A DNA stretch of 64,000 nt, from assembly GCA_021795215.1 (NCBI GenBank), contig JAJYPS010000001.1, forward strand, positions 728-64,727. The letters run 5' to 3'. Below the pieces are notes generated by a model that made no database searches, was not told the origin of the DNA, and saw nothing but the letters and a program-made list of their open reading frames with translations. Origin of the DNA: Actinomycetes bacterium. GTDB lineage: Bacteria > Actinomycetota > Acidimicrobiia > Acidimicrobiales > JAKAOS01. Both the position numbers and the translations under genes were made by a program. This document shows, piece after piece, positions 1 through 64,000 of the stretch (the stretch's first letter is position 1; every line of letters starts with the position of its first letter).

Positions 1-669
1 TATAGGCCGACCCTCCGCTATGCCGAAGATGTCGACTTGGCTCTCCGCATGCTCTACAGCGGGACGGGCATCGTGGTGGAAGAGGTTCTGGCGAAGTGCC
101 GATTCCATCCGGACAGCTACTCGCACGACTACGTGCGCCAGGCCTACGACGCAATGAGAGTCTTCTCGGACAACCGCAAGGCAGCTTTCGCTTCGGGCGA
201 GTGGGACCTGTGGCTGCAGGCGTGGCGCGGAAGCCTCACCGTGCGCCATGGATACGCCCGGCATGCCCTCTCCCGTGGTTACCATGCTCACCTGGCCGGC
301 CGCCCTTGGCCGGAGGTCGCGGGACACCTGGCCACTGGAGTGCGTATGTTCCCGCCCAGCGTGGTGACGATGGCGGCCGCCCGGATGGCCAAGAAGGGCG
401 CCGTAGCCCCCTCCCACAGGTTGGCGACGTGGGACCCCGGCCGCAAAGTGTCGCAGGTGTCCCCTGACGAGATCCCAATCACCGAGCGACGTACCGACGG
501 GGGGGACGAGAACCGGGTCGACGACAGCGCCCCCAGGCCGGGCGCTTCGCAAGCCTCTCGTCGTCAGGTCCCCCAGCGCTTTGCCGAGCGAGGCGAAGAC
601 CCGGTCCCGGTGGCGCCCGCAGAACCTCGCGGCCTCGCCGCATCCACAGACATCGCAGGCCTGACGTAA
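1..669 (+). CDS. glycosyltransferase family 2-like protein, C-terminal part (5' end outside the window)
   Basis: The frame is open from the window edge. The translation YAEDVDLALRMLYSGTGIVVEEV matches the ED-x-DL-x-x-R segment common in GT2 enzymes. Stop at 667-669. Confidence 0.55.
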   Translation, partial: YRPTLRYAEDVDLALRMLYSGTGIVVEEVLAKCRFHPDSYSHDYVRQAYDAMRVFSDNRKAAFASGEWDLWLQAWRGSLTVRHGYARHALSRGYHAHLAGRPWPEVAGHLATGVRMFPPSVVTMAAARMAKKGAVAPSHRLATWDPGRKVSQVSPDEIPITERRTDGGDENRVDDSAPRPGASQASRRQVPQRFAERGEDPVPVAPAEPRGLAASTDIAGLT

Positions 670-1017
670 CTCGTTCTTGCCGCGTCCTGTCTCGATCTCC
701 GCTGGCGCATGCCCTCCCCGTCACCACGACGGCGAAGGAGCTCCTTCGCCGTGCCGCCCGGTGGGGGAGGGTTGGGCGAGCCTCGACGAGGCACTCCCCG
801 CAGACGGGCGGAGGCACTGCTTGGAAAGCTTGGAGAGGCCGGAACTGACCCTGCGCCCTGATCGGTCGTGCCGGGACCCGACTGGTGGCATGATGGTCTC
901 CATGCGGCCACTGCTGTCGGTAACGGCACTCTCGCCGATCTCCGGCAGCCGGGACAGGGAACCGAGTTGAGGTCGACTTCGAGAGCTGCGGGAGGTGATC
1001 ACGCTCTCCGCTGGCGC

Positions 1018-1749
1018 ATGACGGCCACAGCAAAGCGCTCGGCAGCCGGCGCGTTGGGCACGCTGCTCCAGGCGGCCGGGGCAGATCGGACAGCCGATAC
1101 AGCACGGCGGTCCTGCCTCGTGGTGGCTCCCCATCCGGACGATGAAACGCTGGGTTGCGCTGCGACCATCATGCGCAAGATCGACTCGGGCGCCGGAGTG
1201 TCACTGGTGGTGGTCAGCGGTGGCGGCGGCTGGCCTCCGGAACGGTCGAGCGCAGAGAACGTGACCGTGCGCGCGGCCGAGTTGGCGGCGGCGTGCGAGG
1301 TCCTCGGGCTGCCCCACGACGAAGTCACGTCCTTGGACCTTCCCGACGGGCACCTTGCCGAGAGTGAAGAGGGGATCGCCGACGCTTTGGCGGATGCCCT
1401 GCGCGCCGGCTGTTACGAGGAGCTGCTGGTCACGTCTCCGACCGATCCGCATTCGGATCACGCCGCGGTCGGCAGGGCGGCGGCGTCGGTTGTGGCGGGT
1501 ACCGGCACCCGGCTCCTGACCTACCCGATCTGGCAGTGGGAACGCCCACGCCCCTGGTTGCGGCTGGCCCTTGCCAGCTCTCGTCCTCAATTGATCAGCA
1601 CCAGCGGTTATGTCGATCGCAAACTGGCTACGATCGCCTGCTACCCCTCTCAACTGGCCGATATGTCAGATGTCAACTTCGGCTTGTCGCCGGCGTTCTT
1701 GGCTCGGTTCACGGGAAAGCACGAGATCTTCTTTCCCCATCGGACGTAG
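1018..1749 (+). CDS. PIG-L / LmbE family deacetylase (MshB/Mca-like fold)
   Basis: Lies in track ORF 868..1749. Carries the signature VVAPHPDDETLGCAATI and a later PHSDH motif. The first ATG before the conserved core is at 1018. Confidence 0.85.
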   Translation: MTATAKRSAAGALGTLLQAAGADRTADTARRSCLVVAPHPDDETLGCAATIMRKIDSGAGVSLVVVSGGGGWPPERSSAENVTVRAAELAAACEVLGLPHDEVTSLDLPDGHLAESEEGIADALADALRAGCYEELLVTSPTDPHSDHAAVGRAAASVVAGTGTRLLTYPIWQWERPRPWLRLALASSRPQLISTSGYVDRKLATIACYPSQLADMSDVNFGLSPAFLARFTGKHEIFFPHRT

Positions 1750-2059
1750 CAGGGCTGGAGGTAGGTCCCATCGAAGCGTCCAGCCGAGCAGGGGGCGTCC
1801 CCATTCATCGGCCTCCCAAGCCTCGCCGTGGTTGCCAGGCCGGGATCGGCATGTCCGTACCGGGCGGCCCTGCGCCGCCGGAACAGGCGCTCCGATAGGT
1901 GCGACGAGATGAAGCGATGGAACGCCTGGCCGGGGTCCGCTACGGTTGCCTCGCGCAGCAAGTTCTGCTGGAGCCGCATCGTGCGGTGACGATCCCCGGC
2001 GGTCGTAACCGACGGGACACACCACTGGGGACGAACGGATTCGAAAAGGAACCGACGAT

Positions 2060-3250
2060 GTGCTGCTGGCCCTGGATCAGGCACATCCATCGGAGATGTT
2101 GCAGATCCTCCACAACCAACTCAGTTCGGGGTTCGGAGCGATCGAGACCCGGCTCCTGGTAGCGGACTACGACCAGACAGAGCTCCGTCGCTTGGACGAT
2201 CTTCCGGTCGAGCACTTGGAACGCCTCCAGATCGACGGCACCGACGCTGGCGCCTCGTTTCGGGAGCAGAGGCCGATCGAGGCCCCTACCGGCAGCGCGG
2301 GAGACTCCGAGACGGTCTACCTGCCCGTCTCGATGCGGGGCGAGAGGCTCGGCGTACTGGTAGTACGAATGCGCGTCAGACCGGATCGTCCGACTCTCGA
2401 TGCGCTGCAGGCGGTGGCCACCACTGTCTCGTACGTTCTGTACTCCGCGGCCCGGTACACGGACGCCTTCGAACGCGCCCGTCGCCATCGGCAGCTCTCC
2501 CTGCCGGCCGAGATGCAGTGGGCCCTGCTGCCCGCACGGGCCTTCCGCTGCCCCGAGTTCACCGTCGCGGGACAGCTCGTTCCCGCGTACGAGGTGGGCG
2601 GCGACGTTTTCGACTACGCCATCGAGTCCGACAAGCTGACGGTGTCGGTGATCGACGCTATGGGGCATGCGCTCGAGGCGTCCGTCATGGCCGGGCTCGC
2701 TCTGGCATCCCTCCGCAACCGGCGGCGGGCAGGCGAGGGCATCAGCGAACAGCTGGCCGCAACCGACCGCCGACTCTACGACTATCGAGGGGGAGACCAC
2801 TTCGTCACTGCACTGCAGGTGGAGATAGACGTCAAGACCGGTCGAGGTCGTGTCGCCTCTGCCGGGCACCCCCCCGCCAGGCGTTTACGCGACGGTGAGG
2901 TGACAAGCCTGTCCACCGTACCCAACCTGCCTCTCGGATTGACCGGCGACACCGACTACGACGTGACTCCTATCGAGCTGCGCGACGGCGACCGGCTGCT
3001 GCTGCTCAGTGACGGGGTGATCGAGAGCCGCTCCACCGAAGGCGAAGAGTTCGGCGATCGTCTCCTCGACAGGGTGCTGGTCGACACAGCCAAGCTCCCT
3101 GCTGGCGAAGCCACCATACGCCTCCAGGAAGCGGTGCGGGCTCATTCGCATCCGCTGGACCTCCGCGACGACGCGACACTGGTCCTTCTCGACTGGCGCG
3201 GCTCGCACGAGCTCGGTTTCGTGGATCGAGGTGCCCGAGAGCCGGACTAG
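2060..3250 (+). CDS. PP2C/SpoIIE-family serine phosphatase with an N-terminal GAF-like sensor region
   Basis: Motifs EVGGDVFDY, VIDAMGHALEAS, GHPPA and LLLLSDGVIE are typical of the SpoIIE/RsbU phosphatase domain. About 170 aa of N-terminal sequence precede it. Confidence 0.85.
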   Translation: MLLALDQAHPSEMLQILHNQLSSGFGAIETRLLVADYDQTELRRLDDLPVEHLERLQIDGTDAGASFREQRPIEAPTGSAGDSETVYLPVSMRGERLGVLVVRMRVRPDRPTLDALQAVATTVSYVLYSAARYTDAFERARRHRQLSLPAEMQWALLPARAFRCPEFTVAGQLVPAYEVGGDVFDYAIESDKLTVSVIDAMGHALEASVMAGLALASLRNRRRAGEGISEQLAATDRRLYDYRGGDHFVTALQVEIDVKTGRGRVASAGHPPARRLRDGEVTSLSTVPNLPLGLTGDTDYDVTPIELRDGDRLLLLSDGVIESRSTEGEEFGDRLLDRVLVDTAKLPAGEATIRLQEAVRAHSHPLDLRDDATLVLLDWRGSHELGFVDRGAREPD

Positions 3251-3333
3251 GTGGGAACCAGGCGCCGGTACCACTCCGTCCGACCGGCAGCATCCGCCTG
3301 GTCCCCGGTGAGAGCCCGCAGAGGAAACCGCTG

Positions 3334-4449
3334 TCAGGACATGCGTTCGAGGGTCGGGACGAGGTAGCCGAAGCCGGCCACCACCGCCCCGACCAACATG
3401 AGCAGCATTCCAACCACGCCCTGCAGGTGACCGGCCGCCAGCAGCCCTCCTCCACCGGCCAGCAGCGTGCCGACCGCACCGGTCCAACCGCTGATCTTGG
3501 CCACTCGGCTGGACCCCCTGACCCATGCCAACAGAAGAATCGATCCAGAGGCCAGTGGCAGCCCGATCACGCCGTGAGCCAGACTGACCACGGACGACGT
3601 GGGGAAGGCCAGCAGAACCATACCGAGGGCGGACTCGCCGGCAACGAACCAGGCGAGCAGCGTGGCAAGCCGTGAAGCAGCCGGATCGACCGTCACCTGC
3701 GTCCCGTCGTGCGAAGGTCCCGAGCTGTGATCCAGGATGCGGGAAGGCTCCGCTTTTCGAGCACGGTAGACGTCCGGGTCCTCGTGCACCAGGTACCACC
3801 AGCCCGCTACCGCCAGACTGGCGAAAACCGGCCACTCCACGGCGTACACCCAGCTCAGACCGTTGCCGTTCAGCGCGCTCCCCACTTGCCACCAACCTGC
3901 CGCCAGACAACCGGGTGCCACGATGGCCACTTCCAGGTGCAGCAGCAGTGCCCGTCGGGACAACCAGCGAGAGCGCACAGAACGTCCCCCGTGAGACGGC
4001 AGCTCCTGGCCGACCCCAGCCCTTCCCCCCGCGGAGGCTGAGCCAGCGCCAACCGGCTCCTGCAGCCCGGCAAAGGCCTTCCGCCGCCGAATCGGAGGTG
4101 CTCCGACGACCGCCTCGAACCGTTTCGTCATCTTGCGCTCCGCTACGAAGCCGCAGAAGGGAACGGTGCCCGCCAGCAGCACCAGGAGCATCTGCCACTT
4201 CGGGATATTCAGCCTGCGGGTCAGCTGGAACGCCACGAACAGGTACCCCAGGTACAAGAAGCCGTGAACCGTGCCCACGTCGTTCATGACCGCCGGCCGG
4301 CCGGCGGCGAACTGCAGGGGTACGCCTACGAACACCAGGATCACCAGCAGCACGGCGGTCCCGAGGGCCAGCGCCCGGTACCGCAGCAGCAGCCCCCGGC
4401 TGACAGTCGGTGCACCAACCTGCTGGTCCAGAACCGCTTCTCCCATCAT
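3334..4449 (-). CDS. polytopic membrane protein with an N-terminal DUF3817-like domain
   Basis: The segment LLRYRALALGTAVLLVILVFVGVPLQF...VHGFLYLGYLF...VPFCGFVAERK resembles DUF3817, followed by several more hydrophobic helices. The start was chosen at MMGEAV. The track ORF extends to 4596. Confidence 0.65.
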   Translation of the reverse strand: MMGEAVLDQQVGAPTVSRGLLLRYRALALGTAVLLVILVFVGVPLQFAAGRPAVMNDVGTVHGFLYLGYLFVAFQLTRRLNIPKWQMLLVLLAGTVPFCGFVAERKMTKRFEAVVGAPPIRRRKAFAGLQEPVGAGSASAGGRAGVGQELPSHGGRSVRSRWLSRRALLLHLEVAIVAPGCLAAGWWQVGSALNGNGLSWVYAVEWPVFASLAVAGWWYLVHEDPDVYRARKAEPSRILDHSSGPSHDGTQVTVDPAASRLATLLAWFVAGESALGMVLLAFPTSSVVSLAHGVIGLPLASGSILLLAWVRGSSRVAKISGWTGAVGTLLAGGGGLLAAGHLQGVVGMLLMLVGAVVAGFGYLVPTLERMS

Positions 4450-4717
4450 GACGCCCCCAACTCTCGCATACCGGCCGGACAACCGTTGGTCGCCGCCGGC
4501 CGCTCCACCCGACGGCAGGCGCTCGCCAGCCCGGCCGGCCACTGGCGCGAGACGACCGACACGGCCGCCGCCAGCCGGCATGGTATGCTTGCACAAGCAA
4601 GTGACAAGGACGCGTTGCTCCGGCTCAGAGTTGGATCGAGCAGGACGCCTCGTGAGCGTTCTCGCCCGTCAGGGATCGGCCGTGAATTGCAGCCGGTGTT
4701 GAAAAGGGCGAAAACGG

Positions 4718-6130
4718 GTGGCCACCTGGCTATCCCGGGCCCCGCACCGCTTCCTCTACCGGCGATACCAATGGACGGAGCATCCCATCTCTAGCAATTT
4801 TCGTACCCATCACGCGACCAGTTCGGCACGACCGGCGCCATCTCGGAAACGCGGTGGCAACCGTGCCGGGAACCGGTTCAGCCCGCATAGGCAGCCCAGT
4901 GCGCCCGTGGCCCCAGCGTCTCTTTCCCAATCGTCTTTCCCTCACCGTGATCCTCGGCCTCCGGTCGCATCCTTCACCGATGCGCAACTGGGCGAGCAGC
5001 TGGTGCGGACACTGGCGTCGAACGGCATGACGGAGCCCTTCCCCATCCAGGCTGCCGCCCTTCCGGACGCGATAGCCGGCGAGAACCTGCTGGGCAGAGC
5101 ACAGACCGGTGCCGGCAAGACGCTGGCTTTCGGCCTCCCCCTCCTCCACCGGCTCCACTCCTCCAGGGGGTCCAGGAGCCCGAACCGGCCCAGAGGCCTG
5201 GTGCTCGTGCCGACTCGGGAGCTGTGCCAACAGGTGGCTGACGCACTGGTGCCCTTCGCCCGGGCTCTCGGGCTCCGAGTGACGACCGTTTACGGCGGAA
5301 CGTCGATGGGTCGGCAGATCGAATCTCTGCGACGTGGAGCTGACGTGGTCGTGGCGACGCCCGGCCGCCTGACGGACCTGATCCAGAGGAGGGCTTGCTC
5401 TCTGGACGACGTGTCGATCACGGTGCTGGACGAAGCGGACCACATGTGCGACCTGGGCTTCCTGCCAGTCGTGCTCCAGTTGTTGGAGCAGGTGCCCCAA
5501 GAGGGTCAAAGGCTGCTTTTCAGCGCCACGTTGGACGGCGACGTATCCAAACTGGTTCGTCGGCACCTGCCCAATCCCGTACTGGTGACGCTGGAGGACG
5601 ACGCAGGATCGGCGGACAAGATGGCGCACCACGCCTTCGAGGTCGCAGACAGGACGGCGAAGCAGGCGATGCTGCGAACGCTCGCAGGGGGTGCAGGCCG
5701 GACGCTGCTGTTCAGCCGGACCAAGCACGGAGCCGACAGGCTTGCGCACCATCTCAACCAGGCCGGCATACGTGCTGCCGCTCTTCACGGCGGCATGACG
5801 CAGGGCGCCCGCAGCCGTGCGCTTCGCGGCTTCTCCGAGGGGCAGTGCAACGTGCTGGTGGCGACCGACGTCGCTGCCCGAGGTATCCACGTGGACCAGG
5901 TCGACTTGGTCGTCCACGCCGATCCGCCCACGGAGGTGAAGACCTACCTGCACCGCTCGGGGAGGACGGCGAGAGCCGGCGCTTCCGGTGCGGTAGTCAC
6001 GGTGTCGGTGCCGGAGGAGCGCAACTCGGTGGAGCGGCTGCTGCGGGCGGCCGGCGTCCAGGTCCGGCCTCGGAGAAGCGACCCGACGGACACCGCCGTC
6101 GTGGAGCTGGTCGGGCCCCCGAGGATCTGA
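4718..6130 (+). CDS. DEAD-box ATP-dependent RNA helicase
   Basis: Q motif (FPIQ), Walker A AQTGAGKT, VLDEADHM (DEAD-box position), SAT and HRSGRTARAG are all present. The basic N-terminal extension makes the exact start uncertain. Confidence 0.9.
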   Translation: MATWLSRAPHRFLYRRYQWTEHPISSNFRTHHATSSARPAPSRKRGGNRAGNRFSPHRQPSAPVAPASLSQSSFPHRDPRPPVASFTDAQLGEQLVRTLASNGMTEPFPIQAAALPDAIAGENLLGRAQTGAGKTLAFGLPLLHRLHSSRGSRSPNRPRGLVLVPTRELCQQVADALVPFARALGLRVTTVYGGTSMGRQIESLRRGADVVVATPGRLTDLIQRRACSLDDVSITVLDEADHMCDLGFLPVVLQLLEQVPQEGQRLLFSATLDGDVSKLVRRHLPNPVLVTLEDDAGSADKMAHHAFEVADRTAKQAMLRTLAGGAGRTLLFSRTKHGADRLAHHLNQAGIRAAALHGGMTQGARSRALRGFSEGQCNVLVATDVAARGIHVDQVDLVVHADPPTEVKTYLHRSGRTARAGASGAVVTVSVPEERNSVERLLRAAGVQVRPRRSDPTDTAVVELVGPPRI

Positions 6131-6173
6131 GGTCGGGGCCGGAACCGGCCCTGGGGCGAGGCGGACCGGCGGA

Positions 6174-6578
6174 TCAGCGGACGTTGCTCCGGTCGGCGTC
6201 CGGCGGCCGAGCTCCCACCGGCTCGGCGGGACCGGCCGGAGCTCCCCCGAGCTCCCGGAACGCCGCCATCGCCCTCGGGCCGTACACTGTGCCCGGGCCG
6301 CCGTTCAACAAGACCGCCACCCCCAGTGCCTCGGCCACTTCTGCTTCCGTCGCCCCCTGTCGGGCAGCGCCACGGGCATGCGCGCCTATGCATCCGTCGC
6401 ACTGGCGTGCGACCGACACTGCCAGTGCGATCAACTCCTTCGTCTTGGTGTCCAGGGCACCGGGAGCCATGGCCTCTTTGTGCAGAGTCGCATAGGCCGA
6501 CCACACGGACGGAATGCGGTCCCTCAAATAGCGGCCCTGCGGCCGGAGCTCGTCGGCTGTCTCTTTGGCGGTGGGCAT
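6174..6578 (-). CDS. carboxymuconolactone decarboxylase / AhpD-like family protein
   Basis: LDTKTKELIALAVSVARQCDGCIGAHARGA contains the CxxC of the AhpD-like fold. It is a complete 134-aa ORF. Confidence 0.85.
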   Translation of the reverse strand: MPTAKETADELRPQGRYLRDRIPSVWSAYATLHKEAMAPGALDTKTKELIALAVSVARQCDGCIGAHARGAARQGATEAEVAEALGVAVLLNGGPGTVYGPRAMAAFRELGGAPAGPAEPVGARPPDADRSNVR

Positions 6579-6588
6579 GGTTCCCTCC

Positions 6589-7146
6589 TCAGCTCCTTTC
6601 CCTACCGGCCAGTCGGTTGCGGTAGAGGGCGGCGGTAGCCGCGTCGAACGCGCAGAGAACGACCCACTCGGCAGCCCCGTCGTGTGACGCTACCGAGTCG
6701 ACCGCAATCTCAGCCGCCCGCACGGCAGGGTACCCGTAGATGCCAGTCGAGATGGCAGGAAAAGCGACGGAGCGACACCCCAGCTCCTCTGCCACAGCAA
6801 GGCTGTTGCGGTAGCACTCTCGCAGCAGCTCCGGTTCACCTTCCCCACCACCTCTCCAGACCGGTCCGACGGTATGGATCACCCACCTGATCCGAGGTTC
6901 CAGGGCGAACGCCGGCGTGGCTACGGCTTCCCCTGCGGCAAGCGGCGCAAATGCCGATGCCGCCTCGGCAAGCGCAGGGCCTGCCGCACGATGGATCGCT
7001 CCGTCCACGCCTCCTCCACCACGCAGCGCCGGGTTCGCCGCATTCACCACGGCGTCCACCTCCACTGCGACGATGTCGCCTTGCACCACTTCGATCCGCG
7101 GGTTCACCGCGAAAGCTATCCCCCACCATAAGGAGACTCTCACCAT
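6589..7146 (-). CDS. macro-domain protein (O-acetyl-ADP-ribose deacetylase-like)
   Basis: GDIVAVEVDAVVNAANPALRGGGGVDGAIHRAAG and AFPAISTGIYGYP are canonical macro-domain motifs. The start was chosen at MVRVSL (7146). The track ORF runs to 7239. Confidence 0.85.
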   Translation of the reverse strand: MVRVSLWWGIAFAVNPRIEVVQGDIVAVEVDAVVNAANPALRGGGGVDGAIHRAAGPALAEAASAFAPLAAGEAVATPAFALEPRIRWVIHTVGPVWRGGGEGEPELLRECYRNSLAVAEELGCRSVAFPAISTGIYGYPAVRAAEIAVDSVASHDGAAEWVVLCAFDAATAALYRNRLAGRERS

Positions 7147-7304
7147 TGGTTCATTCACTTCACAGCAGCGCTGCCGACAGTAGGAGTGGTGGTTCTGCTC
7201 AGCGGTGGAGCGGTTGGCGCGGTCAAGGGAGCCCGGCAAGTGGAGAGCGGTACGGTCACAGGACTTCGGGCAGCGGGGCTGCAGCTACCCGCCAGGAGGA
7301 TGAT

Positions 7305-7835
7305 ATGAGGCGGTCCCAGAAGGTGATGGCGACGGTAGCGGCCGCAAGTTCCGTAGCGATCGCGGGCGGTGCGCTCGTGGTCTGGCCGCCGGCCCCTGCA
7401 GTGCCGGTGTCGGTCAACGCAAGACCTCACACCGTTGGGAGGACGTCCCTCTCTCCGGGCACGCTCGCGTCGCTGAAAGCGCTCGGCATCCAGGAGCAGC
7501 AGCTCGCCCAAGCGATCGCCGCTGCCCACAAGAACCTCTCCACCTCCATTACCGCCGAGGCGGCGAAGCTGGCGGCAGCGGACAGGACGCTGGCCGCGCA
7601 GCGGAGCTCGCTCGCCCAGTCGGCCGCCCAGATCTCCGCTCGTCAGCAGGCTCTCAACGGGCAGGCCGCCCAGTTGGCCTCCCAGGCCGCAGCGATCCGA
7701 GCCGCAGGCGCTCAGTTGGCAGCCCAGCGAAGCGCTGCCGCGGCGGCTCCCACGCCTGCGCCGGTGTTCCACGCCGTGACCGGTGCAAGCGGAGCTCATC
7801 ACGACGACGTAGGGGGCGGAGGCAGTGACCACTGA
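7305..7835 (+). CDS. hypothetical single-pass membrane/secreted protein, Ala/Gln-rich helical, with a C-terminal VTGASG tail
   Basis: The ATG at 7305 is preceded by aggagga. The N-terminus is MRRSQKV plus the hydrophobic segment ATVAAASSVAIAGGALVVW. A long A/Q/S-rich region follows, and the protein ends FHAVTGASGAHHDDVGGGGSDH*. Confidence 0.6.
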   Translation: MRRSQKVMATVAAASSVAIAGGALVVWPPAPAVPVSVNARPHTVGRTSLSPGTLASLKALGIQEQQLAQAIAAAHKNLSTSITAEAAKLAAADRTLAAQRSSLAQSAAQISARQQALNGQAAQLASQAAAIRAAGAQLAAQRSAAAAAPTPAPVFHAVTGASGAHHDDVGGGGSDH

Positions 7836-8316
7836 CGAACCGCTCCACGACACGTTCCGGCGCTGGAGTGACTGGCAGTCTCCCCGCGGCGGCCCCCGCC
7901 GAGCTCGGTCGGACGCTCCCGCCGCCCGCGATTCGCGGATGGAGCAAGTCCGCGGCTGGGTCGCACCGGTGGCCATCGGCGGCATAGTGGCGTCCAGCGC
8001 CGTGAGCGCTCTCTTCTGGGTCGCTCCCAGGGTGCCGATCCCCTCGTCTTCTGCTCCGACGCCGTCGTCGACTTCCGATGCCGCTGCCGTCGCCGCGGCG
8101 GCGGCCGACCTCTCCCGACTGAACAGAGCCGTAGCTGCGGAGAATGCTCAGATCGCGCAGCTTGCTTCCTTGCCGGTCCCTCAGCCCAGCGCAGCCGGCT
8201 CGTCCACCGTGTCCTTGCCGGCGCTCAGCGCCGTCCCCTCCATCGGCTCGATGAGCATTCCGTCGGGGCCTCCGCCCGCAGTACAGGCGACGACCGGAGC
8301 GTCCGGTGTGCCCTGA
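7825..8316 (+). CDS. hypothetical single-pass membrane protein, Ala-rich, with a C-terminal TTGASG tail
   Basis: The GTG at 7825 overlaps the upstream stop (an alternative ATG lies at 7939). An Arg-rich N-terminus is followed by the hydrophobic segment WVAPVAIGGIVASSAVSALFWV. The protein ends PPPAVQATTGASGVP*. Confidence 0.55.
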   Translation: MTTDEPLHDTFRRWSDWQSPRGGPRRARSDAPAARDSRMEQVRGWVAPVAIGGIVASSAVSALFWVAPRVPIPSSSAPTPSSTSDAAAVAAAAADLSRLNRAVAAENAQIAQLASLPVPQPSAAGSSTVSLPALSAVPSIGSMSIPSGPPPAVQATTGASGVP

Positions 8317-8371
8317 GCGGTCCGCCGAGACACTGGCTCGTCCGCTCGTGCTCTCTCTCCGAGACCGAGCA

Positions 8372-9322
8372 ATGGCCAGCGACGTGTCGGTGACGGCACA
8401 CTGGGACACCTCTACGGAGCCGCCGGCCGGCGGCACTCGCAAGGCGATGCTGATGCGAGCGATGGAGGTGTTCCATGCCGTCGAAGCGGCCTGCACCCGG
8501 TTCGATCCGCACAGCCCGCTGATGCGCGCCAACTCCGAAGGGGGAGCCTGGCACGAGGTCCCCCGCGAGTGCTTCCTGGCTCTGTGCGAGGCGGAGAGAG
8601 CACACCGGGTCACCGGTGGCCGGTTCGATCCAAGAGTGCTCGGTGATCTGGTGCGCCTCGGCTACGACTCGAACCTGCGCTTCACCGGGCAGTCGGCCAG
8701 GAGCCTGGTCGAACTGCCGCCACGGGAGCGCCGGCTGCCCGTACCGCCGCGACCACCGTGGCGGCTCGACACGATAGCGAGCCGGCACCGAGTCCGCATC
8801 GGGCCGGAACCGGTGGACCTCGGTGGCATCGGCAAGGGGCTGGCGGTGCGATGGGCGGCGGCCGAGCTCGCCTCGTCGACCGACGGCTTCCTGGTCGACG
8901 CGGGCGGTGACATCCACTGTGGGGGGGACGCCCCCGGAGGAGGAAAATGGAAAGTGGCCGTAGAGGACCCCATCGGCGATCCGGACCCCGTCGCCGTCCT
9001 GGCGCTTTCGGACCTGGCATGTGCGACCTCCTCGACGAGGCTGCGCCGATGGAGAGAGGGCGGCAGGACGGTGCACCACCTCCTCGATCCCCGCACCGGT
9101 CAACCGGCCGGACAGGGGCTCGCCTCCGTCACGGTCGTCGGCCCCGACCCTGCCATGGCGGAGGTGTGGGCCAAGGCGATGTTCGTGGAGGGTCTCGACC
9201 GGGCCGGTCGTCTCGCAGCCAGTGAGGACCTGGCCGCACTATGGGTCGACGTGGCAGGGAACGCGTTCCTGAGCTCGGCCATGGCGCCGTACATCTGCTG
9301 GAGCAGGGTTGCGCTCGGTTAG
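8372..9322 (+). CDS. apbE: FAD:protein FMN transferase (ApbE family)
   Basis: VDLGGIGKGLAV, FLVDAGGDI, WKVAVEDP, ATSSTRLRRW and HHLLDPRTGQPA are typical ApbE motifs. Start at ATG 8372 or GTG 8306. Neither gives a signal peptide. Confidence 0.85.
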   Translation: MASDVSVTAHWDTSTEPPAGGTRKAMLMRAMEVFHAVEAACTRFDPHSPLMRANSEGGAWHEVPRECFLALCEAERAHRVTGGRFDPRVLGDLVRLGYDSNLRFTGQSARSLVELPPRERRLPVPPRPPWRLDTIASRHRVRIGPEPVDLGGIGKGLAVRWAAAELASSTDGFLVDAGGDIHCGGDAPGGGKWKVAVEDPIGDPDPVAVLALSDLACATSSTRLRRWREGGRTVHHLLDPRTGQPAGQGLASVTVVGPDPAMAEVWAKAMFVEGLDRAGRLAASEDLAALWVDVAGNAFLSSAMAPYICWSRVALG

Positions 9323-10007
9323 CCAGCGGATCGAAGCACTTCCGGTCGACGACGGCCCCCGTCCGGGCGGGTTCGTCCCGCCAGGACTTCGGTTCGGCTC
9401 GTTCGTGGCACTTATGGGCATCGCCGGCGGGTGGGTCGCGGCACTGGCTTTTCTACCTGGACTGACGAGCCGCATGCTGCCGTGGATCGTCGGCAGAGCG
9501 CTCGGGATCGCTGCCTACACGGACTTGGTGCTGTTGGTAGCGGTAGGGACCTGGTTCCGTCACCCTTGGCGCCTACGCCACACTGTCCTGCACCCCCAGA
9601 CGCAGCTGCGACTTCACGCCGGCCTTTCCGCCGGTGCGATCGCCTTGGTCGCCGGCCACGTCGCGGCGCTCGTGGCAGACTCGTACGCGAAGGTCGGCCT
9701 GCTCGGCGCGTTCGTCCCCGGCGCTTCCGGTTACCGGCCCCTCGCCGTGGCGGTGGGTGTCGTGGCCCTTTACGCCGGGTTGGCCGTAGGGCTCGGCGCT
9801 GCACTCTCCGGTAGGACCGGGTGGGGCTGGCTCGGTGTTCATCGCCTCGGAGCGGCGGTCCTGGCGTTCGCCTGGCTTCACGGGGTGCTGGCCGGGACGG
9901 ACACGATCGCTCTGCGCTGGTTCTACGTGCTGACCGGGGCACTGCTGACAGCGCTGGTCGCCTCCCGGCATGCCGCCGTGCCGCCCCAGGAGAAGCTCCG
10001 CCAGTGA
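9309..10007 (+). CDS. ferric-reductase-like (MsrQ/YedZ-like) transmembrane protein, putative di-haem b
   Basis: About 6 hydrophobic helices carry paired His residues (RLHAGLSAGAIALVAGHVAAL; GVHRLGAAVLAFAWLHGVLAG). It overlaps the apbE 3' end and is coupled to the next gene by GTGA. Confidence 0.55.
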   Translation: MRSVSQRIEALPVDDGPRPGGFVPPGLRFGSFVALMGIAGGWVAALAFLPGLTSRMLPWIVGRALGIAAYTDLVLLVAVGTWFRHPWRLRHTVLHPQTQLRLHAGLSAGAIALVAGHVAALVADSYAKVGLLGAFVPGASGYRPLAVAVGVVALYAGLAVGLGAALSGRTGWGWLGVHRLGAAVLAFAWLHGVLAGTDTIALRWFYVLTGALLTALVASRHAAVPPQEKLRQ

Positions 10008-11377
10008 GCGGGCCACCTCGGCTGATCGCACGCGAGGCCAGAGCTCGACCGGCTGCGGACGGCGCATCCCGTCGGAGACCGCTGCTCGAGCCCTGCGACA
10101 CGGCGCGAAGCGGGGGGCAGCTGCCCCGGCTGCTGGCTGGTCCCCCCGCCCACGGCGGGGCCGAGACGTTCGAACAGCATCTCGCCCGCCTGGGGCACCT
10201 GCCTCGGAGATGCCCCGAGGACATCGTGGAGATGGTCCATCAGGCGGGGCTGCGGGGACGAGGAGGGTCCGGGTTCCCGGTGGGACGTAAGATGGCCGCC
10301 GTTGCCGATCGAGGCGGCGATCCACTGGTCGTGGTCAACGCGGCCGAGAGCGAACCTGCCAGCATGAAGGACAGGCTGCTCCTCCGGCTGAGGCCCCAGC
10401 TCCTTCTCGACGGCGCAGCCGTCGCTGCGGCTGCCACCGGTGCCGGCCAGGCCGTCATCTATCTCCACTCCGGCGACGACGTTCTCGCATCGGCGCTCGA
10501 GACGGCGTTGCTGGAGAGGACCTCGACCCCCTTCGACGACCCGACCTTTCGCGTCGCCTACGGCCCGCCGAAGTTCGTCGCCGGCGAGTCCAGCGCCATT
10601 GTCTCGTTCCTCGAAGGCGGCCTCGCCAAGCCCCGCCATGCGCATCGCAGCTCCACCTCCGGCGTGGACGGCAGACCGACTCTCATCCAGAACGCCGAGA
10701 CCGCCGCGCACCTGGCTCTCATAGGGAGAGGGGGGCCGGACTGGTTCCGGCAGGCCGGCACCAGCCGGTGGCCCGGCTCCGTCCTCGTCACGCTGACCGG
10801 CGCAGTCGCCTCACCGGGTCAGGTCCTCGAGCTGTCCGGCCCGCGACCGACCTCCGACCTGCTCACAGATGCGGGCAGGCTGGATCGCCCGCCTCAGGCG
10901 GTCCTCCTGGGAGGCTACGGCGGTGCATGGGTGGAGGGCGAACGGGCCTGGGACGTTCCCATCTATCCCGACATGCTCGCCGACCGGCATCTCCCTTTTG
11001 GTTGTGGCCTCCTGGCCGTCCTGCCACACGGGCACTGTGGCATCGCCGAGACGGCACGCCTGCTGACCTACTTGGCCGACGAGAGCGCGCAGCAGTGCGG
11101 AGCGTGCATGTTCGGGCTTCCCAGGCTCGCCGAGACGATGCAGCGGCTCGCTGCCGGACAGGCAAGCCGAGCGGAGCTCCGGCGGTTCACCCGCCGGAGC
11201 GATTCCATAGTTGGACGTGGCGCCTGCGGTCACCCCGACGGAGCGGTCGCCATGGCGGCGAGCGCACTGGACACCTTCGCCGGAGACGTGGCGCTGCACC
11301 TGACCGGCAGGCCCTGTCCTCCCCACGCCCGCCGCGGGCTGTTCCCGATCCCCAGCCACTGCCCTACCTGGCGATGA
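10004..11377 (+). CDS. NuoF-like (complex I 51-kDa family) NAD(P)H/FMN/4Fe-4S protein
   Basis: GLRGRGGSGFPVGRKM (FMN/NADH site), AAESEPASMKDR and C-terminal ESAQQCGACMFG...GRGACGHPDG (N3-type cluster cysteines). The GTG start overlaps the upstream stop (GTGA). The track ORF 9821 start was judged too long. Confidence 0.8.
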   Translation: MSGPPRLIAREARARPAADGASRRRPLLEPCDTARSGGQLPRLLAGPPAHGGAETFEQHLARLGHLPRRCPEDIVEMVHQAGLRGRGGSGFPVGRKMAAVADRGGDPLVVVNAAESEPASMKDRLLLRLRPQLLLDGAAVAAAATGAGQAVIYLHSGDDVLASALETALLERTSTPFDDPTFRVAYGPPKFVAGESSAIVSFLEGGLAKPRHAHRSSTSGVDGRPTLIQNAETAAHLALIGRGGPDWFRQAGTSRWPGSVLVTLTGAVASPGQVLELSGPRPTSDLLTDAGRLDRPPQAVLLGGYGGAWVEGERAWDVPIYPDMLADRHLPFGCGLLAVLPHGHCGIAETARLLTYLADESAQQCGACMFGLPRLAETMQRLAAGQASRAELRRFTRRSDSIVGRGACGHPDGAVAMAASALDTFAGDVALHLTGRPCPPHARRGLFPIPSHCPTWR

Positions 11378-11646
11378 CGGACCACCTCCGCAACCCGTCG
11401 CAGGGCACCGTCGTGCTGGACCCCTCCAAGTGCCGCGGGCATGGCATCTGCTCACTCGCCAGCAGGGGTCTGATCGGGCTCGACGAGTGGGGATTCGCCG
11501 AGCTGAACCGACTTCCGGTCGAAGGGAGGTCGATGCGCCTCGCACGGGCAGCTGTGCTCGCGTGTCCTGCCAAGGCATTGGCTCTGGAACTTCTCCCCGA
11601 GCCTCTCCTGATCCCCGGCGCCCAGCCTGAGCCACCCCTCTTTTGA
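11374..11646 (+). CDS. small ferredoxin (single 4Fe-4S-type)
   Basis: ATGA overlap with the NuoF-like gene. VVLDPSKCRGHGICSLASRGLIGLDEWGFAE...ACPAKAL resembles actinobacterial single-cluster ferredoxins. Confidence 0.7.
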   Translation: MTDHLRNPSQGTVVLDPSKCRGHGICSLASRGLIGLDEWGFAELNRLPVEGRSMRLARAAVLACPAKALALELLPEPLLIPGAQPEPPLF

Positions 11647-11694
11647 CCCGGCCCGGCTAAATAGTGCGAGGATTAGTGCCGATGACTAAAGGGT

Positions 11695-13314
11695 ATGAAC
11701 TCTAGCTTTCGGTACATCGCGGTCCGGCTGGCTCGTCTCCGGGGTGCCGGTGCCCGCGATCTGCCGCAGCAGGCCAAGCAGCCGTTCCGGAGGATGGCAG
11801 CCGCACTGGCGGTACTGGCAGCCGGCCTGGCGGGAGCAGTCGCTCCGGCGCAGTCGGCGTCGGCTGCCCAACCTCAGGCCACCGGCTACTGGGTGGTGAG
11901 CAGTCGGGGCAGCGTGCTCCCCGTCGGCGGCATCCCCAACCTGTCGCCGAGCTTCTCCGTCGCACCGAGCACTCCGGCAGTGGCCATCGCGTCCACGCCG
12001 GACGGAGCTGGCTACTGGATCGTCACCGCGGCGGGAAACGTGTTCAATTTCGGCGATGCCGGATGGTTCGGTTCGCCCGCTGCGAGAGGTGGCCTCAACG
12101 GCACGGTGACCGGACTGACGCCGACGCCCGACGGACACGGCTACTGGATCGTCACCGCGGCGGGAAACGTGTTCAATTTCGGCGACGCCGGATGGTGGGG
12201 CTCCCCGGCAGCAGAGTCGGTGCATCTTCCGCCGGTCGTAGGAATCGCATCGGCCGCCGGGGGCACCGGGTACTACGTGCTGACCCAAGCCGGCAACGTG
12301 ATCACCTTCGGCAACGCCCCCTGGTATGGATCGCCTGCCTCGCTGAGTCCCGGTCGTATCGTCGCCATCTCGGCCGACCCCGCAACGGGCGGCTACTGGG
12401 TGGCCTCGTCCACGGGTGGCATCTTCTCTTACCACAGCCCTTTCCACGGCTCTCTGGGCGCCTCCACCATTCCGGCGCCGATCACGGGCATGCAGGCGAT
12501 CCAGGATGGCAGTGGCTACCGGCTCGTCGGTAGCGACGGCAGCGTGTACGACTTCGGGTCTGCCACCTATTTCGGGTCGGCCGTCGGCAAGAGCCTCGGC
12601 GGCCCGATAGTCGGAATAGCCCCCTCCACCGAACTGGGAGCGACCATCCGCTACCCGGCAGGCGCCAACGGCTTCGACGTGTCTTGGCCACAGTGCGGCG
12701 GCCCCCTTCCGGGAGGCCCTCACACCATCGCCATCGTCGGCGTCAACAACGGCCTCACCTACACGCTCAACAACTGCCTCGGATCCGAAGCGGCCTGGGC
12801 CGGAACAGGCCTGAACCTGTACATCAACCTGAACCAGCCCGCGTGGGCAAACGTGGTCGTCGGTGAGCATGGACCCGCCGGCAACTGCAGCCTCTCGGAT
12901 GCGCAGTGCCTGTCCTACAACTTCGGCTACAACGCGGCTACGTGGTCGGTGCAGCAGGCCGCCAACCAGCACATACACGCTCCGATGTGGTGGCTGGACG
13001 TCGAGCTCGTATCTTCGGAGCCCAGTTACTGGTCGTCGAACCAAGCGGCCAACGCTCAGGTCATCCAAGGCGCGATCGACGCTCTGCACGCCCAAGGCCT
13101 GCTTGCCGGCATCTACTCCACGTACAGCCAGTGGACTGCGATCAGCGGCAACTTCCACCCCAACGTACCGGTCTGGTATCCGACCGGGTACAACCTGACC
13201 GGTCCCGGCAGCACCAACCCCAGCTGGTGGTGCGCCAACGCGAACAGCTTCGCAGGACAGGTGTGGCTGATCCAGGGAGCCTCTGGCGCCTACGACGGCA
13301 ACTACTCCTGCTGA
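11695..13314 (+). CDS. secreted protein: six ~43-aa GYW-x-V-(x7)-FG repeats plus a C-terminal GH25/DUF1906-like glycoside-hydrolase-like domain
   Basis: Signal-like N-terminus (FRRMAAALAVLAAGLAGAVAPAQSASA). Repeats are of the form GYWIVTAAGNVFNFGDAGWFGSPA. The C-terminal domain starts GANGFDVSWPQCGG. Confidence 0.8.
   Translation: MNSSFRYIAVRLARLRGAGARDLPQQAKQPFRRMAAALAVLAAGLAGAVAPAQSASAAQPQATGYWVVSSRGSVLPVGGIPNLSPSFSVAPSTPAVAIASTPDGAGYWIVTAAGNVFNFGDAGWFGSPAARGGLNGTVTGLTPTPDGHGYWIVTAAGNVFNFGDAGWWGSPAAESVHLPPVVGIASAAGGTGYYVLTQAGNVITFGNAPWYGSPASLSPGRIVAISADPATGGYWVASSTGGIFSYHSPFHGSLGASTIPAPITGMQAIQDGSGYRLVGSDGSVYDFGSATYFGSAVGKSLGGPIVGIAPSTELGATIRYPAGANGFDVSWPQCGGPLPGGPHTIAIVGVNNGLTYTLNNCLGSEAAWAGTGLNLYINLNQPAWANVVVGEHGPAGNCSLSDAQCLSYNFGYNAATWSVQQAANQHIHAPMWWLDVELVSSEPSYWSSNQAANAQVIQGAIDALHAQGLLAGIYSTYSQWTAISGNFHPNVPVWYPTGYNLTGPGSTNPSWWCANANSFAGQVWLIQGASGAYDGNYSC
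12001..12197 (+). repeat. near-identical 129-bp-offset internal duplication inside the repeat-protein gene
   Basis: 12010-12056 is identical to 12139-12185 (47 nt). After one mismatch the identity continues for about 12 nt. Confidence 0.9.
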
Positions 13315-13488
13315 GTGCCCACGGCGCTGCGACGCCGCTGTCAGTCGCCGTCCGGCCCGGGGCTCGGCGGCACGTTTGCCATCCTGGCGTCGGGGAGGAC
13401 ACACGTCGCCGGGCGTGTCGCTTGGGACGAACCTCCCGGTGCTCCGCCTCGGCCCCCGACCAGACCGCAGCGGTATCCGCTGGGTTAG

Positions 13489-14178
13489 CTACATGGCCTC
13501 CTTGATGCCCTTGCGGATGAGCCAGACGTTGACCGGCCAGGCGGTGAAGAAGCCGATGATCATTCCGACCTGCATCAGGAACCAGAACGCAGCATGGTCC
13601 GGGTGGATGTGGTTCGGGGACAGTACGAACTGCATGAACGCCATCCAGCCGAACAGCCCCACCTCGAACGCGGTGAGTGACAGCACGTCAGCCTTGGCCG
13701 CCTCGATCAGGCCCTCACGCACCCCCAGGCCGCGCATGGGTGCGATCGCGAAATACTGGAAGACGATCCCGAAGCTGACCGCAAGGACGTAGTCGCCGAT
13801 CAACTCCGGTATCAGCGAAAGACCGAGGATGGTAGCGCCGAGGCCGAACACGGCCCACTCCGCGCACAGGTCTCCCAGGGTGCAACCAGCGCCGCAGTGG
13901 CTCACCCCGGTGGCGATCGTCGACCAGCCCGCCCGCTCCGGCGGCTCCTCGTAGCCGTGTTCGGCCCGCCAGGCAGGACTCTTCGGCCACCCGAAGCGCC
14001 GGTACCCCCACACGGCAGCAGGCCCGAAATAGAGAGCGGTGATCGGCCAGACCGCTTCCATGACTCCCATCTGCTGGCGGTGACCCCGCAACCACAGGTC
14101 GGCGGCGATCCACCCTGCGCACAGGAGTGCCGAGGCGATCGCCGCCCAACTGAGGATCGTCAACCAGGCGGGAGGCAT
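13489..14178 (-). CDS. DUF4396-like integral membrane protein
   Basis: GVSHCGAGCTLGDL and multiple hydrophobic helices. It is a complete 229-aa ORF. Confidence 0.7.
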   Translation of the reverse strand: MPPAWLTILSWAAIASALLCAGWIAADLWLRGHRQQMGVMEAVWPITALYFGPAAVWGYRRFGWPKSPAWRAEHGYEEPPERAGWSTIATGVSHCGAGCTLGDLCAEWAVFGLGATILGLSLIPELIGDYVLAVSFGIVFQYFAIAPMRGLGVREGLIEAAKADVLSLTAFEVGLFGWMAFMQFVLSPNHIHPDHAAFWFLMQVGMIIGFFTAWPVNVWLIRKGIKEAM

Positions 14179-14282
14179 CGCAGGGAGTTACCCCCCGGGA
14201 GTGGCGGCGACACCGGCGGGCGCGCTCCGAGATCGCAGGGAGGCCGAGAGCGCTGTGGCAAGTCAGAGGACTCCCCCGGACG

Positions 14283-15437
14283 TCAACCGACCTCTCGGAA
14301 ACCTGCCGGCTTGGACAGCAGGTCGCCCATCCTGCGCACGTCGTTTCGTAGATCCTTACCGCTGGCGAAGTCCCGGCCCGCCTGCTGGAGGCGGGCCATG
14401 AGGGTGGCATCGGTCATCAACCGCCGCACGGTGGCCGCCAGACCGTCGGCCCCCCTGCAACTGACCGCCAGACCCATCCCCTCCATCACTGCCGTGGCCG
14501 CCCTGCCGTGCCCGGCGAGCGGCTCGAAGGCGATCACCGGACGCTCGGTACGCAACGCCTCCAGCACGGTCACTCCCGCCCCGTTTGTCACCACCACGTC
14601 CGCCGCCGCCATCAGCTCCGCCATCGTGTCGACGTAACCGAGCACGGTCAACCGCTCCGGGTCCACTCCCAGAGAGCTCAGGCGCTGACGGACCTCCTCG
14701 TTGCGGCCGCAAACGGTGACGATCTGCAGTTCCCCCGGCAGGTCGACCAAGGCGCGCACGGCCTCCTCCTGGGACCCGAGACCCCACGCCCCACCGGTTA
14801 CGAGCAGAACGAACGCATCCTGTCTCAGCCCCATCGTCTGCCGACCCTCGGCTTTCCCGAACTCGCCGAAGCAGCGCCGGACCGGCGGAGCACCGATGAC
14901 CATGTGTCCCTCGAGCCCGCGGGTCTTGGCATCCCGGATGGCCGTGGGGTACATCACGAAGTGCAGGTCGACGTGCGAATAGGCCCAGTAGGGATGGATG
15001 TGGAACGCTGGCGTGAACGTGACCGTGGGCGTGGTCATCCCTCGGGCGGTCCTCATCCACTCCAGCGCCGCGGACCCGAAAGGATAGGTCGAGATGATAA
15101 GGTCAGGCTCTCTTGAGGCCACCAAGCGCTCTATACGCCGTCCGAAGAACCGGCAGGTCGCCTTCTTCAGCGGATCGGCAAACCAGCTGTACCTGCAGAG
15201 GGCGTCGTAGAACGCCTCGTAGAGCCACGGAGTCCAGCGCATGGTGGACGCGTACGCCCAACGGGTCGCCAAGCCGAACCGGCGACCCCTCGCTTCGACC
15301 GTGTCGAGGCGTTCGACGCGACACTCGGGCCACAGCTCGTGAATCGCTTCCGTGAGAGCGGCGGCGGCGGCGTTGTGACCCTCCCCCATGTCTGCCGAGA
15401 GCACCAGGATGCTTTCGGGAACTCCTCTGATCACCAT
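14283..15437 (-). CDS. GT28-type glycosyltransferase (MGDG-synthase / processive diacylglycerol glycosyltransferase-like)
   Basis: ILVLSADMGEGHNAAAAAL at the N-terminus, then VTGGAWGLG and VVVTNGAGVTVLEAL. Start at ATG 15437 (alternative at 15455). The 643-aa track ORF is over-extended. Confidence 0.8.
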   Translation of the reverse strand: MVIRGVPESILVLSADMGEGHNAAAAALTEAIHELWPECRVERLDTVEARGRRFGLATRWAYASTMRWTPWLYEAFYDALCRYSWFADPLKKATCRFFGRRIERLVASREPDLIISTYPFGSAALEWMRTARGMTTPTVTFTPAFHIHPYWAYSHVDLHFVMYPTAIRDAKTRGLEGHMVIGAPPVRRCFGEFGKAEGRQTMGLRQDAFVLLVTGGAWGLGSQEEAVRALVDLPGELQIVTVCGRNEEVRQRLSSLGVDPERLTVLGYVDTMAELMAAADVVVTNGAGVTVLEALRTERPVIAFEPLAGHGRAATAVMEGMGLAVSCRGADGLAATVRRLMTDATLMARLQQAGRDFASGKDLRNDVRRMGDLLSKPAGFREVG

Positions 15438-15485
15438 GGCGCGCGTCCTCCCCATCTCTCTCCACTCGACGCCGCACCATAGAGC

Positions 15486-16352
15486 ATGTTGAGCGCAGGA
15501 CTCATACTCGCCCTCGTCGCCGGACTGGCCAACAGCGGTGCTGCCGCGCTGCAGAAGCGCGAAGGCATGCTGCTGGGACTCGGTGTACGGGGATTTCGTC
15601 TCCTTGCAGCACTCGTTCGCCGTCCGTGGTGGCTGCTGTCGATGGCCTTGAGCGTACTCGGGTGGGTGGGGCAGGCGACGAGCCTCGCACTGGCCCCCAT
15701 AGTGGCGGTAGCGCCGCTGATGGGCCTGGGGCGGGCGGGCCTGGTCGTCATCGGCGTCCGATGGTTGGGCGAGCGGTTCGGGCGGGCGGAGCTCATCGGC
15801 GTGGCCCTCACGGTCGCAGGTGCCGCCGGCGCGGCGCTCAGCGCCACCGGAGCCGCTTCTCGTGCACCCCTGCCGCTCGGCACGCTCGTCGCACTCGGCG
15901 TCCTGGCCGCCATCGGCGCCGGCTTGATAGCGAGGCGCAAAACCGGTTTGTCCTTCGGCATAGCCAGGGGACTGCTCCATGCCGCGACAGGCGTCTACAC
16001 CAAAGAGCTGGGCGACGTCTTCGTCCGTCACGGCCTGGTCGGGCTGATGTCCCTGGACGCCCTTCCAAGCGCCGCCGGCATCGTCTGTCTGTCGGTAGTA
16101 GCCCAGGTCTACGCTCAGCACGGGCTGCGCCGGGCGAACGCTGCGTCGGTGTCCGCAGCCAGCGCGGTCATCACTCTGAACGGCCTCGTAGTCGCCGGTT
16201 TCCTGCTCTACCACGAAGCCGTCCCCACCGGTCTGGACGGTATAGCGCTTCTCCTCTCACTGATCGCGGCCGGCGTCGGCACTGGTCTACTTGCCGCTCG
16301 TGCAGGGCTCGTCCGGGAGGAGTTGGCGGAGAACGCTTCCGTGGACTCCTGA
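15486..16352 (+). CDS. polytopic membrane protein (DMT/EamA- or NIPA-like)
   Basis: About 9 hydrophobic helices. It is divergent from the GT28 gene with a 48-bp spacer. No diagnostic motif was recognised. Confidence 0.6.
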   Translation: MLSAGLILALVAGLANSGAAALQKREGMLLGLGVRGFRLLAALVRRPWWLLSMALSVLGWVGQATSLALAPIVAVAPLMGLGRAGLVVIGVRWLGERFGRAELIGVALTVAGAAGAALSATGAASRAPLPLGTLVALGVLAAIGAGLIARRKTGLSFGIARGLLHAATGVYTKELGDVFVRHGLVGLMSLDALPSAAGIVCLSVVAQVYAQHGLRRANAASVSAASAVITLNGLVVAGFLLYHEAVPTGLDGIALLLSLIAAGVGTGLLAARAGLVREELAENASVDS

Positions 16353-16462
16353 CCGCTCCTCCTCAGCGGTGGCCGACGAGGAACGGCGGCTCCTCGCCGG
16401 ACCTGCGCCTCCAACCGCTCCTGCTCCGTATCCCCAGCCGGTCCCGGAGCACTGCCGCCTGC

Positions 16463-16507
16463 TCAGTTGGTTGCAGGTCAGTTGGTTGCGGGTCAGTTGG
16501 CGGAAGG
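16463..16507. repeat. 15-bp tandem repeat x3 overlapping the yqgE-like stop codon
   Basis: tcagttggttgcagg / tcagttggttgcggg / tcagttggcggaagg. Confidence 0.9.
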
Positions 16508-17011
16508 GTCATCGGGAAACGCCGACAGAAGCGCCGCGTCCCCGTGCTGACGACGGAGCACGCTGCGCCAGAGCCTCTCCGGATGCCTGGAGAAGGCGTC
16601 GCCGGGTTCCGCGTCCACGACTATCCAGGCGCCGACCGACACTTCCATCTCGAGCTGTCCTGGTCCCCATCCTGCATAGCCGGAGAACAGGCGCACCGCG
16701 TCCGCAACCCCCTCGACCGGTCCGGCGGCCAAGTCGACCGTGGCGACCTGGTTTCCCGTCCTCGCGATGCCGATGGTCGCGGCAGGTTCGACCGGCCCCC
16801 CTCGGAAGACGACCCGAGGTTCCGAAGTCGCCTGCTCCCACTTCGGCAGTGCTGCTGCCACCGGCATCTCGCCGGGTCTGTCGAGGACTACCCCCAAGGA
16901 GCCCTCCGGCGAGTGCGAGAGGGTCAACACCACCGTACGGGCAAAGTTCGGGTCGCTCATGAGGGGGCCGGCGACCAACAGCCGTCCCTCGAGAGAGCTG
17001 CCGGCCACCAT
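16493..17011 (-). CDS. YqgE/AlgH family protein (UPF0301)
   Basis: GRLLVAGPLMSDPNFARTVVLTLSHSPEGSLGVVLDRP and GYAGWGPGQLE are family signatures. Confidence 0.85.
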   Translation of the reverse strand: MVAGSSLEGRLLVAGPLMSDPNFARTVVLTLSHSPEGSLGVVLDRPGEMPVAAALPKWEQATSEPRVVFRGGPVEPAATIGIARTGNQVATVDLAAGPVEGVADAVRLFSGYAGWGPGQLEMEVSVGAWIVVDAEPGDAFSRHPERLWRSVLRRQHGDAALLSAFPDDPSAN

Positions 17012-17053
17012 CCGGGCGTCCCCTTGGACCCGGCTCGCTACTGCCGCCGCCTG

Positions 17054-18274
17054 CTACACCAGACCCTTCAACATTAGGTTCCAGTACATGAAGGGAAGCC
17101 CGTAGCGCTTGAGCAGCCACATATCGTAACGCTCCTTCTTCGTATCGATCACCGGGATGGTCGGGTGGGGCTTCATCGTGTAGTCGAACTCAGCCAGCAG
17201 CATCTTGTTCCGCGCCGTCGTGAGCGGACAGGATGCATACCCGTCGTAGCTCGCGTCACCTGTCCGTCCGTTCATGTGCGCTGTCAGGTTGGCCACCAGT
17301 ACCGGCGCCTGCTTCCGTATCGCGGCGCCGGTCTTGGAGTTCGGAGAGCTGCCCGCGTCGCCCAGAGCGAAGACGTCGGGGTACGTCACGTGCTGCAGCG
17401 TGTTCTTGTCGACCTCCACGTAACCGGTCGGCTTGGACGGATCGGACAGGGCCGACTGCTTGAGCCAGTCCGGGGCGCTCTGCGGCGGAACCGCATGAAG
17501 CATGTCGTAACCGAGTCGTGTCTTCACGTCGCTGCCGCTGCTTCGGTCGACGAGCACCACTTCCCTGGACGAGGGGTCCACTTCCAGCATCTCGTGCTGA
17601 AAACGGACGTCGATCCCGTAACGCTCCACCACCTGGTCCAGCACCGCCGAGAACTCCGGCACACCGAACATCGTCGGGGTGGGCAGGACCAACACCACGT
17701 GGATGTTCTTCAACACATCCTTCCGCTCCCAGTAGTGGGCCGACAAGTACGCGGCCTTCTGTGGGGCACCCGCACACTTGATCGGTCCGGAGGGCATGGT
17801 GAACACGGCAGTGCCGCCGCGGAGCGAACGAACCAGCTCCCAAGTGAAAGGCGCGGTCTCGTAGCTGTAGTTGCTCGAGACGCGGTCCCGGCCGAGTGCT
17901 TCAGGAAGGCCGCCAACCTTGTCCCAGTCCAGTTGGATGCCCGGGCACACCACCAGGTAGTCGTAGCCGACAGTGGTACCCGACTTGGTCGAGATGGTCT
18001 TCTCCACCGGGTCGATCGCGGTAGCTGCGTCCTGGATCCACCGCACGCCTCTCGGCATGACGTCGGCCTCCCGCTTCATCGACTCCTCGACCGGAGCCCT
18101 CCCGCCTCCCGCCAGCGTCCACAGCGGCTGGTAGTAGTGCACCCCCGACGGTTCCAGAACTGCCACGTCGTCCTCCCCCGCCCGGCGGAGCCGAGAGGCG
18201 ACGCTCACTCCTGCGGTACCGCCCCCGACTATGACGATACGGTGGTGCAGTCCTCTCCCAGAGGCCATGGCCAT
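17054..18274 (-). CDS. sqr: sulfide:quinone oxidoreductase, type II (SQOR-like)
   Basis: IVIVGGGTAGVSVA FAD fold, KCAGAPQK and YDGYASCPLTT...LLAEFDY, as in type II SQR. Confidence 0.85.
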   Translation of the reverse strand: MAMASGRGLHHRIVIVGGGTAGVSVASRLRRAGEDDVAVLEPSGVHYYQPLWTLAGGGRAPVEESMKREADVMPRGVRWIQDAATAIDPVEKTISTKSGTTVGYDYLVVCPGIQLDWDKVGGLPEALGRDRVSSNYSYETAPFTWELVRSLRGGTAVFTMPSGPIKCAGAPQKAAYLSAHYWERKDVLKNIHVVLVLPTPTMFGVPEFSAVLDQVVERYGIDVRFQHEMLEVDPSSREVVLVDRSSGSDVKTRLGYDMLHAVPPQSAPDWLKQSALSDPSKPTGYVEVDKNTLQHVTYPDVFALGDAGSSPNSKTGAAIRKQAPVLVANLTAHMNGRTGDASYDGYASCPLTTARNKMLLAEFDYTMKPHPTIPVIDTKKERYDMWLLKRYGLPFMYWNLMLKGLV

Positions 18275-18320
18275 CTCCTTCCGGACAGTCCGAGCGACGA
18301 GCGGACAGACCCGCGTCGCA

Positions 18321-19682
18321 CTACCTAGTCAACTCCAACCCCGACTCCTTTGCGTTGTCGAAGGAGTCGTCGATCATCACCACTTCCTTCCCGGCACGGT
18401 CCAGCAGGCTCGCCGCGATGCTGGCACGGAAGCCACCGGCGCAGTGGACCCAAACCGGTCCGGTCGCGGGCACCTCCGACACCCGGTCCGCCACCTCGTG
18501 GATGGGGATGTTCTGCGAACCGGCGATGTGCCCTTCCACCCATTCGTCCCGACGGCGGACGTCCACCACCTGGGGGCGATCGCCATCCTTCATCGCTCCC
18601 GCAAGGTCTGCGAAGGTCGCCACCCGGTAGCCGCAGGTTCCCGCGCCGGCCGCCAGACTCTCGACCGCGCCCACGGCAGCTCCCGCGATCGCGTCGAAGC
18701 CGATGAGGGACAGATCCCGCTGAGCCTTGCGCACGTCTTCCTGAGTCTCTCCGACCAGGGTGATCGGCGTGTTCCAGGGCACGATCCACCCTAGGTAGGT
18801 GACGAAGCTGCTGCTCAACTCGAAGCCGGCCTCACCCCGCAGGTGCTTCGTGGCGAACGCCCTACGGGAACGGAGGTCTATCACCCACTCCCCACGCTCC
18901 AACCTCCGACGCAACTCCCCCGAATCCACCGACGTGACGGGCGGCAGGTCCCCTGCCTCCGGCCCCGCCAGGTTGGCTTCCCCCATATGGGCGTAGTAGG
19001 AGGGGTACGGGGCCAGTGCCGCCAGAAGGCTCTCGATGAAGCGGTCCTCGTCTTCGATCTGGAACGCGATGTTGTCCTTGCGCTCCCGCCCGATGGTGCT
19101 GGAGCCGACCGAGTCGTCCTGGGAGGCGGAGCAGAAGCTGCCGAAACCGTGCGTCGGGTAGAGCTCCACGTCGCCGGGCAGCTCGCCCAGGCGGTGTGCG
19201 CTGCGGTGCTGGCTGCGCGCCAGCTGCTCCGTCAGCTCCGGCGACACCAGGTCCGGCCGCCCGACGGTACCGTAGAGAAGCGATCCTCCGGTGAAGGCCG
19301 CGAACGGCTCCCCACCGTCGCTCACCACGAACGAAACGTGGTTCTCCGTGTGCCCGGGCGTGGCCACCACCTTCACGGTGAAGCTCCCAACTTTCACCTC
19401 GTCGCCGTCCGCCACGGGAGCCCGCTCGAACCGAACCTCGTCGTCGGCGGACACCAGGTACTCCGCTCCCGCTTTCCGCGCCAGCGCCAGGCCTCCGGTG
19501 ACGTAGTCGTTGTGCATGTGGGTCTCCGCTACCGCAGCGATGCGGACGCCGGCGTCCGCCGCAGCCTTCAGCACCCGCTCGATGTCCCTCTGGGGGTCTA
19601 CGACCAGCCCCTCGGTGCCGTCGTGGACGAGATAGCTGCGGTCACCCAGTTCAGGCGTCTCGATAGTTGTCACTTTCAGCAT
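18321..19682 (-). CDS. MBL-fold persulfide dioxygenase fused to two rhodanese domains
   Basis: ETHMHNDYVTGG and TPGHTENH (MBL metal site). The C-terminal rhodanese has the active-site loop VHCAGGFRAS. RBS aggagg lies upstream of ATG 19682. Confidence 0.85.
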   Translation of the reverse strand: MLKVTTIETPELGDRSYLVHDGTEGLVVDPQRDIERVLKAAADAGVRIAAVAETHMHNDYVTGGLALARKAGAEYLVSADDEVRFERAPVADGDEVKVGSFTVKVVATPGHTENHVSFVVSDGGEPFAAFTGGSLLYGTVGRPDLVSPELTEQLARSQHRSAHRLGELPGDVELYPTHGFGSFCSASQDDSVGSSTIGRERKDNIAFQIEDEDRFIESLLAALAPYPSYYAHMGEANLAGPEAGDLPPVTSVDSGELRRRLERGEWVIDLRSRRAFATKHLRGEAGFELSSSFVTYLGWIVPWNTPITLVGETQEDVRKAQRDLSLIGFDAIAGAAVGAVESLAAGAGTCGYRVATFADLAGAMKDGDRPQVVDVRRRDEWVEGHIAGSQNIPIHEVADRVSEVPATGPVWVHCAGGFRASIAASLLDRAGKEVVMIDDSFDNAKESGLELTR

Positions 19683-19803
19683 GAGAGCCGATCCTCCTAT
19701 CGCTCGGCAGCCGGCCGGCCGCCCCGCCAGAACAACGCAGCGCCGACAGGAACATTCCTCCTCCTTGCCTACCCTGCAGCGGACCTACCAACACGACACC
19801 TCA

Positions 19804-19885
19804 CGACGACTCAGTCCCTACGACGACTCAGTCCCTACGACGACTCAGTCCCTACGACGACTCAGTCCCTACGACGACTCAGTCC
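19804..19885. repeat. 17-bp tandem repeat, 4 full copies plus 1 partial (unit cgacgactcagtcccta)
   Basis: Perfect copies start at 19804, 19821, 19838 and 19855, with a partial copy at 19872. Each unit contains the palindrome GACTCAGTC. Confidence 0.95.
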
Positions 19886-20892
19886 GAAGCGCCTCCCTGG
19901 ACCTTTCCGGCTGCCCGGGAGGCAGCCCTCAGCACCCGGGACGAAGTGGTGGCCCTGGCCTCCCAGAAGCTGGCGGCATAGCCCAGCAGTGGCACCAGGG
20001 CGGCGTGGCGATGCTGCCAGGCTTCGGCTTCGTCCCCCAGCCACGCCAGTACACCCTCCGGCTCCTGCTCCAACAGCGATCGCAGCATGAAGCGACGCTC
20101 GCCTGCCCTTGCTCCGACGCCCAGCGACGACGCTGCCAGGGCGAGATCCGATCTGGCAAGCACGATCCCGGTACGGAGCGGAACCATCAAATGGGCGGAA
20201 ACGTCGTCGACCCCGCCCGATCCACCGTCATCCGGATCTCCCAGCGTCAGGCCGGGACCGGCCTCCCGGAGATGAAGCGATACGGTCCGGTCCATCGGTC
20301 GCCGCCCAGCACCACCGCCCTCCACGGAGCCTTCGGCGGCCCGGTCCCCCGGCGAGGCGTCTCCGGGGGAGGCTTCTGCCACGAGCGCCTCGAGCAACAG
20401 GGCCGCCCAGGCGGCCAGCGGCCCTGCTTCGGAACCCAGCCGCCGCGCCACCTGCTCCACCTTCTGGGAGAACAGCGGGATCCACGGCACCATGTGCTCC
20501 CACAGGAATGCTCTACGGGCGTTCGAGACCGGACTGTCTGACCGGCCGCCAGCGCCGCTCGCGCCGCTCCCCGGGCCGCCGCCTTCCGACTTGTCCCTCT
20601 CCCACTCCGCGTCCAGCAGCGAGGCGTAGAGCCCGCAGACGGATGCCAGGTGGTCGGGCTCCGGCGGTGGTGTCGCTCCCAGCACCCTCCAGAACCCGGC
20701 AATGCGATCGGCTGCCTCGCCACCCATCATCCCTTCCGCACCGACGTAGACGGATGCATAGGGATACACCTCCAGCAGGAGGATCTCCGTGTGGACGCCG
20801 GGGGCGGGAGCGCTGTCGAGGCCGAGGGCCCACGCCACGTCGGCCCTCTCGGGCGCCGCCGACTCCGACAGCGACCCGAGCGCCCGCCACAA
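19879..20892 (-). CDS. TorD/DmsD-family redox-enzyme maturation chaperone-like protein with a long C-terminal extension
   Basis: LLEVYPYASVY...PPPEPDHLASVCGLYASLL resembles the TorD-family core. It lies directly downstream of the molybdoenzyme gene. TTG start. Confidence 0.6.
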   Translation of the reverse strand: MWRALGSLSESAAPERADVAWALGLDSAPAPGVHTEILLLEVYPYASVYVGAEGMMGGEAADRIAGFWRVLGATPPPEPDHLASVCGLYASLLDAEWERDKSEGGGPGSGASGAGGRSDSPVSNARRAFLWEHMVPWIPLFSQKVEQVARRLGSEAGPLAAWAALLLEALVAEASPGDASPGDRAAEGSVEGGGAGRRPMDRTVSLHLREAGPGLTLGDPDDGGSGGVDDVSAHLMVPLRTGIVLARSDLALAASSLGVGARAGERRFMLRSLLEQEPEGVLAWLGDEAEAWQHRHAALVPLLGYAASFWEARATTSSRVLRAASRAAGKVQGGASD

Positions 20893-20931
20893 CTCGCCCC
20901 TGGACCTCTCGCCGTCTGTCAGCGCTACCGC

Positions 20932-23847
20932 TCAGAGCTTGGTCGGCAGGACGAAAGCGTCCTTGGTCGGCTTCAGAGGACGCAGCAACCAACGCGGGCG
21001 TCGAGTGCCCAGGGGCGAGACGGTGGTGGCGGGCCGTGCCATCGACATCCACTTCTTGAACACCTGCCGAGAGAGAGCGGTGTCGACTGCCACCTCCCCG
21101 GCCACGTCGCCCGGCTCGGCAGGCCGCACCCGCACCGCCTGGTGCCAGCAGTGCATCCCCGAGACGGGATCAGGATGGACCGGGAACGTGATGTTCTGGT
21201 GGACACCCACGTCGCTCCACCAGATGCGCTTCGTATCGGGGTCGGGAGAGTCGTACGGGCCGATCTCACCCTTCGGGGTCATACGCCAGCCACCCTCGTC
21301 GTGCGTCAGGTTCACCGTCCGCATCATCTTGTTCTCGCCCTGGTTGTCGTGCAGCTTCCAGCGGCCCATGTGGTGACTGCAGGCGACGACCCCGGGCCGT
21401 ATCCCTTCGGTCACCCACGCCTTCGCAACGAAATGGCCTATCTCCGTCTCGACGCGGGTCAGGTCGCCCTGACCGATCCCCAGCCGCGCCGCATCGATCG
21501 GATGGATCCATACCGGGTTGGTATGAGCGATCTCGTCCAGCCACTTGGCGTTGGCGGAGCGAGTGTGGATCTGGACCGGCAGGCGGAATGTGGACATGAG
21601 TGCCATCTGGTCCCGTTCCAGCTGTGAACGGTGCACGTGGCTGCGGATGTAGGTGGGCAGTGCCGCCTCCGCCCATCCCCAGTTGTCCAGTGTCGACGAA
21701 TAGAACTCCAGCCGGCCGCTCGGAGTGGGAAAGCCTCGCAGGATGCTTCCGTCCACCGTGATGCCGACCGGCCGGCGGCCCTCCTCGTCGGGATCAGGAT
21801 CGCCGATCGGCACCACGTTGGGCCCTGCTGGCTTCGGCGCCCGGGTGTAGACCCGCCCGATGTCGTTCACCACGGCATCGTCGATCTCCTCCTGAGGCAC
21901 CTCTCGCTCGTAGAGCGGACCGATGCCCTTGGCGATCTCGAACGCTCCGTAGCGGCGCATGAACTGGAGCGGCGTCAGCCCCTCCTTCGAAGCCGTCTCG
22001 GGCAGGCCCGGGACCGAGTTCTCGAACATCCAGCCGTAGTACTCGTCCACGCTCAGCTTCTGACCGGGCCGGGCCTTCGACTCGTGGTACTTCCGAATGC
22101 CCATGCTGCCGTCCGGATCGATCCTCCACGACAGGTCGATCCAGAACTCATTCTCTTCCCACACCTCACCCGGGTTGACCTGGCGCGTGTCGGTGATCGT
22201 CTCACCCAGCCGCTCCCGTGCCGCCCTCAGCACCGGTTGACGGAACCCCAGCCACTGCCCGTCGTACTGCTCGTAGGAGTGGGTGTCGTGACGCTCCGAC
22301 GAGTGACCCATGGGCAAGACGTAGTCGGCGAAGAACGCCGTCTCGTTCCACGTCGGCGTCAGCGCCACGTAGCAGCCCACCTTGGACTCGTCCAGCAGCA
22401 TCTCGATCCAGCTGAACCCGTCCGGATTGGTCCACACCGGGTTGTAGACCCGCGTGAAGTAGACCTCCAACCGGCCCTTGCCCTCGTCCATCAGATGAGG
22501 CAAGAGGAACGACAGCTCGTTCATCGCAAGGGGGAACTCGACCGGCCAGGAGAGGTCGCTCCAGACGGCCGGGTGGGGCGGCACGTGGATCGGGCGGGGG
22601 ACGAACTTGTTCCACGCGTTGGGGAACGTGCTGCCCGGCGTCGCGACGGCGCCCATGAGCGCGTTGAGCATGAACAGCGTGCGGGATACCTGCCATCCGC
22701 CCAGGTTGGAGGCGGAAGCCGAACGCCAGGTGTGGGTCGCCAGCGCCGTGCCCGCTCCCGAGATCAGCCGTGCCACCTCCTCCAGTGTCGCTGCGTCCAC
22801 TCCCGATTCGGCGGCCGCGAACTCGAACGTGTACGACGAGTACAGCTCTTCCAGCACCTCCTGGAAGCTTTCGAACGTCTGGGGCAGCTCCGGTTTCCGC
22901 ACGGCCATGTACTCCTGCCAGTTCCACCACCGCCGCACGAAGTCCGAGTTGTAGAGCTGGTTCCGGATGAGATAGCTCGCGATCGCCAGGTTGACTGCCG
23001 CCTCCGACCCCGGGTACGTCGACAGCCAGTGGTCGGCGTGCGTGGCGGTGTTCGAGAGCCTCGTGTCGGCCACTATGAGCTTGGCGCCGTTGGCGCGCGC
23101 TTCGGTGATCCTCTGGGCGTGCGGATTGAAGTAGTGGCCGGTCTCCAGATGAGAGCTGATGAGGTATATCACCTTCGCGTTGGCGAAGTCGGCGCTGGGC
23201 CGGTCCATGCCCAGCCAATAGTGGTAGCCGGCCCTGCCGCCGGACGAGCACACGTTCGTGTGGCTGTTGTGCCCGTCGACACCCCAGGAGGCGAGCACGC
23301 GCTCCGTGTAGCCGTCCTCTCCTGGCCGGCCGATGTGGCACATGATCTCGTTGTTCCGGCCCTCTTCCAGAGCCTTGCGAAGCCGAGCCGCGATCTCGTC
23401 CAGAGCAACGTCCCAGCTCACTCGCTCCCACCGACCCTCGCCGCGCTTCCCCGCCCTTCGCAGCGGGTAGAGCACGCGGTCCGGGTCGGTCACCTGGTTG
23501 ATCGTCGCAGGCCCCTTGGCGCAGTTCCTTCCACGTGAGCCGGGATGTTCGGGGTTCCCCTCGAACTTTCGTACCTGCAGTGTGTCCCGATCGACGTAAG
23601 CAAGCAGCCCGCATGCCGACTCGCAGTTGAAACAGGTGGTCGGCACCAGCATGGAACGATGGTGGACCCTCTCCGGCCACGCTCTCGAGTCGAGCTCGAC
23701 CCAGTCGTCCCAGCGCTCCTTCGGGGGAAACGATGCCAGATGCACCCTGGACGGCCCGGGGTAGAACGTCTCGCCCCGACTCTCCACCTGTTGTCTGGCA
23801 GCGCTCACTTCGGCTGCCAGACGCTCGAGTTTGCGGGTCATAGCCAC
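20932..23847 (-). CDS. molybdopterin (bis-MGD) oxidoreductase catalytic subunit, Psr/Phs/Soe-like, with no twin-arginine signal
   Basis: N-terminal FeS0 motif CFNCESACGLLAY...C, HTNVCSSGGRAG (Cys ligand region), 971 aa. The N-terminus MAMTRKLERLAAEV lacks an RR motif. Confidence 0.85.
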   Translation of the reverse strand: MAMTRKLERLAAEVSAARQQVESRGETFYPGPSRVHLASFPPKERWDDWVELDSRAWPERVHHRSMLVPTTCFNCESACGLLAYVDRDTLQVRKFEGNPEHPGSRGRNCAKGPATINQVTDPDRVLYPLRRAGKRGEGRWERVSWDVALDEIAARLRKALEEGRNNEIMCHIGRPGEDGYTERVLASWGVDGHNSHTNVCSSGGRAGYHYWLGMDRPSADFANAKVIYLISSHLETGHYFNPHAQRITEARANGAKLIVADTRLSNTATHADHWLSTYPGSEAAVNLAIASYLIRNQLYNSDFVRRWWNWQEYMAVRKPELPQTFESFQEVLEELYSSYTFEFAAAESGVDAATLEEVARLISGAGTALATHTWRSASASNLGGWQVSRTLFMLNALMGAVATPGSTFPNAWNKFVPRPIHVPPHPAVWSDLSWPVEFPLAMNELSFLLPHLMDEGKGRLEVYFTRVYNPVWTNPDGFSWIEMLLDESKVGCYVALTPTWNETAFFADYVLPMGHSSERHDTHSYEQYDGQWLGFRQPVLRAARERLGETITDTRQVNPGEVWEENEFWIDLSWRIDPDGSMGIRKYHESKARPGQKLSVDEYYGWMFENSVPGLPETASKEGLTPLQFMRRYGAFEIAKGIGPLYEREVPQEEIDDAVVNDIGRVYTRAPKPAGPNVVPIGDPDPDEEGRRPVGITVDGSILRGFPTPSGRLEFYSSTLDNWGWAEAALPTYIRSHVHRSQLERDQMALMSTFRLPVQIHTRSANAKWLDEIAHTNPVWIHPIDAARLGIGQGDLTRVETEIGHFVAKAWVTEGIRPGVVACSHHMGRWKLHDNQGENKMMRTVNLTHDEGGWRMTPKGEIGPYDSPDPDTKRIWWSDVGVHQNITFPVHPDPVSGMHCWHQAVRVRPAEPGDVAGEVAVDTALSRQVFKKWMSMARPATTVSPLGTRRPRWLLRPLKPTKDAFVLPTKL

Positions 23848-23878
23848 GACCGACCTTCCTTTGCCGCCACCGGCGCGG

Positions 23879-25480
23879 TCACGCGAGTGGCACCGACTGA
23901 GCTGCTTGCACGTACGAATGCTCGTGGGGCAGAAGACCGGCCAGAGCGACGAGTCCCGCCCACCAGCCCACGAACGGGGCGAGAACGCCTACGGCCAGCA
24001 TCGCTGCTCCGACCCAGAAGGCACTGGCGTAGCGACCGTGGGTCATCTCCCTGGCGGCGAGATGGGCGTGGGCAGTGGGGTGACCGGTGGCGGTCTCCGC
24101 CAGCCGCAGCAGCAGGTGCGCCGCCGCTGCCGCCGCCACGAATATCGCAAGCGCACCCGTTACAGCGGGCTGGAACGCCACTGCGACAGGAAGCATCGAC
24201 GCAGACCCGGCGAGCACGGCCTCGACCGCCAGATGCGGAGCGAGGATGGGGCTCTGCCACAGGTCCCTCGCCCTCGCCTGGGCGAAAAGGAACGCCGTGT
24301 ATATGGCCGTCGCGATCGCCGCAGGAATGCCCACGAACGCCAGCGCCTGGTGTGCTGTTCCGGAAAGCCCGTGGACGGCCGATGCCCCCAGCAGAGCCGG
24401 CGTCCCGAGCACCGACGTCACCAACTGGGCGGTCAGCACAAGTCCGTAGAGCGAGATCACCACGCTTCCCTTGACCAGCCAGCTTCCCCATTTGTGCTTG
24501 GTGAAGATCATGTAGAACCGGAACGGATGCTTCAGGTCCCAGATGAGCAGCACCCCCGTCACACTCAGGAAGGCGAGCGCTACCAGGGGGGCGGCCCAAC
24601 TGACCAGCGGAGAGGTCCACGAGACGAGCCCGAACGCCGCCAGGAGCGCAGGCACGAGGTATGCGCCGGCCGAGATTCCCTTCGTCCAGGTGTAGAGGCT
24701 CACCCTCCATCCCCAAGGAGCCGTGTGGGCGACGTCGTAGGAAACGACCGCCCGAGGCGCCGAAGTCTCCCGACCGTGGCTCACCGGGTGGCCGGAGTTG
24801 ACCACTTGGGGGCCCTCCAGCATCTGGGACCACATGAACGTGCCGCCGTCCGGCCGCTCCGCCGCAAGAGGATCCAGCGTCGACTGATGGGCTCCCTTGT
24901 AGAAAAGCTTCGGCCTCGTCTTCTTTTCGGGACGCCTCACCGACACCGGTTGCCGGTGCACCGTCTGGGAGACCTTCGACGTGGGGTCCGACAGATCGCC
25001 GACCAGGATCGCCTCGGTCGGGCACACCACCACGCACGCCGGCTCCAAGCCGATCTCGAGCCGATGGGCGCAGAAGTTGCACTTCTCCGCGGAATGGTCC
25101 TCCGGATTTATGAATATGGCGTCGTAGGGGCAAGCCGCCATGCACGCCTTGCAGCCGATGCAGATCCGCTTGTCGAAGTCGACGATCTTGTCCGGCCGGA
25201 TGTACATGGCGCCCGTCGGGCACGCTGCCACGCAGGGCGGGTTCTCGCACTGGTTGCACCTGGTCACCTGGAACGCCCTCCGCACCTGGGGGAACGTCCC
25301 GACGTCGACCGACTTCACGTACGTCCGAGTCACGCCCAGAGGAACGTTGTTCTCGCTCTTGCACGCCGTGGTGCACGCATGGCAGCCGATGCAGCGGGTC
25401 TGGTCGAGCACCTTCACCCATCGAGGCGACCCGTCAGAGCCGCTCGCCACCGTCGGCCGATCCTGGCTCACGCTTACCAA
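23879..25480 (-). CDS. fusion of a four-cluster 4Fe-4S subunit (PsrB/DmsB-like) with an NrfD/PsrC-like membrane anchor
   Basis: Cysteine clusters CIGCHACTTAC, CNQCENPPCVAACP, CIGCKACMAACP and CNFCAHRL...CVVVCP are followed by about 8 helices. TTG 25480 sits 7 nt after aaggagggg. The track ORF runs to 25678. Confidence 0.8.
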   Translation of the reverse strand: MVSVSQDRPTVASGSDGSPRWVKVLDQTRCIGCHACTTACKSENNVPLGVTRTYVKSVDVGTFPQVRRAFQVTRCNQCENPPCVAACPTGAMYIRPDKIVDFDKRICIGCKACMAACPYDAIFINPEDHSAEKCNFCAHRLEIGLEPACVVVCPTEAILVGDLSDPTSKVSQTVHRQPVSVRRPEKKTRPKLFYKGAHQSTLDPLAAERPDGGTFMWSQMLEGPQVVNSGHPVSHGRETSAPRAVVSYDVAHTAPWGWRVSLYTWTKGISAGAYLVPALLAAFGLVSWTSPLVSWAAPLVALAFLSVTGVLLIWDLKHPFRFYMIFTKHKWGSWLVKGSVVISLYGLVLTAQLVTSVLGTPALLGASAVHGLSGTAHQALAFVGIPAAIATAIYTAFLFAQARARDLWQSPILAPHLAVEAVLAGSASMLPVAVAFQPAVTGALAIFVAAAAAAHLLLRLAETATGHPTAHAHLAAREMTHGRYASAFWVGAAMLAVGVLAPFVGWWAGLVALAGLLPHEHSYVQAAQSVPLA

Positions 25481-25656
25481 CTTCGGTCCCCTCCTTGTCC
25501 GGCTCCTAGTCGGCCGGCTTCTGGCCCGTCCGGACTCCGGCTCCAAAGCATGTCGGAGCCGCCCAGCTTGCCCGCTGCTCGGACGACTTCCGTTGCAACC
25601 GTCTCGGTGTACTCCGCCCGCCCCGTCGTCCCGATCCGCCGGACCAGGCTTCGGGG

Positions 25657-25703
25657 CCAATACCGCCAAATCCGCCAAGCTGCCAATACCGCCAAATCCG
25701 CCA
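25657..25703. repeat. 21-bp direct repeat x2 (ccaataccgccaaatccgcca), 26-bp period, upstream of the FeS-NrfD gene
   Basis: The copies at 25657-25677 and 25683-25703 are identical. Confidence 0.9.
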
Positions 25704-25796
25704 CCCTATGGGAGAGCAATCACACGGTACGCCACCTGGGCAGCCGCAGGAACCGGGATCATGCCTATGGCGCCAGAGGCAATCTCTATGGCCCCT

Positions 25797-26759
25797 CTAT
25801 GGCGCCGACGAATGCTGGCGGTCGACAACGCCCTTCACGCCGGGCAGCTGCGCAAGGAGCGCTGCAGCGGCAGGTGCCAGAGCCCGGGACGCAGGCCAGA
25901 GGGCGTGGAGCCGGCGGCTCATGTCCAGACCGGCGACTTCGATCGGGCAGAGGGCGCCCGAAGCGAGCTGGTCCGCCACGGCCAGTCGGCTCAACACACC
26001 CGGTCCAGCCCCACCCGCCACAGCTGCCACTACTGAGCTCGAAGAGCCGAGCTCGAGCCGAGCCTTGAGCGAGGGCGCGCCGACCACGTCGAGTGCCCTG
26101 TCCAGTGCCTCCCGCGTCCCCGAGTCCGGCTCCCTCACCACCAGCGGTGTCGCCACCAACGCAGCGACCGACAGGGGGGCTCTCCGACGCGTCCAAGCGT
26201 GTCCGGGCGGTACAACTACCACTAGGTCGTCGCTTCCCACGACCTTGTATGCCATGTCCCCCGGAAGCTCGGGAGCTTCCACGAAGCCGAGGTCGAACCC
26301 GTCCCGCACCCTGTCCACCACACGAGTCGAGTTGGCGACCTCCAGCTCGGTCCGCACGCTCGGAACGGACCGCTGGAATTTCGAGAGCCATCTCGGCAAG
26401 AGGTGCTCGGCGATGGTGAAGCTGGCTGCCAGGCGCAGCCGGCCGGTCCGCTCCCTGCGGAGGGCCGAAACCCCCGCTGTCAAGTGCTCGGCGGCCTCCA
26501 GGACGCGCTGCGCCCACTCCGCGACCACCGCACCGTCCTCAGTCGGCACCGACCCCGTGGCACCCCGTTCCAGAAGCTTCACCCCGAGTTGGCGCTCGAG
26601 CCCAGCGAGACGAGCGCTCACCGAAGGTTGGGCAAGCCCGGCGGCGGCGGCGGCACGCGACACGCTACCCAGCCGAGACACCAACACGAACAGTCGGAGC
26701 GCTTCCAGGGACGGTAGCGGCGGTGCCGTCCGAGGCGAACGGACGCCCGGATCGTTCAT
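25797..26759 (-). CDS. LysR-family transcriptional regulator
   Basis: HTH LEALRLFVLVSRLGSVSRAAAAAGLAQPSVSARLAGLERQLG followed by a LysR substrate-binding domain. Start chosen at MNDPG (26759). Confidence 0.9.
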   Translation of the reverse strand: MNDPGVRSPRTAPPLPSLEALRLFVLVSRLGSVSRAAAAAGLAQPSVSARLAGLERQLGVKLLERGATGSVPTEDGAVVAEWAQRVLEAAEHLTAGVSALRRERTGRLRLAASFTIAEHLLPRWLSKFQRSVPSVRTELEVANSTRVVDRVRDGFDLGFVEAPELPGDMAYKVVGSDDLVVVVPPGHAWTRRRAPLSVAALVATPLVVREPDSGTREALDRALDVVGAPSLKARLELGSSSSVVAAVAGGAGPGVLSRLAVADQLASGALCPIEVAGLDMSRRLHALWPASRALAPAAAALLAQLPGVKGVVDRQHSSAP

Positions 26760-27507
26760 CCGGCTCGGCGCCCGAACCGGCCAGTCCCTCCGGTGCATGG
26801 GGCCACTCGGGTGCCGAGGCAGCCATACCGGTAGACGCCTGCCCGGCCGGGCCTCCTCTCGGTGACACCCCGCAACATGACTCGATCATACGGCCGACGT
26901 GGGCGAATCCCGTCGCCGTTTGCAATCACCTGCCAGCAAGAGTAAGCCTTGGTCGCCGTACTCGCCGGCTTGCTTCGAAAGGAGCCAACCATTGCGTTGG
27001 AGTCGCACCTTGAAGCTCCCTCTGTCGAAAAGGGTGACCACCACCGCCGGCATCCTCCAAAGGCTGCCGGGCGGGAACCCGCGCCGCGGTCGACATCGCT
27101 CCCAGCACGCCACCAGACCGGTAGAGCTGACCGTGGTCGGAGCGCCGTTCGAACGGGCCGGCCGCCGGCTACCGTCCGATCTGCCGGTGACGCCGACGAT
27201 CGTGGCGGGCGCCCCGATAACGGTCGCAGGCGACGCAGCGTCGGCAGCCTCGGCAGGAGCCGCCGTTCCGAGCTCGCCACGCGCACGGATGGACCGTGCC
27301 CATGCGGCTGCAGGCCCGGCCGCCCTGCCTAGAGCATCTGCCTTTCGCACGTTCGTCACCTCTCCCCTGCCTCGGCGAATGTCGGGCAAGGTCCACCCTG
27401 CCAGGAGAAGCTTCACGCCCCCGCTTCCAGCGCCCCAGGGAGGCCGGTGGTACGGCGACAAGGCGATCTTCGCCGCACCGGCGTCGGGCGTGTACCGCTA
27501 CCTGGCT

Positions 27508-28884
27508 TCAGGTCCGCTGCACCTGACCAGCCCCGGCGGACCACACCACGTCGCCTGCGATTAGGACGTCCTGACCGACGACGGACACCACCCGATCGTC
27601 CAAGCCGATCGCCCCCGCGACGCTGTCGATCCCCAGCGCGCCCACGGCGTCCACCCCTTCCCCGAGGATGCGCGGCGATACTCCGACGACCAGCCTGTCC
27701 ACCAGACCAGAGGCCAGGAACGAAGTAATGACGCGGCCTCCACCCTCCACGAGGACGGACGTGACTCCGAGGCGGCGCAGCAGCAGCAGCGTTTCCGCCA
27801 ATGCCACTCCTCCGGGGCCGGGGGGAGCGTGGTGCACTGCGACACCCAACCGTTGCAGCAGCCGTTTTCGATCTGGATCGCAGTCGGCGAGGCTGACCAC
27901 GATGGTCCTGCCGCCGTCGGCGAAGATCCTCGCGTCGGACGGACTGCTGAGCGTGGAGTCCAGCACCACCCGGGCCGGCGAGCTCCCTTCGACCAGCCTT
28001 ACCGTCAGCTGTGGATCGTCCGTCTCGACGGTCGCCCGTCCCACCAGCACCGCGTCGCAGCTCGCCCGCAGCGAATGCGACACTGCCCGCTCCTCCTCCC
28101 CGCTCACCCAACGGGAGTCACCGGTTGCGGTGGCAAGGCGACCGTCCAGGCTCTGCGCGTACTTGAGCAGTACGTAAGGACGATCCGGACGTGCCCTGAC
28201 CGTCCCCATGAGGCGGCGCACGTCCGCTCCTTCGGCCGTCAGCTCGGGTAGCGCCCCTCCGAGAGGTTCCTGGTGGCCCATGCGGGACTCTTTTGTCCGG
28301 AGGTACTCGTGACTCCGGGCATGGGGGACCACAGGGACCGGAACTCTCTCCGCCACCCTCACCCCACATGCTTCTAGTGCCAGGGCCTTGTCCGGGTTGT
28401 TGGTCAGCAACCGGACCGACTGCACCCCGAGGCTGGAGAGCACCTGGGCCGCCGTCGTGTAGCTCCTGGCGTCTGCCGGCAGACCGAGGTGAAGGTTGGC
28501 GTCCACCGTGTCCGCCCCCAAGTCCTGCTCCGCATAGGCCATCAACTTCTTGACCAACCCGATGCCCCGGCCCTCGTGCCCGGTCACGTACAGCAGCACC
28601 CCTCGACCTGCCGCAGCTATCGAACGCAACGAGGCCTTCAGCTGGGAGCCGCAGTCGCAGCGGAGAGAGCCGAACGTGTCGCCGGTCAGGCACTCCGAAT
28701 GCAGCCGGGCCAGGACGTCTCGGCCGTCCCCCATGTCACCCAGGATCAGTGCGACGTACACCAGCCCCGGCGGCACGTCGAACGCTACGGCTTTGAACTC
28801 GCCGAACGGAGTGGGCAACTTGGCCGACGCGGACGCCCGGAGCTGCTCGCCTGCCTGCCCGTCCAGGGGGGAGAGAATCGACAT
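27508..28884 (-). CDS. fusion protein: GTP cyclohydrolase II (RibA) plus RibD C-terminal-type pyrimidine reductase
   Basis: N-terminal half: HSECLTGDTFGSLRCDCGSQL, GHEGRGIGL. C-terminal half: YAQSLDGRLATATGDSRWVSGEEERAVSHSLRASCDAVLVGRATVETDDPQLTVR, VLVEGGG. No deaminase or DHBP-synthase domain is present. Confidence 0.85.
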   Translation of the reverse strand: MSILSPLDGQAGEQLRASASAKLPTPFGEFKAVAFDVPPGLVYVALILGDMGDGRDVLARLHSECLTGDTFGSLRCDCGSQLKASLRSIAAAGRGVLLYVTGHEGRGIGLVKKLMAYAEQDLGADTVDANLHLGLPADARSYTTAAQVLSSLGVQSVRLLTNNPDKALALEACGVRVAERVPVPVVPHARSHEYLRTKESRMGHQEPLGGALPELTAEGADVRRLMGTVRARPDRPYVLLKYAQSLDGRLATATGDSRWVSGEEERAVSHSLRASCDAVLVGRATVETDDPQLTVRLVEGSSPARVVLDSTLSSPSDARIFADGGRTIVVSLADCDPDRKRLLQRLGVAVHHAPPGPGGVALAETLLLLRRLGVTSVLVEGGGRVITSFLASGLVDRLVVGVSPRILGEGVDAVGALGIDSVAGAIGLDDRVVSVVGQDVLIAGDVVWSAGAGQVQRT

Positions 28885-28908
28885 CACCCCGCCCTACCCT
28901 CGTCGCCG

Positions 28909-29970
28909 ATGACAGGAACAGGATGCGGCCATCCGGGGCCGGAAGACCACCCAAGGGGCTGGGGCGGGCCACCTTCCACGGCGAGAGCACTCCGGTTCCT
29001 CGGCCCCAGGGAGGTCGGCATCCGGGAAGTGGACGTGTCGACGCCGGTGGAGGGAGAAGCCACGGTCAGGACTCTGTGGTCCGGGATCAGCACCGGCAGC
29101 GAGCTGCTCGCCTATCGCGGTTCCATCCATCCCGCCACGGCGCTCGACGACTCCATCGGGAGCCTCGGGGGTACGTTCACCTACCCTTTCGGCTACGGGT
29201 ACAGCTGCGTGGGCGTCGTGGAGCGTTCCCGGTGCGACGTGGAGGAAGGCACCACCGTTTTCGCCTTCCATCCGCATCAGGAACGGTTCACGGTGCCCGC
29301 AGGGGAGATGGTCCGGTTGCCCGGTTCACTGGAGCCTCGCAACGGCGTGATGTTCCCAATGGTGGAGACGGCGCTCCAGATCGCGCTGGACGCAGGAGAT
29401 GTGAAGTCCGAGACGGTCGTAGTGACCGGGATGGGCGTAGTAGGTATCCTGACCGCGCTGCTGCTCTCCAGGAGCGGTGCAGCGGTGATCGGCTCCGAAC
29501 CTGCCTCCTGGCGCCGCCAGGCTGCGCTGCAGGCGGGCGTCGAGGCGGTCCACCCCTCGCAGCTGGCCGCCCGCTGCTCGGAGGCTACCTCCGGTGCAGG
29601 CGTGCCGCTGGTCGTCGAAGCCACCGGACGGCCGGAAGTTCTCGACGACTGCCTGGCTCTCTGCGCTCACGAAGGTACGGTGCTGGTCGCGTCGTGGTAC
29701 GGCACTCAACCGGTGCGGGTGGATCTCGGCGGCCGCTTCCACAGGCGAAGGCTCACCTTGAGAAGCACCCAGGTCTCGACCATTCCCGCCTCCCTGTCGC
29801 ATCGATGGACGGTCGCCAGACGGCGCAACTCCGCGCTGAGGCTGGCCGAAGAGCTGCCGCTGGGCCTCCTCGCAACCACCGAGGTCCCCTTCGAGCAGGC
29901 GGCTTCCGCCTACTCCATGCTGGACTCGCATGCCGAAGGAGTGATGCACGTCACGCTGCGGTATCACTGA
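28909..29970 (+). CDS. zinc-type medium-chain alcohol dehydrogenase/reductase family protein
   Basis: MDR-like layout with VVTGMGVVGILTALLL (Rossmann) and the N-terminal GroES-like part GEATVRTLWSGISTGSE. The first in-frame ATG is 28909, which leaves an odd 25-aa leader, so the start is uncertain. Confidence 0.75.
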   Translation: MTGTGCGHPGPEDHPRGWGGPPSTARALRFLGPREVGIREVDVSTPVEGEATVRTLWSGISTGSELLAYRGSIHPATALDDSIGSLGGTFTYPFGYGYSCVGVVERSRCDVEEGTTVFAFHPHQERFTVPAGEMVRLPGSLEPRNGVMFPMVETALQIALDAGDVKSETVVVTGMGVVGILTALLLSRSGAAVIGSEPASWRRQAALQAGVEAVHPSQLAARCSEATSGAGVPLVVEATGRPEVLDDCLALCAHEGTVLVASWYGTQPVRVDLGGRFHRRRLTLRSTQVSTIPASLSHRWTVARRRNSALRLAEELPLGLLATTEVPFEQAASAYSMLDSHAEGVMHVTLRYH

Positions 29971-29973
29971 GCG

Positions 29974-30375
29974 GTGCATGCAGCCAACGACGCAGCGTAC
30001 GAAACGGGCGACTCGGTCGAAGTGGTTGCGTTCCACTGCCAGCCCGGCCTCCCGCCACCCGAAGGGGTCCCCCACTCCCATCGCTATCGGCTCGCAGTGA
30101 CCCTGACCGGGGACCAGCTGGACGAGGAGGGCATGCTGGTCGACCTGGACCGGCTGGGGGCCGTCATGCGCGACGTGGCCGGCCGTATCGACCAACAGGA
30201 CTTGGACGTGGTGGTCGGGCCTTCGACGACGGTCGAGAGGCTGGCCCACTGGGTGCACGGTCGACTCTCGTCCGCCCTCGGCCCCGGCACCGACCGTCGG
30301 CTCCTTGCTGCGGTCAGGGTATGGGAGTCCGACACGGCGTTCGGGGGGTACTGCGCTCCTCTGGTCGACCGGTGA
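29974..30375 (+). CDS. 6-pyruvoyl-tetrahydropterin synthase / QueD-like (T-fold) protein
   Basis: AFH...PHSHRYRLAVTL (HxH-x-Y metal motif) and C-terminal WESDTAFGGY. GTG start 4 nt after the ADH stop. Confidence 0.7.
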   Translation: MHAANDAAYETGDSVEVVAFHCQPGLPPPEGVPHSHRYRLAVTLTGDQLDEEGMLVDLDRLGAVMRDVAGRIDQQDLDVVVGPSTTVERLAHWVHGRLSSALGPGTDRRLLAAVRVWESDTAFGGYCAPLVDR

Positions 30376-31511
30376 CCGGAGGGCCCGTCGAGACCGGGTC
30401 CCTGCTCGAAACGACTCTGCTGACGCTCGGCTCCCCTTCCACGCTCAGCGGCGGCTACCTCTACCACCAGCGAGTTGCCAGCCTGGCCCCCAACTGCGGT
30501 GCGCGGTTCCGGTTCGTGTCCTTCCCCGATCTTCCCTTTCCCCTGCCGGTCGCCGCGAGCCGCCGGGTCCTGGCGGAAGTCCTCGACCAGCGCCCCGACG
30601 TGGTGCTGGTCGACAGCATCGCCGCGGCGTACGCGACGTTCCTTCGGTCGAGGATCGCCCGGCGGGCTCCGATAGCGGTGATGATGCACCAGCCGCCCGG
30701 AGGGATGGAGCACGGCTGGTGCACTACAGCGGCTACCAGGATGCTGGACCGCCTGTTGCTCGCCCGCGCAGATCACGTGTTCGCGGCCAGTGAGAGTCTC
30801 GGGGAACCGCTCGCCCGCAGCGGCGTGGCTGCAGGCGCGGTGACGGTCGTGCCGCCTGGCTGCGACACGTCCAGCGGCGGATCCGACACTTCGGAGGCTG
30901 CAGGACCGAGTTGGGCGCACCTCCGCCGGGGCAGGCGGGCCGCAGTCGCCTGTGTCGCCAACTGGATTCCCCGAAAGGGCATCATGGAGCTTCTGGATGC
31001 CTTCGCGATGCTGCCCGACGACCAGGCCTTCCTCCATTTGGCCGGCGACGCCGACGTGGAGCCGGCATACGGAGCTGCCGTCAGGAACAGGCTGGCCGAG
31101 CCGGACCTTCGGGAGCGGGCGGAGATGCACGGCCGACTGTCGCCTGCCCAGGTGGCGGCGCTCTATGCAGGCGTGGACTTCTTCGCGCTGGCAAGCGTGC
31201 AGGAGCCCTACGGCACCGTCTACGGCGAGGCGATGGCAGCAGGACTGCCGGTAGTGGGTTGGCGTGCAGGAAACCTGCCCAACCTGGCCTCGGACGGCGT
31301 CGAGGGGCTGATGGCCGAACCGGGTGAAGTGAAAGCACTTTCGGCGGCGATGTCTCGGCTCGCTCGGGACGAGGTTCTGCGAGCCGAGATGGGAACGGCC
31401 GCCCTGCGGCGGGCCGACCAGTTCCCCACTTGGCAGGACACGACCTGCGCGCTGGTCGACGGCATGCGGCGTCTGGTGGCGCAGCGCGAGAGAAGCACTC
31501 TCACAGGATGA
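30372..31511 (+). CDS. glycosyltransferase family 4 (GT-B, group 1)
   Basis: GTGA overlap with the PTPS-like gene. The C-terminal half has EPYGTVYGEAMAAGLPVVG and GLMAEPG (E-x7-E region). The 862-aa track ORF is over-extended in its 5' part. Confidence 0.8.
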   Translation: MTGGPVETGSLLETTLLTLGSPSTLSGGYLYHQRVASLAPNCGARFRFVSFPDLPFPLPVAASRRVLAEVLDQRPDVVLVDSIAAAYATFLRSRIARRAPIAVMMHQPPGGMEHGWCTTAATRMLDRLLLARADHVFAASESLGEPLARSGVAAGAVTVVPPGCDTSSGGSDTSEAAGPSWAHLRRGRRAAVACVANWIPRKGIMELLDAFAMLPDDQAFLHLAGDADVEPAYGAAVRNRLAEPDLRERAEMHGRLSPAQVAALYAGVDFFALASVQEPYGTVYGEAMAAGLPVVGWRAGNLPNLASDGVEGLMAEPGEVKALSAAMSRLARDEVLRAEMGTAALRRADQFPTWQDTTCALVDGMRRLVAQRERSTLTG

Positions 31512-32617
31512 AAGTCACCCTCGTAGCCCCGACTCCGTTCGGCAGGGCCGGGATCTACGGCGGTGGCGAGCGGTACCCCCTCGAGCTGGGTCGCGCTCTG
31601 GCCCGTCACACGGAGTGCGAACTTGTGTCTTTCGGTGGCCGATCCGCCCAATGGCGAGAGTCCAGCGGCCTGATGAGACGTCAGGTGCGCTCCGTGGGCA
31701 CCCTGAGAGGCCATCCTGCCCACCCGATCGCGCCTCGTCTGCTGAGCGAGCTGCGCGGCAGCGATGTCGTCCACGTGCATCACCTGTACGCCTTGCCCAG
31801 TCAGGTCGCAGCACTGCTGGGCCGGTGCCGGGGCAACCGCGTGGTCGTGACCGACCACGGTCTGACAGGGCGATGGGCGGATCTGGTGGCGAAGCTGTAC
31901 CAGTGCCACCTGGCCGTGTCGGACTACTCCGCAAAGCGCGTACGGATCCCCCCGGAGAGGTCGCCGGTCGTCTACGGCGGAGCGGTCGACGCCATGTTCG
32001 ACGCGGGAGCCGCGAGAGCAGCCGGAGGCGACTCGACCAGGGCGGGACTGCTGTTCGTCGGACGGCTCACTCCCCACAAGGGCGTGGACCGGCTCATAAG
32101 AGCCTTGCCGGACGGAGTGCGGCTCACGGTCGTGGGAAGCGGTGGCCATGACGACAACGAGCCGGAACGGAGCTATCCCCAGCTCCTGCGGGGGATGGCC
32201 GCTGGGAAGGACGTGCATTTCGCCGGCCCCGTCGGGACCCCGCAATTGGCGACTTTGCTGGCAGCTTCCGAGGCCCTCGTGCTGCCGTCCGTGGAGCGCA
32301 CCTGTTTCGGTCGGCGGATAGAAGTCTCGGAACTGCTGGGGCTGGTCGCCCTGGAGGCCATGGCGGCAGGCACACCGGTCATCGCCAGCCGTCTGGGAGG
32401 TGTGCCCGAAGTCGTGCTGCACGGCGAGACCGGCCTCCTGGTCACTCCCGGGGACGTGACGGGACTGCGCTCCCGCATCGCCCAGCTGCACGGCGATCGG
32501 CGACTTGCACGACGCCTGGGAAGGACGGCCAGCGAGTGGGTCGCCTCGCGTTTCACGTGGGACCACGTCGCACTGCGCTGCCTGGCTGCTTACGAACAAG
32601 CGGGTTCGGTCGAATGA
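31508..32617 (+). CDS. glycosyltransferase family 4 (GT-B, group 1)
   Basis: ATGA overlap with the upstream GT. FVGRLTPHKGVD, GLVALEAMAAGTPVIAS and ETGLLVTPGD. Confidence 0.85.
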   Translation: MKVTLVAPTPFGRAGIYGGGERYPLELGRALARHTECELVSFGGRSAQWRESSGLMRRQVRSVGTLRGHPAHPIAPRLLSELRGSDVVHVHHLYALPSQVAALLGRCRGNRVVVTDHGLTGRWADLVAKLYQCHLAVSDYSAKRVRIPPERSPVVYGGAVDAMFDAGAARAAGGDSTRAGLLFVGRLTPHKGVDRLIRALPDGVRLTVVGSGGHDDNEPERSYPQLLRGMAAGKDVHFAGPVGTPQLATLLAASEALVLPSVERTCFGRRIEVSELLGLVALEAMAAGTPVIASRLGGVPEVVLHGETGLLVTPGDVTGLRSRIAQLHGDRRLARRLGRTASEWVASRFTWDHVALRCLAAYEQAGSVE

Positions 32618-32670
32618 GACCGAACCCGCTGAAGCTCGGGGCCCCGGAAGTCTGTCCCGCCGCCGACCGA

Positions 32671-33477
32671 TCATTCGGACGGGCGGCCCACCACGAGCAT
32701 CACCGGAGAATCGGCACGGAGCTCCGTGCCGTCGTAGTCCCCCGCCACGGACGTCACCTCGAGTCCGTGGCGGGCCAGCAGATGCTCCATCTCGTAGCGG
32801 TGCGCGTAGCGCAACTCCCACTCGAGCACGTCCTTGCGAACTGAACCGTCGGTGGCGACCAGCTCGTACACCGAACGGGTCGTGCGCAACTGAAGTGCCA
32901 GGTCGGTGGCGACCGTGGTCTCGGTGCGCAACACCGTTGCTCCGTCCAGCACGCCGGCCACGTCCTGCACGACCGATCCGGGCTGCCTCGCCATCCAGTC
33001 CAGCGTCGGGTGCAACAGATCCAGCACCAGCGTCCCCCCGGGCGCCAAGTGCCGCCTCATCCGCTCCACCGCCGAATGTTGTGCTTCGGCGGTGACCAGG
33101 TAGAAGAACGTCTTTACGGGCACAAGGACGAAATCGAACGTCCGGTCCAGCTCCAACGTCGTCATGTCCCCGTGGACCAGTTCCGTCCCGATCCCGCCAG
33201 GCCGGCGATGGGCCGAGAGCTTCGCCGCCGCTCGCTCCAGCATCGACGTCGAACTGTCGACACCCACCACGTCGAACCCGGCGCCGTCCAACGCAGTCGT
33301 CACCCGACCCGTGCCGCATCCCAGTTCCAACACCGATGCCCTCCTCGTCCGGCCCCGGAGCAACCGCAGGTAGAACGGGATGTCGGCGTCGAAGTGGAAG
33401 CTGTCGTACAGAAGCGGCATGTGCTCCGTATGCCACATGGAGCAGCCGGGACCGTCTCCGGACCGGTACTCGCTCAT
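32671..33477 (-). CDS. class I SAM-dependent methyltransferase
   Basis: VLELGCGTGRVTTAL...VVGVDSS motif I. Its ATG overlaps the dnaB stop (ATGA). Confidence 0.85.
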   Translation of the reverse strand: MSEYRSGDGPGCSMWHTEHMPLLYDSFHFDADIPFYLRLLRGRTRRASVLELGCGTGRVTTALDGAGFDVVGVDSSTSMLERAAAKLSAHRRPGGIGTELVHGDMTTLELDRTFDFVLVPVKTFFYLVTAEAQHSAVERMRRHLAPGGTLVLDLLHPTLDWMARQPGSVVQDVAGVLDGATVLRTETTVATDLALQLRTTRSVYELVATDGSVRKDVLEWELRYAHRYEMEHLLARHGLEVTSVAGDYDGTELRADSPVMLVVGRPSE

Positions 33478-34835
33478 ACCCTGGCCATGTTTGCGAAACG
33501 GGCGTAGTGATCCAAGAAGGCGAGCTGCGTGATGCCAGTCGGGCCGTTGCGGTGCTTCGCCACTATCACCTCGGCCGTCCCGCGGTCGTTCGACTCCTGG
33601 TTGTAGATCTCGTCCCGGTAGATGAAGAGGACCACGTCCGCGTCCTGCTCCAGGGAGCCCGACTCCCGAAGGTCAGCCAACACGGGCCGCTTGTCGGCCC
33701 TCATCTCCAGGTTCCGGGAGAGCTGCGACAGGGCCACCACCGGGACCGACAGCTCCCTGGCGAGGATCTTCAGTCCCCTGCTGATCTCCGACACCTCCAC
33801 TTGGCGGTTCTCGGCGCTGGTCCGGCCGGACATCAGCTGGAGGTAGTCCACTACCACCAGACCGAGGCCGGACTTGCTCTTCAGCCGGCGCGCCTTTGCT
33901 CTGATCTCCATCACGGTCAGGTTCGGATTGTCGTCCACGAACATAGGCGCTTCACCCAGCCTTCCAATGGCGTGGCTCAACTTCGGCCAGTCGGACTCCA
34001 GCAAGCGACCATTCCTCACCCTGCTGGAGTCCACCCTCGCTTCCCCGCACAGCAGCCTCTGGGTGATCTCCAGATGGCTCATCTCCAGCGAGAAGACCAG
34101 CGTCGGTACTCGCCTCTCCATCGCCGCATGAGCCGCCATGCCCAGAGCGAAGCTGGTCTTACCCATGCCCGGCCTGGCCCCCACTATGACCAGGTTGGAC
34201 GGCTGCAGCCCCGACAGCCGCTCGTCCAGCTCGTGGTATCCCGTGGGGACGCCGGTTATGGCTTCCTCCCTGCCGTACAGAGCCTCCAGGTTGTCCAGCG
34301 TCTGCGCCAGAAGGTCCTTGAGCGGCGACATGGTGTCCGACGCCTTCCGCTGCGCGACTTCGAACACCAGCGTCTCCGCCCTGTCCAGAGCAGCGGTCAC
34401 GTCCTCGGGGACCTCGTAACCGATGTCTGCTATCTCCGTCGCGACACCGATCAGACGCCGCAGCAGAGCATGCTCTTCCACGATCGATGCGTAGCGAGCG
34501 GCATTGGAGATGGTGGGCGTGTTGGCTTGCAGGCCGATCAGGAAAGGCGGCCCACCGATCTGGTCACCCACATTGGTCCTGCGCAGCTCGTCTGCCACCG
34601 TCACGGGATCGGCGGGCTCTCCTCTGGCGTAAAGGGAGGAGATGGCGGCGAACACCTGCGCGTGTGCCGGCTTGTAGAAGTCCGCTGCGGAGCATCTCTC
34701 GATGGCAGTTGCGATCGCATCCCGCGACAGCAGCATCGCCCCCAGCAGCGACGCCTCCGCTTCGATGTCGTGAGGAACGGTCCTGGTGGAGTCGTTCGGA
34801 GGCCGGCTGCGGGCGGCGTTAAGAGAATGGACCAC
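33474..34835 (-). CDS. dnaB: replicative DNA helicase DnaB
   Basis: PHDIEAEASLLGAML, Walker A GARPGMGKTSFAL, and 453 aa with no intein-sized insertion. Confidence 0.95.
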   Translation of the reverse strand: MVHSLNAARSRPPNDSTRTVPHDIEAEASLLGAMLLSRDAIATAIERCSAADFYKPAHAQVFAAISSLYARGEPADPVTVADELRRTNVGDQIGGPPFLIGLQANTPTISNAARYASIVEEHALLRRLIGVATEIADIGYEVPEDVTAALDRAETLVFEVAQRKASDTMSPLKDLLAQTLDNLEALYGREEAITGVPTGYHELDERLSGLQPSNLVIVGARPGMGKTSFALGMAAHAAMERRVPTLVFSLEMSHLEITQRLLCGEARVDSSRVRNGRLLESDWPKLSHAIGRLGEAPMFVDDNPNLTVMEIRAKARRLKSKSGLGLVVVDYLQLMSGRTSAENRQVEVSEISRGLKILARELSVPVVALSQLSRNLEMRADKRPVLADLRESGSLEQDADVVLFIYRDEIYNQESNDRGTAEVIVAKHRNGPTGITQLAFLDHYARFANMARV

Positions 34836-35106
34836 GGCCGATTACCTTTGCCCGACTCGCCTGGGGATCGCTAGAGGAACAAACGTGTGGAATCTCGGTG
34901 CAAAACTTGGGTAAAAGGCGTTGCTCCTGTGGACAGTCCCCTGCCACCCCGGCGATCAGCACAGTCACGTCGCGCCGGCTGGCTCCACAAAACGACATGA
35001 CCCAGATCAAAGCCGACGGGTGAGACAGTCTCAGAACGGTCACGGGGCGCGGGGGCGCGGCGGCCTCGAGTGGAGGCGCAGGCGAGCTCGCCTCGCTGGA
35101 GAGCGA

Positions 35107-35140
35107 AGAGCGCCTACCCCCTCCGGGAGGTAGGCGCTCT
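35107..35140 (-). terminator. 12-bp perfect stem-loop just downstream of rplI (candidate intrinsic terminator, no U-tract)
   Basis: agagcgcctacc (35107-35118) pairs with ggtaggcgctct (35129-35140). A second palindrome, aggcgagctcgcct, lies about 15 bp further on. Confidence 0.4.
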
Positions 35141-35158
35141 CATATGCTCTCGGGTCGC

Positions 35159-35605
35159 TCAGCCGGGTACGACTTCCACCGTCACCCTGAACTCGACTTC
35201 GGAGTGGAGCTTCACCGGAACCTCGTGCGTGCCGATCGAACGAATCGGGTCGTCCACGACGAGCCGCCGCCGGTCCAGGTGAATCCCGGCCTGCTCCTCC
35301 ACTGCGTCGGCAATGTCTGCCGCAGTGACAGAGCCGAAGAGCTTCCCACTTGCACCTGCCCTGGCGGGAACCCGGATGACCATCGCCACCAGCCTCCGAG
35401 CCACCTGCTCGGCGTCCTCACGCGCCCGGGCATCCTTCACGTCCCGCGACTTCCTCATGAACGACGCCTGCGCCACCGTTCCCCCCGACGCAAGCAGCGC
35501 CAGGCCCTTGGGAACGAGATAGTTGCGGGCATACCCGTCGGCGACCTCCACTACGTCACCGCGCTTTCCCAGGCTCGGGAGATCGCTCCTCAGCACGAGC
35601 CTCAT
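35159..35605 (-). CDS. rplI: 50S ribosomal protein L9
   Basis: [40 protein letters not shown] coupling to rpsR. Confidence 0.95.
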
Positions 35606-35979
35606 TCGTCGGGCTCCCCGACCGCGGGCACAGCTTCGACCACCTCGGACGACGAACCCTCTGCACGAGCGGGCCGGCCACCCCGACCACCTCGGGACCC
35701 ACCACGTTCGCTCGGAGTTCGCTGAGTGTACGGCAGGAGTGCAAGCTCCCTTGCGGTCTTGATGGCCACGGCCACCGACCGCTGATGCTGGGAGCAGTTG
35801 CCGCTCACCCGGCGAGCCCGTATCTTGCCCCGGTCGCTCATGTACTTGCGAAGCGCTCCGATGTCCTTGTAGTCGATCCAATCGATGTGGTCGCTGCAGA
35901 AGAAGCAGACCTTCTTCTTTCCTCGGCGCGCCGCTTCCTTCGGTGCCCTCTTCCGTTCACGGTCGTTGCTGCGGGCCAT
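35602..35979 (-). CDS. rpsR: 30S ribosomal protein S18 with an RGG-rich acidic C-terminal extension
   Basis: [42 protein letters not shown]. The tail is [18 protein letters not shown]...EPDE. Confidence 0.9.
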
Positions 35980-36452
35980 CAGAAGGGCTCCTCGTCGAAG
36001 CCGTAGCCTCCGCCTTGGCTGGTCGCCGCCGGCCCGGGTGCTGCGGCGGCCATCTCCCTCGCTCGAGGCGCCTCTCCCGGAGAGCGCCGCTCGTTCCGCG
36101 TGACCTGCGCCGTCGCCCAGCGAAGGGAAGGTCCGACCTCGTCAGCGATCACCTCCACCTTCGACCTCCGGTCCCCGTCCTGACTCTCCCAGCTGCGCTG
36201 TTCGAGTCGTCCCGTCACGATCACCCGCGCGCCCTTGAAGAGGCTCTCGCTGGCGTTCTCCGCCATCTCTCTCCAACAGACCACGTCGAAGTAGGACGTA
36301 GCCTCTTCCCACTCCTGGGTCTGGCGGTTCTGCCAGCGCCTGTTGACCGCCACACCAAAGGAGAGCGTCGCCTGCCCGTTGGGGGTGAAGCGCAGCTCCG
36401 GCTCACGAGTGACGTTGCCGACCAAGGTGACCGTGTTCCCGTTCATCGTCAT
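35979..36452 (-). CDS. ssb: single-stranded DNA-binding protein
   Basis: OB-fold N-terminus [21 protein letters not shown] and an acidic tip GFDEEPF. Start at MTMNGN. Confidence 0.95.
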
Positions 36453-36468
36453 CTGTCTCCGTTCTCTC

Positions 36469-36810
36469 TCAGACCGCCTCGGCCGCCCGCGCCGGAGGCT
36501 TCGGCCGATCGCGGCCTGAGACCTTCTCCGGGAGGCGGATGACCTTGTGGCGGAGTACCTCGTCAGCAAGGGAGAGGACCCGGTCTGCGTCGGCAACGCC
36601 CTCTGGTGTGGCACTCGCTTCGAGGAGCACGTAGTACCCCTCCCACTTGTGCGCCAGCTCGTAGGCGAAGCGGCGACGACCCCAGCGATCGAGCCGCCCC
36701 GGCGTGCCTCCGGCAGCCTTGATGGCTCCCGTCACACGGTCCAGGACCGCCCTAATCGCGTCCTCTTCGAGGCCAGCGTCGAAAATGATCGGAATTTCGT
36801 AGTGCCGCAA
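36469..36810 (-). CDS. rpsF: 30S ribosomal protein S6
   Basis: MRHYEIPIIFDAGLEE...WGRRRFAYEL. Confidence 0.95.
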   Translation of the reverse strand: MRHYEIPIIFDAGLEEDAIRAVLDRVTGAIKAAGGTPGRLDRWGRRRFAYELAHKWEGYYVLLEASATPEGVADADRVLSLADEVLRHKVIRLPEKVSGRDRPKPPARAAEAV

Positions 36811-36889
36811 TGCGGCTCACCTCCTCTGGACCCGGCAGTTGCCGGGGCCCCGGTGCATCCAGGGCAGGGGTAGTAGTGGCCTACCGATG

Positions 36890-37795
36890 CTAGTCCGCGC
36901 CGACTGCAGATGCGTCATCGACATCATGCCCGGTCGCTGTGACACCAAGACGGGCCTTCACCCAGTCCGCCAGTGGACCGCGGGCGGAGTAGCTCTCCGA
37001 CGGACCCGGGAACTCTCCGTTCCTCACGTCGTCCGCGTACTGACGAAGGGCCCGGACGGCCAGGGCGCCGACGTCCGCGTAGCGGCGCACGAAACGCGGC
37101 CGGGGAGCCGACGGGTCGGCATCTCCCATGCCCAGCAGGTCGTGCAGCACCAGCACCTGCCCGTCACATGCGGGCCCCGCACCGATACCGATCACGGGCA
37201 CCGGGCACGACCGGGTGACGAGGTCTCCTACGTCGGACGGCACGCCCTCCAGGACCAGGGCGAAGCATCCCGCCTCCGCCAGCACACGGGCGGAATCCAC
37301 CAGTTCCGACGCAGAGTCCACGTCGGACCCCTGAACCCGGTACCCCCCCATCGTGTGAACCGACTGAGGAGTGAGCCCGAGATGACCCATGACGGGGATG
37401 CCGGTGCCCACCAGAGTGGAGACCAGGTCCGGTCGGCAACCTTCCACCTTCACCGCACCCGCTCCCGCCTTCAGGAGACGCCCTGCGTTGCGAACCGCTT
37501 CGGCGGCATCGATCTCGTAAGACAACCAGGGCATGTCGGCCACTATCAGCACGCCCGGCTTGCCACGGGCGACCGCTCGGGTGTGATGCTCCATCTCGCG
37601 CATCCCCACCCCCAGAGTGTCGGACATCCCCAGGACCACCATGCCCACGGTGTCACCCACCAGCACCATGTCGATCCCGGCCTCTCCGGCGATGCCCGCG
37701 AACGGAGCGTCGTAGGCGGTGACCATAACGAGGGGCGACCCACCGGCCCCCTTCGACTGCGCGATCTCTCTGGGCGTAGCTGCGGGCACGAGCAC
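36890..37795 (-). CDS. panB: 3-methyl-2-oxobutanoate hydroxymethyltransferase
   Basis: PLVMVTAYDAPFAGIAGEAGIDMVLVGDTVGMVVLG and AVKVEGC. GTG start. Confidence 0.9.
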   Translation of the reverse strand: MLVPAATPREIAQSKGAGGSPLVMVTAYDAPFAGIAGEAGIDMVLVGDTVGMVVLGMSDTLGVGMREMEHHTRAVARGKPGVLIVADMPWLSYEIDAAEAVRNAGRLLKAGAGAVKVEGCRPDLVSTLVGTGIPVMGHLGLTPQSVHTMGGYRVQGSDVDSASELVDSARVLAEAGCFALVLEGVPSDVGDLVTRSCPVPVIGIGAGPACDGQVLVLHDLLGMGDADPSAPRPRFVRRYADVGALAVRALRQYADDVRNGEFPGPSESYSARGPLADWVKARLGVTATGHDVDDASAVGAD

Positions 37796-37909
37796 AGACC
37801 TCCTGCCGTCCAGCGCCCGAAGCTGCCGGCGGCGAGCACCATCCTACGGCCCGCCGGCCGGAGATGTCGGGGAGGCACCTGGCACGAGGGGGAACCGTTC
37901 GGCGAACGG

Positions 37910-38344
37910 TCAGTCCCCTCCGACCAGCTCCATCCGGAACAGGTGGTTCCAGCAGCAGTTCGGGCAGACCTCGACCACATAACACGCAGACCGCTGGGAT
38001 CGTCCCGCAAGCTCCCCGATTGCCGCGACAGACGCCAGGCAGCGCCCCCTCGCAGGTAGTCGCGGCCCGAAAGCATAAGCCACCAGGACAACCCGTGACT
38101 CCGTACATATGGGACAGTCGATCGAGGTCGGCTGTCCCAAGTTGCGGGCAGCCCGCATCAGCTCGGGATGCGCGTCGCACACATCCCCACGACCGAGCCG
38201 CCCCAGGCGAAACTCACGTACGACGGCCTCGCGCCGGAGCCGATAGTCGATGTGCCCGCTCTGGCGACGTGCCAGACCACCTTGGAGGCCCGGGGGCCCG
38301 AAGCTCACCGCACCAGGGTAGCGAAACCTCGCCGGTTGCCGCAT
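37910..38344 (-). CDS. DUF5318-family protein (conserved actinobacterial partner of PadR/ino1)
   Basis: IDYRLRREAVVREFRLGRLGRGDVCDAHPELMRAA...CPIC...YVVEVCPNCCWNHL. Start at ATG 38344. Confidence 0.8.
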   Translation of the reverse strand: MRQPARFRYPGAVSFGPPGLQGGLARRQSGHIDYRLRREAVVREFRLGRLGRGDVCDAHPELMRAARNLGQPTSIDCPICTESRVVLVAYAFGPRLPARGRCLASVAAIGELAGRSQRSACYVVEVCPNCCWNHLFRMELVGGD

Positions 38345-38414
38345 CGGCGGGCACGGGCGCGGGCGTCGCGACAGGGAAGGCCGGCTTGACATTCCACCCA
38401 CGGTCCAGTCACAA

Positions 38415-38439
38415 TCGATGTATCGTGGCGATACATCGA
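38415..38439. promoter_or_regulatory. perfect 11-3-11 inverted repeat TCGATGTATCG-tgg-CGATACATCGA (candidate PadR operator)
   Basis: Seen directly in the 299-bp DUF5318/PadR divergent spacer. It contains the ATGT...ACAT half-sites typical of PadR operators. Confidence 0.6.
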
Positions 38440-38643
38440 CGAGAACGGGACGAACGCTCGACGCAGGATGGCACCCGGCGAGGGCAGAGCGCGGCGGGAG
38501 AGCCCAGCGAGATTCGTGCCGAGGGCAGCACACGCCGTTCGACGTTCGAGGCAACGTCCGGCGTAAGTGCTACGCGGCTGGAAGAAGAAAGGGGGCCGGA
38601 AGAGCGGCTGGAGGAAAAGGCGCGGCCGGAGCGCTCCGAAGCG

Positions 38644-39264
38644 TTGGGCGTGGTGCCGGTCGCTCTGCTGGCTTTGTTGCAGGACGGCCCGCGTCACGGT
38701 TACGAGCTGCGCACCCTGCTCGGAGAGGTTCTGTCCTGCGAAGCGCGTTCGTCGGCGGTCTCGTTCGGATCGCTTTACCCCGCCCTCGCCCGACTGGAGA
38801 GCGAAGGCCTCATCGAGTGCGACAGTCATTCGGCTCCCTTGCCGATCCCCGCGACGGGCTCCCTGACCGGCGAGCTGGCTGCGGTGCGGGCCGGGGAGGA
38901 GCACCGGTGGTCCTGGACCGCCTCGACACCTGCCACCAAGCACGCGCGCAACAGACGGGTCTACCGCCTGACCCCCCTCGGAGCAGCCCGGCTGGACGGG
39001 GCCCTGTCGGACTCGTCGGCCGCTCACGACGACAGGGCGTTCACTCTCCGGCTCGCGTTGGGCGACCGGCTCGGCCCGTTGCAGCGGAGAGACCTATTGG
39101 AGGTCCGAGTGCAGGCGCTCGAAGAGAAGTTGCGCCGGCTCGGAGGCGGACGCTCAGTCGGCAACGGATGGAGGGGAGCAGGAAGGGACCGCGCCGTCGC
39201 ACTGGTCCGAGCCGAGCTGTCCTGGCTCTCGGAGTTACGCCACGGACGTAGAGAAGGAGACTGA
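38644..39264 (+). CDS. PadR-family transcriptional regulator
   Basis: [21 protein letters not shown]...[17 protein letters not shown]. The start is uncertain (TTG 38644 chosen; GTG 38650/38653 or far-upstream GTG 38425 are possible). Confidence 0.8.
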
Positions 39265-39265
39265 C

Positions 39266-40396
39266 ATGGGCAAGATACGGATGGCGATAGCCGGGGTCGG
39301 GAACTGCGCCAGCTCCCTTGTGCAGGGGATCGGCTACTACAAGGACGCGGTCCCAGGCGAGCAGGTGCCCGGGCTGATGCACGTCGACTTGGGTGGCTAC
39401 CACGTGTCGGACATCGAGATCGTGGCGGCGTTCGACGTGGACGCGGCCAAGGTGGGTGAGGACGTCGGCAAGGCCGTCTTCGCCGGGCTGAACAACACGA
39501 TCCGCTTCGCCGACGTGGCGGACCTCGGGGTGCAGGTCTCCAGGGGCCCGACGCTCGACGGCTTGGGCCGCTACTACAAGGACGTGGTGGAGGAGTCGGC
39601 CGAACCGCCTGTCGACGTGGCTGACGTCTTGCGCCGCAGCGGAGCAGAGGTGTTGGTGGGTTACCTGCCCGTGGGATCGGAGAAGGCCCAGCGGCACTAC
39701 GCCGAGGCGTGCCTGGAGACCGGCGTTGCTTTCGTCAATGCCATCCCCGTGTTCATCGCGTCGGACCCGGAGTGGGCGGCACGGTTCACGGCTGCGGGCA
39801 TCCCGATAATCGGGGACGACATCAAGAGCCAGTTGGGTGCGACCATAGCGCACCGTGTCCTGTCGCGCCTGTTCGAGGACCGAGGCCTGACCATTGACCG
39901 CACGTACCAGCTCAATGTGGGTGGCAACATGGACTTCAGGAACATGCTCGACCGCGATCGCCTGGAGTCGAAGAAGGTGTCCAAGACGCAGGCTGTGACT
40001 AGCCAGGTCGACAACGGGATCGAGGCCCACAACGTCCACATAGGGCCGTCTGACCACGTGCCGTGGCTGGAGGACCGGAAGTGGGCCTACATCCGGTTGG
40101 AAGGGCGAAACTTCGGCGACGTGCCCGTGAACGTGGAGCTGAAGCTGGAAGTGTGGGACTCGCCCAACTCTGCCGGGGTCATAATCGACGCTGTCAGGTG
40201 CGCCAAGATCGCTCTCGATCGGGGCATCGGTGGCCCGTTGACCGGTCCTTCGGCCTACTTCATGAAGTCCCCTCCTCGGCAGTATCGAGACGAAGAGGCT
40301 CGCCAGATGGTCGAGACGTTCTTATCCGGCGGTGAGCCGGAGCAGCGAACGACCGAGCGGCCGGAAGTGAGCTCCGGCAACCAGACGAGCTGCTGA
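39266..40396 (+). CDS. ino1: myo-inositol-1-phosphate synthase
   Basis: [28 protein letters not shown] and the conserved [12 protein letters not shown] and NVGGNMDF motifs. Confidence 0.95.
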
Positions 40397-40398
40397 CG

Positions 40399-41040
40399 GT
40401 GGACTCTCTGCTCTACGGCCCGGATGGTCCGAGCGAGAGCGATCTGCGGCTCCTGGGCGACGTGAGAGGGAAGAGGGTCGTGGAGCTGGGTTGCGGTACG
40501 GGAGCGAGCTCGATCGCGCTGGCCCGTTCCGGGGCGGTTGTCATATGCATCGACGCTTCCGCCGACAAGCTCGCCGGAGCCCGGCGGCTGGCGGAGAAGG
40601 AGGGCGTGCGGCTGGAGACTCGACGGGCGGAGCCGGGAAGCATGCCCTTCCTCGCAGCCGATTCGGTAGACGCCGTGCTGAGCATCTACTCCCTTGGCCA
40701 CCCGGAAGAAGCCGACCGGGTGTTCAGGCAGGCGCAGCGGGTGCTCCGGCCGGGCGCTGCGCTGATAGTGAGCGTGGCGCACCCGGTCAGACTGATGCTG
40801 GACGGTTCCGACGACGAGCCAGACGAGTCAAGTGGGCTGACGTACTTCGACGAAGGTGGCCAACGCGAGGCCCGCGAGCGCCGCTACCGCCACACGGTGG
40901 AGTCACTGTTCTCAGCCTTGTGCCGCTCGGGCCATCGTGTCGACGCACTGTTGGAGCCGCGGCCAAGAGGGGGCGGTGCTGCGACTACTTCGAAGATTCC
41001 ACAGACTTTGATCTTGCGCGCCCGGAAGATGGGGGCCTGA
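40399..41040 (+). CDS. class I SAM-dependent methyltransferase
   Basis: VVELGCGTGASSIALARSGAVVICIDAS. It starts 2 nt after the ino1 stop. Confidence 0.8.
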   Translation: MDSLLYGPDGPSESDLRLLGDVRGKRVVELGCGTGASSIALARSGAVVICIDASADKLAGARRLAEKEGVRLETRRAEPGSMPFLAADSVDAVLSIYSLGHPEEADRVFRQAQRVLRPGAALIVSVAHPVRLMLDGSDDEPDESSGLTYFDEGGQREARERRYRHTVESLFSALCRSGHRVDALLEPRPRGGGAATTSKIPQTLILRARKMGA

Positions 41041-42454
41041 CCTCGGTCTCGCCGGGTGATCCTGGCTCGGCCGCCCGGCGCTGCCGCCACCACGAGGACA
41101 GGGTCTCCGAGGCCCGCTCCGTCCCGAGCGGGCCCTCGTCCAGACGCAGTTCGAGAAGGAACGAGAGGGCTTCTCCGACGACCGGACCGGGGGGCACTCC
41201 CAGCAGTCTCATCACTTCGGTGCCGTCAAGGTCCGGCCTGATCGAATCGAGCTCCTCCTTCGCCCGTAGTTCGACGATCCTCTGCTCCAACTGGTCCATC
41301 CTCCTGGAGAGGGCCCTGGCCTTGGACTCGTTCCGGGTCGTGCAGTCGCATCGGGTCAGCTCGTTCAGACGATCAAGCTGGGAACCGGCGTCCCGGACGT
41401 ACCGGCGGACCGCTCTGTCGCTCCATCCCAATCGGTACGTGTGGAATCGAAGGTGCAGCTCCACCAAGCCCGCCACCACTTCCACATCCTCCTGGGAGTA
41501 GCGCAGCCGACGCATCCTCTCCCTGGTCATGCGGGCGCCGACGACGTCGTGATGGTGAAAGCTGACCCCTTCGGGGCCAACCGAACGGGTAGTCGGCTTC
41601 CCGATGTCGTGGAACAACGCGGCCAACCGCAGGAGTCGGTCGGGCCTGGTCTTGGCCACGACGGCGATGGTGTGAGCCAACACGTCCTTGTGCCTGTGCA
41701 CCGGGTCCTGCTCCAGCGCCAGCGCCGGCAGCTCGGGCAGGAACCGGCCAGCCATTCCCGTCTTGACCAAGAGCCACAGTCCCGCGCTGGGATCCGGCAC
41801 CACCATCAGCTTGTCCAGCTCGTCCCGAATCCTCTCGGCGCTGACGATCTGCAGGCGGTCGGCCATCGCCGTCATCGCCTTCGACAGCGCCGGGTCCGGC
41901 TTGAGGCCGAACCTCGCCACGAAGCGGGCCGCCCTGATCATCCTGAGCGGGTCCTCCTCGAACGACAGCTCAGGCGACAGCGGCGTTCGCAGCCTGCCCG
42001 CGGACAGATCTTCGAGGCCGCCGAAGGGGTCCACGAGCCGCACCCCCGGAAGCTCCAGGGCCATGGCGTTGACCGTGAAGTCGCGCCTCGACAGATCCTC
42101 CTCCACGCGATCCGAGAAGCGGACGACCGGCTTTCTAGAGTCCGGACGGTAGACCTCGGCCCTGTGCGTGGTGATCTCGTAAGTTCGTCCACCGAGCCTT
42201 GCCGCCACGGTCCCGAACCGCTTGCCCTGCAGCCACACCTTGGCGCCCGAGCCGCGAAGCAACCGCTCCACCTCGTCGGGGCCGGCGTCGGTCGTCATGT
42301 CCAGGTCGACATCGGGATCCCCCAGCCGGTCCGGACGAGCGAATAGGTCCCGTACCACTCCACCTACGAGGTAGATCCGGAAGCCGGCTTCGGTGAATCG
42401 GCAGGCGAGCGGCGACACCTCGTCGAGGACCGGTCTCAGCCTCTCTGGTATCAA
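40985..42454 (-). CDS. cca: CCA tRNA nucleotidyltransferase (actinobacterial PcnA/Cca type with HD domain)
   Basis: YLVGGVVRDLF, DVDLDMTT, RTPLSPELSFEEDPLRMIRAARF and FHDIGKP. TTG 42454 is chosen as the start. The track ORF runs to 42661. Confidence 0.85.
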   Translation of the reverse strand: MIPERLRPVLDEVSPLACRFTEAGFRIYLVGGVVRDLFARPDRLGDPDVDLDMTTDAGPDEVERLLRGSGAKVWLQGKRFGTVAARLGGRTYEITTHRAEVYRPDSRKPVVRFSDRVEEDLSRRDFTVNAMALELPGVRLVDPFGGLEDLSAGRLRTPLSPELSFEEDPLRMIRAARFVARFGLKPDPALSKAMTAMADRLQIVSAERIRDELDKLMVVPDPSAGLWLLVKTGMAGRFLPELPALALEQDPVHRHKDVLAHTIAVVAKTRPDRLLRLAALFHDIGKPTTRSVGPEGVSFHHHDVVGARMTRERMRRLRYSQEDVEVVAGLVELHLRFHTYRLGWSDRAVRRYVRDAGSQLDRLNELTRCDCTTRNESKARALSRRMDQLEQRIVELRAKEELDSIRPDLDGTEVMRLLGVPPGPVVGEALSFLLELRLDEGPLGTERASETLSSWWRQRRAAEPGSPGETEVRPPSSGRARSKSVESSK

Positions 42455-42524
42455 CCCGGCACACCCGCCGGATCGGGCAGCAGACCGCTCCCACGAATCT
42501 CGCCCGGCACGCAAGTAGAATAGA

Positions 42525-42575
42525 GGGGCGGGTGCCTGGACGGGGCGGGTGCCTGGACGGGGCGGGTACGTGGGC
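42525..42575. repeat. 17-bp tandem repeat x3 (ggggcgggtgcctggac; third copy degenerate)
   Basis: 42525-42541 is identical to 42542-42558. 42559-42575 is ggggcgggtacgtgggc. Confidence 0.9.
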
Positions 42576-42642
42576 CTGCCAAATATTCGGGCGTGCCACA
42601 CCGCCCTCAGCGCCCCGCCACCAAAGTAAGATCCAGCCCACG

Positions 42643-43365
42643 GTGGGGGATCTGCAGGCACAGCTGGTCAGCTGGCGCGGCGAGGGAGCCAGGATCGGGC
42701 CCCTCCCGGGGGACGAGGGCTCGGCGAGGCTCACATTTCTGTCTCCCGACCGCCCTCCGTCGCAGGAGCTCGTCGCCCACTGCATGAGCCGGCTGGCCTC
42801 ACTGGCGTACAGCAGGGCCCTCACTTCTGCCGTCGGCGCCGCCACCGAGTCCGTACTGGCTGCTTGCGGGTTCCAGGTGGCTGAAGAGATGGTGGTATTG
42901 ACCAAGCAGCTCGACCGGGACCAGCCGTCTGCCGTGCCGCCTCCGGGGTTCAGCCTTCGGCGGTCCCGTCGGCGATCAGCGTCTGGAGTTCTCCTCCTGG
43001 ACGCAGCGTCGTTCCCTCCGGAGTGGAGGCTGGGTGGTATGGGACTTCGAGAAGCCCTGCGCGCGACGCCACGCAGCCGAATGAGCATCGTCCACGGGCC
43101 GCACCCCGCCGGCTATGCGATCACCGGGATGGGGCACACAGGGGGTTTCGTGCAGCGATTGGCAGTGTCGCCGGAGCATCGCCGGGCAGGGATAGGGACA
43201 GCTCTGCTGAGCGACGGGCTGGCATGGCTGCACAGGCAGGGCGCCGTGCAGGCGACGGTCAACACCCAGTCCACCAACCAGGTCGCTCTCTCGCTCTACC
43301 GTCGCCTCGGGTTCGAACGCAGCTCGCAACGGATGGCCGTCATGAGCGTCTCCAAATTCAATTGA
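42643..43365 (+). CDS. GNAT-family N-acetyltransferase
   Basis: The C-terminal acetyl-CoA site is QRLAVSPEHRRAGIGTALL...LYRRLGF. The GTG 42643 start is tentative. Confidence 0.7.
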   Translation: MGDLQAQLVSWRGEGARIGPLPGDEGSARLTFLSPDRPPSQELVAHCMSRLASLAYSRALTSAVGAATESVLAACGFQVAEEMVVLTKQLDRDQPSAVPPPGFSLRRSRRRSASGVLLLDAASFPPEWRLGGMGLREALRATPRSRMSIVHGPHPAGYAITGMGHTGGFVQRLAVSPEHRRAGIGTALLSDGLAWLHRQGAVQATVNTQSTNQVALSLYRRLGFERSSQRMAVMSVSKFN

Positions 43366-43466
43366 GCCTTCAATCGAGCCGTTCGTCGCTCCGTCGAAGC
43401 GGGCAGTCGGGCCAGCATCGCGAGAGGCCCGGGGGACCCCACCGTTCCTCTCGGGGCGGCGTGCGC

Positions 43467-45482
43467 ATGGCAAAGGCGCTCCTCGTGGCGGTGCTGACGT
43501 CGATGCCAGCGGTCGCATTCGGCCCGGCTACGTCAGCCTTCGGGGCCGGCCCGAAAGGCAGCCGCAGTCACACCGGCACGAGGCCGGTGCTCCAGAGCCA
43601 GACCGGCTGGGTGCGGCCCGGCGGTACTTTCTCGCTACGGATCGGAGCGTCAGGGGCCGGCAGCCTCACCGGGCTGGACGTCTCGGCATCCGTCTTCCCC
43701 CCGGTCGTGAACCGGTCAGAGCTCTCGCTGGTCTTCGGCGGCCAGGAGCAGGCGCCGCAGCTTGCGTCGAGCGCCCCGGTACCGGCCCGCCAGTTGGCCA
43801 CTCGGAGCGGTTCGGTGCAGATCCAGGTCGGGGTCGGCTCCCGGGCCGGATCGGGCGCGGCTCCGCTGGTCGACGTTCCGGCCCTTCCGCCATGCGGCGG
43901 TGTGTGCGCGGGCGTCTACCCGTTGCTGGTCGAGTTCACCAGGCCAGGCAACGGCGCCGTCGTCGCCAGCCTGACCACGGAGATACTGGTGAGCGGACCG
44001 GCCTACTATCCCCTGCACTTCTCCTGGGTCGTGCCGATATCGTCCCCTCCTGCAGTCGGGCCGACCGGTGTCCCGACCGTTACCGTTTCCGACATGCGCC
44101 TCCTTTCGTCGGAAGCCGTGGCATTGGCGTCGACCGCCGGGAGCCCACCCGTCCTCGCCCCGGACCCGTCGACGCTGTCGGCACTCTCCGCAAGGGCTTC
44201 CGGCCATTCGGCGCTTGCGGCTTCGCTGCTGAGGAGGCTGTCCCAGATCGCGAACAGACCGGGACAGCAGGTGCTGGGCCAGCCCCTGGAGATGCTCGGC
44301 CCCTCGCCGTTCGCACGGGCACGTCTGGGTCCCTCGTTCACCACACAGCTGAGCCTGGGCCTGAGGGTCGAGAAGTCTGCTCTGCGGGTCGTCCCCACCG
44401 TCTCCGCTTGGGTCTCCGGACCCGAGTTTCGGCAAGAGGGCCTGCCCCTGCTACCCCGGGCAACCACCTCGTTGGTCCTCGCTCCCAACGACCTGGTGTC
44501 GCACAGCTCCAACCTGACTCCCGATCATGCGTTCGCCGTGGCCGGCAAGGCACGCCTCCACGCCGTGGTGTCGGACCCGGGACTCGCTTCTCTGCTCCCC
44601 AAGAGTGCTCACGAGTCGGTGCTGGCCGCCCACGAGGCCCTAGCGACCCTTGCCCAGACGTACTTCGAGAGCCCCAACGACCCAGTGCCGCGGGGAGTGG
44701 TCCTGGTTGTCCCACCTACCTGGAGGGCGAGGCCGACCTTCATTGCGAGCTTCGCGAGAGGCCTGGCGTCCAGCCCCGTCGTCTCCACGGCGAACCTCTC
44801 CACGCTCTTCTCCCTCCTGCAGCCTCCGCCCGCCTCCACTGCTCGCCACCTCCGTAGATCACAGCACCCGTCCTCGTCGCTCCGCGGCGGGGTCGCCCGG
44901 GCCCAGCGCCGCCTCGAAGCGCTGTCGTCGATGACGGCGGCACCCACCCAGCTCCTCTACATGCAGGAGTGCATGGCGGTGGCGGAGTCCCCGCGGGCGA
45001 GCCCCTCTTCCCGCCGGAGCTCGTTGGCGACGCTGGCGCACCTGGAACGCGCCATCGTGGGCGGCATGGCGATCGCCAGCGACCAGACGGTCACACTGAC
45101 GGCGAGGACAGGCCGACTGCCGCTGACGATCACGTCGTCCTACGGCAAACCGCTCCAGGCGATAGTCACCCTCTACAGCGACAAGCTGACGTTTCCTGCC
45201 GGCAGGTCCCAGACGGTCCGCTTGCTCGACCACAATGCGACGGTCACGTTCCTGGTCAGCGCCAGGACGGCGGGGGACTCACCCCTGCGGGTACGGGTTT
45301 TCTCGCCAAAGGGACATCTTCTCGTGATCGAACGGCGGCTGACGGTACGGGTGACGGCGGTGTCGGTGGTGGCCGTCGTTCTCACTGTTGGTGCAGTCTC
45401 GTTCCTGCTGTTGTGGTGGCTGAGGTCGGTTGTGCGGGGCCGGCGCAGTCGCAACAGGAACCTCGTGCCGGCCCGCGGTTGA
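43467..45482 (+). CDS. large secreted protein with a C-terminal membrane anchor (DUF6049-like; occupies the Rv3909 position next to murJ)
   Basis: Signal peptide MAKALLVAVLTSMPAVAFGPATSAFG and C-terminal helix VVAVVLTVGAVSFLLLWWL followed by basic residues. The family name rests on synteny and general resemblance only. Confidence 0.65.
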   Translation: MAKALLVAVLTSMPAVAFGPATSAFGAGPKGSRSHTGTRPVLQSQTGWVRPGGTFSLRIGASGAGSLTGLDVSASVFPPVVNRSELSLVFGGQEQAPQLASSAPVPARQLATRSGSVQIQVGVGSRAGSGAAPLVDVPALPPCGGVCAGVYPLLVEFTRPGNGAVVASLTTEILVSGPAYYPLHFSWVVPISSPPAVGPTGVPTVTVSDMRLLSSEAVALASTAGSPPVLAPDPSTLSALSARASGHSALAASLLRRLSQIANRPGQQVLGQPLEMLGPSPFARARLGPSFTTQLSLGLRVEKSALRVVPTVSAWVSGPEFRQEGLPLLPRATTSLVLAPNDLVSHSSNLTPDHAFAVAGKARLHAVVSDPGLASLLPKSAHESVLAAHEALATLAQTYFESPNDPVPRGVVLVVPPTWRARPTFIASFARGLASSPVVSTANLSTLFSLLQPPPASTARHLRRSQHPSSSLRGGVARAQRRLEALSSMTAAPTQLLYMQECMAVAESPRASPSSRRSSLATLAHLERAIVGGMAIASDQTVTLTARTGRLPLTITSSYGKPLQAIVTLYSDKLTFPAGRSQTVRLLDHNATVTFLVSARTAGDSPLRVRVFSPKGHLLVIERRLTVRVTAVSVVAVVLTVGAVSFLLLWWLRSVVRGRRSRNRNLVPARG

Positions 45483-45496
45483 CCGGCGCCGCAGCC

Positions 45497-47101
45497 GTGC
45501 CGGATGGGAGGCGGGACCGAACGGAACCACTTCGGCGGGCGACGCTCTCCATGGCGGCCGGGACAGCCGCTTCCCGCCTGTCGGGCTTCGCCCGCCTGGC
45601 CGTCCTTGCTGCAGTGCTCGGTGTCCACACCGGCATCTCCGAGGCCTACAACCTCGCCAACACGACGCCCAACATGGTGTACGACCTGGTGATGGGAGGC
45701 GTGCTCGCCTCCACGGTCGTCCCGGTGTTCGTCCAGACGCTGACCGTCTACCGTCCCGCCAGAGCGTGGAGGGACGTCTCGGCCGTCGTGACCGTGGCCA
45801 CTGTCATCCTCGCGGTCGTCAGCGGGATCTTCATCGCAATCGCTCCCTGGGTGACGGCCCTGTACAACGTCGGCGCCAGCGCTGCACGCCTGGGAGCTCA
45901 GGAGAGGGTCGCCACGGAGTTGCTCCGCCTCTTCGGGCTGCAGGTCCTCCTCTATGGGGCAGTGACGCTCGTGACCGCGGTGCTGAACGCCGAGCGGCGG
46001 TTCGTGGCGGCCGCCTTCGCACCCGTCGTCAACAATGCCGTCGTCATCGCAGTCATGCTGGTGGCCCTGATCTCGTACCCGCACCGGGGAGTGGCCGCGG
46101 CGTCGGAGGACCAAGGCCTGGTCCTCCTGCTGGGTCTGGGCACCACGGGCGGTGTCGCCGCTCAGCTCCTGATCCTCCTGCCGAGCCTGCGAGCCTGCGG
46201 AGGTCGCATCCGGTGGCACTGGGACCCGCGAAATCCCGCCGTCGCGTCCATCGCCCGCCTTTCCGGTTGGACACTGGGCTTCGTCTCGACCAGCCAGGTC
46301 AAGCTGTTCATCGTGCTCACCCTGGCTCACGCCCTGGAACCTCTCGGGGGTGCCACAGCGTGGACATACGCCTACATGTTCTTCCAGTTGCCGTTCGGCA
46401 TCATCGCAGTGTCGATCATGAGCGCAGACCAGCCGGAGCTCGCGACGGCATGGGCAGGGAGGGACGGCGAACGGTTCCGCCGCAGACTGACCGGGGGCGT
46501 GCGCACCACCTTGGTGGCGACCGTCCCGGCCGCCGTCGGCTACGCCTTCATGGGAGCACCGATCGTCCAAGCCCTGTTGGCCCACGGCACTGCCGCACGT
46601 TCGGGCACCGCCGGGACAGGTGCCCTTCTCGAGACCATGGCCCTGGGACTGCCCGGCTTCTCGGTCTACATCTATCTCGTCCGGGCCTGGCAGGCGATGC
46701 AGGACACCAAGACCGTCTTCCTGCTCTACGCCATCGAGAACGGAGTGAATGTGGTGCTCGCCTTCGCTCTGTACAGGCCATTGGGCCTACCCGGCCTCGG
46801 CCTGGCTCTCTCGGCCGCCTACACCGTCGCCGCCGTCGTGGCAGCAAGACGTCTCCGCCGGAGAGGGGCGGGTCTCGTACCAGGAGCACTCGTAGCATCT
46901 TCGATGCGAGTAGGGACCGCCTCGGTGGCCATGGCGGCGGCGCTCTGGTGGTCCGAGGGGCTGCTGAGAGGGGCAAGCCCCTTTCTCGTCGTGGCCGTCG
47001 GCGTAGCGTTGGGCATTACGGTGTTCGGTTCAGTGGCCGGCCTCGGATGGGTGTGGCACGAGTGGAGGCACTCAGGTGGCGTCCATAGGCGTCGTAACTG
47101 A
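45497..47101 (+). CDS. murJ: lipid II flippase MurJ (MviN)
   Basis: SMAAGTAASRLSGFARLAVLAAVLG...AYNLANTTPNMVYDLV and about 14 helices. Start at GTG 45497 (alternative ATG 45551). Confidence 0.9.
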   Translation: MPDGRRDRTEPLRRATLSMAAGTAASRLSGFARLAVLAAVLGVHTGISEAYNLANTTPNMVYDLVMGGVLASTVVPVFVQTLTVYRPARAWRDVSAVVTVATVILAVVSGIFIAIAPWVTALYNVGASAARLGAQERVATELLRLFGLQVLLYGAVTLVTAVLNAERRFVAAAFAPVVNNAVVIAVMLVALISYPHRGVAAASEDQGLVLLLGLGTTGGVAAQLLILLPSLRACGGRIRWHWDPRNPAVASIARLSGWTLGFVSTSQVKLFIVLTLAHALEPLGGATAWTYAYMFFQLPFGIIAVSIMSADQPELATAWAGRDGERFRRRLTGGVRTTLVATVPAAVGYAFMGAPIVQALLAHGTAARSGTAGTGALLETMALGLPGFSVYIYLVRAWQAMQDTKTVFLLYAIENGVNVVLAFALYRPLGLPGLGLALSAAYTVAAVVAARRLRRRGAGLVPGALVASSMRVGTASVAMAAALWWSEGLLRGASPFLVVAVGVALGITVFGSVAGLGWVWHEWRHSGGVHRRRN

Positions 47102-47921
47102 CAGCGCAGCCGATCTTGGTCGCGACATAGCGGCGGCGAAGGGCCTGACCGTGGTTCCCCTGACCGTCACCCTCGATGGCCGCGACTTCGTCGACCAAGT
47201 CGAGTTGTCGACGGAGGAGTTCTGGTCCCGGTGCAGGTCGGGCGCTGTCCCGAGCACGGCTGCGCCTTCGATTGGAGCCTTCAGGGAGGCCTTTCTCGAG
47301 AGCAGCCAGCACAGGGACGGAGTCCTGTGCGTGACCCTGGCCTCCCGGTTCTCGGCGACCTATCAGGCCGCATGCGCCGCGGCCCAGTCGGTGCGGGCAG
47401 AGGTTCGGGTGCGGGTGGTCGACTCGACCTCGGTCAGTGTGGGCCAGGGCCTAATGGTACTGGCAGCCTGCGAGCTCGCCACGAAGGCTGCCTCCCTAGA
47501 CCACCTGGCGGACCAGGTCACTAATCGGCTCCGCCACATCAGGCTGGTCGGACTTCTCGATACCCTCGATCACCTCCGGCGCGGAGGAAGGATCGGCGGC
47601 CTGCGGGCATTGCTCGGGCAGATTCTGTCCGTGAAACCCGTCGTCGAGGTCAAAGACGGCGAGGTGGAGCTCCTATCTCGGGAGAGGACACGTCGCCGAG
47701 GCCTGGCCGCTCTCGCAAAGGAGGCTGTCGATCACGATCCCGGCACAGGGGTGACGCTGGCCCACGCTTCCGCTCCCGACCTGGACGACATTCTCTCCGT
47801 CCTCGGCGACCACGGGCTACCCGTGCCGACGGCGATCCGGGACTTCGGCGCAGTGATCGGGTCCCATGTCGGGCCCGGAGCCGTCGGCCTGGCATTCGCC
47901 GTCCGGCCTGCGTCGGATTAG
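47076..47921 (+). CDS. DegV-family fatty-acid-binding protein
   Basis: IGVVTDSAADL, TAAPSIGAF and VVDSTSVSVGQG. Confidence 0.85.
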   Translation: MASIGVVTDSAADLGRDIAAAKGLTVVPLTVTLDGRDFVDQVELSTEEFWSRCRSGAVPSTAAPSIGAFREAFLESSQHRDGVLCVTLASRFSATYQAACAAAQSVRAEVRVRVVDSTSVSVGQGLMVLAACELATKAASLDHLADQVTNRLRHIRLVGLLDTLDHLRRGGRIGGLRALLGQILSVKPVVEVKDGEVELLSRERTRRRGLAALAKEAVDHDPGTGVTLAHASAPDLDDILSVLGDHGLPVPTAIRDFGAVIGSHVGPGAVGLAFAVRPASD

Positions 47922-48009
47922 TGGCACGAAGCAGCGCGCCGTCGACGGTGCAAACGAAAGCGTCCCCTCCGAGTCGGCCAACTCCGCTATTTGGGTAGGC
48001 TTCGGCACC

Positions 48010-48357
48010 ATGAGCACCTCCGGAGCAGGCGCAGGGATCGGCAGCACAAAGGACGTCCCGGCCACCAGGTCCGATTGGCCCACCGAGATCGCGGACCGGC
48101 TGGAGAAGGTCACGGCCGCCGTGGAGCAGCGGACCGTTCGGCCTCTCGTCGGACTGGCCCGGCTCGCGGTCTACGGCATACTCGCCCTCATCCTCCTCAT
48201 GGTCGTGGGGACACTCGCAGCCGTCGCTCTGGTGAGGCTCCTCAACGTCTACCTCTTCACGGGCGCCGACTGGGCGTCCTTCGCGGTCACCGGTGGAATC
48301 CTCGCGCTGGTCGGACTGTTGCTATGGGGCATGCGTACCAAGAAGGGTGCCAGCTGA
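48010..48357 (+). CDS. small two-helix membrane protein, hypothetical
   Basis: ATG 48010. It has two hydrophobic segments (LARLAVYGILALILLMVVGTLAAVALV; FAVTGGILALVGLLLWG). The stop lies immediately before trxB. Confidence 0.5.
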   Translation: MSTSGAGAGIGSTKDVPATRSDWPTEIADRLEKVTAAVEQRTVRPLVGLARLAVYGILALILLMVVGTLAAVALVRLLNVYLFTGADWASFAVTGGILALVGLLLWGMRTKKGAS

Positions 48358-48358
48358 C

Positions 48359-49345
48359 ATGACGGAGCACCGACGAGTCCTCATAATCGGCTCCGGCCCA
48401 GCGGGATTGACCGCCGCCATCTACACTGCGAGAGCGGACCTAGCGCCGCTGGTGATCGAAGGCGAGATCTCGTCGACAAGTGATCAGCCCGGTGGTCAGC
48501 TCATGCTCACGACCGAGGTAGAGAACTTCCCCGGTTTTCCCCAGGGGGTGATGGGCCCGGAACTGATGACCGCGATGAGGGCCCAGGCCGAGCGTTTCGG
48601 GGCGGCGTTCCTCACTGCCAAGGCTTCCGCGGTGGACCTCTCGGAGCGTCCCTTCGGCATCTGGACCGGCGACCGTTCCACGGAGCCGCCTGCGTTCCAT
48701 GCCGACGCGTTGATCGTTGCTACCGGTGCCCGTTCGTTGATGCTCGGTCTCGACGGAGAAAGGCGGCTTCTCGGACACGGGGTCTCTACTTGCGCCACAT
48801 GCGACGGGTTCTTCTTCCGGGATCGCAAGGTGATCGTCGTCGGAGGCGGCGACTCGGCCCTGGAGGAAGCCATGTTCCTCTCCAAGTTCGCTTCCTCGGT
48901 GACCGTCCTGCATCGTCGTCACGAGCTCCGCGCCTCGAAGATCATGCAAGACCGGGCCTTCCGCAACACGAAACTGAGCTTCAGGTGGAACTGCGTTGTG
49001 GAAGAGGTTCTGGGCGACGACTCGCTCCAGGCGATAAGCGTCCGCGACGTGCTGACCGGTACGAGCGAGACCCTCGATACGGACGGGTTGTTCGTGGCCA
49101 TAGGGCACGTACCGAACACGGACCTGTTCGCCGGTCAATTGGAGATGGACGCGGCCGGCTACGTCGTAACGCGTAGCGGGACGCACACCAGCGTCGAAGG
49201 AGTCTTCGCTTGCGGGGACGTCCAGGATCACGTGTACCGTCAGGCGATAACGGCAGCGGGATCGGGGTGCAGCGCAGCCATCGACACCGAGAGATGGTTG
49301 GAGAGCGTCCAGCACCAGGCGGCGGCCGCCGCTGGCGCAGCCTGA
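48359..49345 (+). CDS. trxB: thioredoxin-disulfide reductase
   Basis: VLIIGSGPAGLTAAIY, redox-active CATCDG and VVGGGDSALEEA. Confidence 0.95.
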   Translation: MTEHRRVLIIGSGPAGLTAAIYTARADLAPLVIEGEISSTSDQPGGQLMLTTEVENFPGFPQGVMGPELMTAMRAQAERFGAAFLTAKASAVDLSERPFGIWTGDRSTEPPAFHADALIVATGARSLMLGLDGERRLLGHGVSTCATCDGFFFRDRKVIVVGGGDSALEEAMFLSKFASSVTVLHRRHELRASKIMQDRAFRNTKLSFRWNCVVEEVLGDDSLQAISVRDVLTGTSETLDTDGLFVAIGHVPNTDLFAGQLEMDAAGYVVTRSGTHTSVEGVFACGDVQDHVYRQAITAAGSGCSAAIDTERWLESVQHQAAAAAGAA

Positions 49346-49399
49346 GAGGGCACTTCAACCCCGCGCAGCGCCGACCCGCGAAGAGAACAGGAGAAATCA

Positions 49400-49729
49400 G
49401 TGACAGCTCGCCCGGTAGTCGTCCTTACGGATCAGAGCTTCGACGAAGAGGTCAAGACGTCGGCAGAACCACTCCTCGTCGACTTCTGGGCCGAGTGGTG
49501 CGGGCCCTGTAAGGTCATCGCCCCCGTGCTCGAGGAGATCGCTGCAGAACGATCCGGCAGGCTCCGCATAGGCAAGTTGAACGTCGACGAGAACCTCAAT
49601 GCGGCCCGACGGTTCGAAGTGATGTCCATCCCTACGCTGATCCTCTTCAAGGACGGTGAACCGGTTCACCGAGTTGTCGGAAGCAGGCCGAAGCGCGCCC
49701 TCCTGCAGGAGTTGGAACCGTACCTCTAG
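49400..49729 (+). CDS. trxA: thioredoxin
   Basis: [12 protein letters not shown]. Confidence 0.95.
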
Positions 49730-49848
49730 GAGACGACCTCCCGCTCAGACCGGGAAGTAGCGGAGAAGCCGTCGCCGATCTCTGCCGCCGGCTTGCCGCC
49801 CTGTCGGGAACCGACTGTCCTTCTCCCCGCTTCGTCTACGACGAAGTA

Positions 49849-50697
49849 GTGGAAGACGCGGTCCGCGCCTTCCAGAAGCAACGGGGTCTCGCCGAGGACG
49901 GCACATGCACCCGGGAGACTTGGCGCAGGCTGGTCGAAGCAGGGTTCAATTTGGGAGACCGGCTCCTCTACCTGCGTTCGCCGATGCAGCGAGGTGACGA
50001 CGTCGCAGAGCTCCAGGAGCGCCTCGGCTCGCTCGGATTCGATGCGGGCCGTGTGGACGGGATCTTCGGACCCCGCACTGCCGAGGCCCTTGGCGAGTTC
50101 CAACGGAACATGGGACTCCCGTCTGACGCAAGATGTGGCCGCGCGACGGTAGCCGAGCTACGACGCCTCCGGACTCCGGAGCACGCCACAGTCGCCGGGC
50201 TGAGGGAACGGGAAGCGCTCAGGCGCCGGCCCGAGACGCTCCTCGGAGCGAGAGTGGCCGTAGCCCACTTTGGCGGCCTCGGAGCTCTCGTCGAGTCGGT
50301 GCGACGATCACTTCTCACAGCAGGAGCGGCTGCTGTGATCCTCCAGCACCCAGACGGTTCCCATCTCGCCGCTCAAGCCAACATGCTCGACGCTCGGGCC
50401 TTCCTCGCCTTCGCGGCAGACGCCCGACTTCACGGATGTTGCACGGCGTACTACGCCAGCTATCGGTGGGAGTCGCCGGCAGGCCGAAGGCTCGGCGAAG
50501 AACTTGCCGATCGGGTCCCAGAAGTCCTCTCAGTCCCTACGCTCGGGGCCCGCGGCATGAGCCTGCCCCTCCTCAGGGAGACCAGGATGCCTGCCGTCCT
50601 TTGCGAAGTGGGACCCACCGCAGCGCTAGTTCAGAACGCAAACCCTCTGGCGACTGCCGTAACCGACGTCCTGGCTCAATGGCTTCCGGGTTCGTGA
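49849..50697 (+). CDS. CwlM-like protein: PG-binding repeat(s) plus a degenerate N-acetylmuramoyl-L-alanine amidase (Amidase_3-like) domain
   Basis: AVRAFQKQRGLAEDG and GDDVAELQERLGSLGF...DGIFGPRTAEALGEFQRNMGL (PG_binding_1-like), then LRETRMPAVLCEVG (Amidase_3 C-terminal motif). The first canonical start is GTG 49849, but homology appears to continue upstream (see findings). Confidence 0.7.
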   Translation: MEDAVRAFQKQRGLAEDGTCTRETWRRLVEAGFNLGDRLLYLRSPMQRGDDVAELQERLGSLGFDAGRVDGIFGPRTAEALGEFQRNMGLPSDARCGRATVAELRRLRTPEHATVAGLREREALRRRPETLLGARVAVAHFGGLGALVESVRRSLLTAGAAAVILQHPDGSHLAAQANMLDARAFLAFAADARLHGCCTAYYASYRWESPAGRRLGEELADRVPEVLSVPTLGARGMSLPLLRETRMPAVLCEVGPTAALVQNANPLATAVTDVLAQWLPGS

Positions 50698-50794
50698 CTC
50701 TACGAGAGCCTTACCGCGAGGCACATCGGACCTAGACTTCCACAGCTTGACCACAGCCTGTGGATCAACTACAGCCTTACGCATCTCCCGGGCC

Positions 50795-51751
50795 CTATGC
50801 ACCTTCCAATCCATCCGGCCTTTCGGCGCCCATCAACAGATCGAAGATCCTTTCCAGGTCTGCAACAGTGGCAAAGTCGATCACCACTCGCCCCCTGCGT
50901 GAACCCATCTCCACGGTTACTCGCGTGTCGAGTCGATCTCCCAACTGCCTCTCAACCTCCAGAGCGGCTACGGGCGGTAGCGGCCCGGAAGCAGGACGCT
51001 GCGCCCCGGGCGTGTGTGCCGCTGTCGCCGGCGCGGACTCCGGCGAATCCAGCCGTTGCAACCGAACGTCGCTGTCCTGCCCAATATTTCGGGCCGCTTC
51101 CTCCAATGCCCTGACTGACAACTGCTCGGCGACGCAACGTCGAGCCAGTTCCACTTGGCGCTCCCGATCGGGCGCGGTCAACAGCGCTCGAGCGTGGCCC
51201 GCTGAGAGGTGGCGTTCTGCAACCATCCTCTGCACGTCCGCGGGCAACTGGAACAGACGGAGCGCATTGGTGACAGCAGCCCGACTCTTGCTGACTCTTG
51301 CCGCGACCTCTTCGTGAGACATGCCGTACCCCTCGATCAGCTCCCGATAGGCACTCGCCTCCTCCAGCGGGCCCAGGTCCACTCGGTGCAGGTTTTCGAC
51401 AACCGCCTGCTGGAGGCTCGTCACGTCGTCCACCTGTTGCACCAAGGCGGGGACCGTCAGCAGTCCGATTTTCCGCGCAGCACGCCATCGTCGCTCACCC
51501 GCAATAAGTTGAAACCGACCAGAAGGCAGCCCTCTTACCAGGATCGGTTGCAACACTCCTACGGCCGCGACTGAATCGACCAATCCAGCCAACGCCAACT
51601 CGTCGAAGGACTTCCGTGGTTGGTGCGGATTGGGTTCGATGCTGCCCACCGGCAGTTCGCGGAATCTCGGCCCGTCCTCGGCCAGCCCCTCACGAGGCTC
51701 ACCCGGTATGAGAGCGTCAAGCCCGCGCCCCAGACCCCCACGTCGCACCAT
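50795..51751 (-). CDS. parB: chromosome partitioning protein ParB
   Basis: GLGRGLDALI, IEPNPHQPRKSF and GERRWRAA. Confidence 0.95.
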   Translation of the reverse strand: MVRRGGLGRGLDALIPGEPREGLAEDGPRFRELPVGSIEPNPHQPRKSFDELALAGLVDSVAAVGVLQPILVRGLPSGRFQLIAGERRWRAARKIGLLTVPALVQQVDDVTSLQQAVVENLHRVDLGPLEEASAYRELIEGYGMSHEEVAARVSKSRAAVTNALRLFQLPADVQRMVAERHLSAGHARALLTAPDRERQVELARRCVAEQLSVRALEEAARNIGQDSDVRLQRLDSPESAPATAAHTPGAQRPASGPLPPVAALEVERQLGDRLDTRVTVEMGSRRGRVVIDFATVADLERIFDLLMGAERPDGLEGA

Positions 51752-52577
51752 CCATCACCTCCCTGGCCAGCTCCCTGTACGCTTGGGCGCCACGGGAGCT
51801 CGGATCGAATGTGATCACCGGCTGACCGAACGAAGGAGCTTCGGAGAGCCGAACCGTCCGCGGTATGACCACCTGACAAACCGAGTCCTTGAAGTGCTTC
51901 CTCACTTCTCCCGCCACTTGCTCTGCCAACTTCGTACGGGCGTCGTACATGGTCAGGACGATCTTGGTCACGGAAAGCCCCGGATTCAAGCTGGCTCTAA
52001 TCAATTCCACGTTCCGGACCAACTGGCCGAGCCCCTCCAGCGCGTAGTACTCGCACTGTATAGGTACGAAAACCTCCTGAGCTGCCGTCATACCGTTCAC
52101 AGTTAACAGACCCAGGGACGGCGGACAGTCTATAAAAACGTAGTCGAAGTCCTCCGCTGCGCCTTCGAGTGCCCTGACAAGTCGTCGTTCGCGGCTAAGT
52201 GCCGCCACCAATTCGATTTCCGCGCCGGCGAGATCTATCGAAGCCGGAGCGACAAAGAGGTTCCTCAGGCTCGTAGGTTCCAGGCAGTCGTCCATGCTCA
52301 CTTCATGGATCAGCACATCGTAGACAGTCGCGTCCGCATCGCGGGCGTCGACTCCGAGGCCAGTCGTCGCGTTCCCCTGCGGATCGAGGTCCACTACGAG
52401 AACGCGCTTTCCTGCCTCCGCCAGCGCCGCCCCAAGGTTGACAGCGGTGGTGGTCTTACCCACACCACCCTTCTGATTCGCGACTGCTACGACGCGGCCT
52501 TTGCGGCCTGCCGACCCACTTGGGAATTCTCCCATCTGACTCTGCTCCTGTCCCTCCGCAGAGCTGTCCTCAACCAT
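51717..52577 (-). CDS. parA: chromosome partitioning ATPase ParA/Soj
   Basis: VAVANQKGGVGKTTTAVNLGAALA and VVDLDPQGNAT. ATG 52577 is chosen because the longer track ORF would read through the parS site. Confidence 0.9.
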   Translation of the reverse strand: MVEDSSAEGQEQSQMGEFPSGSAGRKGRVVAVANQKGGVGKTTTAVNLGAALAEAGKRVLVVDLDPQGNATTGLGVDARDADATVYDVLIHEVSMDDCLEPTSLRNLFVAPASIDLAGAEIELVAALSRERRLVRALEGAAEDFDYVFIDCPPSLGLLTVNGMTAAQEVFVPIQCEYYALEGLGQLVRNVELIRASLNPGLSVTKIVLTMYDARTKLAEQVAGEVRKHFKDSVCQVVIPRTVRLSEAPSFGQPVITFDPSSRGAQAYRELAREVMDGATWGSGARA

Positions 52578-52595
52578 CGCCACCCCTCTCGAGGA

Positions 52596-52611
52596 TGTTT
52601 CACGTGAAACA
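52596..52611. promoter_or_regulatory. parS: parS centromere site, perfect TGTTTCACGTGAAACA
   Basis: A 16/16 match to the conserved bacterial parS palindrome. It sits in the 43-bp rsmG-parA spacer. Confidence 0.9.
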
Positions 52612-52620
52612 TAACCGGCC

Positions 52621-53238
52621 TCAGGTGAAGAGCGGACGCTTTCGCGGGATCCCGTCACGACGAGGAAAGCGATCCGAGCAGAGAGCTACCTGCTCCAGTA
52701 GCTCGAAGTTGAACCCCCCCGACTGGGCTCCCCGAGGAGGTCCTAGTCCCACCAACGAGACATCTCCCTTCCACCGCCGCTCTCCGACTGCTTCACTAGG
52801 AGGTTCGGAACAGATCAGTACTCCTCCCACCTTCAGGAAAGGGGCAGCACACTCCGCAGTCACCGCGGGAGGGCCAAAGCCTCTCGCGACGACGACGTCC
52901 ACGGTGGCACGGAAGTTTGCGGCCCGGCCCAAGATCTCGGCCCGCGAAGCTAGGACTTGGACACGCGCCGAGAGACCCAGTGCTTCGACGGCCTCCTTCA
53001 AGAAGGCACTCCGTTTCTGGGACGCCTCGACGAACAGGTAGCGCCGGTCCGGCGCGTACTCGGCGGCCAGTGCGAGCCCGGGCAATCCTCCCCCTGCGCC
53101 GAGATCCAACAGTGCTCCAGCCTCGTCTGGGATCAGTGCAGCGAAGGCAGACGCGTGCACAAGTTGATCGTCTACGGGCGCAGGACCAAGAAAGCCGCGG
53201 CGTTGGGCTTCCTGTAGCGCCTCCGCCACCGACCGCAT
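52621..53238 (-). CDS. rsmG: 16S rRNA (guanine527-N7)-methyltransferase RsmG (GidB)
   Basis: LLDLGAGGGLPGLALA, and its position between jag and parA. Confidence 0.9.
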   Translation of the reverse strand: MRSVAEALQEAQRRGFLGPAPVDDQLVHASAFAALIPDEAGALLDLGAGGGLPGLALAAEYAPDRRYLFVEASQKRSAFLKEAVEALGLSARVQVLASRAEILGRAANFRATVDVVVARGFGPPAVTAECAAPFLKVGGVLICSEPPSEAVGERRWKGDVSLVGLGPPRGAQSGGFNFELLEQVALCSDRFPRRDGIPRKRPLFT

Positions 53239-53277
53239 CTGTACCGGACTTTGGACCGGCCGACAGCCGCCGGCAAC

Positions 53278-54165
53278 TCAGGCGGTTGAACGGACGATCA
53301 CCACGTGCCTGTAGGGCTCTTCACCCTCGGAACGGGTGGCCACGCCGTCGAGCCCGTTGATTGTGTCGTGTACGGTTTTCCGGTCGGAGGCAGACATCGG
53401 CTCCAGATGTCGCTCGACGCCTCCGGCGCGCACCTCTTCAGCGAGCTTCCTGGCAAAATCAGCGAGTGCCACCGACCGCCGCGCAAGGTAGCCGGCGACG
53501 TCCACGGTCAACCTCAGACCCGGCGCTCGGCCCGACCGAGGCATTGCGGCTCGGGCCAGATCTTGGACCGCATGAAGGGTGGCCCCTTTCGGGCCGACCA
53601 AGATCCCTAGACCGTCACCCGAGACCGACGCGATTATGCCTCCGGAGTCGGACAGCTCCACCTCCACCGCTCCGTCCATGTCCAGCCGGTCCAGCAGTCC
53701 CTCCAAGAACCGTCTCACCGCCTCCGACGCCTCCTCGACATCGCCACTGCCGTCTTCTTGGGACCCTTGCTCGAAAGCGACGCCCATATCGTCCACCGCA
53801 TCCTTTCCGGTTATAGCAAGAGGGGATGGAGGCCATTCCGACGGAGTCAGCGCCCGAGCCGCGGCCTCCTGACCCACCGCGCCCATCGCACCCTGTCCGC
53901 GTCCCTCGGGAGCAGCAACTCCGGAGTCGCCAGCCCGGGACTCCCGCGGCCGGCGCCTCGGCTGCCGGCGTTCGACCCTGGCTCTCGGAAGCGCCGGCCT
54001 CACGCGAGCTCTCACGCGTGCCTCGGTCCTGACGCGACCGAAAAGACCCATCTTTACGTCGGTGAGAACCTCTATCTCGGCGTCGTCGCTGTCGATCCCC
54101 AGCGCAACAAGCGCTCGTTCTTTCGCCTCGTCCAATGTTGCGCCGGTCGTCTCCACCCACTCCAT
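53278..54165 (-). CDS. jag: Jag/KhpB-type RNA-binding protein (Jag_N, KH, R3H)
   Basis: MEWVETTGATLDEAKERALVALGI (Jag_N) and the C-terminal R3H part LEPMSASDRKTVHDTI. Confidence 0.9.
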   Translation of the reverse strand: MEWVETTGATLDEAKERALVALGIDSDDAEIEVLTDVKMGLFGRVRTEARVRARVRPALPRARVERRQPRRRPRESRAGDSGVAAPEGRGQGAMGAVGQEAAARALTPSEWPPSPLAITGKDAVDDMGVAFEQGSQEDGSGDVEEASEAVRRFLEGLLDRLDMDGAVEVELSDSGGIIASVSGDGLGILVGPKGATLHAVQDLARAAMPRSGRAPGLRLTVDVAGYLARRSVALADFARKLAEEVRAGGVERHLEPMSASDRKTVHDTINGLDGVATRSEGEEPYRHVVIVRSTA

Positions 54166-54174
54166 ATGCAGCCC

Positions 54175-55272
54175 TCAGCGGGGAGGCCGGGCCCGCCGCT
54201 GGGACGGGCCTGAGCCGTTGGTCGACGGTCCAGAACCATTCCGACCTGGCGCACGTGGTCCCGACGTGCGGTTGCTCCTGGCTCGAGGCTCGGGGGACTT
54301 CCGAGTGGCCTTGTTGCCCCCCGGGTCGGCCCCCCTGGTCCCCTTGTCGGCCTCGCGGCTGATCGGAGCTCGGGGGCCCTTCCTCACTTGGGGCACCTGC
54401 CGCGCTGCACCTGGGCGGTTCGCCTCGGTCTGTCCTTTCCCACGCTTCTCGTTGGGGGGGGGAGTGGCGATCTTCACGCTTCCGGCGGCTGTGGCCACGC
54501 GCAGAGCAGGATCGTACCTGTACATAAGCGTCTGCTGCACTATCCGAAAAAGGCTGGACACCACGAAATATACCGTCACGGCCGCCGGGAACGTAATGTA
54601 GATGGCACCGAAGGCAATGGGCATGTACTTCTGGATCTGCTGAGTCTGCTGGTTTATGGAGCTCTGAGGCGCCTGACTGTTTCGACTCATGAGCTGACGC
54701 ATCTGAAGATACTGCAAAGCGACCGCAATAGCGATAAGGGTGTAATAGGGGAGAGCGCGAAAGAACCCGCCGTGGACGGAGGTGGCTGACCGTGCAAGGT
54801 CGAGTCCGAAGGCAATCATCTTTCCCCCACCTTGGACCAGATGATGGTATAGCAGTGTGGTATGGGAAATGTACTTCGGTGAGGGGCGTACGACGTGCCC
54901 TGTACGAACGGTTGCCGTCAAACCTCTGACAACTTCGTATAAAACGATAAATATGGGGAGCTGAAGCACCATAGGCAAGCAACCGCCGGCAGGACTGACG
55001 TTGTTCTCCTTGTACAACGCCATTATCTCTTCCTGAGCCTTGACCTTGTCCGACTTGTATTTTGCGCGAAGCTTGGATACTTCTGGATTGAGTCTCTGCA
55101 TCGCCACACTCGAGCGAGTGCTCGTCACGGTGAGCGGAATCATCACCGCCATCACGGTGACGGTAAGGAGAGCTATCGCTACGGCGTAGTTGGGCACTGC
55201 GCTGTAATAGAGCGCAAGCACCGCGCTTACCGCCTGATAAATAGGGTTGAAGAGCTTTCCCAGCACGCTCAT
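54175..55272 (-). CDS. yidC: membrane protein insertase YidC
   Basis: [36 protein letters not shown] and a basic C-terminal tail. Confidence 0.95.
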
Positions 55273-55490
55273 CGTGTGGCTCCAGTGCCGGGGTCGGGGT
55301 CAGGTACGGGGTCGTATCCGCTTCGGCCACCCGGTCGACAGCTTGCTATCCGGCGCACGGCCAGCCAAGTTCCCTTCGCCGCTCCATGCGTGGCAATCGC
55401 CTCTGCCGCATAAGTGGAGCAACTGGGATAGAAGCGACACGGAGATACATATCCTCGGCGGAGGGCTTGGTAGAGCCCGATGCCGGCCAG
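55269..55490 (-). CDS. yidD: membrane protein insertion efficiency factor YidD
   Basis: [27 protein letters not shown]...[18 protein letters not shown]. No ATG/GTG/TTG lies near the expected start, so CTG 55490 is only a guess. ATGA coupling to yidC. Confidence 0.65.
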
Positions 55491-55501
55491 GAGAAGGCGA
55501 C

Positions 55502-55858
55502 TTACCGGCGCCGCGGTGGCCTCCGGGTGGACCTCAGCAGCGCATTCTGCAGGTGGGCGAGGAGGTCCGGGTAGCTCGCTTCTCCCACCAGCTCCGGTCC
55601 AGGCTGAACGCGCACCAGGTACGAACCCGTCGGTATGGTCGGCGCCAAGGCCCGCATAGCTGCCCTGAGGCGGCGACGGGTCCGATTCCTCGACACGGCG
55701 GGCCCAACCCTTTTCCCGATGGCGTAAGCGACGGCTGGCGGATCCCCCGTCGTCCCGGGCAACCACGAGACCACCAGGTACCCGGAGCGCCCGCGATGAG
55801 GAGTCCGAGAGAGTTCCCGAAACGCGGTCCGGTCCCGAATTCGCCATATTGCGCTCAG
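55502..55858 (-). CDS. rnpA: ribonuclease P protein component
   Basis: [26 protein letters not shown]...[22 protein letters not shown]. The conserved N-terminus lies upstream of the first canonical start (GTG 55774). CTG 55858 overlaps the rpmH stop and is proposed as the start. Confidence 0.75.
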
Positions 55859-55989
55859 GCGCAGAGCCTGCGACGGCCTTTGAGGCGCCTGGCCCTGAGT
55901 ATGGCTCTGCCCGCCTTGTTCGACATACGGTGCCGGAACCCGTGGTTCTTCGCCCGGCGCCTGCTGTTCGGTTGGAACGTTCGCTTCAT
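55855..55989 (-). CDS. rpmH: 50S ribosomal protein L34
   Basis: [25 protein letters not shown] aggag upstream. Confidence 0.95.
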
Positions 55990-56285
55990 ATCGACTCCTG
56001 CTAGGGCTTCACGCGCCTGCGAGCCCCGCTCGGGTCCGCGGAACAAGGTGCGTAAACGAGAGTGGACGGAGCCGCAGACCCCGCTGGCGTTACCTTTCGT
56101 CGCCATGTTACGTGCCCGGCGGCCCCGTCACCACCGCCCTACGACCGGGCTCCGGGGGGCACGCCGCGGGGTAGTGGTGGTACCGTGCTCACTCCGGCAA
56201 CTTCCAGGGGGGCCGTCGGACGCCGTGCCACCCTTGAGCAGTCGTGGCTCATGGAAGGCTGCTGTGGGCGAGATCTCGACTTCGA

Positions 56286-56318
56286 GTGTCCACAGCTTGT
56301 GGAGAACACTGTGGATTG
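56286..56318. promoter_or_regulatory. three DnaA boxes just upstream of the dnaA start
   Basis: GTGTCCACA (56286-94, +), TTCTCCACA (56298-306, -) and CAATCCACA (56310-18, -). Confidence 0.7.
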
Positions 56319-56340
56319 CCCGCGGAACGGGAGGGCGGAA

Positions 56341-57762
56341 ATGCAGGTGACGAACGCTCGCCAGCTGTGGACGACATGTGCCGAATCGCTCAGGGGTCAG
56401 GTCCCCGAGGGGACGTGGAAGGCCTGGTTCGACGGAGTGGACGCCACTTCTCTGGACGGCGACACACTGGTGCTGGCGGTTCCATCCGGCCTGGTGAAGG
56501 AGCGGATCGAGAGCCGCTACCGGACGATCGTGGAGCACGCGGTGAGAGACTGCTGGCAACCCCAGTGCCATGTCCGCATCGAAGTCGCCACCCATCCTGG
56601 ATCTCCAGGCCTCGCCGAGGAGGAAGGGCGCCAGCCCCTCCGTTCGCACTCGGAGACGCAGTCCCATGCATCGTCCGAGAACCTGGACAAGCTCTTCGAG
56701 AACCCCGCCACCAAGCCCGTGCGGACCGAGGAGACCCTGCTCAGCGAGCGCTACACGTTCGACACGTTCGTCATAGGTGCCTCGAATCGTTTCGCTCATG
56801 CAGCCGCTCTCTCGGTTGCAGAGGCGCCAGCCCGTTCCTACAATCCCCTGTTCGTCCATGGCGCTGCCGGGCTCGGCAAGACGCATCTCCTCCATGCGAT
56901 AGGTAATTACGTTCTTCAGAACTTTCCGGGTAGGAAAGTGCGGTACGTCTCAACGGAAACGTTCATGAACGACTTCGTAGAAGCGATCCGATCCAACTCC
57001 ACCAGCACCTTCAAGCGCCGTTATCGTGAGTGCGACGTGCTCCTCGTTGACGATATCCAATTCATGGAGAAAAAGGAGGGACTCCAAGAGGAGTTCTTCC
57101 ATACCTTCAACTCCTTGTATGCTGCGTCAAGTCAGATAGTGATTACATCGGACCGTCCGCCGAAGTCTATCGCCACCCTTGAAGATCGCTTGCGGAGTCG
57201 TTTCCTATCCGGGCTGATAACAGATGTTCAGCCGCCCGAGCTTGAGACACGGATAGCGATCCTACGCTCCAAGGCCGAGATCGAGCATGTCGATATTGCT
57301 CCCGGCATATTGGAGTTCATTGCTACTCATGTTCAGGCCAATATCCGCGAATTGGAGGGGGCGCTGATTCGAGTATGTGCGTTCGCGAGCCTCAACAAGT
57401 CGCCCTTGACGCTCGACGTAGCGCAGCAGGTCCTCTCGGATGTAATTTCGACCCAGGATCGGAGAATAACACCCCAGCTGATTCTCGATTCGACAGCAGA
57501 GTTCTTCGGGTTTACGGTGGAAGAATTGCGTGGACCTAACCGGCGAAGGCCTCTGGTCACCGCCCGGCAAGTCGGAATGTACGTCTTCCGCGAGTTGACC
57601 GACTTCAGTTACCCGGCGATCGGTCGGGAGTTCGGAGGACGGGACCACACCACTGTGATGCACGCCCAGGAAAAGATATCCAAGCTCATGAAAGAGCGGC
57701 GGCAGATCTACGATCAAGTGACGGAGCTACTGGTGGCGATCCGAGGTGGTGGAGGCCGCTAG
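56341..57762 (+). CDS. dnaA: chromosomal replication initiator DnaA
   Basis: N-terminus [25 protein letters not shown]+ [21 protein letters not shown] and C-terminal [14 protein letters not shown] 56341. The longer track ORF (56062) runs over the DnaA boxes. Confidence 0.95.
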
Positions 57763-58014
57763 GGAGAAGTTGTGGAATTCCACCGGCAGAGACGGGGACT
57801 GATCGGATCGACAACCTCCGCAGTCCAACGAGCGACCCTCTCTGTGGAGAACCGGAAATCCTGTGGACAGAGGAACTTCCTCCCCATCTGCGCTTTCGGC
57901 CATCTTTCCACAATCCACAGCCCTTACTCCTACTACTGAGTTTTTTCTATCTAGATACATAGGGAGTGGCGAAATCGTCGGTGCGACGTTGGCCACGGAG
58001 AGGACGGTGAGGGC
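57763..58014. other. oriC: oriC candidate (dnaA-dnaN spacer): 5 DnaA boxes plus an AT-rich unwinding element
   Basis: Boxes AATTCCACA (57771-79, -), TTCTCCACA (57843-51, -), CTGTCCACA (57862-70, -), CTTTCCACA (57904-12, +) and CAATCCACA (57911-19, +). The AT-rich tract tactactgagttttttctatctagatacat (57931-60) has 8 G/C in 30 nt. Confidence 0.75.
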
Positions 58015-59133
58015 ATGAAGTTGCGCTGTGAGCGGGACCTTCTGGCCGAAGCGCTGGGAGTCGTGAGCAGAGCCGGCGCGTCCCGTAGCACTGCGGGCAC
58101 CCTGCCGGGGGGAGTACATCTGCGGGCTCGAGCGGAGTCGCTGGAGGTGACGGCGTCCGACGCGGAGATCGAGATAGACACCGCGATAGCGGCTACTGCC
58201 CTGTCGGAAGGCTCGTGCGTTGTACCGGGGAGGCTGTTCCTCGACATCGTCAGGGCTCTCGGGGCCGGAGCGCTGACGCTGGAAGCGGACGACGACGAGG
58301 TGAGGATCGTCGCAGGGAGGTCACAGTTCAATGTCCGCACGTCCCCTGAGGTCGAGCTCCCGACGCGGAACGAACGGGCTACGCCTCGAGCGGAACTGGT
58401 CGCCGGGCACCTGGCGGAAGCGCTCCGCCAGGTCGTGCGCGCAGCCTCCTCGGACGCGGAGAGACCGAGCCTCACCGGAGTGCTCCTCGCCGCTCGACCG
58501 GGCATCGGCCTACGGCTCGTGGCAACGGACTCCTATCGACTTGCCCTTCGTGACCTGGAGACAGAAGAACTACTCCAGGAAGGTCAGACGGTGCTGCTGC
58601 CTGCTCGCTCTTTGGGTGAGCTCCAGCGGCTGTTGCTGTCAGGAGACCCTGAGCGGAAGGTGGGAGTAGCGATAGGGGAGTTGGAGGCGTCGTTCCATCT
58701 TGACGAGGTGCGGCTGGCGTCTCGACTGCTGCGGGCCGACTTCCCCAACTACGAGCCCCTGATACCGACGTCACATCCCAACCGGCTGGAGGTGTCCCGT
58801 TCCCAGTTCCTGGAGGCGTTGCGACGAGTGAGGCTGCTCGTCAGGGAACAGACAGCCTCGGTGAAGGTGACGATGGGACCTGGTGGAGTGGAGCTACTTG
58901 CTACTTCAGCAGACGTGGGTCAGGCGACGGAGGACATGGACGCGGAGTTCGACGGAGAAGAGATGACGTTGGCGTTCAACCCGTCGTTTCTCATAGATGG
59001 AATCGAGGGAGTGACTGGGGATCGTGTAGTAATCCGGATTCGAGATGCTGGAAAGCCCGTACTGATAAGTTCCGCCGACTCGGACGACTACCGCTACGTG
59101 CTGATGCCTATTTTGCCGTCGTCCAGGACTTAA
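58015..59133 (+). CDS. dnaN: DNA polymerase III beta sliding clamp
   Basis: MKLRCERDLLAEAL..., C-terminus YVLMPI. Position after dnaA. Confidence 0.95.
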   Translation: MKLRCERDLLAEALGVVSRAGASRSTAGTLPGGVHLRARAESLEVTASDAEIEIDTAIAATALSEGSCVVPGRLFLDIVRALGAGALTLEADDDEVRIVAGRSQFNVRTSPEVELPTRNERATPRAELVAGHLAEALRQVVRAASSDAERPSLTGVLLAARPGIGLRLVATDSYRLALRDLETEELLQEGQTVLLPARSLGELQRLLLSGDPERKVGVAIGELEASFHLDEVRLASRLLRADFPNYEPLIPTSHPNRLEVSRSQFLEALRRVRLLVREQTASVKVTMGPGGVELLATSADVGQATEDMDAEFDGEEMTLAFNPSFLIDGIEGVTGDRVVIRIRDAGKPVLISSADSDDYRYVLMPILPSSRT

Positions 59134-59134
59134 C

Positions 59135-60235
59135 TTGCACATCGGGCACCTCTGGCTGCGGGACTGGCGAAGTTGGGAGCATGCCGAGGTCACTTTTAGT
59201 CCTGATGGCGTGACGGCCATAGTCGGCCCAAACGGTAGGGGAAAGACGAATATCTTGGAGGCCGTGGCGTGGCTCGCAACGCTCGAGTCGTTCAGGTACG
59301 CCCCGAGCGACTCGCTGATACGAAGTGGGTGCACTTCGGCCGTCGTGAGGGCAGAGACCGAGATAGAGGGCCGTAAGTGCCTGATAGAGGGCGAGATCCG
59401 GAGTGGACGGCAAGACAGGGTCCAAGTGAACCGGCAGCCTTTGCGACGAAGGTCCGACCTTTCGGATGTCTTCCGGGTAACGGTCTTCACGCCCGATGAT
59501 CTGGACCTCGTGAAAGGAGCTCCGACTGAAAGGCGGCGGTTCCTGGATGAGTTTGGTGTGGCCAGGTTTCCGAGCTATTACTCGACGCGGATGCAGCTGG
59601 AAAAGGTACTGAGGCAGAGGGCCACTCTGTTGCGGCAAGCTGTGGGGAAGTTCTCCGACGTGATTGCGGCGACTCTGGATGTGTGGGACGTGCAGCTTGC
59701 CAAGCTCGGCACGGAAGTCGCGGAGCTGCGGGAAGGTCTCGTGTTGGAGCTTGAGCCGCTCGTTCAGGACGCATATCAGGACCTTGTGGGGGAGAGCACG
59801 CCACTTTCGCTGACCTACCAGCGGAGCTGGGATGGGGATCTTGGACATGCTCTCGTTCGGTCCAGACGGGAGGACGTAAGGAGGGGGACGAACAGTCTTG
59901 GCCCGCAAAGGGATGACATGGAGATTGGTATCCACGGCATGCCCGCCAGATCGCGCGCTTCGCAAGGTGAGCAGAGATCTATAGCTCTCGCTTTGCGATT
60001 GGCAGTGCACAGGGCAGTGATGGCTGCGACCCGGAGCTGTCCCGTGCTACTTCTGGACGACGTGTTCTCGGAACTGGACAACCGGCGGTCGTCGCGCCTG
60101 CTGGAGCTGCTTCCCGAGGGTCAGGTGCTGTTGGCGAGCGCGTCGGCCCTCCCCGGTTCGACGCGTGCGGTGGGGACCATCGACGTAGAGTGCGTGGGGA
60201 GCACCGGCTTGGCGAGCACGGGCAGGGACCAGTGA
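59135..60235 (+). CDS. recF: DNA replication/repair protein RecF
   Basis: VGPNGRGKTNILEA Walker A, signature SQGEQRSIALAL and LLLDDV. Confidence 0.95.
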   Translation: MHIGHLWLRDWRSWEHAEVTFSPDGVTAIVGPNGRGKTNILEAVAWLATLESFRYAPSDSLIRSGCTSAVVRAETEIEGRKCLIEGEIRSGRQDRVQVNRQPLRRRSDLSDVFRVTVFTPDDLDLVKGAPTERRRFLDEFGVARFPSYYSTRMQLEKVLRQRATLLRQAVGKFSDVIAATLDVWDVQLAKLGTEVAELREGLVLELEPLVQDAYQDLVGESTPLSLTYQRSWDGDLGHALVRSRREDVRRGTNSLGPQRDDMEIGIHGMPARSRASQGEQRSIALALRLAVHRAVMAATRSCPVLLLDDVFSELDNRRSSRLLELLPEGQVLLASASALPGSTRAVGTIDVECVGSTGLASTGRDQ

Positions 60236-60609
60236 CGTGGCGTTCGCTACGGGAGGAGGGCGCGGAGTCGCTACAACCTCTCGGAAGGTCCCTGGAGGAG
60301 ATCGCAGCAAAGCTCGGGGTGGGAGCTCCGAAGAGAACAGGTGCAGTTCTGACGTCATGGGACGACGTGGTGGGACCGACAATCGGCCGTCATGCGCGGC
60401 CCGTCACGCTTACGGACGAAGCGTTGGTCGTCGTGGTTGACAGCCCTCCTTGGGCGACCGAGATGCGCATCTCGGGCAGGCAGCTGCTCGAAGCTCTGGA
60501 GAGGGAGACGGGGATGCCGATGCCGCGGAGACTGGTTGTGCAGTTGGAGCCGCCGGTGCACGCCTCCGGCGACAAGGGCGGCAAGAGCGACAAGGGCGGC
60601 AGGGTGTGA
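60232..60609 (+). CDS. DUF721-domain protein (DciA-like; Rv0004 position)
   Basis: GTGA coupling to recF. WDDVVGPTIGRHARPVTLTDEALVVVVDSPPWATEMR matches the DUF721 core. Confidence 0.8.
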   Translation: MTWRSLREEGAESLQPLGRSLEEIAAKLGVGAPKRTGAVLTSWDDVVGPTIGRHARPVTLTDEALVVVVDSPPWATEMRISGRQLLEALERETGMPMPRRLVVQLEPPVHASGDKGGKSDKGGRV

Positions 60610-60732
60610 GGCCACGGTGCTCGGCCGGACGATGCGGCGGCGGGTTGCGACCCTTCTGTGAGATCCTTCGGGATCCGCTCGGTGAGGCGACAAAGTGCCG
60701 TCTGGGCGACGCCTGGTAGAATGGATGGGTAG

Positions 60733-62778
<2,046 letters not shown>

Positions 62779-62825
62779 CGCGAGAAGGGCGACCCGGTGA
62801 CGCGGTACCGAGCAGGGACTTCGGG

Positions 62826-64000
62826 ATGAGCGATACGTCGAACGGCACCGTGGTGGGAGTTATCGAGCCCATCGAGCTGCAGGAGGAGATGGAGCGATCT
62901 TTCCTGGAGTACTCGATGTCCGTGATCGTGTCGAGAGCGTTGCCGGACGTGCGGGACGGTCTGAAGCCGGTGCACCGGCGGATCCTGTGGGGAATGCATA
63001 GCAGTGGGTTCCGCAGTGATCGGCCTTACGTGAAGTGTGCGCGGGTTACGGGCGACGTGATGGCCAACTACCACCCGCACGGGAACGCTGCCATCTACGA
63101 CGCACTGGTCCGAATGGCCCAACCGTTCAGCTTGCGTCACCCGCTCATCGACTTCCACGGCAACTACGGGTCGTCCGACTATCCACCCGCCGCCGAGCGC
63201 TACACGGAATGTCGCCTGGGACCACTTGCGCACCGGATGCTGGAGGGCTGCGACGAGGAGACTGTCGACTTCGAGCCGAACTACGACGGCTCGAAGGAGC
63301 AGCCCAAGGTGCTGCCGGCCAGATTCCCGAACCTGATGGTCAACGGTAGCCAGGGCATCGCCGTCGGGATGGCGACGAACATCCCTCCCCACAATCTCGG
63401 GGAAGTGATCGATGCGACGATTCATCTGATCGACAACCCGGACTCCACGGTGGAAGATCTGATGGCATTTGTCAAGGGTCCCGACTTCCCTACCGGAGGC
63501 CTGATCCTAGGTAGATCAGGAATTCAGGATGCATACCGGACGGGACGAGGTTCGATTCGCGTCCGAGCCAAGGCGGAGATCGTGGAGGGCCGCCGTGGAT
63601 CCCAGATAGTCGTATCGGAAGTTCCATATCAAGTATCGCTACGCACTGTACTTTCCCGCATAAAGGAGTTGGCCGATAGCCATGAGCTAGAGGGGATCAG
63701 GGACGTAATGAACCTCTCAGCAGGGTTGGAAACAAAGTTGGTGATCGACCTGAAGAGGGAGGCGAATGCCAGCGTTGTTCTGAACAACCTCTACAAGCTC
63801 ACTCCTCTGCAGACCAGCCTGGCAGTGAACACGGTGGCCCTGGTCGATGGGGTCCCTCGGACTCTCAATCTCGTCGGTCTGTTGGCCGCCTACGTGGACC
63901 ACCAGGTCGAAGTGATCACCAGACGGTCCCAGTTCAGGTTACGGCGGGCGCGGGAACGCGCTCACATAGTCGAGGGCCTACTTCGCGCGATCGACCAGTT
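62826..64000 (+). CDS. gyrA: DNA gyrase subunit A (3' end outside the window)
   Basis: My own translation from ATG 62826 gives [60 protein letters not shown] and the active-site region AAERYTE. It is absent from the ORF track because there is no stop in the window. Confidence 0.95.

Follow-up and report, generated by a model that had tools for sequence, protein, structure and literature searches.

The locus analyzed here raises the question of what a bacterium would make with a GTP cyclohydrolase II (GCH II), a dehydrogenase, a PTPS-like T-fold protein, two glycosyltransferases and a methyltransferase encoded side by side. It lies in a 64,000-nt window of contig JAJYPS010000001.1 (Actinomycetes bacterium, assembly GCA_021795215.1), which is the whole stretch of DNA that was analyzed and to which all positions refer. 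The cluster seems to convert GTP to a small molecule of the pteridine or pyrimidine type that carries sugars.

Gene organization

All six genes were located using ORF translations and Pfam. The GCH II-RibD_C fusion gene occupies positions 27508-28887 on the minus strand (GTP_cyclohydro2, PF00925, E 4e-59; RibD_C, PF01872, E 5e-46). Divergent from it, and tightly packed as had been described, are four plus-strand genes encoding an MDR dehydrogenase (28909-29970; ADH_zinc_N, 3e-14), the PTPS-like T-fold protein (29974-30375; PTPS, E 9e-19), and two GT4 glycosyltransferases, GT_A (30372-31511; GT-B fold) and GT_B (31508-32617), both matching Glyco_transf_4 and Glycos_transf_1. A class I SAM-dependent methyltransferase gene (32671-33477, minus strand; Methyltransf_25/11/12) converges on the 3' end of the plus-strand genes, again as claimed. 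The overlaps GTGA (30372-30375) and ATGA (31508-31511) were read from the sequence as given in the preliminary description, whereas the gap between the dehydrogenase and T-fold genes is 3 nt and not 4 nt, the TGA stop ending at 29970 and the T-fold GTG beginning at 29974. The divergent spacer, put earlier at 24 bp, has that length if the fusion starts at ATG 28884 and is 21 nt (28888-28908) if it starts at GTG 28887.

Within this spacer, a TANNNT-type hexamer (TACCCT) ends 8 nt 5' of the dehydrogenase ATG, and the dehydrogenase start may be leaderless. In the public gene calls of the same contig, the dehydrogenase starts 40-42 codons later than 28909; ATG 28909 is the sole in-frame start upstream of the public call, and homologue alignments extend back to residues 16-25. 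The divergent spacers are likewise short in two related loci (L001 and L004), with called gene starts ~20-25 nt apart, and a GTTACTTTAGTG motif is common to many Gaiellales-type loci in this spacer. An inverted repeat with perfect 12-bp arms (32600-32629; GCGGGTTCGGTC-GAATGA-GACCGAACCCGC) covers the stop codon of GT_B, where this gene and the methyltransferase gene converge. It was not called by a consensus terminator scan because a T-tract is absent, and may act as a terminator.

Conservation of the cluster

The comparison set comprised 53 non-duplicate related loci from Actinomycetes, Thermoleophilia, and Acidimicrobiia. The gene arrangement is far beyond chance, since the module recurs in these 53 loci, which represent three actinobacterial classes and whose flanking genes are unrelated. 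The dehydrogenase was found in 49/53 loci, the full fusion in 41/53, a phosphatase in 37/53, GT_B in 34/53, and the methyltransferase in 8/53, and GT_A, the core GT4 of the cluster, has an orthologue in 47/53. Synteny shows the five or six genes to be a conserved unit; the adjacency, whose loss in relatives had been named beforehand as evidence against a common pathway, is therefore conserved. The 34 other loci with GT_B all place it between the T-fold gene and GT_A but on the opposite strand; the window, with GT_A and GT_B co-directional in that order, therefore carries a lineage-specific rearrangement. Counted in favor of the pterin-glycoside model set out below were the conservation of the module amid differing flanks, metagenomic proteins in which the dehydrogenase and the T-fold, or the T-fold and a GT4, appear to be fused, the overlapping stop and start codons between plus-strand genes, the domains and catalytic residues of the fusion enzyme, and the lack of a deaminase in both the conserved gene set and the fusion.

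Synteny also strongly disfavors the reading in which the fusion simply supplies riboflavin and F420 precursors, as a housekeeping or back-up enzyme, and its neighbors are functionally unrelated; we regard this as very unlikely. Its two domains do pass riboflavin-pathway NCBIfam models (TIGR00505 ribA, 216 bits versus a cut-off of 205.85; TIGR00227 ribD_Cterm, 171 bits versus 150), but deaminase, DHBP synthase, lumazine synthase, and riboflavin synthase are all missing from the cluster, an Rfam search of 25500-34000 returned no FMN riboswitch or other Rfam match, and the fusion is paired with the dehydrogenase, T-fold, and GT4 genes across the three classes while the flanks change.

The phosphatases belong to three unrelated types (two His_Phos_1 clades and one HAD), which at one step indicates non-orthologous displacement and was also counted for the pterin-glycoside model, and in relatives the phosphatase gene is often directly 3' of the fusion gene. 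Dephosphorylation, a step absent from the preliminary description, belongs to the pathway in most relatives, and the window lineage must draw its phosphatase from elsewhere in the genome. In this genome the methyltransferase gene begins within the end of dnaB, with a 4-nt overlap between its start and the dnaB stop, and the best NCBIfam match of the protein is a daptide-type methyltransferase (94 bits versus a cut-off of 175). Its orthologues (49-54% identity) adjoin the cluster in 8 loci, none of which has dnaB nearby, and it is classed as an accessory cluster member.

The cluster is the sister of the Streptomyces coelicolor SCO6648/6649-SCO6655 orphan cluster of the PTPS-IV type. Shared between them are the dehydrogenase (37% identity), the T-fold protein (SCO6650, a PTPS-IV with crystal structure PDB 3D7J), a GT4 (30% identity to GT_A), and GCH II (54% identity to the window GCH II domain). 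A methyltransferase is encoded there too, with no detectable similarity to that of the window. In Streptomyces, a stand-alone GCH II and a creatininase-family (ArfB-like) gene take the place of the GCH II-reductase fusion of the window, and there is one GT4 instead of two; SCO6655 is a GCH II paralogue forming the formylated ring-opened product. Linkage of PTPS-IV to GCH II and RibD_C neighborhoods was noted in 2017 (PMC5445326). The SCO6649-SCO6655 orphan cluster has no known product, and no characterized product of the window cluster was found in the literature. The gene combination, earlier not recognized as a characterized cluster, has a precedent here.

The Streptomyces cluster additionally carries, beside the common genes, a CDP-alcohol phosphatidyltransferase and a flippase-like LPG_synthase_TM membrane protein, and three loci (L020, L030, and L041) join the window-type T-fold with the same two membrane genes. 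Such variants suggest that some lineages may make a lipid-linked product, which counts against the pterin model. Extended to the window, a GTP-derived polyol would be placed on a phospholipid or glycolipid as a membrane or envelope head group and flipped outward, the window version being trimmed and its lipid genes lying elsewhere. The GT4 family does include PimA and PimB, which were also among the PDB matches of GT_A and GT_B. This reading is nevertheless improbable, as those membrane genes are absent from the window cluster and from ~45 fusion-type loci, which have a second soluble GT4 and soluble phosphatases instead.

Predicted functions of the encoded proteins

A domain search of the fusion protein placed GCH II at residues ~20-205 and a RibD_C-type pyrimidine reductase at residues ~237-442, with deaminase and DHBP synthase domains absent. 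The GCH II zinc Cys triad (HSECLTGD...LRCDCG) and the equivalent of E. coli RibA Tyr105 (the Tyr in KLMAYAEQD) were read from the translation. GCH II retains the residues required for the ring-opened diaminopyrimidine, in keeping with the ring-opened intermediate already proposed. The best PDB matches of the reductase domain were the archaeal-type DARPP reductase 6p8c (112 bits) and B. subtilis RibD (108 bits), which do not separate a 2-amino from a 2-oxo substrate.

The dehydrogenase is predicted to be an MDR-superfamily NAD(P) enzyme of a BchC/polyol-dehydrogenase-like kind. Its former label as a Zn-ADH is not borne out: aligned with threonine dehydrogenase 2dfv, the protein lacks the canonical catalytic zinc ligands and has Ser in place of the zinc Cys (SGISTGSE). 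The best NCBIfam match, BchC, scored 78 bits, far under the cut-off of 291. The family-invariant motifs are SGIS.G.E, PF.YGYS, FHPHQ, SWYG, and FHRRRL, and the top folds matched by the AF2 model (pLDDT 90.6) are threonine, 2,3-butanediol, and sorbitol dehydrogenases. This proximity to secondary-alcohol/polyol dehydrogenases was counted for the pterin-glycoside model. Oxidation of a secondary alcohol is more likely than the reduction assumed earlier.

The T-fold protein belongs to a distinct PTPS-like subfamily, with 287 representatives at E<=1e-10 in a 50%-clustered library and the motif LPPPEGxxHxHxYR ... DLD ... TVE ... VRVWESxTAFGGY. Invariant in it are the zinc triad H21, H34, and H36, E30 where QueD has the catalytic Cys, and E88 and E118, the glutamates that anchor the 2-amino-4-oxopyrimidine ring. 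The nearest structure to the AF2 model (pLDDT 91) is SCO6650 (3d7j; TM 0.80), which is also the sole PDB sequence match for the C-terminal two-thirds of the family consensus. SCO6650 differs in its FGPAQ motif, the loss of the third zinc His, and the absence of Glu at the Cys position, and the 2008 structure paper reportedly found it metal-free and inactive as a PTPS.

An assignment of the T-fold protein to QueD, with the locus in queuosine/7-deazapurine metabolism, has a negligible probability and was refuted by motif and cut-off tests. QueD structures were among the top sequence and fold matches, but the protein scores under the NCBIfam QueD and PTPS cut-offs (QueD TIGR03367, 41 bits versus 89), Glu replaces the catalytic Cys, the Asp-His pair is missing, queC, queE, and folE are absent from the conserved gene set, and GTP enters via GCH II, not GCH I. 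The protein is therefore not a bona fide QueD, in line with the preliminary description, and the absence of the Cys/Asp/His triad of PTPS and QueD, together with the invariance of the zinc triad, Glu30, and the two anchoring glutamates, was counted for the pterin-glycoside model. PTPS-III enzymes make 6-hydroxymethyl-dihydropterin and bypass FolB. They are Glu-type PTPS paralogues that cleave dihydroneopterin phosphates (PMC5041015), and share with the window T-fold a zinc site, an active-site Glu instead of Cys, and the pterin-anchoring glutamates. Differences are the Glu signature (ExxxHxH in the window, ExxHGH in PTPS-III), the lack of folate-gene context in the window, and the Plasmodium PTPS structures, which match the window T-fold much more weakly than SCO6650 or QueD.

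The best solved relatives of GT_A are MshA (3c4q) and sucrose-phosphate synthase Tll1590 (6kih); GT_B, the accessory GT4, matched Tll1590 (81 bits), BshA-type (65 bits), and MshA (62 bits) structures. Below these, significant but weak matches of GT_B to tetrahydrobiopterin glucosyltransferases (BGluT; 52 bits for 9v0l, and 36 bits) were counted for the pterin-glycoside model, although they cover the C-terminal domain only and reflect the common glycosyltransferase fold. With such best matches, both enzymes fall outside the established envelope-glycolipid families. MshA, sucrose-phosphate synthase, and BshA glycosylate small soluble acceptors; the acceptor of MshA is inositol phosphate and that of sucrose-phosphate synthase is fructose 6-phosphate.

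These relatives favor a non-pterin product, a doubtful alternative that still has a real chance, in which a ribityl-diaminopyrimidine 5'-phosphate or lumazine-like derivative is the acceptor, the GT4s glycosylate the phosphorylated polyol, a phosphatase then acts, and the dehydrogenase and T-fold protein modify the chain or ring otherwise. The phosphatases within 37/53 clusters match a glycosylate-then-dephosphorylate logic, as in MshA/MshA2, SPS/SPP, and GpgS/GpgP, and the reductase fused to GCH II commits the intermediate to the ribityl form. However, the GT4s resemble their relatives mostly in the donor-binding domain, from which little can be learned about the acceptor, no clear role is left for the zinc/Glu T-fold and the dehydrogenase that always accompanies it, and the T-fold PTPS relatives characterized to date use bicyclic pterins (PMC5041015).

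Proposed pathway

For the pterin-glycoside model, a close biochemical parallel is offered by the pathways of cyanobacteria and green sulfur bacteria, which run from GCH I through PTPS and sepiapterin reductase to a pteridine glycosyltransferase (BGluT or PGT) and yield products such as biopterin glucoside, tepidopterin, and cyanopterin. The common logic is a GTP-opening enzyme, a T-fold enzyme, an NAD(P) oxidoreductase, and a GT-B glycosyltransferase. In the window, by contrast, entry is via GCH II and a reductase instead of GCH I, the T-fold protein has no catalytic Cys, the oxidoreductase is an MDR and not an SDR enzyme, and the host is a non-phototrophic actinobacterium. Cyanopterin is a 6-hydroxymethylpterin that bears an O-methyl group in addition to two sugars, a pattern in keeping with a pair of glycosyltransferases and a methyltransferase.

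In the presumed order of steps, the GCH II of the fusion is predicted from its sequence to open and deformylate GTP to 2,5-diamino-6-ribosylamino-4(3H)-pyrimidinone 5'-phosphate, and the fused RibD_C domain would convert ribosyl to ribityl without deamination. Comparative genomics suggests that the 5'-phosphate is removed at some stage. The dehydrogenase would then oxidize a ribityl secondary hydroxyl, most plausibly at C2', to give the 1-deoxy-ribulosylamino (Amadori-type) intermediate that GCH I also forms, and a 7,8-dihydroneopterin-type pterin would arise as the ketone condenses with the 5-amino group. The translationally coupled T-fold enzyme may bind the ring via E88 and E118, its zinc site and Glu30 base aiding ring closure and/or side-chain remodeling in a chemistry that is probably PTPS-III-like rather than that of the Cys-dependent PTPS/QueD. 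GT_A and GT_B would each attach a sugar, GT_B the second one, and the methyltransferase would contribute a methyl group, giving a pterin diglycoside similar in kind to cyanopterin or the neopterin glycosides. An experimental precedent is Chlamydia RibA with TrpF, where the GCH II product is converted via the 1-deoxy-ribulosylamino intermediate to dihydroneopterin monophosphate (PMC4161248); one isomerase there performs the direct Amadori step, whereas the window would use RibD_C reduction and MDR re-oxidation.

Several points weigh against the pterin model. Ribosyl reduction followed by C2' re-oxidation is a roundabout Amadori rearrangement, and the ExxxHxH spacing is unlike the PTPS-III signature. 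SCO6650 lacks the third His and the Glu in an analogous cluster, and metal-dependent chemistry may therefore not be essential to the common function. The GT4s are nearer MshA and sucrose-phosphate synthase than pteridine glycosyltransferases, which fits phosphorylated-polyol glycosylation equally well. The glycosylated pteridine or pyrimidine pathway of the preliminary description is partly supported, by the conserved unit, the non-QueD T-fold, the GT4s outside envelope-glycolipid families, the GCH II residues, and the invariant E88/E118, and is corrected in its dehydrogenase reduction and its omission of dephosphorylation. The locus is a real, widely conserved, uncharacterized actinobacterial cluster, and, with slightly less than an even chance, it may be dedicated to small-molecule biosynthesis and divert GTP via GCH II, not GCH I, to a glycosylated, methylated pterin-type metabolite that keeps the 2-amino-4-oxopyrimidine ring.

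Gene arrangement and conservation

The cluster was located at 27508-33477. A fusion of GTP cyclohydrolase II (GCH II; Pfam E 4e-59) and a RibD_C pyrimidine reductase (E 5e-46) is encoded on the minus strand (27508-28887). Divergent from it on the plus strand are an MDR-superfamily dehydrogenase (28909-29970, Pfam PF00107), a PTPS-like T-fold protein of 133 residues (29974-30375), and two GT4 glycosyltransferases, GT_A (30372-31511) and GT_B (31508-32617), and a class I SAM methyltransferase on the minus strand (32671-33477) converges on the plus-strand genes. This six-gene arrangement, proposed in a preliminary description of the region, was confirmed in the window, and the same divergent module recurs elsewhere. 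The overlaps GTGA (30372-75) and ATGA (31508-11) were found as described, the gap between the dehydrogenase and T-fold genes was 3 nt rather than 4 nt, and the divergent spacer, given earlier as 24 bp, was 21-24 nt, depending on which start codon is chosen for the fusion gene.

A perfect 12-bp inverted repeat with a 6-nt loop and no T-tract, read directly from the sequence, spans the GT_B stop codon (32600-32629) and is likely to be a bidirectional terminator for the convergent GT_B and methyltransferase genes. The promoter and terminator consensus scan was uninformative and missed this hairpin, and no riboswitch or other RNA element was matched between 25500 and 34000 using Rfam at E<=1. In the Gaiellales-type loci (L001-L004, L016, L019, L024-L028, L031, L033-L035, L037, L038, and L046-L048), a conserved GTTACTTTAGTG-like motif lies in the divergent spacer directly beside both start codons, and the window spacer has TACCCT ending 8 nt upstream of the dehydrogenase ATG; these motifs suggest that the two genes share -10 elements or have overlapping ones, and that their transcripts are leaderless.

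Upstream of the cluster is an unrelated sulfur/respiratory block (17054-25678) encoding a pyridine-nucleotide disulfide oxidoreductase (17054-18274), a metallo-beta-lactamase-rhodanese protein (18321-19682), a molybdopterin oxidoreductase (20932-23847), and a 4Fe-4S/NrfD fusion (23879-25678), followed by a LysR-type regulator on the minus strand (25797-26798). The protein of 643 residues encoded at 14283-16214 (minus strand), which has MGDG-synthase-like and GT1/GT28 domains, lies outside the conserved module and is a separate glycosyltransferase that probably acts on lipids. Membership in an anti-phage defence system was rejected; the sole match to the PADLOC defence models was a generic methyltransferase-domain model (mad2) on the methyltransferase. 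The same contig is public as metagenome-assembled genome (MAG) GCA_027414515.1.

Homologues of the T-fold protein gave 387 matches at 45-59% identity, nearly all from soil metagenomes, and in the neighbourhoods of three of them the divergent module was again found between unrelated flanking genes. Scanning one genome per GTDB species for the gene pattern gave 51 loci from Geodermatophilaceae, Jiangellaceae, Micromonosporaceae, Streptosporangiaceae, Gaiellaceae, Solirubrobacterales, and Acidimicrobiia, and the cluster is carried by a cultured strain, Geodermatophilus ruber DSM 45317 (Geodermatophilaceae; NZ_FOSW01000013.1, 57808-74185). Genes were tallied using tblastn of the window proteins against the scan loci and four metagenome loci (53 non-duplicate loci). 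The dehydrogenase was found in 49 of the 53 loci, GT_A in 47, the full fusion in 41 (with 6 more partial at contig ends or frameshifts), a phosphatase in 37, GT_B in 34, and an orthologue of the methyltransferase in 8; all-against-all ORF clustering across the loci found no further widely conserved gene. Adjacency, which the preliminary description had put forward for checking in related genomes, is thus kept across loci with unrelated flanks. In all other loci with GT_B, this gene lies on the opposite strand, and the gene order in the window is therefore a local rearrangement.

In two MAGs (L054 8001-9564 and L055 5031-9460), the cluster genes gave only fragmented, frame-shifted tblastn matches of lower identity, and these copies look like decaying (pseudogenised) genes or assembly errors. 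On the contig of P0004 (JGI 3300041965), among the closest relatives of the window, a 492-aa HldE-like gene (PfkB kinase plus cytidylyltransferase-like) lies directly downstream of the fusion and hints at a sugar-nucleotide supply step.

Entry enzyme

In translation, the GCH II domain has the zinc Cys triad (HSECLTGD...LRCDCG) and the Tyr of KLMAYAEQD, equivalent to E. coli RibA Tyr105 and needed for deformylation, and it passes TIGR00505 (216.3 bits, cut-off 205.85). In work by Spoonamore and Bandarian, this Tyr reportedly separates normal GCH II from a variant that halts at the formylated intermediate. On the basis of the Tyr and the zinc triad, the product of the domain should be 2,5-diamino-6-ribosylamino-pyrimidinone 5'-phosphate. 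The reductase domain passes TIGR00227 (171 bits, cut-off 150). A bifunctional RibD (deaminase-reductase) was rejected, as the N-terminal CDA-type deaminase domain is absent and GCH II takes its place; neither the fusion protein nor the conserved gene set contains a deaminase. The reductase domain scored nearly equally against the archaeal-type DARPP reductase 6p8c (111.6 bits), a type that acts on the undeaminated substrate, and B. subtilis RibD (107.6 bits), and the equivalent of B. subtilis RibG Lys151, which bears on specificity for the deaminated (uracil) substrate, falls just outside the reliable alignment.

T-fold protein

The T-fold protein scored below the curated NCBIfam cut-offs for QueD and PTPS. 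In its family (~287 representatives with E<=1e-10 in a library clustered at 50%), three invariant His align with the zinc ligands of PTPS/QueD, and the invariant E88 (TVE) and E118 (VWES) align with the pterin-binding glutamates. The family motif is EGxxHxH, with invariant Glu30 at the position of the QueD catalytic Cys (CxxxHGH), and the Asp-His relay is absent, with QueD 'LDHhyLN' aligned to 'gkDLD'. A bona fide QueD, the outcome named in the preliminary description as telling against its reading, was tested for, and QueD/PTPS-I was rejected on both motif and cut-off (Glu30 for Cys, no Asp-His pair, TIGR03367 41.3 bits vs 89.25). None of queC, queE, and folE was among the gene families conserved over the 53 loci.

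Published signatures are CxxxHGH for PTPS-I, CxxxxxHGH for PTPS-II, ExxHGH for PTPS-III, and FGPAQ for PTPS-IV (PMC5041015, PMC5445326), and the window protein matches none of the four exactly. Membership in PTPS-III, the group that makes 6-hydroxymethyl-dihydropterin and can stand in for FolB, was rejected, as the Glu stands one position farther from the first His (ExxxHxH) and Gly in the middle position gives way to Ser, Glu, Pro, or Ala; PTPS-III was kept as a mechanistic analogy. The PTPS-IV signature is absent, the window family having LPPPEGxxHxHxY where P0121, an orthologue of the Streptomyces coelicolor PTPS-IV protein SCO6650, has FGPAQRLHGATF. The gene neighbourhood associated with PTPS-IV, GCH II (PF00925) with RibD_C (PF01872), is present in the window and in 41 of the 53 loci (6 more partial), where the divergent fusion adjoins the T-fold gene. 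With an AF2 model (pLDDT 91), the top Foldseek match was SCO6650 (PDB 3d7j, TM 0.80), which was also the sole PDB protein matched by the C-terminal two-thirds (99 residues) of the family consensus.

Three metagenomic proteins from the clustered library appear to be single polypeptides joining neighbouring functions, a T-fold domain to a GT4 N-terminal domain in P0286 and the MDR dehydrogenase to a T-fold domain in P0298 and P0338; these may be genuine fusions or read-through over overlapping stop/start codons.

Dehydrogenase and glycosyltransferases

The earlier label 'Zn-ADH' held for the MDR fold (PF00107) and the Rossmann motif (GxGxxG as VTGMGVVG) and failed for the catalytic zinc ligands. 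When aligned to threonine dehydrogenase, the zinc Cys of GxCxxD is replaced by Ser (SGIS.G.E), and PF.YGYS, placed by inspection outside the aligned segments, appears to replace the GHE motif; both SGIS.G.E and PF.YGYS are invariant across the family. The best curated match was BchC (3-hydroxyethyl bacteriochlorophyllide dehydrogenase), an identity that was rejected at 77.6 bits against a TIGR01202 cut-off of 291.25; the JGI 'BchC' names on homologues are automatic annotation. Closest to the AF2 model (pLDDT 90.6) were threonine, 2,3-butanediol, and sorbitol dehydrogenases (TM 0.72-0.78), all of which oxidise secondary alcohols.

Both glycosyltransferases, GT_A and GT_B, belong to the ordinary soluble GT4 enzymes; their best characterised relatives are MshA, sucrose-phosphate synthase (SPS), and BshA, which glycosylate small, often phosphorylated acceptors. 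GT_B matched tetrahydrobiopterin glycosyltransferases (9v0l at 52 bits, 5ze7 at 36 bits) in the C-terminal donor-binding domain only, with stronger matches to SPS (81 bits), BshA-type enzymes (65 bits), and MshA (62 bits), and the tetrahydrobiopterin enzymes were not among the matches listed for GT_A. Since the GT_B match is weaker and confined to the donor-binding domain, the link to pteridine glycosyltransferases (BGluT/PGT) is not specific. By analogy with MshA and SPS, the main rival to a pterin product is that the ring is never closed and that the ribityl phosphate chain would be glycosylated and then dephosphorylated; this reading has the nearest characterised relatives of both glycosyltransferases on its side.

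Phosphatase and methyltransferase

A dephosphorylation step, a piece not visible in the preliminary description, emerged from the comparison of loci. The cluster phosphatase occurs in three unrelated forms, His_Phos_1 clade 1 directly downstream of the fusion gene (20 loci), His_Phos_1 clade 2 (8 loci), and a HAD hydrolase (7 loci), and because three different enzymes fill one slot, there is good evidence that dephosphorylation belongs to the pathway. The window and its closest relatives are without a cluster-encoded phosphatase. The stretch of ~700 nt that separates the LysR-type regulator from the 3' end of the fusion (26799-27507), equivalent to the position of the His_Phos_1 gene in the 20 loci, has no codon periodicity and no convincing ORF, and tblastn and profile HMMs found none of the three types in the whole window. 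A decayed phosphatase gene in 26800-27507 was therefore rejected.

The start of the methyltransferase gene overlaps the dnaB stop by 4 nt (33474-33477), and in the window it appears to be co-transcribed with the rpsF-ssb-rpsR-rplI-dnaB string. Its orthologues elsewhere lie beside the cluster with no dnaB nearby, so the methyltransferase was counted as an accessory member.

Relation to the SCO6650 cluster

SCO6650 and the GCH II paralogue SCO6655, from an orphan Streptomyces coelicolor cluster (SCO6648-6655), were reportedly studied by crystallography and enzymology in 2006-2008 without a pathway or product. Orthologues of SCO6650 were retrieved and their gene neighbourhood was examined. In the Streptomyces cluster, the gene for a CDP-alcohol phosphatidyltransferase comes first, followed by those for an MDR dehydrogenase (37% identity to that of the window) and for the PTPS-IV protein, which has FGPAQRLHGATF. 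Next come a GT4 (30% identity to GT_A) and a methyltransferase-like protein, then a membrane protein of the LPG_synthase_TM type, a member of the creatininase family, and finally a stand-alone GCH II (54% identity to the window GCH II domain). Three loci (L020, L030, and L041) combine a window-type T-fold gene with CDP-alcohol transferase and LPG_synthase_TM genes. The same loci encode a stand-alone GCH II, His_Phos_1, and two methyltransferases, and they form a bridge between the two cluster types. The window cluster is a sister variant of the known, unsolved SCO6650 cluster. The two differ in that SCO6650 has lost the metal site, whereas in the window T-fold protein the metal site is still complete and a candidate base is present. 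The Streptomyces-type variants, which carry the CDP-alcohol transferase, could plausibly make a lipid-linked product; for the window type, nothing points to one.

A link of PTPS-IV to GCH II and RibD_C was already reported in 2017 (PMC5445326), and a role of PTPS-IV in archaeal F420 synthesis is mentioned as unpublished work only (PMC5041015). No characterised product was found in the literature on SCO6650/6655, PTPS subfamilies, pterin glycosides, and Geodermatophilaceae pterins, and searches for GCH II combined with creatininase or CDP-alcohol transferase gave no product.

Proposed pathway

The preliminary description had read the operon and fusion as a route to a GTP-derived glycoside; this interpretation was supported in part. 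The evidence shows or strongly implies that the fusion enzyme would convert GTP to a ribityl-diaminopyrimidine phosphate, that a phosphate would be removed at some point in the pathway, and that the product would receive one or two sugars, in some cases with a methyl group as well. Retention of the 2-amino group would follow from the lack of a deaminase and from the glutamates that serve as T-fold anchors. For the rest, we infer that the MDR enzyme would oxidise the ribityl C2' to the same ketone that arises in the GCH I Amadori rearrangement, that the ketone would close onto the 5-amino group to give a dihydroneopterin-type pterin, that the zinc/Glu T-fold enzyme would help this closure or remodel the side chain in a PTPS-III-like manner, and that decoration would proceed by GT_A, then GT_B, then the methyltransferase.

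Precedents for MDR enzymes acting at a polyol C2 are sorbitol dehydrogenase, which is among the fold matches of the window dehydrogenase, and the ribulose-5-phosphate reductase TarJ. In Chlamydia, RibA and TrpF lead from the GCH II product to dihydroneopterin monophosphate (PMC4161248), and Glu-type PTPS paralogues act on dihydroneopterin phosphates (PMC5041015). The main weakness of the pterin model is that reduction followed by oxidation is an indirect isomerisation; a further weakness is that the metal site is lost in SCO6650, yet the SCO6650 cluster is analogous.

Taken as a whole, it is possible but rather unlikely that Actinomycetota have a GCH I-independent pterin route (fusion, polyol-type MDR enzyme, zinc/Glu T-fold enzyme) feeding new GTP-derived conjugates, which would be soluble methylated diglycosides in window-like lineages and head groups linked to phospholipids or glycolipids in Streptomyces and Streptosporangiaceae. 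Both of these groups have a CDP-alcohol phosphatidyltransferase and a flippase-like protein in their clusters as well.

If true, this would explain what the SCO6650/SCO6655 orphan cluster and the PTPS-IV group do. Among soil Actinomycetota the sister cluster is widely distributed, with examples from Gaiellales, Solirubrobacterales, Acidimicrobiia, and Geodermatophilaceae. In this sister form, the first two steps are fused in one protein, and the second glycosyltransferase, phosphatases, and methyltransferase outline the remainder. The complete T-fold metal site, the fused first steps, and the accessory genes therefore make an old unsolved pathway directly testable, including in Geodermatophilus ruber DSM 45317. 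A new class of pterin or ribitylaminopyrimidine glycosides could come to light, and perhaps also a second, new way to make the pterin ring.
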